A stretch of 64,000 nt of DNA. It comes from Macrostomum lignano. Its lineage: Eukaryota. The notes under the pieces are model-generated. The model searched no databases. It was not told the DNA's origin and was given only the letters and a program-made list of their open reading frames with translations. How positions within the stretch are numbered: position 1 is the stretch's first letter; each line of letters begins with the position of its first letter. Both the position numbers and the translations under genes were made by a program. Positions 1-64,000 of this stretch are shown here, piece after piece. Where the stretch lies: positions 124,001 to 188,000 of the forward strand of contig NIVC01001981.1 in the NCBI GenBank assembly GCA_002269645.1, read 5' to 3'.

Positions 1-1044
1 ACTGAAAGATCTGAGGTTCAAGCTGAAAGATCTGAGGTTCAAATTGAAAGATCTGAGGTTCAAACTGAAAGATCTGAGGTTCAAATTGAAAGATCTGAGG
101 TTCAAACTGAAAGATCTGAGGTTCAAACTGAAAGATCTGAGGTTCAAATTGAAAGATCTGAGGTTCAAACTGAAAGATCTGAGGTTCAAATTGAAAGATC
201 TGAGGTTCAAACTGAAAGATCTGAGGTTCCAACTGAAAGATCTGAGGTTCCAACTGAAAGATCTGAATGTTCCAACTGAAAGATCTGAGGTTCAAACTGA
301 AAGATCTGAGGTTCAAATTGAAAGATCTGAATGTTCCAACTGAAAGATCTGAATGTTCCAACTGAAAGATCTGAGGTTCAAACTGAAAGATCTGAGGTTC
401 AAACTGAAAGATCTGAGGTTCAAACTGAAAGATCTGAATGTTCCAACTGAAAGATCTGAGGTTCCAACTGAAAGATCTGAATGTTCCAACTAAAAGATCT
501 GAGGTTCCAACTGAAAGATCTGAATGTTCCAACTGAAAGATCTGAGGTTCAAACTGAAAGATCTGAGGTTCAAATTGAAAGATCTGAGGTTCAAACTGAA
601 AGATCTGAGGTTCAAACTGAAAGATCTGAGGTTCAAATTGAAAGATCTGAGGTTCAAACTGAAAGATCTGAGGTTCAAACTGAAAGATCTGAGGTTCAAA
701 TTGAAAGATCTGAGGTTCAAACTGAAAGATCTGAGGTTCAAACTGAAAGATCTGAGGTTCCAACTGAAGGATCTGAATGTTCCAACTGAAAGATCTGAGG
801 TTCCAACTGAAGGATCTGAATGTTCCAACTGAAAGATCTGAGGTTCAAACTGAAAGATCTGAGGTTCCAACTGAAAGATCTGAGGTTCCAACTGAAAGAT
901 CTGAGGTTCAAACTGAAAGATCTGAGGTTCCAACTGAAGGATCTGAATGTTCCAACTGAAAGATCTGAGGTTCAAACTGAAAGATCTGAGGTTCCAACTG
1001 AAAGATCTGAGGTTCCAACTGAAGGATCTGAATGTTCCAACTGA
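1..1044. repeat. 21-bp minisatellite (ACTGAAAGATCTGAGGTTCAA, about 49 units, some 22-bp variants) in a PI4K2 intron; runs off the window edge
   Basis: Direct periodicity; explains the LKDLRFK/TERSEVQ ORFs. Confidence 0.97.
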
Positions 1045-1108
1045 ATCAGAGGTTACATAAAACTCAACATTCGATAAAGAAAATGAATATTCGAGAAAAA
1101 AGACTGAC

Positions 1109-2581
1109 CCCGTCAACATTTTTAACAAAATAGCTGCCGCTGCTACCCTGATAGATTCGCTCAGGATAGACGCCCGCCTCAATGGCTCTCTGAGCATCGG
1201 CAACCAGTCCGGCAAAGGCCGAATCGTCCGAATACGGCAGCCGGTGAGAATGCAAACACCGGTCGACGCTGTCTGTGTCGCTGTCCGAATTAGCGCTGTC
1301 GGTGGCCTGTAAATAGTTAGTAAGACACTTATCTGACTACTGAATAGCAGTTAAGATGGGATGTGCTAAAGTAATGTATGTCGACGAATTGCATCTGCTT
1401 TTGAGTGCCCAATTGACTTTTGAGAGTGCCCGATTCATTTTTGAGAGTGCCCAATTGACTTTTGAGAGTGCCCAATTCATTTTTGAGTGTCTAATTGACT
1501 TTTGAGAGTGCCCGATTCATTTTTGAGAGTGCCCGATTCATTTTTGAGAGTGCCCAATCCATTTTTGAGAGTGTCCAATTGACTTTTGAGAGTGCCCGAT
1601 TCATTTTTGAGAGTGCCCGATTCATTTTTGAGTGTCCAATTGACTTTTGAGAGTGCCCGATTCATTTTTGAGTGTCCAATTGACTTTTGAGAGTGCCCGA
1701 TTCATTTTTGAGTGTCCAATTGACTTTTGAGAGTGCCCGATTCATTTTTGAGTGTCCAATTGACTTTTGAGAGTGCCCGATTCATTTTTGAGTGTCCAAT
1801 TGACTTTTGAGAGTGCCCGATTCATTTTTGAGTGTCCAATTGACTTTTGAGAGTGCCCGATTCATTTTTGAGTGTCCAATTGACTTTTGAGAGTGCCCGA
1901 TTCATTTTTGAGTGTCCAATTGACTTTTGAGAGTGCCCGATTCATTTTTGAGAGTGTCCAATTGACTTTTGAGAGTGCCCGATTCATTTTTGAGAGTGTC
2001 CAATTGACTTTTGAGAGTGCCCGATTCATTTTTGAGTGTCCAATTGACTTTTGAGAGTGCTCGATCCATTTTTGAGTGTCCAATTGACTTTTGAGAGTGC
2101 CCGATTCATTTTTGAGTGTCCAATTGACTTTTGAGAGTGCCCGATTGATTTTTTTAATTGTGCCAAATTGATTTATGAGACGAATCGATTTTTTTACCTG
2201 CAGCAGAGGCGTATTCTCTCTATTAGACTGGTGATGGTGATGATGATGCGGCATTGTTGGACAATTATTAATTACAACTTTAACCGGCCTATCTAAAGGT
2301 CGATATTTGTTAGTTCTGTTGCTACTGTCGGTATTATTGTTGTTGTTTTTGCTAGTGCCGTTGTGACCTTGACTGGCCCTACAGCCATTGGCTTGAGGTG
2401 ACTGCTGCTGCTGCTGAACTGGTTTTGTTGCTGATGCGGAAGGAGACGGAGGCGGCGGCAGCAGGCGGTACAGAGCAAGCTGATCAGTGGAAGACGGCTG
2501 CCGCGACTGAGTTTGAGTATTAACAGCTGATGCAAATTCTATCAGGTCATCTAGGTCGGAGCCTGCGTCCCCAGATAGCAT
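1109..2581 (-). CDS. PI4K2: Phosphatidylinositol 4-kinase type II, 5' part: exons 2581-2198 and 1306-1109, continuing beyond the left edge
   Basis: Peptide [22 protein letters not shown] matches the PI4KII P-loop region. Donor CAG|GTAAAA (2197), acceptor TTTACAG|GCC (1306) and donor GGG|GTCAGT (1108) are all phase 0 and join in frame. The true start may lie in an upstream exon (see finding at 11155). Confidence 0.92.
1398..2150. repeat. 40-bp minisatellite (CAATTGACTTTTGAGAGTGCCCGATTCATTTTTGAGTGTC), a dimer of about 20-bp subunits, in a PI4K2 intron
   Basis: Direct 40-bp periodicity with 42-bp variants. Confidence 0.96.
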
Positions 2582-2983
2582 GAAGTTAGCTGAACCTCCT
2601 TGCCCACTTATTCAATGCCAACTGATGCACAGGTCTGGTGGCATTTGATTGATGTCTCAACAAACTCAACAAGCATGAATAACAAAGGATTAATGTACTG
2701 ATGTAGCTCCAAGGGCTACGGATTACTATAGCAACTGTTATAATAACAACTGCTCTTAAAGTTATGGCTATAGAAATATAGTGGTTTGAAGCATTTCCCA
2801 CAGATTTCTATAGTGTTTATTCTAATATTTTAACATATCACTCATTAACAATATCTCATTTATACATTACAAGCAGTTGAAACTCGCGGATTTTGAACCC
2901 GGGGAATTCCAATGCCCGAAACTATTTTTGCATGTACGAGCCTCGTATTCTGAAATCTGAGGCCATACAGGAACAAAAACTTT

Positions 2984-3148
2984 TTAATAGATAGTAGGAT
3001 AGAGGTGTTAATATAGTAGGATAGAGGTGTTATTAGATAGTAGGATAGAGGTGTTAATAGATAGTAGGATACAGGTGTTAATAGATAGTAGGATAGAGGT
3101 GTTAATAGATGGTAGGATAGAGGTGTTAATAGATGGTAGGATAGAGGT
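2984..3148. repeat. 24-bp tandem repeat (TAGATAGTAGGATAGAGGTGTTAA, about 7 units)
   Basis: Direct periodicity. Confidence 0.92.
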
Positions 3149-3334
3149 AAACATAAAATGGAGTAAACTTGTGTAAAATTAGGATTTGAGGCAAATATTT
3201 GATATTGTTCGCTGGGGTACTGCGCACAATGTCAGGCAGTGTCTGTCTGACTCTAAATTCTAAAACATGCATTGGCAAACTCTGGCCTCTGCCTCTGACT
3301 CTCCCTACGTCCCATGGATCCTTTAAAACTTCGA

Positions 3335-3670
3335 TCTTCTCTTCTGTTACCTCTGTCTCTCTCGTCCCTCGTCTCTCCTCTCTCCCTCTTCTCGTATCTT
3401 CCTTCATCTCTCTTCTATTTCATTTCTCTTCTTTTTCTCTCCTCTCCTCTCTCCCCCTCTTCTCTCGTCTCTTTTCTCACTTTTCTGCTCTCTTCCCTTT
3501 ACTCTTTCATTTCCCACTTCACTTCTATCCTCTCTGCTCTCTCCTCTCTCCTTTTATCTGCAGCTCTCTGCTCTCTCATCTCTACTCGTTCCTATTATAT
3601 TCTATATTTTCTCTTATTCCCTCTCTCGCCTCTCTTCTCTTTTCGAATCGTCATTCCTTCTTCTTTTTGC
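3335..3670. repeat. CT-rich low-complexity tract
   Basis: Almost purely pyrimidine on the + strand; produces spurious S/L/F-rich ORFs. Confidence 0.85.
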
Positions 3671-6420
3671 TCTCATCTGCCCCTCAGCCATGAGCTGGAT
3701 TCTTTATCTCGCCCTTGAGGTAAAATTCTGCCCATCCCTGCTTGGAAAGCCAGTTTGTGGGACGTAGTACTCTCATGCTTTTATCATGTCATCTTTCTTG
3801 CCAATTTGCAGCCCTGAAAGGAATTTGTGTATCTTCAGCTCCACTGCAGTCTGCATCAGGATCAGTCTAACAACCAAGGAAATACGCATTTCTTAGGAGG
3901 CCATTTAAGTTTTAAAAGGTACCTTTAAGAGAAACTTTAAATTTTAATGGTTTGACTAAGTTAGTAGGGTTGTATTGCATTGCATCGCCTTTTCATAAAT
4001 CTTTCGCTTTTACAAACCATGCTGGATTTCCTGCTTTTGACTTGCCAATTGCCATCCACTATTAAACTGTCCTTGGTCTGGGGGAATGAATCGGATGAGC
4101 GGCACAAACAAAAGAAAAAGCAGACAAACTCCATATGCTTACAGTTTATGTTCTGATTAAGTTACAGAGTTGAAACTTAACATTTAGACAGAGGATGAAT
4201 CAATGAAGAATTGTGTCAAGTTTGAAGTCAATCGCTTTACGTGGAGCAAACTTATGGCAGCCGAAAGTTAGTCAATTTACAACCCATTTTCCACATCTGG
4301 CCAGATAAAAGGGAAGGAGACAGACGCGGTGGTTGGGGTGAAGTGCAACAGCGCCGTTAAGGATTAACTTTGAGACTTGAAATTTCACACGATTGTGCCA
4401 AAATAGTTGAAGATTGATTGTATCGAATTTGAAGAGGATTGGTAAAACTGGAGCAGCGCTATGAAAGATTTAGTGAAAAAATCGCGCATTTTGAGCAGTT
4501 TTTGCACTTTTAGGTAGGAAGACTCTAATTTAGGAAATTTTAAGTTAGCCTAAGAAATTCTACATAGTGAGTTTAGGGTGGGTGCAAAATTTGGTGTCAG
4601 TTGGTTAAGTGGTTTGAGAGTCCATAGCAATCAAAATTGTACTAGACAGACAGACACACACACAGAGACAAAGTATTCATTTTCATGGGTATAGATACAA
4701 GAATAGCTAGGACTGCATTTAACACAACTTTAGTTCTTATCAATTCAACCACATGTGCATATGGCATAAAAAATCTTTGTTGCTTAAGCTCCTAACCCTA
4801 GGGACTTAAGAACTCTACCCTAGTGGGTAAAGGATAAGTGGGTTACTACATAGGTTCCCCCCAAGGGGTTGCAATGTGCTAGTCCATATACTAAAAATGG
4901 TTTGGTGGTATCTACGTATATGATCAATTTCAGAAAAAATGGCTCAACCAATTTTCTTCAAGCTTGCACCATTTGATCATTAATATCTAAAGCTCTTTTA
5001 GTTCTTTAAAGGTCTCAATTTTTGAGTGGCTAATATTATTAGATATGGGAAAAAACAGTTACTTTGCAGAGAAAAAATTAAACTAAAGCCAAGTTTTTCC
5101 ATTTAAATTAGAATGCAATAGTGCTATTTTAAAGAATTTAGGTATTAGAACTTTATGTAATTGAACATTTTTGTAACTGAGTAATAATAAACATGACACT
5201 TATTTTGTTATTATGTATATGTAAATGTCAAATGTAACAATAGAAAAAAGGTCTTTTTTGTTGCAGTGCAAAAGTAAAGGTCACATAATTTTGAAATTTT
5301 TGGTACATGATAATCAGATTTATAATATTTGGCATACTTTGCTAATACCTAAATTTCTGTTAAAAAAACTCTGGCATATACTGGACACCTTGCTGAAAAT
5401 GACACATACCATTAGAATGATTTCCATTTTATCTGCATGGCTCATTGACAAGACAGTTGCAAGGCTGCTACCTGATGATAATAATATTATAGGATTAGAA
5501 AACTTACTACAAATTAAAATTATAAACATTTATATTATAGACTTATTTTACTTTGGGTGCCACCAAATTTGTCAACCTTGCCATGCATTGTTACAGTTTC
5601 TATTTTTTATAAGCTATTGAAACCTACAGATTTTTAACCTAATAAATTCTAATAAATTCTAATTTTTTATGCATTTTGAAATCTAAAGTCATACTTAAAC
5701 TAAGCCTTATTAATGGTTGAAATAAACAAAACTTGGGATTAAAATTGAATTAAAGTGACCTACTTCACTTAAGAGATGCAATAAAGTGTAGTAAAACATG
5801 TATGTAGCATACAAACCATTATAGCCCAATAGACTCTTGATTTACTTATATATCTAAATACTCATCTAGGCTTATATACAATATGGTTTTATGTACATAG
5901 TATTAATTATCCAATTCATTTGATTTTAATTCATGTATGCACAATAGCATTTAGAATGTGCATTTATGAAGTTATGTTGAAGTCTTTGGCAATAGTTTGC
6001 TCATTGAATTACAGAAATTTGTATTATTGCATTAAGAAATAACTTTAGGAAAGTCTGTCTTGTTGTTGACAAATTTGCTTAGCTTGTTTTAACTATTGAC
6101 AAACTTGATTTCTTTCAATTTCTTAAATTTTGGGTCTATTGACAAATTAGAAGATGTTGATAAATTTGATATAACTTGTTTACTTGAAATCATAAATCAT
6201 AATTACAGTGTTTTATTTATTTAAAAGTGGTATTTCATTTTTACTTCTATAAAATATTATTATAATATTAAGCAAAGTTATGTTGTTATACTGCAATTAA
6301 ACCATAAGTAACAAACAAAATTATTTTTATGATACCTTATCTTTTGTAGGAATAGGAAGATAAGATAGGCCCCTAGCTATCTCATCAATATGAAATGTGG
6401 TTAAGATAGAAGTTCCCACA

Positions 6421-7206
6421 GGCTCATTCCATATAAGATGGACATATTTGGAAAATAGAAAAAAGTCAATATTTTTGCTTGCCATTGCCTAATTAGCCTA
6501 TTTTTTACCAAATGTTTATATTGTGCAATATATACAATCTAAGAATAAAGGAATGGTAAAATGTTGGATTAGTATGTTATCAATTGGCAAAAAGTCATTT
6601 TTGTAAAAATTTGGACATTTTTCGAAGCAAAAGACATCATTAAGATTTTGTACCTTTTAAAAACAAATAGAAAGCTTTTGAAGGTTGAAACAAACTATAG
6701 ATAAAAGTATAGTACTTGCATCATCAGATAAAAGCATTGGTGACCAAATAATCTATTATATTTTTAATGTATTAGTACATCAAAGTTACTGAATTGACAG
6801 AAAAAAATATGTTACGACCATAATGTTACGACCATAAGGCTGCCTTTTCTTTTGTATCTTTGTTGCCTTTTGAGTTTATATATTCTAATAAAAGAGTATG
6901 ATTTCTAAAGATGTTCTTAGTCAAATTTTAAAAAATGTATTGCAAAATATCAAAAATGAAAAATGTTATAAGACTTTTACCTTTTAGTTTCTATATGTCA
7001 AAAATCCTGTCGTTACGACCATAAGTGTCATTTAAGGTTTAATAGCATATATACTAATGATGATATCTATATGAAACTCTATAAATATATTCTAGACAAA
7101 ATAATCTTTCATTTAAAATATTGGTTTAGTATATTCTATTATTAGATTTCATTTTATAAGTAAAAATAACCTGTCATGTTACGACCATGCTTATATGGAA
7201 TGAGCC
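6421..7206. mobile_element. Non-autonomous TIR element (786 bp), 17-bp TIR GGCTCATTCCATATAAG, 4-bp TSD CACA
   Basis: Left GGCTCATTCCATATAAG at 6421; right CTTATATGGAATGAGCC ending 7206; CACA on both flanks; internal GTTACGACCAT motif four times. Confidence 0.82.
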
Positions 7207-8416
7207 CACAGCATATATAAATCAATAAATAAGATAGGCTATATCTTGTAGAAATAAGCAAAAAATAATTCCATAATAGGCCTACCAGTCCATAGCCGTC
7301 CATAGCCTATCAGCTCTTTATAGGAATAAGACTATAACTAGGGCCTATTCCTATGGTAACATAGGGATATGCATTGCCAAAGCATTAATGTCCATAATGT
7401 CAATGCATAAAATATGCTAAACAATTACCTTGTTATAATAATTTTAATTTAAAATAATGACAATAAATTGGTTTGATCAGATCAGGTAACACACTAAAAT
7501 ATTCTATAGTTGGTAGTGAAAAATTTTCAAATCAATGGTATAATGCTAATGTTTTGTTTTAATAATCTTTTAGAGCTACTTTTGAACAAGTGGGTTATAG
7601 CCTAGTGGTAAGAGCATTGTATTTATGATTAAAAGTTAAAAGTTCCAAATACTTCCAATTTTCCAACTTTTCTAAAACTTTTACTGGAGACTCTTCTTGT
7701 AAAGTAGAATAGAGTCTTGGAGGCTGTCTAAAATAATAATAAAGCAAAGAAAACTGCAAAAATATCTTCAAAGTTAACAGGAGCTCAATTTTTTAATCCC
7801 CTATGTTAGTTTTGAAGAATTGTATGTTTAAAAATAAACTTTTTAGAATAATGACCTAAAGGTAAATATTTTCCACAGTTTAAAAAATTCATTCTAAAAA
7901 CATTTAGAGGGTTAGATTTTACCTCCAATAAAAAGAGTGTCTATTCTAATTTTTCTTTACTCAGTTTGTTATAGTGCAATGAGTGCATGTCAATTTAGGC
8001 CTAGTTTTTAAAAAAATGCTGATTTCATGGTTTGCAACCACCCTCACCCCTGCTTTTAATTCGCTATCATTCTCTTATGGTTCTGAATAGCCTATATATT
8101 CTTTACTTCTTTAGGCCTACCTATACTTATTTCTACTAATTTGCATTGTCATCTCTATTCTAAAAGGTAACTACAGCTACTGATATCAATTAGGTTGATA
8201 AGATTAGACAAATTTTTTCTACATGGGGGTGTTTGATAACTTCCTGGATTTTAATTTAAGCTGAAATACAATTTTCCCTGGACACTTTTAGTCTCCAAAT
8301 TTATCTACCTAATCTAAAATAGACCCCCATGTCTTTATTGAAGTTTAGGTACATAAAATCAATCCCCGACCCCATGAAGATTTTCCCCACCCTAAAACCC
8401 TCCCATTCCCCATGCC

Positions 8417-8916
8417 CCATAGTCAGGAAGGTGGCTTCTGAGGGGGGAAATTCCCGGGCATACAAAGGGTCTTGGCGCACAAGCGCAGCACACACAAGGG
8501 GTCCTTGGCACACTTGGCGCACAATCATGGCACACACTGAGGTCCCTAGCGCATGTGGCGCATAAGGTCCCTGACATGCATGAAAATTGTAATGCAAATT
8601 AACAATTTTACATAAAATAAAGGAGATTTGTATAGTCTAGAAAGTCAGTGATAAACTTTTTGCTTCTTTAAAATTAACAGTAAATAAAATTAGTATAAAT
8701 TATCGCTAAAAACGTCAATTCTACATTATTCTATTTGTAGGTATATTTAAGTTTGTTAAAAATGAAAATATGCGTAACATTTAAAAAAGGCCTTTCTTAG
8801 AAAACTCTACTCGTGAAGAATGGCGCACAGACAGCGCACAAATGGCGCATAGATGGCGCACAAATCATCCCAAAAAAATTATTCCGGCGCATACTGTGCC
8901 ACCTTCCTGACTATGG
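8417..8916. mobile_element. MITE (500 bp), perfect 19-bp TIR CCATAGTCAGGAAGGTGGC, 8-bp TSD CCCATGCC
   Basis: TIRs at 8417 and 8898-8916; CCCATGCC at 8409-8416 and 8917-8924; subterminal GGCGCA(C) repeats. Confidence 0.92.
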
Positions 8917-9223
8917 CCCATGCCATGCCATGGTAGTTGGTTATTGCCCCCCCATTGGGTTTAGAATTGCCTACCTAATCTTCAATAGACCTCCATGCCT
9001 GCAATAGACCTACCTATTGAAGTTAAGGTAGGTAAAATCAATCCCCATGATGTTTCTCCCCACCGTAATACCTCTCCCATTCCTGGCATTCCTTTGGTTT
9101 ATTTTGCTTCACAATCCCCATGTAATTTTTTCATATAAATGATCATAGCTTGCTTGAAATAAACAAAAATCGTTAAACTGAGCTTATTTGTTACATTAGA
9201 AAAAACTGAATGGAATAGCCAAC

Positions 9224-9871
9224 CCATAGTCAGGAAGGTGGCAAGTGCATGCGGGAATCAATTTATGGAAAAATCCTTGGTGCACGTCAATGTACGCCAA
9301 TTTTTTAAAACCCTTAACATGACGTTTCTGTTGCATGCCAAAAATCTTGAATACCAAAAATCATGTACGCTGAAAATTGTGTATGCCGATACTATTTTTA
9401 AATAAATTTTCTACTTATGTTAAACAAAGTTTATATAAAAAAGGAAATTCGCTACAAAGAACATAGTAAGTATCAAAAACTTTTTCTTCACATTTCAAGA
9501 AACAAATAAACTAAAAGTCTACAAGAGTCACAAAATAAGAGCGTTTAAAAGTTATTGGATATTTTAATTTTAATGTAGGCTGTAGAGTGTAGGCCTGGCT
9601 GTAGGCTAGGCTGTAGCCTCAACTAGTTGGTTTAATCAATATTCAAATTCAATTGTTCACGTTTAACTTTATATATTGTATATATATAGTGTATACATCT
9701 ATATCTGACTTGTTGATATACTGTCAGTTTGTAATTGCACGCCAAGGTTACACGCCAAGTAAAAAACTTGTTGAGACCCCTATTTGCATGCCAACTTTGC
9801 ACGCCAAAATTTTTAGCGTGGCTTGTAAACGCGGGAAAATTCCTGCGTGTAGGCCACCTTCCTAAGTATGG
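9224..9871. mobile_element. MITE (648 bp) with the same TIR as 8417-8916 (2 mismatches on the right), 8-bp TSD TAGCCAAC
   Basis: TAGCCAAC at 9216-9223 and 9872-9879; the interior differs from the first element (ACGCCA motifs). Confidence 0.92.
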
Positions 9872-10131
9872 TAGCCAACAAATGGCTTCTTTCATGGCAT
9901 GGCAATAACAAGGATCCTATATATCTACTTTAGTTTATGATCATTTAAATGGAAGCAATATATGTAAATGATCATAAACTCAAGCTAGCGTGTGTGTAAG
10001 GGCCTTAGTGCATGAATTCAATTTCCAAAAATGAATCCAAGAAGATGATCCTATATAGGCCTATCCGCTTTGGTTTACTATCATTTAAATGGAAGAGATA
10101 TATATAAATGATCATGAACCAAAGCTAGCAT

Positions 10132-10516
10132 TAGAGGTCGGACGGGATCCCGATCCCGATCCCGAATCTTGGGATTCCGAGGAAAATTGAATTCCTGCGG
10201 GACTAGAATCCCGACCCTAAAAAACTCGGGATTCAGTAACAGGTCTTTTGATTAAAAATTTATAGAATTAGTGATTACTTGAAGGTATTTTGCTTTAACT
10301 TGTACTTGTTACATTATTTACTTTGTTGGTTACAAAACTTCATATCAATTTCGTTGTGTTTTACTTCTTGATTTTGACAATCTTTTCTCAATTTTGTTCA
10401 ACTTTACATGGACAATACACTAAAAGACCTGATCCCGATTCCCGATGCCGATCCCGAGAAAAAAATTATTCCCGATCCCGATCCTGCCCAAAGATTTCAA
10501 TCCTGTCCGACCTCTA
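10132..10516. mobile_element. hAT-type MITE, TIR TAGAGGTCGGAC(G/A)GG, TSD GCTAGC(A/G)T
   Basis: TAG...CTA ends, 7/8 TSD match, subterminal GATCCC repeats; a second copy lies at 35622-36045. Confidence 0.87.
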
Positions 10517-10994
10517 GCTAGCGTATGTATGTAACGGGGTTTTGGTGTTTTACAAGCTCTATCTGAAATCGATCACTATTCATTTAAATGATCGTAAACC
10601 AAAGTGGATATATAGGATCATCTTTGGATTCTTGGAACTGTGAAATGGATCACTATAGGCCTAACCCCTTCACCTTCTTTTTTCATTTGAACATGCAGCT
10701 AGTGTTATGATGGATAAATAAAAAGGATTGGAGTGCTTGTCTACTGTTTTTTGCATTTTGATGAAATAAACAACAATTGTGTATCTTCCCTATCTCTCCA
10801 ATGTGGATCGTCACTAATTTCAATGATCGTAAACTGAAGGAATGCCCCATTCCCTATGCCCTGGTGGTTGGCTTTAAGCTACGAAAAAATGAAGTTCAAA
10901 TTTAAAATCAGCACCATCAAAAACCCCGATATAGACAAAATTATGATCCTATTAAAACTACAACTATTTTATGTACCTAAAGTTCAAGAAGTCC

Positions 10995-11100
10995 ACCTTA
11001 GACTTGGAACAATTTGTGTCCTTGAGCAACACACATTACTCCGCATTGCTTCAGTTCACCTAGCTATAAAATGGGTACCAGTACCAGCATTAGCTAGGGT
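10995..11100 (+). mobile_element. Fragment of the CORE-type SINE (headless)
   Basis: GTGTCCTTGAGCAACACA...GCATTGCTTCAGTTCACCTAGCTATAAAATGGGTACC matches the body of the SINE at 62495-62744. Confidence 0.7.
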
Positions 11101-12695
11101 AATTATAGCTATATGTATGGCGACCCTATAAACATAAATAGTAAAGAATCTTACCGTCCATCACCATTCCGTCTGATGGGAGTCGAAAGTTCTCTTTTTC
11201 ATCAGCAACCAGCAGCGCCGCTCACAGAAAACAAGCAAGAAAGGTTAATTGAATTTTAATTCAATATAGGAAAGAATATTTATATTTAGCTAATAACAAT
11301 CTAAAAAGAATTTTTTGCTTTAACAAATTATATTAAAAACCTAAACATATTTCAAAAAATTAATTTGTTCCACTTTTTGTTATGTTTTATAAAAAATTGC
11401 AAAGTTAAGACCGTTCTACAGCTGTGTTATGCACATCGAAAATAAAGTTCCGATCCAAACACTGTAAAGCAAGCAATTCGACCGCATTCGAACACAGTAG
11501 ATTGAGCAGACGTAGTCGCAATTTTATTTTCATAGTGCTTAACAATGTTAGATGTTAGCATGTTATAGCAAAGGACTGCGTACATGTAATTTATTGCACA
11601 TAGAAAGTACAAAGAACATGTACCGGTACATAAACATGCAGTGAAATATTGCAAGTTATGTTCAAACATTATCTGCTTGCGGTGTTTATTCTTCATTATC
11701 ATCATTGGGCTGGAGATATTTCGCGACATGAGGGAAAATTTACTATTATGTATTTTACGTAATAAAATTGAAAGTAAAAATGAAGATGCTTTAACGTTCG
11801 GTGAAAGTTGGCTTGGGTGACTCTGGAGCATCACTGAATTTTATGACTAGCTTTAAATAATATTTAGAGTTTATTTTCATATAATATCAATTTCCACTGT
11901 ACAGCTTGGAATAGAAGAAATGGCAGTCACGTATCATAAATTGAAAGAAAGCAGAATTTTACAGAAACCCGAATCGGTCGGTCAAAAACATTATATAGCT
12001 AGATAGGAGATAACCTAGAATAAAATAGAAAATTATTTCTACAAAGCAGATTTTAATTTGGATATTTTTTAACAATAGGAAATATTTCATGCCGGACAAA
12101 ACATACAATAACAGTTCAGTTTGTAATTAAAAAATAAATGCATTTACAATGCACTAATATAACTACAGGTAAAAGTAAACGTTTGGTCACGCCCGTCACT
12201 CAGTGACGGCCATCCTAGGCATTGGAATTTCGGCGAGTCAATAAGATTAAATTTACAAAAATTGTCAAGAAGTTGAACGCAGGAATAAAATTGTCTGTAT
12301 AATACACTGCATAAATAATTGCAACAATTAATTAACTCAACAAGCGGAATATCAAGTAAAGCAGAGACCATGCACTATTGATCTTTGTTCAAACTGAACA
12401 TTATGCGAAGAAACGAGTAAATAATCAATTATCACCTTTATCACGCTTATAGTAGTAACGGCTGCTGTTTAATTTATAGAAAAGGGAATTAAATTCAAGT
12501 TAAAAATAAAGTGGGCAAAAAATAGACAGACAAAAATTGCGCAGTTCCAGGAATGCTGCAAGCAATTTAAAATTCCATGTACCAATTACGATTGATCCAA
12601 GTAGAGGGACGGGAAAGTTTGTTTCTTAGAAAATGTTTGAAGACTGAAGCTTCATTTTTTCAAAGATTCAAAGCAAAAAATGTGCAGCAAAAAGG

Positions 12696-17961
<5,266 letters not shown>

Positions 17962-20900
17962 CACAGCGGATTGATGACTGGACTTTAGCTGCCCCTTGTG
18001 ACTTGCAGTATTTTAGTAATATTGGTCCAGCTTAGAAATTCTGAAGAAAAAAATATTTTTATAGTATGAAAATTGCACAGGAAACTGTCTTATGATATAT
18101 CTTTTTGCAAAATATAAAAAATCCCTTGATAGACCAGTTTATGATTCATTGAACACAATTCTTTAATAAGAAGAAACTTAGATATATATATTTAATTAAA
18201 TAGAAAATTTTATAGTATTTTTATTATTAGGCCTAAGCCCTAAGGTCACAAATTTTCTTTTCATTTGACAAATCTGACAAATTTGAACAATGTAATTTCT
18301 AATTTTAAAATGCATCATTGTATCTATTGTATATTAATGAATTGAATTTATATATTTATAACTTTATCAGAAAGCATAATTAAGACTAAGAGTTAGACTA
18401 GAGGTAAAATATTAATAATATATGACTAGACCCTATTTAGACAATAGAAGGTAGAGTTAGAATTTTAACCTAACTATTATTAATCATTTTGGGATAAACA
18501 TAATTAGTGTAAGAAAACCTTTTAATATAAAAAGTTAAGAGGTCTAATTATTACTATTGATGCAGTGTGCTTTGTTTTATAGTATAAGGCCTTCTAGTAT
18601 AAGTATTAACATTTGTTCACAAAACATTTCCTAGAAAGTACTGTATTTGAATTTACACAAAAAATATTTTTATGTTTGTTTAAATGTTGTGAAATCAAAT
18701 AATATTCTAGCAAATAACTTTTTGTTTTAAATATACTGTACAAGTAATATAAATAGGAGCCTAGAATGCGCCAGTGGAAATTAACTTGAAACTTCCCTGT
18801 TCACTGCAAATCGCAAGAATAATAGCCAATCTAGTTCTATAAAATCTTATTTGCAAAACTTTTAAAGACTTATTCATTTTCAAGAGTAAAGCCCCAAATT
18901 GGGAGTAGTATTGAAAAGCCCGCTAATCAGCAAGAAAGCACTTCAAGGCAGAAACATTGCTTTAGGGCAAGGAAAGAGAGCTTAAGGCTGTGACCCTCTG
19001 ATCCTAGGAATGCCCAGGACTAAGAGATAGTAGGAATAGACAGTGCCATTAGACTGCTCAGGCCAATACATGTGCAAATGCTACCATTAGATAAGTAATC
19101 ACTACCAATAGAAATAGATAGATTTGTAGTCACACTCAGCCATTTGTGCAAAAGTATATTAATTAAATTAAGTAATAAAGTGTAGGAATTAGCCCTGCAA
19201 CAGCTTTGGTGGCATTGTGAGATTATTTATAAAGACAGAAATAACCCCTATGTCACTATTGCTTAGATAAGTGAATAAAGAAATGAATGCTAATTAACAT
19301 TAATATTTGTATTTTTCTCAATTATTATTTTATGAACTATGTAAGTCCTACAATTATTGCTATCAATATATAATTTAATTTAGGAAATCTAATAGTAATA
19401 TAGTGAATAATTCATGGCTTATAATATATTCACAACCTATATTCCCAAAGATGCTATTTTTGAAGAAAATTCTCATATGCAACAAGGTCCTAGGCAGTTT
19501 AGTACTGCATGCACAATGTGCATAAAAGCATTGGCAAAGTTTTTTGGTGTGCTCCTTACAACAGCATATGCTAAACTTTTTTGGATACCACACTACTGTC
19601 TGAGTCATGCATTGTGCCACATAGGAACTTTTGGAGTCTTTACATATGACGTGGCTATGGTATTTTTTTAAGTAAGTATTTTCTAATGACACCAAAATAT
19701 ATATTGTTTTTCATTAATATAACCCTAGCCTAAGGTAAAAAATAATAACTTTATTTAGGTCACTGTGGCAGGGGGATGCCACTGAGAGATTAACTGACGA
19801 TTGAAAACTAATTTTGCAATTACATTATTTCCCGGGATTTTTGCCCTCCTAACCTGGGAACTTTGGCGTCATTTCTCTTCCTGCCCCTGGTGTTTTCTTC
19901 CTCCCGTCCCAGGTTTTGCTCTTCCTGCGGTTGCCCTTTTTGCTTGTTTTCCCACTTTTCCTGTGTTTCACGGTTGATCTATCCACTGTTTCCCTTCCCT
20001 GTTTATTGTTTTCCCACTCCTTGGTTAACCCTTCTTAATTTTTCTATATAATAACATGTGTTTTTGTGCTTGCTGAAAAACCCCTGCCTTGTGCTCTTTA
20101 ATTTTAAGTGTTTACTTATAGTAAGTTTCAGCGACAACTTATTCTCTGTTTTACGGGTGCGCTTGTGTTGTCTGATACCAATTTGGCACCCTCTACTACT
20201 CTCTAGTATATTACTTTTATAGTTTGTGCCTCTGGCACTAGCGTGACATCTACCGTTGTATAATATATTACAAAACAATTTGGCCTGCTCTGTTCTATTA
20301 AATAAACTTAAGCTAACTTCAATTTATCCATTCATTAATATTACGTTGACATTAAGCCATAGTCTATCTTGAGTCATTGCCCATGGGGTGTAAAATAACC
20401 AAAGTCTCAACTCAAAGAAAGCTCTGAGACCGATTAACGTTCCGTAATATGTAAATTACGGTTGTGGCAGCAACTACCCTACTGAAAGTAACAAGTTCAG
20501 CACTCTAGGCATCTTCTTATGGAGTCAGAAAATCTCCAGTGTTTTATCACTTGAATAACCTGGCCGCTACAAGACTGCTCGACTACGGCACAACTACCCT
20601 CCCCCCGGAATTGAGGACCCGGCAGACAGAGTATCCAAGGAGAAGACTCAGTGCATTAATTTGACAAATTTTCCAGAGTTATTTGTGTAAACTCTACGCC
20701 GGCGGAGATTCAAACAAGGAACCCGCCTCACCTTACTGGTGTCAGCAAATTTTTCAAAACCCAACCGATCCTACCAAGGAACCATTTCTCTTCTCCACCC
20801 CCACCTCATCAGTCATCACTACAAAATTTAAGGCTTTTTTAAAATTTTCATTTATCTACATTTTGTTTAAAAGTTTTGAATATATTTTCTAATATTGAGG

Positions 20901-22359
20901 ACCTAGTATAGCCTTGAGCATATATATTATAACACATTCTCCCTAGGCCTAGTCTACTTGTCTATCAGTGCACAGTAGATAGGCCTAGATTTGATCTAAC
21001 TCTCCCATGTGCAACTATGTGAGAGGATATTCTTGTATGCATAATGCATACTTAGGAGTAGAACTATGGTTTACAACAAGCTAGCCTAAGCATTAAGCAG
21101 GCTTTATAGCCTAGGTTAAATAGGTGGGATTATAGGCCTAGAGGCTAATATAGTAGATAAACTAGGACCTAGCTGCTGGCTATTTATAGTCTAACTCTAC
21201 ATTAATAAATTATATTAAAAGTTTAGATTTCAATAAATTTTCCTAAACAATCATCACAAAAACACTTCCAAATATTTAGTACTTGACTAGGCTATTTTGT
21301 TTAGGCTTTGAGTTAAACTTTAAAAAATATTGAGTTATAAAAAAGTATATTTACTTAACTGTAAATAAACTATTTTTTACAGATAGGGAGATAGGCCACA
21401 TAGGTGACAGCCTGATAGGAGTCATGAAGGATAGACATTGGCATATGCTGATATGTGGAAAATTTCTAGGCCTAGCATAAAATGATTTGGGTTTGCCAGT
21501 TTGGCAATTAGAAGATGGCTTTCGGCAACTTTAGTTAATTTAATATATTTCTACTAGCATTATATTGGCCATAACTTCCATAAGAAGGAATAAGAAGCTT
21601 TGCGGCATACATTGGCATAGAATTTTGATAAATGTTCAGAGCCAGGCCAGGGCAGGCTAGGCATATCGCATATGACAATGTGATGTGATCCTATCCCACT
21701 TATTGTATTGAGTATGGCAGATGAGATAGGCCTAGCCGCCAAAAATGTAATGCAAACGACTTACAAATAGCCTACGTCTTAAAAAATATAGTCTGTGTAG
21801 TCGTACTAACTCAAAAATTCCTCAGAAATGAGTCATACTGTCGTATACTGATAAGCATAAGTCAATTACATAAAAGAAGATTAATCCAAAATAGTTAATA
21901 GCTTAAACGTTCTGAAACACGCAGAGCTAAAAAAATAGATAAATTTTTAAATATTGCTTTCAAATACAGTAGTTTAATTTAAAAATGAAATTTACTCGTA
22001 AAAGACTTGATTATTTTATTCCAAAATATGAAGATTTTCTACTTATTTCGCTTAAACTTAGCTTTCCACGATATTAGTTTTTTTAATGATATTTATTTTC
22101 ATTTTACTAAACATTTTCATTCCTACTTAATACGTATCAATAACTTATCAACTACGTTTCTTTCATTTTCTCTAGCCGCTTCAGTATCTTCAGCAAATAT
22201 CGTACCATAATTGCATGAATATCGCTCCTAGAATTATTAATGCAGCATACTTGTACTTTCTTGACAGTCGTCAATTGGAACTGACCGACTTTCACCAAAA
22301 CTGAAAGCAGGTTCACATTGTTGCCAGTAGCTCCGCCAGTCACAGATCAAATCAATATT

Positions 22360-22524
22360 TTGCCCCCCCCCCCTTAGGCGGAGACGCAAAAACAATCACA
22401 GGGGGACCAAGCGGATTTTCGCCAAAAAACAGAGCCACCCTCCGCCGGGAGTCCGCCCCCCCTCCCGGGACTTTACCCTCCAGAATCCGCCCCCCCCCTC
22501 AAAAAATTTCTGGTTGCGCTACTG
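22360..22524. mobile_element. One end of a hAT-like MITE (...CCCCCCCTCAAAAAATTTCTGGTTGCGCTACTG)
   Basis: Reverse complement reads CAGTAGCG...TTTTTTGAGGGGG, the same end layout as the other CAG-terminated elements here; no matching TSD found. Confidence 0.45.
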
Positions 22525-22688
22525 CCTTTGAACTGCCCCGACTGAACGCTACATTTAAATTAACCACGGCTACTTATTATTTCATAATAAAATTACGAAG
22601 ACAAAAAGAATGAATAATTTCAAACAAAATTGACACGTTACACACTAGTTATGGTTGACTTCAACGTCTGATACAATTACTTTTAATT

Positions 22689-22694
22689 TTTATT
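22689..22694 (-). promoter_or_regulatory. Candidate polyadenylation signal (AATAAA) for CTR9
   Basis: About 270 nt downstream of the CTR9 stop on the minus strand. Confidence 0.45.
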
Positions 22695-22962
22695 TTAATA
22701 CATGACCGTTTCGCAGTTGACGCAATCACTTCGCAATTTTTTTAAACACGACAATGAGTTCAAAATTTGTATTCAAGATACGCACTTGGGTATATTGTTT
22801 GTTATTAATTATTAAGAACAAATGTCAATGAACAAGCAAAACCAGTGACCACGACCCATCGAAACACGAACGCAGTCAAATTAATAAAAACCCCATTATT
22901 ACAACTAAGATGTAAAAGTACACCGAAACACTGTCGACATCGAGACACTGGAAATAAAGTAT

Positions 22963-25900
22963 TCAGTCCGAGTCCGAACCCGATGAGATTTTCGGCACCG
23001 CCACCTCGGCGTCCTCGTCATCATCGTCGTCGCTGGACAGCACCGCGGCGCGTCGTTTTGTCGGCGACACGTTAGCGGCACCCGCGGCGGTGATGGCGGC
23101 AGAATCGGCATCAGTAGCGGGTGCCACCGACGCCTCTTCGTCCGACTCGGAGCCGGATGACAGCAGCTTCGAGCGCTGGACTCGAGACGCGACGCCCGTG
23201 TCCGAATCAGAGTCCGAGCCACGACCTCGGCCGCCGCGGCCAGCTCCGGAATCGTCGCCGCTAGACGAACCGCCCGAGGACGAGTCGCCGCCACCGCCAC
23301 CACCACCGCCGAAGATGCTGGCGGCTGTGCGAGCGGCCTCAGACGACATTTTCGATTTGCGTTTGTTGCGCTTCTGCTGCTTGACCCTGGCTTTGGCCTT
23401 GGCTTTGGACGACTTCTGCTGACGCTGCCGTTTGGCAGAGGACTCTGTGGTCACCTTGGACTGCCTGCAGAGGAAATGCGCCGGCACAGTGGCATCTGGC
23501 TATGTTAGTCTCTTCAGACCAGGGCTCGGCAAACTCCAACCCGCGAAGCCTATTTTTATCCGGCCCTCGGGTGCTTTGAAACTTCACAATAGCCATTCGG
23601 CATTGTCTCTTCTCAGCTCTCTTCAGACTCCTCTCCTCCCCCTCGTATTCCCTCTCCCCTCCTCTTCTCTTCTCTCCTCTTCTATGTCCCCTCTTCTCCC
23701 CCTCTCCCCTCCTCCCCCCCTCTCTCTCCTCTCCCTTCCTCTCCTCTCCCATCGTCTCCACTCTCCTCTCTCTAGACTACACTCTAGCGCTAGATTCTAC
23801 GAGTGTATCTAGCCCTTAAGTTTAAAATAGTGTGCCGACTACTGGTTCAGACGGTTAAAAACACATTTAGTATACCAACATAAACTACGACTCTCTCAAT
23901 GTCATGCAGACTGCTTACATGCGGCAATGCCTACTCTCACCAAATTAATCTCTATATAGTTACTAGTGTACAGCGAACAAAACAAAATATCGCGCCAATT
24001 CGTTACAGCACCCGGGTTCGATTCCCTACGCAATCATCAATAATTGTTGGCTCGTGCAAAAACTGCTGACCCGGGGCAGGTGCAATTCACTTGTCACTTG
24101 CCTAACAATGAGAATATCAGGGCCGCTGTGCACCCTGCGTGAGAGTGGGCCTGCCTACGCCGCAAAACTGCTTGCCTCATCGGTGGCTGCGAGTGGACTG
24201 TCACCTTTGCACCAGTTGTCCCGAGCCCCCCATGACAGCAAATCAACAAACCTGCGCTTCCGCTTGCGACTCGCCGCACCGCCGCTGCTTCCGTCGTCGT
24301 CGTCAGACAGATCTGAGGACGAGGAACCTGACGAATCCAGCGTCGGGACGGTCCTCGGCGGCGCGGCTGGCGGCGATGACTTCTTCGACTTGCCGCCGCC
24401 GTCGCCGCCCTCCTGACCATCCTCTTCGCCAGACGAGGACGAAGACGACGAGCTGCCGCTGCTGCTGCTGACGAAGGCGCGCGATTTGACGTTCTCGCGC
24501 TGCCGCTTCGTCAGGCCGTCCTCGTCGTCGGCGGCGTTGGCCGAGGCGGCCTGTTGGCGACGCCGCTGCTTCGACTCGCCGCCGCCGCCGCGTCGACGCT
24601 TCCGCTTGCCGCCGCCCTCTTCGTCGCCGCTGAGGTCGGCGGCAGCGGCGGAGCGTCGGCCACCTTTGCCGGAGCTGCTCGGAGGCTCCGCCATGTGCAC
24701 CAGCGGCTCCTCCAGCAGCTTGCGATTCCGCTCTAGCACCAGCCGGCGGGCCTCACGGATGGCCTGCTCGCGCTCAGCCTCGCGCTGTCGCCGCTCCTCG
24801 GCCTCGCGCATCTCCTGTTCGCGCATAGCGGCCACCTTGGCCGCCTGCTCCTCCCTAGCCGCCCGTTCCCGCTCGTCCAGCAGGCGCGCCCGACGGACGT
24901 GATAATCGGCCTGGCGCAGCAGGTCCGCGCAGGCCACCGACTCGCGACCGGCGCCTGGGAAACTGACGCCGCCGCTGCTGGTGCCGCTAGCGGCCGCCTC
25001 GGCCAGCCAACGGAACGAGCGCTGGGCCAACTTGAGATCCTCAACGGCGGTTTGCACCTGGGCAGGTGATAGCGCGAATTCGCAATAATACTACTGATCT
25101 CAGAAGTAGAAAAACTCATTTGCTAATAAAAATTAAAATATAGTAAACTATATCTGTCAATGGCTTCCTCAAAAGGCTCATTGGCTTTACAATTGGCAAA
25201 TCAGCAGTGGCGTATAAAAGGATTTTTTGGAGGGGGGTGCAACCCTAAGGAGCGGAAATATTTGGTCATAGTGGGCACCCCTGTCTCTTGCTGGGCGCCC
25301 TGTCTCCGGGTGGGCGCCCTGTCTCTCGGGTGAGCGCCCCTGTCTCTTGGTGGGCGCCCCTGTCTCTCGGGTGAGCGCCCCCGTCTCTCAGGTGGGTGCC
25401 CACGTCTCTCAGGTGGGCGCCCTGTCTCTCGGGTGAGCGCCCCTGTCTCTTGGGTGAGCGCCCCTGTCTCTCGGGTGAGCGCCCTGTCTCTCGGGTGAGC
25501 GCCCTGTCTCTCGGGTGAGCGCCCTGTCTCTTGGGTGAGCGCCCCTGTCTCTCGGGTGAGCGCCCTGTCTCTCGGGTGAGCGCCCCTGTCTCTTGGGTAA
25601 GCGCCCCTGTCTCTCTTGGTGGGCGCCCCTGTCTCTCGGGTGAGCGCCCCCGTCTCTCGGGTGGGCGCCCCTGTCTCTCGGGTGAGCGCCCCTGTCTCTC
25701 TTGGTGGGCGCCCCTGTCTCTCGGGTGAGCGCCCCCGTCTCTCGGGTGGGCGCCCCTGTCTCTCGGGTAGGCGCCCCTGTCTCTCGCGTGAGCGCCCCTG
25801 TCTCTCTTGGTGGGCGCCCCTGTCTCTTTTGGTGAGCGCCCCTGTCTCTCAGGTGGGCGCCCTGTCTTTCGGGTGAGCGCCCCTGTCTCTCGGGTGGGCG

Positions 25901-28900
25901 CCCCCGTTTCTCGGGTGAGCGCCCCTGTCTCTCGGGTGAGCGCCCCCGTCTCTCGGGTGAGCGCCCTGTCTCTCGGGTGAGCGCCCCTGTCTCTCGGGTG
26001 AGCGCCCCCGTCTCTCGGGTGGGCGCCCCTGTCCCTGTCTTCTATGCCGGTGGATGCATAGAAGAGATAGCAAAAGTTGAGCACCTGTCATTCGTCCACC
26101 CCCTCTGCGTACGCGGCTCACCTGAGCATACGAACTCTTCTCGTCCTGCAGAGTGACAGAGGCCAGCCGCTGCTGCACCAGAGCCAAATTATAGATCACG
26201 GTGTGGTCGGCAGGATGGGCGTGCCTGGCCCTGAGCAGCACAGTTCGGCACTGGCGCAGCTGGCCGGACTTGAAGTACGCCCTGGCTAGGTACTGCAACA
26301 GTTCCAGATTGTTGTGCCGGTGAAACTTTTTCATACAATTCTCGTACATTTGCACGGCCGCCACAAATGATTTCTGTTCGACGTGAATGTGCGCGATGTT
26401 GATCCACACGTCTGCAAAGTCCGCGGTGGCTTCCCGAACCTGCGGACAGGAGTTCAATAGAACTTATACAGATTTTTAACTAGCTTTAATTTTTAGTCCT
26501 AGTTAAATAAAGCTCACTCTGCGTCAATTTAGTTCACTCCAAACTCAATCTAGCTCACGCTAATTGAATCTAGTTCACTCTAATTGAATCTAGTTCACTC
26601 TAACTGAATCTAGTTCACTCTAACTGAATCTAGTTCACTCTAATTGAATCTAGTTCACTCCAATCGAATCTAGTTCACTCTAACTGAATCTAGTTCACTC
26701 TAACTGAATCTAGTTCACTCCAACTGAATCTAGTTCACTCTAACTGAATCTAGTTCACACTAATTGAATCTAGTTCACTCTAACTGAATCTAGTTCACTC
26801 TAATTGAATATAGTTCACTCCAATCGAATCTAGTTCACTCTAACTGAATATAGTTCACTCTAACTGAATCTAGTTCACTCTAATTGAATCTAGTTCACTC
26901 TAACTGAATCTAGTTCACTCTAACTGAATCTAGTTCACTCTAACTGAATCTAGTTCACTCTAACTGAATCTAGTTCACACTAATTGAATCTAGTTCACTC
27001 TAATTGAATCTAGTTCATTCTAAACTCAATCTAGTTCACTTCGAATTCAATCCACTTCTCTTTAAGTCACCTCACGATGGTGCTAACGCACTTTTACATG
27101 CTTGCAGTTTACTCACATTTAGCTTAGCAAACTTTCTCTCAACCCAATGCATAATTTAGAGAATAATTTATCGAATATATTACAGAAGTCAGCCTTAGGC
27201 CCTAGTTACCTACTAACAGCTCACCTGAGCAAACACGTCCCTAGCCTCGTTGATATAGCCCTTATGCGCCAGCACGCAACCGATGCCGTGGGCGGCCCAG
27301 ATATTTCTCGGATCCTGTCTGAGCACAGATTTGTACATGCTCAGCGCCCGCTCCTGGTGCCGGCGCTCTTTGTCTTTGTCGCGAGCCATCTGATGATGCA
27401 GCGTCTGCAGCCAGATGTTTCCAAGGGCAACGTGAGCGTAGGCGTCGTTAGTGTGCGCCGGCTGTTGAATAATGCGCTCGAATTTTTTCTGAGCCGGGCC
27501 GTACTCGTGCTTGCTCATGTGCAGCATGCCGATTAAGGTCCAGGCGTCCGGGTGCTCCTGGTCCACCTGGCGATTGGGTGCCGATATGTATCGAAATTTA
27601 ATGTTGTAATTAGTGAAGTGGGAAATCGTTTATACACTGTCTGATCTAAGAATATACATGCTCTGATCGATATGCATCGAAAAAAATAATAAGTACATCT
27701 AAAACAAGATTTTCCAGAGCCCGCCATTATCGAGAGATTATGCCGATATGTATTGAAATAGTTCATATGTTTGCGAGATTTCTATATTTAGCTGATATGT
27801 ACCCCTAAGCCTAAAATTTACCTTAGATGCTGCATGACCTGTTTTGCCGATATGTATCGAAATCCTAATAACTTTACATCCAACCCCAAATTGGCAGCAA
27901 ATCTTACATTAAGCGCATCCTTGAACCAATCCGATGCGCTGTAGATCTGGCCTCGATCTCTGGCCATGCAGCCAAGCCTCAGGTAGCAATCGGCATAATT
28001 GGTGTGCTCCCTAAGCACGGATTTGTACAGTAGCTCGGCTTTGTCGTGCTCAAACACAGTCTCGTATAGGCGGGCCAAATTGTACCGAACCGTGACAGTG
28101 ATGGAGCCGTAGTAGCGCTCGTCTGTCTGTCGCTCCCGTTCGCAGTAGGCCAAAGCCTGCGGGCATCATGGGTTGCACTCACGATTGAGCTGGTCTGGAC
28201 ATCTGGGCAGCATCAGAAATTAACTTAACACCTGGCAATCTGGGACTGGGAGGGTAGCAACCCAAAACACCTGAGGAGCTGACAGGGTGGCAACCAAGCA
28301 ACACAAAACACCCGAGGTGGCAACCAAGCAGCCCAAAACACCTGAGGAGCTGACAGGGTGGCAACCAAGCAACCCAAAACACCTGAGGAGCTGACAGGGT
28401 GGCAACCAAGCAACCCAAAACACCTGAGCAGCTGACAGGGTGGCAACCAAGCAACCCAAAACACCCGAGGTGGCAACCAAGCAACCCCAAACACCTGAGC
28501 AGCTGACAGGGTGGCAACCAAGCAATCCAAAACACCTGAGGATCTGACAGGCCTAGAACATAGACTGTAATAGTACGATTCCAACCTGTTGGTAGCACTG
28601 TATAGCCTCCTGATGACTGCCATTCTGGAAGAGCAGAGAAGCCATATTATTGAGTATCTCAGGCGGCAGATCCACCTGCACCTGCTCCTGCAGCAGTTTC
28701 ACGGCAGTCTTGTAGGCAGCGAGAGCCTCCTGCGGTTGAGGCTGCTCAAGAATCTGGCCATACTCAATCCAGGCTTCCACATCGTCAGGAAACTGATCCG
28801 TAACCTGCTTGAGGTAGTTCCTAGCCAATGTTCGCTTAGCCTGATCCTTGCTCTGACTGTAGATGCTGCCAAGAATTTTCAGCGTCTCATAGTTGCTAGG

Positions 28901-31900
28901 CGACGCTTTGAGCACTTTTTCAAATGCAAGAGCGGCATTGTCCTGATCCCGACGGTACAGGTACATTTGGCCAAGGCCGAAGAATGGCAGAATGAAGGTT
29001 GGGGACGCGAACTGGGTGCTCTGATAGTAGTATTGAAAGGCCTGGTCAAAGTCGCCCTGTACGTGGTAGGCTCTGGAGTAGTTGGTGGGTTGTTTTGTAT
29101 TGAAATACACTTTTTATTGTCATCGATTTTTTTTAAATGAGGATCATTATTTAACAACCTAATGATCCCAAAATGAGAATTTCATTTAGGCATAAGTTTA
29201 TTTCGAGATGGGGATCAAACCAATAAGCGTCGAAGTTATCCCAAAATGAGGATCATTAACTGACCATCGATTTTATCCCCCAAAATGAGGATCATTAACT
29301 GACCATCGATTTTATCCCCCAAAATGAGGATCATTAACTGAGCATCGATTTTATCCCCCAAAATGAGGATCATTAACTGAGCATCGATTTTATCCCCCAA
29401 AATGAGGATCATTAACTGACCATCGATTTTATCCCCCAAAATGAGGATCATTAACTGAGCATCGATTTTATCCCCAAAATGAGGATCATTAACTGAGCAT
29501 CGATTTTATCCCCCAAAATGAGGATCATTAACTGAGCATCGATTTTATCCCCAAAATGAGGATCATTAACTGAGCATCGATTTTATCCCCAAAATGAGGA
29601 CCATTAACTGAGCATCGATTTTATCCCCCAAAATGAGGATCATTAACTGACCATCGATTTTATCCCCCAAAATGAGGATCATTAACTGAGCATCGATTTT
29701 ATCCCCCAAAATGAGGATCATTAACTGAGCATTGATTTTATCCCAAAATGAGGATCATTAACTGACCATCGATTTTATCCCAAAATGAGGATCATTAACT
29801 GAGCATCGATTTTTATCCCAAAATGAGGATCATTAACTGAGCATCGATTTTTATCCCAAAATGAGGATCATTAACTGAGCATTGAATTTGCCCCAACCTG
29901 GCCAGCTGGAAGCAGCTCTCAGCTCGCATAGCCTCATTATCGGTGTTGTGAAAGGCGTGCAAAGCGAGGCTCTGCACCTTGGCGTACTCCTTCTTGTAGA
30001 AGAAATGATTAGCCAGGTGGTTCAGCACCATGCTGTTGGTGGGGTCGATCCGATAGGCTCTGGACAGGTGCTCCACGCCTTTGCGAATCGATTCGGGCGA
30101 CTTCTCATTCAACTCGGTGATGGCCACGCCGACAAGGGCGCCCACGCAGTCCGGATCGAGCGACAGGGCGCGCTGGAAGGCGGCTTTGGCGCGGTCGGTT
30201 TTGCCCAGGCGGGCGTAGCAGTGGCCGAGGCCCAGGCGGACATCGGCTGGACAGGTGGGGCACACCTGGGCGGAAGGGGATTGGGGAGTTTATATGTAGC
30301 TAATGTATAAATATTTCAGCCTGTGAGTTTATCAGTCTATCAAATCTGTGATCAACCTATCAATCCATCAACTTGCGAATCCATCAATTTATCAACCTGT
30401 GAGTCTATCAATCTATTAACATGTGAGTCAATCAATCTATCAACCTGTGTCTATCAGTGTATCAACCTGTGAGTCTATCAATCAATTAACATGTGAGTCT
30501 ATCAATCTATCAACCTGTGTCTATCAGTGTATCAACCTGTGAGTCTATCAATCAATTAACATGTGAGGCTATCAATCTATCAATTTGCAAGTCCATCAAT
30601 CTATCAATTTGCAAGTCCATCAATCTATCAACTTGTGAGTCTATTAGTCTATTAATCTATAGATTCAGTCTATCAATTCTCAAAATTTTAGTTTTCGAAA
30701 ACTCGAGAACTGAGCTCAGTCCATCCAGCCTCACCTGCAGCGCCTTGGTGTACAGACCCAAGGCCTCCTTATACCGACGCTGATTAAAGGCGATGCAAGC
30801 TTCGCCAAGAATAGCCGGGACATTGTCAGACACCTGGTTGAGCACGTATTTAAACTGCTGCTCAGCTTGGCTAACATTCTCACCCTCGTACAGAAAAAAG
30901 AATGCCCGACCGAACAGATGCCGAACGTCCATCATGTTGATGCGATCGGCGCTTGTGTAGAGCACAGTGGCCTGTTGTTATGGGGTGGGAAATATTTAAC
31001 ACGAGATAAAAGGTATATTTAGTAGATAACACTATCAACATAATAGCTACTTATGTTTAGAAGTTCACACGTCTGATTCCATCACTGCCTAACACATTTA
31101 CCCTGTTCAGCAGATCACATATTTGTTTAATACATTAACAAATCTAAATAGTCAAGTCTAACAGGTTTTGTATAACTATATTTAACAGTTCAAGCAGTTG
31201 CCTAAAAGATCACAACCCATATCTAACAGAACAAACGTCCCCGTATCTAACAGGTTAAATCCTCATATATAACAGGACACACACCATATCTAACAGGACA
31301 CACTCCCATCTCTAACAGGACACACTCCCATCTCTAACAGGACACACCATATCTAACAGGACACACACCATATCTAACAGGACACACTCCCATCTCTAAC
31401 AGGACACACCATATCTAACAGGACACACTCCCATCTCTAACAGGACACACTCCCATCTCTAACAGGACACACCATATCTAACAGGACACACTCCCATCTC
31501 TAACAGGACACACTCCCATCTCTAACAGGACACACTCCCATCTCTAACAGGACACACCATATCTAACAGGACACACTCCCATCTCTAACAGGACACACAC
31601 CATATCTAACAGGAGACACACCATATCTAACAGGACACACATCCATATCTAACAGGACACACATCCATATCTAACAGATCCATATCTAACAGGTCACGAA
31701 ACCAATATCTAACAGGTCACGAAACCAATATCTAACAGGTCACGAAACCAATATCTAACAGGTCACGAACCAATATCTAACAGGTCACGAAACCAATATC
31801 CAACAGGTTACGAAACCAACATCTAACAGGTCACGAACCAATATCTAACAGGTCACGAAACCAATATCCAACAGGTTACGAAACCAACATCTAACAGGTC

Positions 31901-32491
31901 ACGAACCAATATCTAACAGGTCACGAAACCAATATCCAACAGGTTACGAAACCAACATCTAACAGGTCACGAACCAATATCTAACAGGTCACGAAACCAA
32001 TATCTAATAGGTAACACGCCAATCGTCAAGCAGATTACACACTTTTCTAACAAGTTATTATCTAGCTTGATACTTGCATAATGGTTAAAAGTTTGTCTAA
32101 CAGTTCTCATACTAAACAGAGACGACACCGCAACTGTTCCAGATCTTGATCTCACCTTAGTAAACAGCTCCCGTTTTAAATCGCGGTTTTTTTCCCTGTG
32201 CGCACGTTGAACATAGTAAGCGGCCAGTGAATCGTAACAGCGCATTTGATCTTCTTCAACATCAGCATAGTCTGTGCTAGCCTCAGTGCGAGCTGCATCA
32301 AGGATGGTCTCAAACTGGGCATACTCGGCTTTCTTATAATACTCCAGTGCTAGGTTAACCCACACATTGAGTGCCGCAGTTTCCTGGCGTAGGATGGTGA
32401 GCACTTCCTCAGCTGAAGGCAGCTGATCTACATCAAGTTCAATCACTTCATCTGTGTCCTTCAGTGGAATCTCGATTGTTTTTGAGGCCAT
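22963..32491 (-). CDS. CTR9: RNA polymerase-associated protein CTR9 (PAF1 complex, TPR repeats), 9 coding exons: 32491-32156, 30971-30735, 30265-29898, 29072-28586, 28156-27908, 27566-27225, 26439-26122, 25057-24252, 23464-22963; about 1214 aa
   Basis: [73 protein letters not shown] and [16 protein letters not shown] are CTR9 hallmarks. All eight introns are GT-AG and the phases join (3645 nt total). The C-terminal tail is acidic/basic. Confidence 0.97.
23620..23780. repeat. CT-rich low-complexity tract, CTR9 intron 8
   Basis: Direct. Confidence 0.8.
23835..24035 (+). mobile_element. Degenerate tRNA-derived (SINE-like) sequence, CTR9 intron 8
   Basis: A-box-like TGGTTCAGACGGTTA (about 23843) and B-box GGTTCGATTCCC (about 24015), too far apart and not foldable as a tRNA. 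Confidence 0.35.
25275..26035. repeat. 21-22-bp GC-rich minisatellite (CCCTGTCTCTCGGGTGAGCGC), CTR9 intron 7
   Basis: Direct periodicity, about 34 units. Confidence 0.95.
26540..27040. repeat. 20-bp minisatellite (TAACTGAATCTAGTTCACTC), CTR9 intron 6
   Basis: Direct periodicity, about 24 units. Confidence 0.96.
28250..28550. repeat. About 41-bp minisatellite (GGGTGGCAACCAAGCAACCCAAAACACCTGAGGAGCTGACA) with shorter variants, CTR9 intron 4
   Basis: Direct periodicity. Confidence 0.93.
29236..29883. repeat. 38-39-bp minisatellite (CCCCAAAATGAGGATCATTAACTGAGCATCGATTTTATC), CTR9 intron 3
   Basis: Direct periodicity, about 17 units, ending about 14 nt from the splice donor. Confidence 0.96.
30325..30670. 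repeat. Degenerate ATCAATCTATCAACCTGTGAGTCT-type array, CTR9 intron 2
   Basis: Recurrent motif with a 60-bp higher-order duplication. Confidence 0.8.
31270..32005. repeat. Two abutting arrays sharing the core TATCTAACAGG (20-22-bp GACACACTCC type, then 22-23-bp TCACGAAACCAA type), CTR9 intron 1
   Basis: Direct periodicity; the unit switches at about 31680. Confidence 0.94.
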
Positions 32492-33722
32492 GATGGAATT
32501 GGCACTGCAAGAAAATTCAATTCAATTATGAGACATTTCTTTCCTGATTTGCAACTGATTAGAAAAACTGAATTTATTCAACTTGATTTGTTAGTTTGTA
32601 AAATTAGCTCAGATAGCAAATGCAGCCTTATGTCAGTAGCTTATCTTATTATAAAATGGAAAGGCTCGAATTTACACTTGCTATGAAATCATATTGAGGA
32701 TAAATAAGGCATAACAACACAATGACATAGCATGCATAACATGGCATTCAAAGCAGGTGCATACATTCATTAAGATAGGCAAAATAATTGAAAAAAGACA
32801 CACACATGCAAGTCGCTATTGGCTGAGAGCAGTCACGCGACTACTATTCTGTTCAATAGCAACTTACATGGGTGTGTTGCCAATAGAAATGGCCAGGTAA
32901 ATCCCTAGGTTGCACCCAAGCATGGAATCAAGGGTAAGGCTAAGTGAGTAGCACAACCTTTTGATTTATAAACTTCAAGGCCCTGGCCTAACTATATAAA
33001 TAAATGAGGATACAATTGTATTAAATAAGAATTATAATGACTAAAATAACTAATTTTTATACTATTAGTGCATTAGACTTATCCAATAAGCTTAACTTTG
33101 ATTTACTATATTAAGATAAAACCAGCAAATATTTTATATAGAGCTACCTCTTATCTGGATATTTATCTCAAAATCTAATTGCCTAATGTATTAGACTTAG
33201 TAGGGATATTGATTAGCAAAGTCTAAGAAATTGTAAATTAAATTTAATAGAAATTGTAATGCTTAAACTATTATCAAACAAAGATAATTTTTGTAAGTTT
33301 CTAGTTAGCTATTAACTAAGAAGTTATGTCGTCAATATTTACCACTTTGTTTTAGCAATAAAGTCTTAATAGAAGAAAAAAATTTATACTAGTATATTAA
33401 ACCTATATAAATATTTATTATAATAACCATAAAACCAAGTGTTTTCATAAAAAGCTTTTATAGTTATAACAAAAGTTGTTATATATCTTATCTTCACTGA
33501 TAAAAATAGAAAACAAGTTGATTAGAATATTGAACAGGTCCCTACTATCCTTTTTACTATTTTTACTTATTTTCTTATTTCACTTAATAGACAAAGTAGC
33601 AATAGACAAAACAACTATACTTATAGATAAATTGAATTAATTTTTTATCTTAAATTAGGATGAAACTTTTAGAGAGAATTTTGTAAATTAAAAATTTTTT
33701 TTTTAAATATTCTTATTATAGG

Positions 33723-34394
33723 CCCTATTGGAATAAGTTTTAAAAACCCGCGGACGCGCAACATGGATGCCAAAATTGTGCCCTCAAAAGCGCGACGCGA
33801 CACCAAATTTTGTTGACTGTGGGGCGGCAACGCGCAACACAACACCGATGTCTGTTGACTGAATGACCGGGGGGGGGGGAGGTCGCCACAGCAGCCACGT
33901 TGCAATTGACAATTCCCGTTCTGCTGTTCACTCCCGACACTGAAAACATGGGGCGAGGGACGAGAGTATTCCTTTCAATTTCGCAGAAAAAGAAAAGAAA
34001 TTTAAAAACAATAAACAGTAAAATAACAAAGGTACAACACTTAGAAAAACAGCGCACGCATTGTAACTAACAAGTAACATTTCTAAAAATTATATTTGAA
34101 GTATTAGTTACTTTACTGTCAAAATAAAAAAGAACAATTCAAGAACTTGTTATTATCAAACATGTTTGAAACATTTAAATACTGAGAAACAACCGTGAAC
34201 ATATTACAATGAAACACAGTTTGCAAGGTTTTGGCTACAGGTCCAGGCCGCAACGCGACACATGACGACACCAGGTTTCCAGTGTCGCGCGACGCAACAC
34301 ACCACTTGACACCACTGTCGCGCGACGCAACACCAGGAGAATCCGAAAATGCGACGGACAGTCGTCCGCGTTTTGTCAACTTATTCCAATAGGG
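33723..34394. mobile_element. MITE (672 bp), TIR CCCTATTGGAATAAGTT (imperfect extension to about 34 bp), 8-bp TSD ATTATAGG
   Basis: ATTATAGG at 33715-33722 and 34395-34402; subterminal GCGACGC(A/G)ACAC motifs; GC-rich island in an AT-rich context. Confidence 0.9.
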
Positions 34395-35621
34395 ATTATA
34401 GGCTTATTGATAGTACTGCAATCAAAATATAACAATGGCAGACAAAATGTTTTCTTGACTTTGGCTAGGAAGGATTTTAATTTCTAATGAGATTTTGAAA
34501 GTTATTGTTCTTTCTATTAAATAAATCTTATTTGATTATAAGAAACCATAAAAATGTCTTCTTTTTGAAAATTAGTTAAGTAATAAAGTTACAAAACTTT
34601 TTGTATCTTAAGTTTTAATATTGTTATAATGTATTTTGACTTATTATTAGGCACTATAATGATATATAATAATTTTTTGCTTAAAAATTTTATCATTTAC
34701 TAATTTTTAGCCAATAATACAACCAGTATCAAGATTTTGTACTGGTATAGGCCTATACTAAAAGAAAATTAGCTTCCATAGTAGTAGTACACAGATTTTT
34801 TTATTTTTGCAAAAAGATAGTGAATTAGTGCATTGATGAAAATTTAGCTAAGCCTATTCTATCTATGAATGTGGAGACTATACTAAACTTTAACTTGGTC
34901 ATTTTTATATACCAACTATATTCCTTGGTTAGGACTTAGAACAATTAGTCCCACCTACTATCTTGGCAATCTTTGTATGCCAAGCTTGTATACCAAAGGA
35001 AATACCAATTTGTATACAAATAAAGTATATGCTAGATCCCACCTATACATAGGAATTTGCTAGCATTATATATAGCCCTTTAGAGTCTAATCAGTCTAAA
35101 AATATAAGATATATAAGAATTTTTTGTTATATGATCCCTTTGCATTTAGCCTATGTATTGCCATTGATTTGTTATGCAATCCCCTATATTGCACTGTTTC
35201 ATTATATGATTTCCTTTAAGAAAGTCAAGGCAATATCAGTTTTCACTTTGTTATACCTATACCATTATGAAAAACAGATACTACATTCAATATATTTGTA
35301 CATTTTAATAAGAAGCCACACTAAATTAACTTATAATACAATCCCTCAAATGGTGAATTTGCTTATATTTGTTTTGGGAGGTTGATTAATGAAAATAAGG
35401 GGTGTTTCTGTTGAAATCATTTCAATAGCAATTTTATACTAGGCCTATGTTCTATGTAGATTGTATTATAAAAGGCTATAACAAATACTTATTTCCAACA
35501 ATTATAACAAGTTTGTTTTTCTGCATGTTTTTATGCGGAATATAAACTATATATACCCCTCCCTTATTTTTTATCTAATCCCTCAATACCATAGGCCTAG
35601 CCTGGCTGGATCATGTAGAGG

Positions 35622-36045
35622 TAGAGGTCAGATGGGATTGAAATCTTTGGGTGGGATCGGGATTGGGAATAATTTTTTTCTTGAGATCGGGATTGAGATT
35701 GGGATTTAGGAATTGGGATCAAGTTTTTTAGTGCATTGTAGCTTGTAGGTCCATATAAAGTTAAACAAAATTGAGCTAAAAATGTCAAGATCAAAAAGTA
35801 GAATACAACAAAATTGATGCAAAGTTTTATAACCAACAAATTAATAATATAAGTAGGCCCTATAAGGTAAAACAAAATACATTCAAATAATCACTAATTC
35901 TATAAATTTTAATCAAAAGACCTGTTCCCAATTCTTGTGTTTTTTAGGGTCAAGATTCTAGTCCCGTGGCTGTGGTGGTCTTGGTGTGTGGCGGTCTTAG
36001 TCATGCGCCGAATCCAATTTTCCTCGGGATCCTGTCCGACCTCTA
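35622..36045. mobile_element. Second, older, inverted copy of the TAGAGGTCGGAC hAT MITE (10132-10516)
   Basis: Reverse-complement similarity throughout; both TIRs present; TSD not recognisable. Confidence 0.85.
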
Positions 36046-38024
36046 GAGTATAGGATCATGCTGGGTGCACACTGCACACCAATTACCATGTATAAAAATT
36101 GAAGTTACAAATGCATACCAAAAATTTAAGTGCACACCCATATTCTCAAATCTAGGCCAGTGTTTCAACTATAAATGACCTTTTTTGCGTTGTGTAAAGC
36201 ATCCTTTTTGGGCTGATAATTTGGTTGATTAGGCCTATTTATCTTTCTTGCCTAGTATACTATTTACCGTGGAAAATTAGGGGGCCTAATATACACAAAA
36301 ATGTTTAAATGTTTTATTATGAGCTTAAAAACAGGAAAGCTTGAAATTTATGTTTAAAAATGAAGTTTTTAATCTTTTTTTAACTTAGCACTAACTTTTC
36401 TGCATGATTCTATGAAGTGCATACTAGTCCGGGCCTAGCCTAGGTATGCTGCGCTGCGACGCTGCGTGCATGCATACTATTTTCTTAGGAGTCAGACACA
36501 CCAAATGTGCATGCCTAACTTTTGCCTAACAATTTATTCTATCCAGTGATAACGAAATTATTAATTAATACTGTTTCCAACGTCTGTCGATTTGACGATT
36601 TATCACTCATCTGCCGTTGTTTTTTTTTAACTCGCGCTTGCGCTCAATACTACAATAAATCGAACTAAAAACCAATTTGAATTATATTTATTTCTGAAAT
36701 AGATAAACAAAAGTTTATAACGCAGTAAGGAAACAAAAACAACAAGATTGATGTAATAGACATTGTTTAAAATATCCACTATGCAACAAAAAAGTTAAAT
36801 CAAAACTCTGCGATCAATGACTACTGCAGTGTTGCTGACGCTGTATGCAAGGCCCCATCGGTGCTTGTCGAGGTGTCTCTGCTGCATGGCTGGTTCAAGT
36901 TTTTGCTGTTGAGATAGAAGTTAAAATACTTTAAGCTAAAATTTTCGTTGGATTACTATACTGATTACAAATTTAATCTTCAGCATTTAGCAACTCGATC
37001 AGATAAATTTGTGAATCCTCGGAACTGCAATTACGCCATAAGACTAGTGGACTTTATAAAAATTAGCTCGTAATGAGCTAGCAGTAGCTCGTATATACGT
37101 CGTAGTTTAAAATTACGCGTAATTCCATTTGGGATGGGAATGAGAAATGTGTGAATGGGAATGGAAAATGGGAAATATTATACATTTAAACTTATACAAT
37201 TACAATATTTTAATTGACTGTTTACTCCCATATTCGAAAATGTGATAGGGGTGAGCTTCCCTCTATTAATATCTCACTAATTAGCCACCAAAGTTGTAAC
37301 AGGCGTGATTGCTCTCACTGAAATTATCCCACCACTGACACCAAAGTCTTTATAAAATAATCTCGTGCAATGCCACCAGCTGTTACAGGGCTAATTCTAC
37401 ATAATTTAATTAATGTATTTTTACACGAATGTACGTGTACTTATACCTTTTGGTAGCGTGACTACTCCTCTATCTACTTCTATATGGTAGCGTCTACTTC
37501 TTATTGGTAGCGTCTGTACAAGTACTGTACTCTTTGGCCTGAGCGGTCTAATGGCACTGTATACTCTATTACTCCTATAAGTTTTCTCTCAGTCCTGGGC
37601 GTTCCCTAGATCAGAGGGTCACAGCCTTATGCGTTTTCCCTGCCCTGAGGCGCTTTTCCTGCCCCGAGGCGATCTTACTACTACTCTATATAGTGCTTTC
37701 CTGCCCTGAGCTAGGCAATTCTCGCTTTTAGCGGTTTCTGATGATACTCCCAACAAGGGGCTTAATACTATAGAAATGAATAAGCCAAGTAAGAATGCTT
37801 AGGATTTTTATTGAGCGGACTAATTGTCACGATCTTAGTTGAGCAAGCGAGCGGTTGCTTTTCCTGGCCCATTCTGGGCTCCTATTTATACCAATCAGAC
37901 AATATTGTATTATAATAACAAACTTTTTAATTTTGTAGAATATTATTCGAGTGCACAACAACACTTAAACAAAATTATTACTATTTGGCGGACGTTTGAA
38001 AGTATTTTCTAAGAAAGAAAGTCG

Positions 38025-38670
38025 TGTGACGAATAAGGCGAATAAGACGGATTTGTGTTGCGGTTAATTTAGATAGTTCACGATTAGTTAGCAGATCGGC
38101 AAGCCGCTTTAACCCTTAGACTTTTGCTAGTGCTACTTAAAATTGCTGGATCACTTAATTAACTAATTGGTGTGCCAAGGTAGACGGCGGAAGAGTTGGT
38201 GTAAGGAGGCCAGACAGCGTCACAGCTAACTAGCGAGCCTAGGTCGAGAAGCGAAGCAAGGGGAAGAACGATCAAGCGGCCACTGACTGTAGTGTAAGCA
38301 TATATTTAAAGGTAAACAGATAACAACAACACTCTTAATCCAAAACCCAGGCAAACAACCCCCCACGCGGCGCGCAATGTACATGTACAAATTAATCGAT
38401 AAATATATCATGCAAGAATAACATACGTCAGTACATGTACATAAGTAGAACTACTTTACGACAAATAATAACGATATGAATGAAATACAAATAGTAGAAT
38501 AAGTACATACGAGGCTACAAAAACAAAGCAATTAACAGTAAAAATAGCGCGATAATTATACGTACGAATATTGTTAAAATAAATGAAAGAATACAGTAGT
38601 CAGTAGTAGTACGGTATGCATATGAAAATAAAGAAATACGATACACGCTTCTACGAATCACACTGTCACA
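38025..38670. mobile_element. Solo LTR (646 bp), probably Ty3/Gypsy
   Basis: TGTGAC...GTCACA termini, 4-bp TSD GTCG (38021-24, 38671-74), TATA-like TATATTTAAA (about 38301) and AATAAA about 50 nt before the 3' end on the + strand. Confidence 0.78.
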
Positions 38671-38904
38671 GTCGTACACGTAGCAAAAAAATCTATATTA
38701 TAAAGGCTAGATATACTACACTGTTTCAATTATAGCCACTAATACATGTAAAAACGCACCAAAAAGCAAGGCTTTCAATTATTCATTAAGACTCATTATT
38801 TGTTTCAATTAGTTTTCATTTTTTTATTTAAAATTTCAATGGATGAGCTGTGGCTTAATTAAAGCTAGCTATTAAGCTAAACAGTAATTAACAGTCCCTA
38901 AAGT

Positions 38905-41136
38905 TTAAGTGATAATTTTTGGCAGCCAAGCTTCAAATTCGATGTCTCGGAAAGTTATGCTGCGGTTGGTTCTCCACGAAGACACGTCAAAGTATTTCAC
39001 GTATTCATAGCTGCAGTAGGGGTAACTCAATCGCAAGTAGTTCTCAGTGCTGTTCTCCGTACTGTCTGCATCAGTTATGCAATAGCCTTCATTAGGAAAT
39101 GTGATTTTTATGTCCTCAACGTCCTTTGAGCAGCAGTCTTTCTTTCTGATAAAAGTGATGGAGCCAAAGTGCTCCGGCTTTCCAAGAAAATACCGCACCG
39201 AAACCCCGGCTGGAATGGTGGCGAACGTTTCTGGGTTTGAGTCGGTGGTCTGTCGGCAGATGTCGCTTCCAGGTCCTTTTTCTGGACAGGTCAGCTTGGC
39301 CTTGCCTGACATTTATTGGAAGAGCAGCTCAATGTAATGAACAGATGTTAAAACTGGAGTACAGCCCTCCTGCGAATATGTATTTTAATTATGTACAGGG
39401 GCGTCGCCATGAATTTTATGGTGGGGGGGGGACAAAGCCAAGAATTTTACATGTACATAACTAAATTCCTACATGTACATTATTTGGAGAATCGGTGTTG
39501 TCAGCGCTCATTTTGGCACCGCAGGAACTCATTTTGGCGCCGCAGGCACTCATTTTGGCGCCGCAGACACTCATCTTGGCGCCGCAGGCACTCATTTTGG
39601 CGCCGCAGGCACTCATCTTGGCGCCGCAGGCACTCATCTTGGCGCCGCAGGGGCTATACGAGTATTTTGGCGCTCTGAAACAAAATTATTGATTTCCATA
39701 ACGGGTCACAAGGTGGGGGGACAAAAAGCATTCGGCATGTCCCCCATAGGTTTTACTGCATGGGGGGGATATGTCCCCCCTGTCCCCCCCTTCTAGGTGC
39801 ATGGCGACGCCCCTGTTTATGTATTTTTAACAGAATGGCAGATTCAACAATAAATATTGTGCGCAAACATTTCTACTTTTTTCAAAGAATTGAGGAGATA
39901 AAATAAAGCGATCGACTGCCGAAAGTTTTTCACTCGGAACATTAGTTGATCAGTTCAATCAGAGTTGACTCACGAGCGCAGAACAGACCGTTCACGGCGC
40001 GAGAACCGGTCTCACACAGGTCGCACTGTGTCATGCCGGTCTGAAGAGCGAGAGCAAAGTTCAAGTCGCACTTTTTGCAATCTTTCGCTCCCACGGAGTC
40101 CGAATAAGTTCCTGGCGGGCACTCGCTGCATTTCTCCTTTCCGACACCCTTGGTCGAATTGATGAAATCGCCGGGAGGGCAATTTGGTGGCTGAGCTCTG
40201 TAGAGATCGCTGGTAGAGCTGGAGGCGACGAAGTTATCAATTAACAAGACATTTCTTTATTTTAACACTGATTGACAAGATGCTATATCTTGACCCTATT
40301 ATGCTATAGGCTGCCGCATCAATAAATGCAATTTTTATACTACACACTCACAGCTTCAAAGCTTCAAATTCGATGTCTCGGAAAGTTATGCTGCGGTTGG
40401 TTCTCCACGAAGACACGTCAAAATATTTCATTTCTTCATAGCCGCAGTAGGGGTAACTCAATCGCAAGTAGTTCTCAGTGCTGTTCTCCGTACTCTCTGC
40501 ATCAGTTATGCAATAGCCTTCATTAGGAAATGTGATTTTTATGTCCTCAACGTCCTTTGAGCAGCAGTCTTTCTTTCTGATAAAAGTGATGGAGCCAAAG
40601 TGCTCCGGCTTTCCAAGAAAATACCGCACCGAAACCCCGGCTGGAATGGTGGCGAACGTTTCTGGGTTTGAGTCGGTGGTCTGTCGGCAGATGTCGCTTC
40701 CAGGTCCTTTTTCTGGACAGGTCAGCTTGGCCTTGCCTGACATTTATTGGAAGAGCAGCTCAATGTAATGAACAGATGTTAAAACTGGACCAGATGTTGC
40801 TTTGATTGGTCAATTATAAAGGAGTCAACCCAAACAAAACTGACTTACGAGAGCAGAAGATGCCGTCTACGGGTCGAGAGCCGGCATCACACAGGTCGCA
40901 TTCTGTCATGCCGTCTCAACCGCGAGAGCAAAATTCAAGTCGCACTTTTTGCACTCTCTCGCTCCCACAGAGTCCGAATAAGTTCCTGGCGGGCATTCGC
41001 TGCATTTCTCCTTGCCAACCTTTTTGCTGGAGTTGATGAAGCTGCCAGGTTCGCAATTTGGTGGCTCAGCTCTGCTGGGAAGTCTGCCGCAGCTGGCGGC
41101 AGCAAAGATTGCGAATAGACAAAGTAAAGCTTGCAT
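38905..41136 (-). CDS. Secreted Cys-rich protein with two tandem modules [TNFR/GCC2-3-like Cys-rich + about 130-aa unassigned domain]; exons 41136-40849, 40736-40352, 40218 (or 40197)-39974, 39305-38905; about 439 aa; 1-nt frameshift near 40915
   Basis: Signal peptide MQALLCLFAIFAAASCG; KEKCSECPPGTYSDSVGA..CKKC in exons 1 and 3; canonical GT-AG sites with compatible phases (1,2,1). Exon 1 GAGAC-GGCATG versus exon 3 CAGACCGGCATG shows a single-base loss (pseudogene or assembly error). Confidence 0.75.
39396..39815. mobile_element. hAT MITE (420 bp), perfect 16-bp TIR CAGGGGCGTCGCCATG, TSD (A/T)TTATGTA, with about 7 internal 21-bp units; lies in intron 3 of the Cys-rich gene
   Basis: TIRs and 7/8 TSD read directly; same family as 51662-53188. 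Confidence 0.92.
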
Positions 41137-42063
41137 TCTCAGCACAAAAGTATGAGCAAATTATGGCACGGCTCGATTGCAAAAGAACTGAAAATGTCTG
41201 AAATAGATCTAAATTTGCTATTTTTCCTCTGCGTGCTATGGGTAAAGTTTTTTACCTCTGCATGCATGCCTCTAATTTCTGCGGGAAAGATATTTCTGAG
41301 TTAACTCAATCAGCAGGAATGCCAGACCATTTTCCTCCCGGTGGCACAACCAAAATAGGGAGAACATAATCTGGATAATTCCCCAAATTCCGAGCCGAAA
41401 AAAAAAACAAGTTACCAGACCTCTAAACCGACCAGATATTCAACGATAATGCCAAGTCGGATTTTCTCATAAGTGCTTCCCACAAGGGCTTTTACGAGCA
41501 GCACCAGGGTCGCGGACCTCCCGATTACGGCAGCTTGAAACTTGACAAACTTGGAACTTTGAGACTGGGAGATGTCAATTTAGGCACGCGAAGGTGTATT
41601 CAGCAGGCCTGTGAAGTATGAGACAGACTAGGCCTATGGGCTACGGTCTGCAATGCCTCACGCCTGCCCCCATCTTCAGCAGGTTAAGGCTGGTGGGAGG
41701 TCTGTACCCTCTATTTGCCGCTGGCAGCCGCAGACCCCCCCCCACGCTGTCTCGCAAGTCGACCCAGGGTACTCGTCCCCGCGTGTGTTCAAGGCAGACC
41801 CTAGGGCTGCTGGACAGACTGGGCTCCGACGCTGGCGACCCATCCAGTGGCTTCGGCCGAACTTGGGTATGCGGGTCTGGCTCGCCAGCCTACAGGCCGT
41901 GGTACTGCTTAACGTACCCCCTAATGCCTAAGGTGTTTGACCGTGCCAATGGGCTGGAAGACCGGGGGGGGGGGTAGTCCGGTCGCTAGCGGTCCTTTTT
42001 CTTTTTCTTTTTCTTTTTCCTCCTTTCTTTTGTGACTCAGCTCACTCCTTCCCGCTTTCAGCT

Positions 42064-43522
42064 ATGGCATCCTCCGCCTCTAATCCTCCCGCTGAAGCCG
42101 GGACCAGGGCAACTTCGGCCGGTAAATCTGGCGCCAGCGTCGCCCCACCGGGGGTAGATGGGCTCGCCGCCGGCTCGTCCGGTGACATGCCCGCATGCGC
42201 ACCCGGGCCCTCCGCGGAGGCCCGACGTGCCCGCAACCAACGCCGCAACGAGCGGCGACGGCGACTACTGGATACTGTGGGCCGGCCACCGGCGGAGGGG
42301 GGAACCTAGGGAGGGCGAGGCTGCTGTTGGGCCGAAAGAAACCAGAGCAACCCCTGACCCTCAGGATACAACCCCCGCTGGTGAGCCACCCAGTAAACCT
42401 GCTACCAGCGCGGCCGGGCCTTCGGGGACCGCCGCCACCAACTACGCCTCAAAGGTCAAGCTCCAACCGGTGGTCATCGTCTTCGGGGAAGAGCACGACC
42501 TCACGGCCGATGAGCTCGACAGTGCCTGGCGCACCATTGATGCTGCGCTCATTGACCAGCTCCTGGCAGGCCGCCCTGTGAGCGTGGTCAAATCTGCCAA
42601 AACCGACGGCTGCATCTTCATCTGGTGCAACTCGAAGGAGAGTCTACGCGAGCTTCTGCCAAAGTTGAACTGGCCCAAGAAGCTCGGCAAGCTCGTCTTT
42701 GCCAGTGAGGGCGAGCGACAAAAGACCCAGCGCTTTCGCGTCTGGATCCCGGCCGGCAGTGCCATTAAGTCCGGAGATCAGCTTAGGCAGATCCTGCTAA
42801 AGCTGCACCCTGACCTCGAGGTCAACGGGCTCCTGCACCACGCCACTTCCCGCAAGGAGAAGGGGGCCACGGTGATCCTAGGGCTCTCTGACGCCTGGGC
42901 TAAGCGCTTGCCGCCTAAGTCCACAATCCACCTTGGTCTGACTCAGCTGACCATCCTCCGCTGCGAGGAGGGGAAAGCTGACGAAGCCAAGCATGCTGAG
43001 GCTTCCGAAACCGGAACTGGGGCCCAGGCTCCTCCGGCAAGAGAAGCTGAGGCAAACGGCTGACTTCAGCCCGGTAAAGCATCCGCGCTGCTGAAACCGG
43101 CAATCGCGACCAGCAGACCTGCTAGGAGCACCCGGAGGTCCGGTCTGATCCAGCGCGCGCTGGACCAGGCCAAGAGCCTCCGGGCGTATCGTGAGCAGGC
43201 CCGCTCTTCTCGCGCTCCACCCCAACAGCCAGAAGGCCCGGCCGTTGGTGGGGAGGCGCCGACCGACTGGTTCGAGTCTTCGACTCACCAGGAGGCTGGT
43301 GCCACCCGCATCGACCTGACCGACGAGGCGGAGGGGACGGGCAGTAACAGCACCGAAGCACGCAGGGGAGGCGACGGTAACGTCCACGCTGGGCTCATGC
43401 CCGCGGAGGACTCCGCAGCCACCCTAACTGCCGAGGACGCTGAAAACTCCCATGGAGGTCTGTGGGCTAACCACCCTGAAAAGGAGGAGGATAACCTGCT
43501 CAACGATTCCCCAACTGCATGA
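42064..43522 (+). pseudogene. LINE ORF1 (about 486 aa reconstructed; DUF4780-like core, no CCHC knuckle seen); frameshift in the G6 run at about 42300 and premature TGA at 43061
   Basis: ATG at 42064; the frame of ORF 42158-43063 stays open from 43064 to TGA 43520-22. Core QRFRVWIP...LRQILLKLHPDL...GATVILG...IHLGLTQLTI resembles LOA ORF1 from memory only. Confidence 0.7.
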
Positions 43523-46500
43523 TAATGATTAGCAGCCAGGGAATTAATTGCTTGCAGATTAATCTGCAACACTGCGTCGAAGCCTCGGTCAACCTTATGC
43601 GTTACGCCGAGCTCGACACGCCGGGGCTCATCCTCGTCCAGGAACCCTGGACTCTTAGAGGTCAGCCTCAGAACGCCCCTGCCGGCTATAACTGTTTTTA
43701 TACTTACCCTCGCGAGGCCAACCAGCCTCCCAGAGCTTGCATCTTTGCGAGCAAAACGCTCAGTGCGTGGCTCAGATCGGACCTGTCTAACAGGGACATC
43801 TGCGTCATCCAATCCGAGGACCTCCTTCCTGGGAAGACCACCCTCATAGCCTCGGTCTACCTACCAGGCGATGCTGCGGTCATCCCCAGAGCCCTCGCTA
43901 CGCTGGTCGAGCTCTGCTCTGCCAAAAACTACGAGCTCATGGTTGCCGGCGACATCAACGCCCACCATACTCACTGGGGCAGCACCGGTATTAATCAGAG
44001 GGGCGAAGACCTCCTAGCCTACGTTGCCTCTGCAACTCTGGGTCCACCCCTACTTTTGACAACGGACGCCACGCTCGCAACACCCAGACTCTACCAGAGT
44101 ACTGGGGCGTGGTGGGTGCTTCCAGCGTCCTCACTCTCTGATCACAATTTCATTTCCTTCAACCTGATGGCCGCGCGTAGCGCAACTCGTGTTACGTCGA
44201 GACGGAACGCCAGAAACACTGATTGGGAAACCTTCGGGCTCACTCTAAAGGAATTCCATCGATCTCCTGGCCAACCATTCACGATCACGTCATGCCAAGA
44301 AGCGGATGAGTGCGCGACTGTGTTGACAGAAACGCTAACCGCCGCCTTTGAGGCATCCTGCCCTTTAAAAGCCTATAAGGGGAAAAAATCCGCGCCGTGG
44401 TGAAATCCCGAGCTCGGCAACCTCCGTCGCAGAGCTAAGAGACTCCACCGCAGAGCTACTAAAACTAAGAGCCCAGCGGACCAAACCGCCTATCATGAAG
44501 CAATCCATGAGTTTAAAAGGCAGGTTAGGAATGTGAAAGCACTTACGCTGGACAAAATGTCTAACCTTTCCTCGGTGAAACGCACCGACGGTACGTCCAC
44601 GGACAACCCAGGGGAAACGCTTGATGTAATGCTCACTGCGTTTTTCCCCAACGAGCCAGCTAACCCGACCACTCCGGATCACTCGGAGGAAGGTCACGCC
44701 CTAGCTGCCTCTATCATCACGGAGGACCGCATCGTGAGAGCGGCTAACTCCTTCAAACCTTTCAAAGCCCCAGGACCCGACGGCATCGTACCTGCCCTTC
44801 TAAGAGAGGCGGTTAAATGCACAGGCTTCCTGCGTAAACTTTGCAGTCTTCTTTGGGCGTGCATCACGCTTGGTTATGTCCCGCAGGCATGGACGGAGGC
44901 AAAGGTGATTTTTATCCCTAAGCCAGGCCACCCGGACTACCATTCTATCAAATCCTTCAGACCGATCAGTCTGACCTCCTCCCTGGTCAATCTGATGGAG
45001 AGACTGGTGCTGTGGCGCCTTCTTTCCGTAGAGCTGAAGAACAAGCCTCTCAGCGAGAACCAGCACGCCTTTCGGGCGGGTCGCTCCACTGAAAGCGCGC
45101 GGCACGTCCTGGTCGATAAACTTGAGAATGCCGTGCTTGGTAGCGGCTTCGCTCTGGGAATCTTCCTGGACATCATTGGCGCCTTTGATAACGTCCTCTT
45201 CGAGGCGTTCCGAAGAGCTCTTTGTGAGAGGCAAACGCACTCACATCCCACCAGATGGATCATGTACATGATCAGCCATCGCACGGCCACCGCCAGTCTG
45301 CTGGGCTACAAGAGGACGGTTCCCGTCTGCAAAGGTATCCCGCAAGGTGGGGTGCTGTTTACAGTTCTCTGGAACATGTTCATCGATGAGCTCCTTCGGG
45401 ATGCTCGGCCTGACCCCATTCTGAAAGTTGGATATGCGGACGATGTCACCGCAGTGGCATCTGGTCCGTCCCCTGACGTTCAAGCTCGGTGCTTGGTGGT
45501 GCTTGACGTTCAAGCTAAAGCCAAGAGGGCCCTCGCAGTCCTCGCACAACTGCGCAGGGCTGTCGGCACCACCTGGGGGCTTACCCCCAAGCGCCTCTGG
45601 TGGATCTACACTGCAATGGTTAGGCCTGCTATCTCGTATGGCGGCCTGATCTGGGCTAGCGCTCTGCAGATGAAGACCTGCCTGAAGGCTCTCAGGAGAG
45701 CGCAAGGGCGCGCATGCCGCATGATCATGAGCGCCCCCCGTCCTTACGATGGCCTCAACGCCTTCCTCAACATTCCCCCACTAGATATCTTTGTCCGCAG
45801 GGAAGCGGCTAAGACTGCCCGCCGTCTAGCTTACGCTGGCATTCGTATCCTGCCCCATAGGGTCGTGGCTAAGCGCAAGCTCCTGCCTCAGGCCGACCTC
45901 TGCCTTAAAGACTTGAGAGACAGCGGCGGGCTCCACGTCTTACCTGACGGTGAACCCCGCACTCTCAACCTCCTTCAGCGCTACAAGCTCACCATCCCCT
46001 CTAGGGATGCTGCCAATGACCTCTGGAATTCCCAGGAGGTCCATTGCTACACGGACGGTTCCATCAAAGACGGCCACGCCGGCTTTGGGTCTGCATCATC
46101 ATCAGCGACCGCGTCATTGCCACGCATACCCAGCACACTGGCGGACTCTCCACAGTCTTCCAGAACAAAGTCCTTGCCATCAGCTCCTGCGCTGCAGAGC
46201 TGAACGCCAAGGGTACGAGAGGAAAGACTATTGTCATCCAATCCGATAGCCAAGCGGCCTTACAGGCCCTTTGCCACACCACAACGAACTCCCGGACAGT
46301 CGCCGACTGCGTCCGGCAGCTCAACCTCCTGGCCAGTAGCAATACTGCCAGGCTGAAGTGGATCCCAGGGCACGCAGGGTTTCCGGGGAACGAGCTGGCA
46401 GACACCCTCGCCAAGAGGGGCGGCTCTGGCTCTTTCTTCGGCCCCCCTGGTCCCTATGCCCTTGAGAGTCATCAATCGTCAGATCGACGACTGGGCTGAC

Positions 46501-46923
46501 TCCCTCCACAGGAACAGATGGGCGGGCACCCAAAACTGCCGGCAATCTCGTGCCGCGGTTCCCTGCCCGTCTCGCAGGCTCAGTAACATCCTTCTGAACC
46601 AGAATCGGAAGGATATCCGAGCCCTTGTCATGACCCTTACTGGCCATGGCTACCTCGCCAGGCACTGCTTTCTCCGAGGTGACCTCGAGAGCGAACTTTG
46701 CCCCTTTTGCGAGTACGACAATGAAGATGCTCAGCACTTTGTTTGTCACTGCCCCTTCTTTAACAAAGACCAGCTACGCTACCTCGGGCCGAACCCGTCC
46801 ATTGACGAGGTCTGCCAGCCCGACAGCATCCCACGGCTCATCCAGTTCCTTCGGGCGACTAGACGAGCCAGTTTCTTTCCAACGGAAGATCACGCTGCAG
46901 GACGGACCGGCGGACCACCCTGA
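43519..46923 (+). pseudogene. LINE ORF2: AP endonuclease - reverse transcriptase - RNase H - Cys/His motif, disabled
   Basis: LQINLQH/LVQEPW/GDINAHH/SDH (APE); KAPGPDG, FRPISLTS, QHAFR, FLDIIGAFD, GIPQGG, GYADD (RT); YTDGS, SDSQAAL, WIPGHAGFPGNELADTLAK (RNase H); CPFC...HFVCHC. Stop at 44401 (PW*N for PWWN), frameshifts near 46090 and 46450, deletion after YADD. Confidence 0.95.
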
Positions 46924-48869
46924 CCGGCCCCACGCCTCTGCCTGTCTGCGGGCCTTCAGGGGCTGGCGGAATGGGCGACCCTCGCCTCCCCGCTGTGTCT
47001 ACGGACCACCCTGCAGCTGAGTCAAAGTAAGTCAAGGTGTCAATTTAGAATAGAAGGAATTCCAAATCCAGCCATCAAAGATTTTCCGTGTAATATCCTT
47101 TTTCGTCATGCTTGGCAAAGATGAGTAGCCAATTTATTGAGGCGAAGGTTGCAGTGGACCGACCGAAAGCGAGGAGCATGAAGTTTCAAGTTCATATCAG
47201 ATCAAGTTCATATCAGAGTAAGTCTATGTGTGATCTCTTGAAACTAGGCTCCGATATAGTTCTGCATCAGCACTTATATCTGTCGCGACGAGTTGACACT
47301 ATTCCAGGCCAAAAGCGAGCCAGTACACATACATTTATTTTCTGGGAGTTCAGTATTGTTCTATAAGTAGTGCACTCAGCGGTTTATACAAGCTCGACAG
47401 TAAATGAACCTATTGCAAAAGAGTCCTCTCTCTATCCTTGCATATATGATAAATGCGATTGAAGTCAATACTGTCATTGCTAAGATTTCTGCTCATACTC
47501 GCTGATTTTGCACTCTGATCCTCAGCTTCTATTCCATGCCCTGCAACAGGCGCACTCTCTACTTACTTCATACCACGACTCGATCATGACAAGTAAGAAA
47601 ATAGGCAGAATGGCTAATGCCCTGAACTGCTGGCCCTGACCTTGGCCCATGAAGTTTGGTTTATTATTTAAGTGAAAATAGAAATTAGAAAATGGTGAGC
47701 AAAAAGGGGGTGGAGACCTGCAGCTGGCTGACAATACCAAGGACAGTGCAAAAGATGAAAATACCTTAACAGACACGGTCGACAGGCAGGGTTGCATGGT
47801 GCGGTGGTTGTCGAATGGTCACGGCGGAGGCTGCAGTCACGGACGATCCATGCCAGAAGCCTCGGATTGGGGTCGCAATAAAAGATGGGGAGGTTTGGTC
47901 TCGCGGGAAAACAGAACAACACAAGGGACGGAAAGAGTAAAACGAGTACAGGTCCCGAACCAGGGGAGCTCGAGGAGAAAAAGTAGAAGAGCAACGATGA
48001 ACCGATGGTGCTCAAAAAGAGCTTCTATTTTAGCCCTGAGACCACGTGACACGCGATCACGTGAGAAATCTGTACGATATTGAAGGCCGTGACCTGTCCT
48101 TGACCCCGTTGCCAAGCAACCCTGATGACGTCGCCAGACAGCTGCGATGTGATTGGATAAGAAATTGGGGTGGAGCGAAGCGGAGAAAATGATTTTATGA
48201 TGGGGATTACGTAACAGGCGGGAAAAAGCTTGGGGAAATAGGGAGGGGGTCATAAATATTTCACAGCATGAATGATGTCGAGCAATAGAAAGGAGGTGGG
48301 TTTGCTGATTGGGGGAGTGGGTAGGTGATAAGCATGACTCAACCTAATGAGCCATCACGGGGGGAGCACAGGTATCACAGGGGAGTAAGGGATGTGGGGA
48401 AAAATTGGTGGGGAGGCCCAGGACGTGTCTACATCACATTCATATACGTACTGTGCCTGTGTGTGTAAGGAAATAAAATTAACATTGAATCTTTACTTTC
48501 CTAAACGAAAAGCTCTAGGAAAGGCAAGACAATCAACAGATGAACAATAGATCTCAATTCTATCAAAAGCTATGGCAACTTTTGTTCTGAAAAATGAATT
48601 GAAAAGCTCATATCTCCGTAATGTATTTTTCGGTAAAACCTGCCTCCAAAACTTTTTCGAGAAACGTAGTTTTCTGGCCTTCTACTTGAGTAGTCTTTCG
48701 TTCGAACGGGTTGGAGGCAGAGGATTAGCTTCGTTCGGATTAGCTAATTTCTAAATTTTAATTTTAAAATTCTCCCTGTTAGTTTCTCACCGGCTTCTCT
48801 TAGCTATGGACCCAGCTGCTGACCATCTGACCGGAGTGAAAGTCCAGAGCTCTAGGCGATCAGTTTTTG

Positions 48870-49008
48870 CACTCCTAGATCCTAGATCTCAGATCCTAGA
48901 TCCCAGATCCTAGATCCCAGATCCTAGATCCCAGATCCTAGATCCCAGATCCTAGATCCCAGATCCTAGATCCCAGATCCTAGATCCCAGATCCTAGATC
49001 CCAGATCT
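48870..49008. repeat. 14-bp tandem repeat (CCTAGATCCCAGAT, about 9 units)
   Basis: Direct periodicity. Confidence 0.94.
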
Positions 49009-49706
49009 TATGGATCCTGAGATACTAACGCAGCACAGTTAAACCAAGCATGCAGTGTAAAGTAAAGTCCAAAGATATAATATTTCATATAACTGTCTTG
49101 CCTATTCATTGGGTGTGACTATGACTGGGTGTGCCTATTCATTGGGCGAAGTTTTTTTAACTGCTCAAGCATAATTCTACACTGTATTTCGGACCATTAA
49201 TGTATGATAGTTTTATAACTGCAAGCGCATATGTACAGTTCCACCAATGACCGCCTAAAAGTTTTATGATGACTGGGACCCACATCAAATTATAATTGAC
49301 TCCAATGAGGCTGAGAGGCGAAGTACTGCTTCATGCAGCATTAATCCTCAAACTCATCCCTTACTGTGTCCACCCACATTTTTGATGCATAAAAACTAAC
49401 TGATACATGTAGGAATGTATCCCACTGCGTGACGGATGTACATGTAGGAATTTGCCACGCAGAGACAAATCAATTAATTTAGTCACTAGAACCAATAGAA
49501 AACAACAGTGGGAAGGAAAATTTTCTGTTTGATCCTCCGTTCCCATGACAACGTGGGAAATAGATTTTTGCACATCCCAAAACAGTTGAAACTGCTACAA
49601 ATACAATACGTGCATGCGATCGAAAGAGACAGCAAAAATTTCACACCGCCTGTTGGTCAGCAACTCAGTCGCACAGCCAACTTCTAATTCTGGCCTAGTG
49701 CTAGTG

Positions 49707-51010
49707 ATGAAGACAATTCTCCATTTCTTATCGGCACTGCTGACTTCTGCTCTGGTGAGCAGCGCGGCCAGATTCGAGCTGCAGCTAGGAGCCACGAGCA
49801 ACGGAACTCATCCCTTTGCGTTTGAAGTCGCGCAAAGCTTCAGCCAGCGCCACTGTGCCGAGCTGTGCTCACAAATAGCCGAGTGCTTCGGTTTCTACTC
49901 GGCGCAGAACAAAGCGGGACCCTGCGGACTCTTCAACGCGTCCGCCTTCTACTGGAAGAGCTCGTGGATATCCGCTGGGTGGGAGCAGCAGCTGCAGGAA
50001 GTCTTCTTGCTTGTGATTGGTGAGTCTCATAGTTTGGGAAGCGTTGATAAGTCTTCCTCCAGAGAACTGTTGCGATCACCTGCGTAAGAACAGCTCGGAT
50101 GGCTCCAAAACTGTTGAGGTTATACAATATCGGAGCCTAACCTGATGAATTGCGCTAGATATCAGTCCAGTTCCCGTGCGTCCATGATTGCTTATAGTAT
50201 ACCCATTAAATTTTAAGACAGTTAATTTCCACGGCTTTGAAGACAATTGTTCTTTTGTGAAGACTTATTTTGTATAAAATCGGTCGATGTTCTAAGTTCT
50301 CTGTCTAAAGCGTCCTGCGCCAAATTAAGGATATCGCTGAACTAACTTGGGGTTCCAAGCTGATTTAAGCTGCTACCAAGCTGAAAACAGAGCAAATGGA
50401 CAAATAAAATTAAGCTAAGGTCAAAGCATAGGCGAACCACAGGCGGGAAAAACCATCCACAACAGAAGCTACAACTACATGTAGAATTGCACGCACAGTA
50501 TAAGAGGCGCAGCGAAGACTTGCAAGTGCTTACAGAAATGTACGCTCGTATTTGCACCTTACAACAGCTGTGAAAAGTAACCAACAGCAAATATCCATTT
50601 TAGACTTCAATATTCAGAAGCTTACAATGTCCAGTTGCAATCAGACTTCGACAGCAGGAACAGCGGAATGCGGTCGAGCTCTCGATGGAAACAAAGACCA
50701 AGTGTACGATGGAGGATCCTGCACTCACACTCTGCAAGAGCCTAACCAATGGTGGCAGGCTGAATTCCATCGACCGTCGATTGTCACGCACGTTGTCATC
50801 TACAACAGACAGGAGTGCTGCAGAGAGCGACTTAACAGCTTCGCTCTGCTGGTGAACAACGCTGTGTGCGCTACGGTTAACCTCACAACTTCATTCTTGG
50901 TAGGCAACTTCTCCTGCTGGGGCGCCGGCACCAGCATCCGCTTGGAGAGTCACCTGTTTGACGCAGTCACACTGTGCGAGTTCGAGGCCTTCGGCGTCCA
51001 CTTTCCCTGA
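49707..51010 (+). CDS. Secreted PAN/apple + F-type (fucolectin) lectin; exons 49707-50019 and 50604-51010; 239 aa
   Basis: Signal peptide MKTILHFLSALLTSALVSSA; HCAELCSQIAECFGF...CGLF (PAN); RALDGN, SCTHT, WWQAEF, IYNRQECCRERL, VTLCEFEAF (F-type lectin). Phase-1 intron G|GTGAGT ... TTTTAG|AC joins in frame. Confidence 0.88.
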
Positions 51011-51661
51011 TCAAATGGCCACGATGACGCCATCAACATAAAAGGATCAAGATTTGCGGAATTCAACTTCTGACGAAAACAAGCCTCTAATTTCTATTTA
51101 CAAAGATTATATGATTAATCTCTGACTTGAATGTAATTGTCAATTCACCCGATTAGTGGCCGTCAGCTGATATTAACCGAAGTGACAGGAACAAAATTTA
51201 CTTGTTACAATTCGCAACCACCTAAAATATGCTTTAAACATTAATGACGCAATCTTTGCATATTTTTGTTGTCTAAAGATTATGCTTTAGCTTTGCTTTT
51301 TGTTCCTGTTTTTCATTATTTTTATTTTTAATCCTGCATCCTCTTTGCAAGTATATGCATAGAGCGTGTCAGCCATTGCCGTACTCTTAGCTGATATTGT
51401 ATTTTTGAGTTCGAGTTGGATAGTAAAATAATACTTTTTTTATTCGTTACGAGTTCTGCCGAAAATCGAAATTTATTCGCATTTTGAAGTTCCTAATCCT
51501 TTATCAGAATAAGTACTAATTTTATCAGGATATTTTCTTTTGAGCTTTTAGGTAACCTACGTCTCTATCTCAGATCTACGAATCTACGAATAGAATTAAA
51601 TTTAATTTTACTCATTCTCAAAACAAAAATAAGTAATGAATTACCTGAAGACTCTCAGGAG

Positions 51662-53188
51662 CAAGGGCGTCGCCTTGTATGTTATGGTGTGGGGACAAAG
51701 TCAAGAATTCTACATGTACATGTACATTATTTTCAGAATCGGTGTTTTTGGCTCATTTGGCGCCACAGGCACTCATTTTAGCGCCGCAGGCACTCATTTT
51801 AGCGCCGCAGGCACTCATTTTAGCGCCGCAGGCACTCATTTTAGTGCTGCAGGCACTCGTTTTAGCGTCGCAGGCACTCATTTTAGCGACACAGGCCCTC
51901 ATTTTAGCGCCGCAGGCACTCATTTTAGCGCCGCAGGCACTCATTTTAGCGCCGCAGGCACTCATTTTAGCGACACAGGCACTCATTTTAGCGCCGCAGG
52001 CACTCATTTTAGCGCCGAAGGCACTCATTTTAGCGTCGCAGGCACTCATTTTAGCGCCGCAGGCACTCATTTTAGCGCCGCAGGCACTCATTTTAGCACC
52101 GCAGGCACTCATTTTAGCGTCGCAGGCACTCATTTTAGCGACACAGGCACTCATTTTAGCGCCGCAGGCACTCATTTTAGCGCCGCAGGCACTCATTTTA
52201 GCGCCGCAGGCACTCATTTTAGCGCCGCAGGCACTCATTATAGCGCCGCAGGCACTCATTTTAGCGACACAGGCACTCATTTTAGCGCCGCAGACACTCA
52301 TTTTAGCGTCGCAGGCACTCATTTTAGCGCCGCAGGCACTCATTTTAGCGCCGCAGGCACTCATTTTAGCGCCGAAGGCACTCATTTTAGCGTCGCAGGC
52401 ACTCATTTTAGCGCCGCAGGCACTCATTTTAGCGCCGCAGGCACTCATTTTAGCGCTGCAGGCACTCATTTTAGCGCCGCAGGCACTCATTTTAGCGACA
52501 CAGGCACTCATTTTAGCGCCGCAGACACTCATTTTAGCGTCGCAGGCACTCATTTTAGCGCCGCAGGCACTCATTTTAGCGCCGCAGGCACTCATTTTAG
52601 CGCCGAAGGCACTCATTTTAGCGTCGCAGGCACTCATTTTAGCGCCGAAGGCACTCATTTTAGCGCCGCAGGCACTCATTTTAGCACCGCAGGCACTCAT
52701 TTTAGCGCCGCAGGCACTCATTTTAGCGCCGCAGGCACTCATTTTAGCGACACAGGCACTCATTTTAGCGCCGCAGGCACTCATTTTAGCGCCGAAGGCA
52801 CTCATTTTAGCGTCGCAGGCACTCATTTTAGCGCCGCAGGCACTCATTTTAGCGCCGCAGGCACTCATTTTAGCGCCGAAGGCACTCATTTTAGCGTCGC
52901 AGGCACTCATTTTAGCGCCGCAGGCACTCATTTTAGCGCCGCAGGCACTCATTTTAGCACCGCAGGCACTCATTTTAGCGCCGCAGGCACTCATTTTAGC
53001 GCTACAGACACTCATTTTCTGCGCCGCAGACGCTATATTTTGTCACCCTGAAGTAAAATTTTTGATTTCCATAGCGGAGTCACAAGGTTGGGTGGGTGGG
53101 TCAAAGCATTGGCATGTCTCCCCATAGCTTTTACTGGGGGCGGACATGTCCTCCTTGCCCCCTTGTCCCCCCGGTGGCGACGCCCCTG
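51662..53188. mobile_element. hAT MITE (1527 bp), same family as 39396-39815, TSD CTCAGGA(G/A), inflated by a 21-bp array
   Basis: Ends CAAGGGCGTCGCC / GGCGACGCCCCTG; shared unique flanks (GGACAAAG.CAAGAATT.TACATGTACAT; AAAGCATT.GGCATGTC.CCCATAG); 7/8 TSD. Confidence 0.92.
51751..53030. repeat. 21-bp minisatellite (GCAGGCACTCATTTTAGCGCC, about 61 units) inside the MITE
   Basis: Direct periodicity; explains the 471-, 482- and 420-aa repeat ORFs. Confidence 0.97.
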
Positions 53189-54012
53189 CTCAGGAAGGTG
53201 TTCAATAAAAAAACAACTGTCGAAAGAATGCTCGAATCATGAGTCATTTGGTCGGTGAAGTGAATTTGATTTCTTCACTTGTGTGTGAATCAATAAATCT
53301 AGATCGCATTTCCCTGTTCTCCTACTCTGAATGGTTCTACGACGTATAGTCAGCAGTGTGTGAGACCTGGAATCGGTTGATAGCATTCGATGAGCATCCA
53401 GAGCTCTATCATCGTGCAAGAAGCGGTGAGCTTGTCTGATTGTCGACAGATGAATGGCCGGAGTATCCATATTGTGACATGAGTCAGTCAGTTTTTTCTC
53501 GACAATGATCGCAATGCATTCATTTGGTCAAAAATCCTGCTTGACCGTTTCAAAAAAGCATGTTTTTCGAATATCTATTCCCTTAGCATTGAACAATTTC
53601 TAAGCCAAGACACGTGTACCGTCGCCGGAAAATTTCTAATCGAACGGTGCAAGTTCCATGAATCGTTTTTCTTAAATCAATCGCATACCTACAGACATAA
53701 AGACAACTCATTCTTAGTGTAATGGAAGACTTAAATCCTCTGCAGTAAGGCTTTTTGAGTTCAAAACTCTGTCTGAAATATCTCTGTCTGAAAACTCTGT
53801 TCAAATTGATCATGATGAACTGCAACAGAAGATGTCCCCCCCCCCACGTGGCTCCTTGGGCAGGTCCTGTTTTTGTAAGGGATCTTTGATCTCGCAGTCC
53901 TCATTGTTTCGCAGGCCAGTTTATTGTTTGCTAATCTAAAGGGGCGCTTTAATTCTCGATAAGAAATTTCTAGCGCATACTTTTCAGTTACACAGTACCA
54001 TTGAAACTGTAA

Positions 54013-54366
54013 ATTAGCTCTATGGCAGGAAGGGAGACAACGAAAAGCGCTTGGTGAGAACACGGGTGGCACAATCGAGCCCGTCAAGGTATATTTTATT
54101 GTAATACGAACACAAAAAAAATTCAACGGCGCGAGAACGAGCGATCTTAGCTCAAAGTGAGGCCTAAAAGGCACAAAACACACCACCCAACCCAGCGCCG
54201 CAAACCCACCCCCACGGGTGGAGCCAAACAACCCCTCCTAGCCAATCGCAAACGCCGGTTAGCCCACGCCGTACAAGCCGGCTAGGCAAACCGGTCATTA
54301 GCTCTATGGCAGGAAGGGAGACAACGAAAAGCGCTTGGTGAGAACACGGGTGGCACAATCGAGCCC
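54013..54366. repeat. Perfect 70-bp direct repeat (54013-54082 and 54297-54366) around a 214-bp spacer
   Basis: ATTAGCTCTATGGCAGG...CACAATCGAGCCC is identical in both copies. Confidence 0.92.
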
Positions 54367-55773
54367 AAAGCCAAAGCCAAAGGAGCAGTTCGGTATTGGC
54401 GCATTGAACTGGCAGTCAAATTCTCCAGACATGAACCCATCGAGCATATCTGAGACTTTGTTAAGTCCCGATACAGAAACTAGTAGCATTAAATAAGCAT
54501 TGCTTAACTTTTTTACCACGTGAAAGCGAAATTTGGAGGGTTTAGCTGTTGCTGAGTACATATTAATGTATGCACATGTATGCCTACCCGTCATTTGACT
54601 TTGGTAAACTATGTAAATAATATATAGTAAATATTTTATATTTCATAGTAAATTTTATCCTTTTACATGTGTGTGCAAGTTGGGTCCCATCTGCAGTACT
54701 GCAAAAGTTGATACTCATACAATCGCCCTTGAGTCGGTGTTAATAAATAGGTGGGTATTGCGCTTGCTAAGACTTTTGAACCGTAATTGGACTGCAGGAG
54801 GTCTCAGGCCTTGAGTCTCAGGACTTGAGTAGACATACCATCCAGGCTACAGGTAAATAGAGTATTTTTCAGGCTATATGGTCGTGTGAGGTAGGAATGG
54901 CGAGAAAATTCCGAGTCATTCCTCAAATAAACAAACTGGCCGCCCACACTTTGTCAAGCAATAGCTCGAAATGAGCAGAACCCGCGCCCGCTACAAATGC
55001 ATGCAACTGCACAGACAATTCCTGTGCATTCACACCCAAAATTCCATTTTAGCCTTTAAGCCAGCCCCTGCTCGCGGAAATTATAGGTAGAAAACATGCT
55101 TGTGTAGCTAGCTATTGAATGCCGCACAGAGCAGAATAGCTGACAGCACTCATGCGGGGACTTCCGCATTGTGAGCCTGCGGCCATGATTACACTGACGC
55201 TTAAAGCATTAATATAATACGGCTACTAGGCACACGTAGCTAAATGTGCATTCGTTGAGCCACTGTGTGAAATAAATTCCCACGAGAAGAGAATGAAAGA
55301 TTTTCCATACCCCATGGGTGGAGATGGAAAAGCGTCGTACATGGCTGAGGTAGAAAAGTCAACACCGATCAATCTTCAAAGGCCAATGGCTGGGGGCGCC
55401 TTGCCTCAGAGCCTGCCGAATGTACACTCGCTGTGTGCTCTCGGAGCTACACTGCTTTACTGCTGTACTTATTTTTAGGGCGTAGACAACTTCAGAGGGA
55501 TTTTTAGCAGGTAACGAGTGTGATCCATATTGCCGTTATACCGGGCCTGATAAACAATCGATACATTATAAAAATGAAGTTCGAAGTTAGACTTATCCGT
55601 TTTGTAATCATTGCCAGCTTTTGTTCTATCAGTAAGTAAGGGTTGACTGGGTCTAAATTTAGTCTAAGTTTTGTCTACTCATTTGGGTGTTTGAATGTAC
55701 TAGCGTACATGTAAAACGTAAACTTTTACATGCACGAGCGTATTATGCTTCTTCTGCAATTTTAACTCATCAG

Positions 55774-57591
55774 GCCCGTCAGATGCGGCTAATTGCTCAA
55801 CCGTCACCTGTTACAACGGAGGCACCTGCAACAACTACACAGACAGTCCTCCCTGTCTCTGCCCGCTGCCCTACATCGCACCTTACTGCTCAGCTGCTGC
55901 AGACTACTGCTTCACCCTGCAGCCTGACAAGAACATCACTGAGCTGCCAGTGTGCCTGAATGGCGGCAACTGCACTTTAACATACACTGATCCTTACTTC
56001 AATTGCACTTGCCCGAGTGGAACTACAGGTGACTAAGTAAAATGCTAACAATATTACAAAAAAACAATATTACTCGTGATACAGCTCAGATATTGTCGGG
56101 TATGTTGGGACGGCATGGTCACTTTCAAAATCTCGAAACTCATACTGTTAGATTGAAACCGTCGATATGAAGCTTCGCGTTTATGAAAGCAAGCAGCAAA
56201 ACCCTTTCAATAACTTTGAAGTTTCGAAGGTTGTCTGCACTTTTATCGAAAGCGACAAAGCCTTCCTTGAATACTGAGATACACTTAGCAGACGTAACGT
56301 CGTCTCTTAAAAAAGTCGAATCTTAGCAAAATATTCGCTTTCATTGTCCAGGGCTGAGGTGCAATAAGAAAGTGTCCGAACCGACTGACGAAATTGGTAA
56401 GATACCACCAGCACTTGGCTCCACTTAATTTACCATCTTTCGAGCGCATCAAATTGCGCTTAAAATGCAAAATGCGCTCACCTAACTGCATTTACAGAGT
56501 ATAGATTGAGCGCAGCCGCAACTGCCGGCATCGCGGTTGGCGTCGTCGTCGGCGTCGGGGCTTCCGTCTCTCTGGCTGTCTTTGCTGTGCATCGAGCATC
56601 TGGACGGTCCAGATTTAGTTTATGCTGCTGCTCAAAAGTAAGCTTTTTCCCATACCTGTGCAAAGCGGTTTTAACTGGTATTAGACCTAGTAGTAGTAGC
56701 TGTAGTCATTACATGTAGTCATCATTTAATGAATCGATTGAGTTAAGACATCGCTTTGATTATGAGTAGCTACTGATAATCTATATGCAAACGTGCAGTT
56801 TCAATTGCATGTTGCAGTAAGAGAATGACTGGGATTTAGCAACACGTTGCCGTTAAATATTGAAAAACTTTTTCTCCACAGTTTTGAAGATCTCAAATGT
56901 TCTAAAAGTCCATTATCTTAGTCTATTAAGGCTACCAGGCTAAAATGCATGCTCAAGTTACGAAGTCAAGTCAAGTCAGGGACTCTGTATAGGAACTTGC
57001 AAGCCAGTCAACAATTTATTCTTTTGTCATACCTGTGGCCATTGCAAGGCACCTATCTAAAGTCTCACGGCTCATTAATTGTTTTATAACCTCCGGGTTT
57101 AACTCAACTGAAAGGAGCAGTGCAGTTCACGCGTCTGACTGTCGCGCTTGTGCACGAAAATTGTCCAGTGGGTTTTCGTGCGATCCAGAGTGTTCATCTA
57201 CATGCATGAAGATTAGAAAGTCATGACCGCTGTTCAACCTTGTGTGTATGAATGCGTGCCTGCGAATTTATGTGCTTAGGAGTCAGCGGAATGGCCGTAA
57301 GCTTGGTTGCGGAACGATTACAATTTCGCCAAGGCGGTGCACCAGAATGCCTACAGTCCTGCTCCAATTATTACTATTATTAACTCAACTGAATTGCATT
57401 GACATTGACTTTTTAGTAAGTCAAAAAATTAATTGTTTGAATTTCAGAAAATCTGTCCAACTTCACAGCAACAGTCGCATGTAGCTTACAACAATGAAGG
57501 AGGCAACTTTGACGACAATTCAGCATGCAAAACCAACGGTGGCTTAGGCAGCGGTTCAGCCCATCACCAGGATCAACAAATAAGTGCCTAA
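55774..57591 (+). CDS. EGF-EGF-transmembrane protein, paralog 1 (possibly a pseudogene); exons 55774-56028, 56498-56637, 57448-57591; candidate first exon ends at 55510
   Basis: CSTVTCYNGGTC...CLCPLPYIAPYC and CLNGGNC...FNCTCPSG; TM segment AATAGIAVGVVVGVGASVSLAVFAV; tail ...AYNNEG...ISA*. Phases join. The candidate leader exon has an in-frame TAG at 55483. Confidence 0.78.
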
Positions 57592-58800
57592 GTAACTTTG
57601 TTGGCAGACTTTTGGAGAAAAAACGTATGAGTTTGAATTAAACTCGATCATGCATGTACACTGTGCATATTGAATAAATTACAGTATAATGAAGTTCTGT
57701 ACTAAGTAATTCCAATTCATTACATACACGGCATTTTCGGTGTAAAATATTCAAAATTTTCGGTGAAAGGACCGCGTGATATTAGTGCGCAGGTACGGGG
57801 AAAGTGTGTGCATAAAGCGTGCAAGCAATTTCTATCATATAATGGCTTAATCTTGCGCCAGTTTGTGCCTGTCAAACTGCACGCTCAATCATGCATTCCG
57901 CTTGTGCATATCGTTTCACAATTATTATAAATTCGTATTGAGGAATGACTAACATGTAACGCTGTATTGACCTACCTAGCTGTTCACCGAAGTCTCATTC
58001 TCTCTGACTCAGAGAACATTTTATTATTAAACAATTAATTTATTATTCAATACAACTAACTTGACGAAACTTCGGTAATGTACATATGATCCGGTAGTTT
58101 ACTCTCTAAGTATGTTCATTCCTGTATCAGTATCACATTGTATAGATTCATTTTTTGGAACACTCTTTTAATATACGTAGCTATATATTGCCACGTTTAA
58201 CTGTGTTTTTTGTGTTGTTCTTCCTAGGAACCTTCGGGGTCCGTTTAAGTATTGTTAAGGTTTACATGATTTGTTTTAAGTCTGGATTTTATTTCATAGC
58301 CATAGCAAATGAATTTTTTGCTCACATGCAGTGAAATCCTGGAACTGGAATGTGTACGCACTACACCCATATAACAAAAGCGAGCTACACACAGGTATTT
58401 AAAAGACCAATGTTTTCCATGCTTTTTTGCCGGTAAGAATAAAAATGCATGAGTTTTTAACCATATTTCTTATTTTATACGGTTTGAATGGACGATGCAG
58501 ATATTAAGTTTTAATTATTTCCTTCTTACTGGACTAGCTAGTAAACGGATAGCAGACTGTATATTGTACTCGTAGCCAGGGGTGTCGGAACCGGGAGGGC
58601 ACGGGGGGGGGGCTGGAGCCCCCTCACTTTTTAGCATGATCCAGCAAGTGCCCTTTTTGAATTTTAAGCAAGTGTCGGCCGGTTTTCGGCTTTGGCTTTT
58701 CTGAGTCTTAGAAGCTAAGGGCTGATATAATAGTTAATGTTGTTCTCAATCCCATTCACTACAGTTTTATCTAATGTGCCTAAGCCTAGTGCCTTTAGTG

Positions 58801-59813
58801 CAGGAGTCAGCAAAGTTTTTACCTCAAGGGCCAGATTAATGAACCTAGCGCGGCGCAATGACTGCCCTTCTGGGTCTGCTTCCCTGGGCCCCTAAATGAA
58901 ACGCGCCCAGGAGTCCCTAGTTATTGCAGGCAAGAGAAGGGAGAGGATAGGGAATAGAGAAGAGAACTATACGAGTACGAGCGTAGGAGAAAGGAGAGGC
59001 TAAGGAATAAAGGAGAAGAGAGTAGACGAGAAGAGAGATAAATAGAAGAGGGGAGATGAATGAGGAGAGTCGAGATTTAAGAGAGAGGAGAGATGGAGGG
59101 AAGGTGAAGAGAATGGAGAGAAAAAGGGAGATGAGAGATGATACGAGCTAAGAGAGGAGAGGAGATGGTAAGAGAGGAGAGGGGAGGAAAAGGAGAGGTA
59201 AGAAGAGGAAAGGAGAGAGGAGAGGAGATAGGTGAGGAGATGAGAGGAGAGGAGAGAGGAGAGGAGAGGAGAGGAGATAGGTGAGGAGATGAGAGGAGAG
59301 GAGAGAGGAGAGGAGAGGAGAGGAGAGGAGATAGGTGAGGAGATGAGAGGAGAGGAGAGGAGAGAGGTGAGAAGAGGAAAGGAGAGAGGAGAGGAGATAG
59401 GTGAGGAGATGAGATGAGAGGAAAGAGGAGAGGAGAGGAGAGGAGATAGGTGAGGAGAGGAGAGAGGAGAGGAGATAGGTGAGGAGAGGAGAGAGGAGAG
59501 GAGAGAGGTGAGAAGAGGAAAGGAGAGAGGAGAGGATATGGGTGAGGAGATGAGATGAGAGGAGAGAGGAGAGGACAGGAGAGGAGAGGAGAGAGGAGAT
59601 ATGTGAGGAGATGAGAGGAGATGAGATGAGAGGAGAGAGGAGAGGAGAGGAGATAATATGAGAAGAGAAAGGTGAGGAAAGAGAGCTGAGAAGAGACAAA
59701 CATCGAGTGGGCCGGATCGCTATTGTGAAGATTTAAAGGATCTGAGGGCCGGACAGAGATCAGAGGCTTTGCAGGCCACATTTGGCCCTCAGGCCGTAGT
59801 TTGCCGACCCCTG
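58801..59813. mobile_element. Nested hAT (Charlie-like) element, ends CAGGAGTCAGCAAA / TTTGCCGACCCCTG, containing a purine tract
   Basis: 12/14 TIR match; typical GGGCCAG / GGCCGTAGTTTGCCGAC subterminals; TSD only 5/8. Confidence 0.7.
58930..59700. repeat. GA-rich purine tract ((GAGAG)n, GGAGATAGGTGAGGAGA subrepeats)
   Basis: Direct. Confidence 0.93.
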
Positions 59814-61182
59814 TTTCTGTGTTTACCGTTTCGCTTTATCGTCTCTGATCGAAATTCCGAGTCCGCCGCAATCCCAAGACTTCAACTGCTGCTGGCGCTG
59901 CAACTAAAATCACTAAAATACAATACCGTCAGCTAAAAGAATAGAGTCAGCAGCAAGAGGAACTGAAGTAGAGAACCAGGAAACTACTGGTCTTGCCCTT
60001 GCAATTTTCATTCATTTGAGATATTTACTAAAGAAATTGATAATGCAATTTTCGCAATGTTTGAATCAGTTGAAAATTTGGACATTTTCAGACTTGTCCA
60101 CTTTCAACACAGAATTGAATATCGGCCTGGTTGTCACAATTTCACAAACTGATATACTGCAGGAGTTTGGGTGCCCTTAGATTAAAAGAAATTATGTGCA
60201 ATGTGCCCTCCCACCAATAGCCCCCCCCTCACTTTGAAATATGTTCCGTCACCGCTGCTCGTAGCTCGTAATAATGGTTAATTTTGTACGTATATAGCCA
60301 GCTATTTGCAAAATGCATTCAACTTGCCAGCATTTACATTTGTCGACGTTGTATAGAACCGTACGTACAGTGTATTTGGGATCTGGGATTTCATGTCAGC
60401 AAAATGGGGAACTTCATATGCACACCTCGACTCCCACAACGATTTTATTGCATGCTACATTCTCCGTTGCTAAGGCAGCAAGTACAATTGTACATCCAAT
60501 GCAAGGGAAGACGAGGAAGAGTCTAGCTACTGCAGGGAAGGTGGGGGAATTGGGAAGGGGATTAGAAAGGGGGAGAGAACAGACCGCGCGAGAGCTGGAC
60601 TCTAGCTATAATTGATTTCCACCCAACCAAGAGCTCAGCTCACGACTCATGCTCAGGATCGTCTAGTCATGGGGTGTGGTTGTTTCAGAGCCTGTACTTC
60701 TGTTTACGTCAAACTCAACCTGTGTACATTCCTTGTACTCTTGACTACGGCCAGAGAACCGCGCGGAAGCGCTTGAATTGTTAATGTTCTATTGTTTTTA
60801 ACTGATTAACTCCTCATAGCAACTGCGGAAGCATTCAATTTACAGTACTGTTCACTAATCGTTATAATCGAAATTGAATCCAGATTGCAAAATGCTCAAC
60901 ATCGGCAGTTCAGTTGGAATCCTAACGATTGTACTGAGAGTTTGTTTGCTAATCTGTAAGTTTCGCTTTTTGTCTCAAGTTGAAAGATGAGAACAGAGAA
61001 TTGTCAAATCGAGAAGAACACCTGCAATAGCGTAGCCTCATCCTTATAAGAAGCTATGAAAAATTAGGGAATACGATAAAATCTTGTTGGCATTTTATAG
61101 AGCTTCGGCTCCTGTAATGGATTACAAGTATTGATACGAGACATCTACTTAAGATTATTGATTTTTCTTTTCACCTTATCAG

Positions 61183-62271
61183 GTCCGTCAGATGCGGCTA
61201 ATTGTTCAACCGTCATCTGCCATAACGGAGGCACCTGCAACAACTTCACAGAAAGCCCTCCCTGTCTCTGCCCGCTGCCCTACATCGCACCGTACTGCGA
61301 ATCAGCTGCGGACTACTGCTTCACCCTGCAGCCTGACAAGAACATCACTGAGCTGCCAGTGTGCCTGAATGGCGGCAACTGCACTTTAACATACACTGAT
61401 CCTTACTTCAATTGCACTTGCCCGAGTGGAACTTCAGGTGACTAAAATCTTTTTTGCTCGTGACCTTCATTTAAATGTATGCTTTTGATAGCTCAACTAA
61501 ATTCATAACCGTGCTCGAATGATTTATTTGATTCTCTAACAATTTTAATACTTTGCGTTGCAAATGAACATGACATAAACAATAAACATTCACATCCAAA
61601 ACCATCTTATTGTATTGATTGTACACAGGAATCAGATGCTATAATGAAACAGACGCGTCATCGCCAGTCACAACTGTCAGCTCTACTACCAGTAAGTTTT
61701 GTGCATTAATTTATTTAACCGGTTTCCTTTAAATTAACTGTAAGTGGCTTTGACAACAAAATTGATCCAAAACTCAATTTCAGCTTCAAGCAGCAGTACT
61801 TCGACAATTTTGGCACCAGAAACAACTACCATTACTAATAGTAAGATACTGTTATTTAATAATTGGTTCTGTCTTTGTTAACAAGCAGAAGTAGATACTT
61901 ACCAGGTAGCTAATTGCTGCAAGCTCCCGCAGTTTGGATACCTTTTTTATACGAGAGTACCTTTGCATTTTCAGCTAACACCTTGACCAGCACGATCAGC
62001 AGTACGACAACGGAGAGTTCGACCACACGAAATTCATTGACTAATCGTAAGATATCTACAGCTGTTGTCTTCAATTATGATTTTCTTGTTAAATTGCATT
62101 TAATATTAGCATATTTTTTGTGCAATTTCTACAGCCACCAACGTGAGTGCGGCTGGTATTGCTGGCATTACAGTTGGTGCCATTGCTTTCATTGGACTTT
62201 TGATTTTAACCATTTACCTGGTGTACCGAAGGCCTAAACGGTTAACGAAAGTTTTTCCATGTTGCAATTCG
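61183..62271 (+). CDS. EGF-EGF-mucin stalk-transmembrane protein, paralog 2 (partial); exons 61183-61437, 61629-61691, 61784-61840, 61975-62046, 62135-62271; first and last exons not resolved
   Basis: 255-nt EGF exon homologous to paralog 1; the next exon supplies the 6th Cys (GIRC); three S/T-rich phase-1 exons; TM segment AAGIAGITVGAIAFIGLLILTIYLVY followed by RRPKR; all introns GT-AG and in frame. Confidence 0.87.
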
Positions 62272-62494
62272 GTAAGTTCCAATCCTGTTTGGCACACTTT
62301 TATTTCCTTTTTGTGACGTTCCGAAGGAGGCATTTACAATTAATTGAATTAAATTAGACTGTGAGATGAGGAAGCTCACGTTTTAAATCTTCCGTTAGCT
62401 TTGGCATTGGAGTGAATGGGTGCTTGAATTCAATGCAATGACGAGCTGATGTGAATCGAACCCTGGCCACTTCAGCAGCAAGATTTAAATTAGG

Positions 62495-62744
62495 TTAATA
62501 ATAATAATACACTCGTAATAATTATTGATTACACCTGTCCTAATGGGCAGATGGGCAACCGACAGCTCAGCCGCAACTATTGCGCACGGCTAATGCTGGC
62601 ACCCATTGTTTTACAGCTGGGTGAACTGAAGCAATGCAGAGTTAAGTGTCTTGCTTAAGGACACTAATTGTTCCGAGTGGGTCGACAATCGAACCCACGA
62701 CCTTTCAGTCGTGAGTCCGACGCTCTAGCCACTAGGCTACAACC
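62495..62744 (-). mobile_element. tRNA-headed CORE-type SINE
   Basis: Minus strand: A box TAGCCTAGTGG, B box GGTTCGATT, CORE-like GTGTCCTTAAGCAAGACACTTAAC...CTTCAGTTCACCCAGCTGTAAAACAATGGG, and a (TAT)n tail. Confidence 0.85.
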
Positions 62745-64000
62745 TTAGGCAAATGAAGCAGGTGTGTGTTTTCTGAGATGCAGTCGCATGTCTTTTAGCT
62801 ATTTTTGTGAGATGCTACCAGAGACCTTGCTTTTTTGACGAGATTTTGACAGTTCCTGTCTAGAAATGCTTTTAGAAATAAAACTGTATTTAAATTGTTG
62901 CCACAGCTCCAAAACAAAATTTTCTGAATGTTTTTTTCTTGACAAACCGATGAGTGCAACTGCAACCTCGAAGGAAACACATACTGGCTTTAGTTGCAAT
63001 TTAAAAGTCCATAAGGTAGGATATTGGCAGTTTTATGTCAAAGAAATGGCACGGCAAAATTGGCACTATTTGCGAGTGAAGTGTCTTTCTGATTTATAGT
63101 TGAGGATATTTCAGGTGGCTTGGAATGGTTAAATCAGCTTTGGAACCTCGGTAAAACAACTACGAGTTGTTTACTAATTAAGAGCTACTTGCAAAAACTT
63201 TATTTATCGCCAAATCTAAACATCAAATTTTCAGAAAGCATATGCAGGTAAAAATCTAACCAGTTGCAAGTAACAAAACACCTGCTTGTAGGGTTCACTT
63301 CACGACACACAAAATAGCGTCTTTAGGAAAGGAAAAGCCATGTTCATTTCATACTTGTAAACTAATTTTGGACGTTCTCAGCAACTGTCACATTCCGATA
63401 GCAACTTTGTACGCATGCAAGCATATTAGTATAGTCACTTTGGTCAATTGGCTACTTTAAACAAATAAAAGATTTTGTTTATATTAATGAAGCGAACAGT
63501 TTCTAAGACAAATCATATAAACCCACAAAATTTCGACACAAAAATTTCAGAAAATCTGCCCAACGGCTCAGCAGCAACTTGCTGAGTCCGGCCCGGACTT
63601 TGGCCGCACTCTCAAATCCGATGGAAGCTTAGACGGCGGTCTCAGCCCGGGTCCGAGTCAGCAGAATGATTCTTATCAACATTCGAATCCGCAATTCGCA
63701 TAAGTGCTGGGAAGACTGAGCCGACTCCATGTTGTCATTTGCAAGTTTATCAACGAAGAACTGTAACTACGGGTCCCGTAATTTGATCATTGGTTATGGG
63801 TATTTGAAAGGTTGTCATTGCATCCGGGTTGTGCTTTTATATAAACTTGTTTGCAATGCTACCACGGATTTTTATCAAAGTTCAAAAAGCTTTAAAAATG
63901 CTTTGCACTCACATATCACAGATTCCCCAGCTTCATCACTCAAGCCTTAAAACTTTGTTCCCATAATCTCGCCAAAAACTATTTATTCCTTTTGACACCA

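Follow-up and report, generated by a model that had tools for sequence, protein, structure and literature searches.

In Xenopus tropicalis, the Tc1/mariner MITE miDNA4 carries a satellite (Scalvenzi and Pollet, 2014, via PMC12628747 and PMC9659126). In the accounts given by these two sources, its internal repeat can be a lone monomer or an array whose copy number varies, and it was proposed that the arrays expand within copies and that long ones become free satellites after decay of the terminal inverted repeats (TIRs). The tandem repeats Xmix/Xstir of Xenopus laevis were traced to MITE internal sequence (Hikosaka and Kawahara, 2004, via PMC12628747). Bivalve MITEs of the DTC84/pearl type, as far as they are portrayed in PMC3879986, have up to five core repeats, a linked microsatellite and a putative 'AA' target-site duplication (TSD). 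The Cg170-type arrays of Crassostrea gigas are borne by Helitrons/Helentrons (PMC7492417), and the hAT-HT2N families of Anolis are non-autonomous hAT elements with the TIR CAGGGGTCCCCAAACT (PMC3014272).

The window, i.e., the whole 64-kb stretch of Macrostomum lignano DNA analysed here, contains two copies of a transposon family with an internal 21-bp repeat. Copy 1 (39396-39815) is 420 bp and copy 2 (51662-53188) 1527 bp long, with ends exactly where the first-pass annotation had placed them (Table 1). Both are small and non-coding, bounded by TIRs and flanked by TSDs, as is typical for MITEs. The array comprises 6.9 units in copy 1 versus 60.9 units in copy 2, at homologous positions between homologous arms.

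Table 1. Features of the two element copies (positions in the window)
Feature	Position	Strand	Evidence
Copy 1, left TSD ATTATGTA	39388..39395	.	7/8 match to TTTATGTA at 39816-39823
Copy 1, left TIR CAGGGGCGTCGCCATG	39396..39411	+	16/16 complementary to 39800-39815
Copy 1, 5' arm, subterminal GGGGACA motif at 39428	39396..39506	+	alignment to 51662-51746, E 6e-15
Copy 1, internal 21-bp array, 7 units, consensus CTCATTTTGGCGCCGCAGGCA, 4 TTTT + 3 TCTT units	39507..39653	+	TRF 6.9 copies, 94% matches
Copy 1, 3' arm, includes right TIR 39800-39815	39654..39815	+	alignment to 53036-53188, E 6e-23
Copy 1, right TSD TTTATGTA	39816..39823	.	7/8 match to ATTATGTA
Copy 2, left TSD CTCAGGAG	51654..51661	.	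7/8 match to CTCAGGAA at 53189-53196
Copy 2, 5' arm, left TIR CAAGGGCGTCGCC at 51662-51674, GGGGACA motif at 51691	51662..51751	+	
Copy 2, internal 21-bp array, ~61 units, consensus CTCATTTTAGCGCCGCAGGCA	51752..53029	+	TRF 60.9 copies, 93% matches
Copy 2, 3' arm, TGTCCCC motif at 53164, right TIR GGCGACGCCCCTG at 53176-53188	53030..53188	+	
Copy 2, right TSD CTCAGGAA	53189..53196	.	7/8 match to CTCAGGAG

Two independent insertions of one element family

Both copies have the TIR CAGGGGCGTCGCC and homologous arms, which align with 73-76% identity including gaps within the window; substitutions affect 15.5% and 24% of the ungapped columns, so that the two copies, both found within 64 kb, are ~76-84% identical. 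With 16-24% arm divergence, they are either old or members of different subfamilies and not recent siblings. A MITE family typically has many homogeneous copies in its genome; the window has these two. The left TIR of copy 2, CAAGGGCGTCGCC, agrees with CAGGGGCGTCGCC at 12/13 positions, and positions 14-16 are diverged. The homology ends at the tips of the TIRs and the outer flanks are unrelated. As the TSDs also differ between the copies, these are separate insertions, as had been claimed from the shared TIRs and flanks and from each copy having its own 8-bp TSD; each TSD pair is, however, near-perfect (7/8) and not perfect. The arms of copy 2 total 249 bp and its length is due only to the array. 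Copy 1 lies in an intron, ~1.3 kb from the first exon of the gene, and its 3' arm contains TGTCCCC motifs at 39738, 39772 and 39781 and a degenerate partial unit, ATTTTGGCGC, at 39664-39673.

At two or fewer mismatches, the TIR 13-mer has six matches in the window versus 0.59 expected, and the four matches with 0-1 mismatch outside exons are the four element ends. The 21-bp unit (three or fewer mismatches) is matched 66 times, every time within the two elements, with 0 matches expected. A joint scan of 17 arrays for a TIR of at least 11/13 with an adjoining 8-bp TSD of at least 7/8, at most 400 bp from an array, returned one match per array for copies 1 and 2, at the coordinates of Table 1, and none at the remaining 15 arrays or in shuffled controls. 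No copy of the family was found in the public sequence collections searched.

The family was initially labelled as one hAT MITE family. That it is one family is borne out by the arms, the TIR and the unit at a matching internal position, and the hAT label is plausible, not proven. Elements of the hAT superfamily are recognized by an 8-bp TSD and the terminal motif YARNG, and published hAT TIRs start with CAGGGG (PMC3014272); their preferred target is nTnnnnAn (PMC10368747). Here, the tips read CAGGG at three ends and CAAGG at one, which fits YARNG, both copies have 8-bp TSDs (7/8 each), and the TIRs, at 16 bp (copy 1) and 13 bp (copy 2), are short as in hAT elements. The TSD CTCAGGAG of copy 2 fits the target preference at both positions and ATTATGTA of copy 1 at T2 only, not at position 7, a comparison of just two sites. 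Seven of the ten occurrences of GGGGACA/TGTCCCC in the window are in the element arms, where the 5' arms have the forward and the 3' arms mostly the reversed orientation (TGTCCCC); judged by sequence, these motifs resemble hAT subterminal repeats, putative transposase/BED sites. No hAT transposase, for which BED, DDE/RNase-H-like and hATC dimerisation domains would be expected, and no autonomous partner with matching termini was detected among the window ORFs of at least 150 aa, no homologues were found for ORFs crossing the array, and Rfam gave no match for the elements. By its features, the transposon is most likely a non-autonomous, MITE-like member of the hAT superfamily. As a general observation, 8-bp TSDs are not exclusive to hAT and are made by other superfamilies, too.

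Copy-specific homogenisation and non-random multi-unit blocks in the 21-bp arrays

Tandem Repeats Finder (TRF) called both arrays with period 21 (39507-39651, 6.9 copies; 51752-53029, 60.9 copies), in agreement with the ~7 and ~61 units counted initially, and the unit variants are also as originally described. Copy 1 has four TTTTGGC and three TCTTGGCG units; in copy 2, TTTTAGCG is found in 59/60 full units, with the variant units GCCGAAGG (6), GTCGCAGG (8) and GACACAGG (5). Each array is homogenised for its own variant, TTTTGGCG in copy 1 and TTTTAGCG in copy 2. All seven units of copy 1 have G at unit position 9; copy 2 has A there in 59/60 units and keeps the G in its edge unit. This is the usual signature of within-array homogenisation sparing the array edges. 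The first unit of the copy 2 array has 20 bp and retains the ancestral TTTGGCG, and its final two units are degenerate. The arrays occupy a matching internal position between the arms and their boundaries are homologous, e.g., ...CGCAG(GG/AC)GCTATA at the 3' junction, from which it follows that the 21-bp repeat predates the split of the copies.

The 12 variants of the copy 2 array require no fewer than 13 substitutions across 1239 bp, and the mean distance of the units from their consensus is 3.3%. As the arms differ by 15.5-24%, the expansion of the long array is far younger than the copy split. The order of the units is non-random: GCCGAAGG is followed by GTCGCAGG (C to B in the unit string) in 5/6 cases, an adjacency reached in 0/5000 shuffles, and 7-8-unit blocks are repeated (p ~0.001), with AADACBAA found twice and DFBAACB found twice at a lag of 11 units, in an irregular and nested pattern. 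This upholds the earlier proposal that the long array was grown by multi-unit duplication from one variant, and the few substitutions together with the non-random blocks place this block duplication after the split. The array of copy 2 probably grew in place at its present locus. The decayed TIR (1/13 mismatch) and the TSD mismatch suggest that the insertion of copy 2 is older than the last turnover of its array; these amount to a handful of sites, and the TIR differences may be subfamily differences predating insertion. The hairpin potential of the units is unremarkable (z +0.4, +0.5 and -1.7), and nothing in the sequence therefore accounts for the instability of this array in particular. The whole element as single-stranded DNA has a strong fold (z = -4.8), which was counted among the features that fit hAT.

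Proposed history, alternative readings and the other arrays of the window

We regard it as probable, at roughly three in four, that one non-autonomous family, most likely mobilised by a hAT transposase, inserted twice, independently and fairly long ago, that its repeat predates the split of the two copies and that the long array expanded afterwards, most probably in place. In this history, the 21-bp repeat would have been present as one or a few units inside the element before the lineages separated, and the arrays, as passengers within a transposon moved presumably by a hAT-superfamily transposase, would have turned over separately in each copy thereafter. Copy 1 would have stayed at seven units (TTTTGGCG/TCTTGGCG), and in copy 2 a single G-to-A variant unit, TTTTAGCG, would have taken over until the array reached ~61 units. 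The array would have grown as single units and multi-unit blocks were repeatedly duplicated, either through unequal sister-chromatid or homologue exchange or through replication or repair slippage, most probably at the present locus after insertion and not in a source copy.

An alternative is that the copies belong to two old subfamilies in each of which the unit number is essentially fixed; the long array would then have arisen a single time, in a master copy, and have moved as part of an element of 1.5 kb, with no expansion at this locus. The 16-24% arm divergence is compatible with separate subfamilies, the A variant is fixed throughout the long array, and an element of 1.5 kb is still readily moved by cut-and-paste transposases. 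Nevertheless, we consider this unlikely, as there are only ~13 substitution events in 1239 bp of long array, as the TIR of copy 2 is decayed and its TSD mismatched, and as irregular nested blocks are expected of continuing exchange and not of one frozen structure. With a single copy for each putative subfamily, these arguments are suggestive and not decisive. It is likewise improbable that the carrier is a non-autonomous TIR transposon of another superfamily with duplications of ~8 bp (P, Mutator-like, Merlin or Zisupton). The hAT call is based only on TSD length, a five-nucleotide terminal motif and subterminal repeats, and the copy 1 TSD misfits at position 7; yet the CAGGGG/CAAGGG tips, besides fitting YARNG, agree with the six opening bases of documented hAT TIRs such as CAGGGGTCCCCAAAC, the TSDs have 8 bp and not 9 bp in both copies, and a TIR of 13-16 bp is typical of hAT. 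P elements, by comparison, begin with CATG, and Mutator elements usually have far longer TIRs.

Far less probable is an assembly artefact, in which the 61-unit array would be an over-expansion or mis-join of a shorter repeat. Exact repeats of up to 168 bp (eight identical units in row pattern) are beyond short reads, but the array is no perfect reiteration: its 12 variant units follow an irregular, partly nested order, its edge units are degenerate and an intact unique arm lies on either side, all of which looks like real spanning-read sequence. We give equally little weight to a functional repeat, i.e., a transposon-borne cluster of transcription-factor sites in or near genes. The ancestral unit TTTTGGCGCC holds the in-vitro E2F consensus TTTSSCGC (PMC3069401), copy 1 has four perfect TTTGGCGC sites within 140 bp in its intronic position ~1.3 kb from the first exon, and in Brassica, E2F sites carried by MITEs are bound in vivo (PMC5950925). 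However, the match was spotted post hoc, and with hundreds of known motifs a single 8-mer is weak evidence, the window is not enriched (13 matches versus 8.5 expected), and just 12% of E2F1 ChIP peaks contain the motif (PMC3069401). The expanded array of copy 2 lost the motif except in its first unit, which argues that the expansion was not driven by keeping it.

Minisatellites make up 15% of the 64-kb window, and the transposon had been suggested as a possible origin of the genome's many arrays. Within the window this did not hold: the 15 other arrays have no TIR/TSD, their flanks show no similarity to the element family or to one another, and no unit related to the 21-bp unit was found among them. 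The 39-bp array in the CTR9 intron begins ~12 bp past the splice donor, too close for a transposon arm to fit in between. As the other window arrays lack the transposon signature, the richness of the genome in ~20-bp arrays is not explained by this family and probably has a different answer. That dead family copies expand the 21-bp repeat in place, lose their recognisable ends and thereby form a major source of minisatellites, with ancestral units also spreading E2F-type site clusters into genes, would be a long shot.

Relation to described repeat-bearing transposons

With just two copies, the pair neatly illustrates a published model: a mobile element carrying a short tandem repeat spreads, and at a new site the repeat can expand through block duplication, here ~nine-fold. 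If unit numbers were continuous genome-wide and free arrays of the 21-bp unit existed, the family would lend itself well to measuring how fast minisatellites arise and grow in nature, with arm divergence as an internal clock.

The elements share the 8-bp TSD, the TIR of 13-16 bp starting with CAGGGG (YARNG), the size of a few hundred bp and the lack of coding capacity with hAT-HT2N, from which they differ in a TIR that diverges past base 6 and in the expandable internal minisatellite, which does not appear in the description of those families. Helitron/Helentron-borne arrays, such as the DINE-1 central tandem repeats in Drosophila and the Cg170-type, are similar in being dispersed short satellite-like arrays on non-autonomous elements; their carriers, however, are rolling-circle elements without TIRs or TSDs, and the 21-bp elements have both. 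In Xmix/Xstir, as outlined in PMC12628747, the array likewise derives from the MITE interior and MITE, composite and array forms coexist, but there two neighbouring elements are proposed to have been joined via a stem-loop, whereas here the array lies within a single element with both arms intact. DTC84, going by the portrayal in PMC3879986, has a central core-repeat array between 'cassette' arms with short inverted repeats, a repeat number that varies between copies and variant units in an ordered pattern. In contrast, the elements here have an 8-bp TSD, a 21-bp unit, up to 61 units and no microsatellite module. Assignment to the pearl/DTC84 family proper was rejected because of the 8-bp TSD and the lack of a microsatellite beside the array, and in the absence of a sequence relationship to the DTC84 material in that source the elements stand outside this family.

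Closest is miDNA4, in the outline provided by PMC12628747 and PMC9659126, as a MITE-internal tandem repeat with copy-number variation, and the idea of a mobile seed is the existing model published for it. By the same outline, miDNA4 is a Tc1/mariner element with a TA target, another host and a longer, unlike monomer, and it is known genome-wide; the hAT-like elements with 8-bp TSDs described here are known from two copies. Tandem-repeat-bearing MITEs are established by miDNA4, Xstir and DTC84/pearl, and the elements of this locus add one family to this known class.

Structure and affiliation of the two elements

Copy 1 and copy 2, two MITE-like elements of one putative hAT family, lie in the same (+) orientation at a spacing of 11.8 kb in the window (Table). 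Both are built from a 5' arm of 90-111 bp, a tandem array of 21-bp units and a 3' arm of 159-164 bp. The terminal inverted repeat (TIR) of copy 1 is perfect over 16 bp (CAGGGGCGTCGCCATG), and that of copy 2 matches at 12/13 positions (left CAAGGGCGTCGCC, right CAGGGGCGTCGCC as reverse complement). The first-pass annotation assigned each copy an 8-bp target-site duplication (TSD) of its own, and the duplications are indeed distinct (ATTATGTA/TTTATGTA for copy 1, CTCAGGAG/CTCAGGAA for copy 2), but each pair carries one mismatch and agrees at 7/8 rather than at all positions. The arms, described there as shared unique flanks, align between the copies (E 6e-15 and 6e-23) and contain the conserved blocks TACATGTACATTATTT..AGAATCGGTGTT and TTGATTTCCATA, but their similarity is only moderate. 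Beyond the TIR tips there is no homology, the sequences that flank the two elements on the outside being unrelated.

A joint TIR and TSD scan covered the 400-bp flanks of 17 arrays, requiring a TIR of at least 11/13 directly adjoining an 8-bp duplication of at least 7/8, with shuffled flanks as control. It returned one match each for the array of copy 1 (short array) and that of copy 2 (long array), precisely where the two elements with shared TIRs had been annotated, and 0 matches for the other 15 arrays and for the shuffled flanks. The 21-bp unit has 66 matches in the window with at most 3 mismatches, all 66 within the two copies (chance expectation 0). The TIR 13-mer has 6 matches with at most 2 mismatches against 0.59 expected; four are the four element ends, and the remaining two lie in GC-rich CTR9 coding exons.

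Features and their positions in the window
Feature	Position	Strand	Details
Copy 1	39396-39815	+	420 bp
Short array (copy 1)	39507-39651	+	Tandem Repeats Finder: period 21, 6.9 units
Copy 2	51662-53188	+	1527 bp
Long array (copy 2)	51752-53029	+	Tandem Repeats Finder: period 21, 60.9 units
Signal-peptide ORF, secreted-protein gene around copy 1	40906-41145	-	
431-bp exon, two copies, same gene	38928-39358, 40359-40789	-	98.6% identity
235-bp segment, two copies, same gene	39966-40200, 40841-41074	-	83% identity
Non-LTR retrotransposon (LINE)	42158-46923	+	GC-rich (55%)
CTR9 (RNA polymerase-associated factor) exons	22963-32491	-	
TACC C-terminal coiled-coil exon	13463-13945	-	
Other arrays, left half	1-1045, 1403-2153, 13970-14716, 15399-15753, 16956-17564, 25271-26033		
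Other arrays, left half (rest)	26526-27040, 28256-28552, 29240-29889, 30316-30652, 31216-32012		
MITE-like inverted-repeat pairs	8411-8435/8898-8922, 8897-8916/9224-9243, 9913-9951/10581-10619, 33717-33750/34367-34400		20-39 nt, 82-100% complementary
Dispersed direct repeats	55760-56036/61169-61445		277 bp, 93%
Dispersed direct repeats	54013-54082/54297-54366		70 bp, 100%

Several other origins were considered for the pair. A segmental duplication would also yield two related copies, but it is rejected since homology does not reach past the TIR tips into the flanks, which differ; a composite transposon spanning 39396-53188 is rejected because each element has a separate TSD pair. The open frames of the array could suggest a coding repeat. 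They follow from the 21-bp period, but homologues are lacking and a G-to-A change creates a TAG in one frame, and the coding reading is rejected; a 482-aa ORF running through the long array into both arms gave no match at E <= 0.001 among 5.8 billion proteins. An RNA gene or SINE origin is rejected with 0 Rfam matches in the window. A TIR-like site at 24556-24568 (1 mismatch), a candidate third element, lies within a GC-rich CTR9 coding exon, has no partner and is treated as chance. Regarding relatives elsewhere, the 20-mer GCGCCGCAGGCACTCATTTT had one match in metagenome contigs, a chance single occurrence inside a bacterial gene without an array, and 0 matches in viral contigs, and a 33-base two-unit pattern had 0 matches in a collection of prokaryote genomes. 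Exact-product look-ups of a neighbouring exon ORF and of the ORF across copy 1 found no record of either, and the TIR and unit strings were not found in the literature.

Structural criteria for hAT elements are an 8-bp TSD and a YARNG terminal motif, and documented hAT TIRs include CAGGGGTCCCCAAAC (PMC3014272). The hAT transposon Hermes prefers nTnnnnAn targets and relies on short subterminal repeats to which its BED domain binds (PMC10368747). Both copies have 8-bp TSDs, the element tips read CAGGG or CAAGG, and 7 of the 10 occurrences of GGGGACA/TGTCCCC in the window lie in the arms, in forward orientation in the 5' arms and for the most part inverted in the 3' arms. With two sites only to compare, the target of copy 2 fits nTnnnnAn and that of copy 1 agrees at one of the two diagnostic positions. 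TSDs, tips and subterminal motifs are thus consistent with a putative hAT family, an assignment given a probability of roughly three in four.

Divergence of the copies and growth of the arrays

Between the copies, 15.5% of the ungapped columns differ in the 5' arm and 24% in the 3' arm (K2P distances 0.17 and 0.30), and the alignment contains several indels, one of 16 bp. The copies are therefore old or of different subfamilies and not recent siblings. The array occupies the identical position in both, with the 3' junction reading ...CGCAGGGGCTATA in copy 1 and ...CGCAGACGCTATA in copy 2, which indicates that the repeat, with one unit or more, predates the split of the lineages. The 3' arm of copy 1 continues from the junction with ATTTTGGCGC, a partial unit that is degenerate.

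The difference of about 7 versus about 61 units noted in the first-pass annotation was confirmed (6.9 versus 60.9 units by Tandem Repeats Finder). The units have been homogenised towards a different variant in each array: the diagnostic site reads T(T/C)TTGGC in 7/7 units of copy 1 and TTTTAGCG in 59/60 full units of copy 2. In copy 2 the 20-bp first unit retains TTTGGCG, and the two units at the far end are degenerate. A homogeneous interior with divergent edges is what turnover within an array classically leaves behind. Coded by unit, with A for the consensus, the long array has the order AAAGHIAAADACBAAEBDAAAAJDFBAACBAAKADFBAACBCAEAADACBAACBAAEALM. In 5/6 cases unit C (GCCGAAGG) has unit B (GTCGCAGG) as its next neighbour, which occurred in 0/5000 shuffles; the 8-unit block AADACBAA is present twice, as is the 7-unit block DFBAACB, 11 units apart, and a shared variant-rich block of such length arose in about 0.1% of shuffles of the array. 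Judged against these shuffles, the multi-unit duplication read earlier from the long array holds.

The 12 variants of the long array can be explained by no fewer than 13 substitutions in 1239 bp. The mean distance from the consensus is 3.3%, far under the arm divergence, so that expansion came later than the split. Copy 2 itself shows decay, its TSD and its TIR each being mismatched at one position and TIR positions 14-16 having diverged, which suggests that its insertion is older than the latest array growth and that the long array probably grew in place, as judged from few sites and one copy per lineage. It is conceivable that the array instead reached its length in a source element, which transposed afterwards, each lineage being represented here by one copy.

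A three-step mechanism is considered most likely: a short internal repeat would be dispersed by cut-and-paste transposition, single units and blocks would then be duplicated by local unequal exchange or by replication or repair slippage, and the array would be homogenised with its edges spared. A structure-prone unit as cause of array instability was rejected, since DNA folds of three units were no better than shuffles (z +0.39, +0.46, -1.67); without excess hairpin potential no structural cause is evident. As single-stranded DNA the whole element folds strongly (z -4.8), owing to the TIRs and the G-run and C-run subterminal segments.

The ancestral unit TTTTGGCGCC includes TTTGGCGC, which agrees at every position with the E2F consensus TTTSSCGC determined in vitro (PMC3069401), and MITE-borne E2F sites are described in Brassica (PMC5950925). 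Comparing the unit forms TTTTGGCGCC and TTTTAGCGCC, a G-to-A change that destroys the motif and creates the TAG codon has swept through the long array; 4 matches are found in copy 1 (39533-39673) and 1 in the first unit of copy 2 (51756-51763). The window as a whole contains 13 matches versus 8.5 expected, i.e., no enrichment. The candidate E2F sites, a match noticed post hoc, are a low-probability lead.

Other tandem arrays and genomic surroundings

Tandem arrays, 19 of them 130 bp or longer, occupy 9694 bp or 15.1% of the window, and the arrays of the two copies contribute 15% of these base pairs. For most of the arrays within 1-32012 the period is 20-24 or about 40 bp, and the introns of the CTR9 and TACC-like genes are filled by them. 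The family had been proposed as a source of the many arrays. However, the other arrays in the window have no perfectly complementary TIR of 10 bp or more within 400 bp, no TIR and TSD combination, no flanks in common with the family or with one another and no unit related to the 21-bp unit. The 39-bp array at 29240-29889 starts about 12 bp into a CTR9 intron, counted from the splice donor, and takes up most of that intron, leaving no space for transposon arms. Within the window, the other arrays thus do not derive from this family, and from this one 64-kb window the evidence points away from such a role genome-wide.

Copy 1 is intronic; its host gene, on the minus strand, has a signal-peptide first exon and Ephrin-receptor-like/TNFR cysteine-rich exons. 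The exons of this secreted-protein gene are of the Ephrin_rec_like/TNFR cysteine-rich type and of one type without Pfam match, the 431-bp exons alternating with the 235-bp segments. The introns between the duplicated exon pairs, one of which contains copy 1, are unrelated. This suggests a very recent exon duplication or gene conversion confined to the 431-bp exon. Copy 2 is located about 650 bp downstream of a plus-strand F5/8 type C (fucolectin-like) exon. Between the copies lies a LINE with Exo_endo_phos_2 (endonuclease), RVT_1 (reverse transcriptase) and RNase_H domains, which is probably frame-shifted as it is split across several overlapping ORFs. Relatives of a CTR9 exon in the protein collection reach at most 76% identity, and about 65-67% at most where most of the query is covered; the named matches are a snail and a schistosome. 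The collection therefore lacks the source species, an animal whose gene content is of invertebrate type. Among the four MITE-like inverted-repeat pairs, 8411-8922 carries short repeats of the TGGCGCACA type close to either end, among them an 11/22-bp tandem of 2-4 copies at 8819-8865. This pair, for which a clear TSD was not seen, is possibly another small element that contains internal repeats. Two dispersed direct repeats were also recorded.

Comparison with known repeat-bearing elements

Minisatellites at intron-exon boundaries are known from amphioxus as 'mirage' (PMC3087553) and offer a possible parallel to the intron-filling arrays of the left half, the 39-bp array near the splice donor included. 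MITEs whose internal tandem repeats vary in number are well known (PMC9659126, PMC12628747, PMC3879986). They include Xmix/Xstir of X. laevis, a MITE with internal tandem repeats (PMC12628747), the repeat-bearing MITEs pearl/CvA and DTC84 of bivalves (PMC3879986), and miDNA4 of Xenopus tropicalis, for which the published model is that arrays expand within copies and become free satellites once the ends decay (PMC9659126, PMC12628747). Rolling-circle analogues are DINE-1 and the oyster Helentrons (PMC7492417). The present family works like miDNA4 and DTC84, but TSD, TIR, unit and modules all differ, so that it is a member of neither. It is an addition to the documented class of tandem-repeat MITEs, and of some interest are the large, about 9-fold ratio of unit numbers, the shortness of the unit (21 bp), the probable link to hAT and the clear trace that block duplications have left inside the array.
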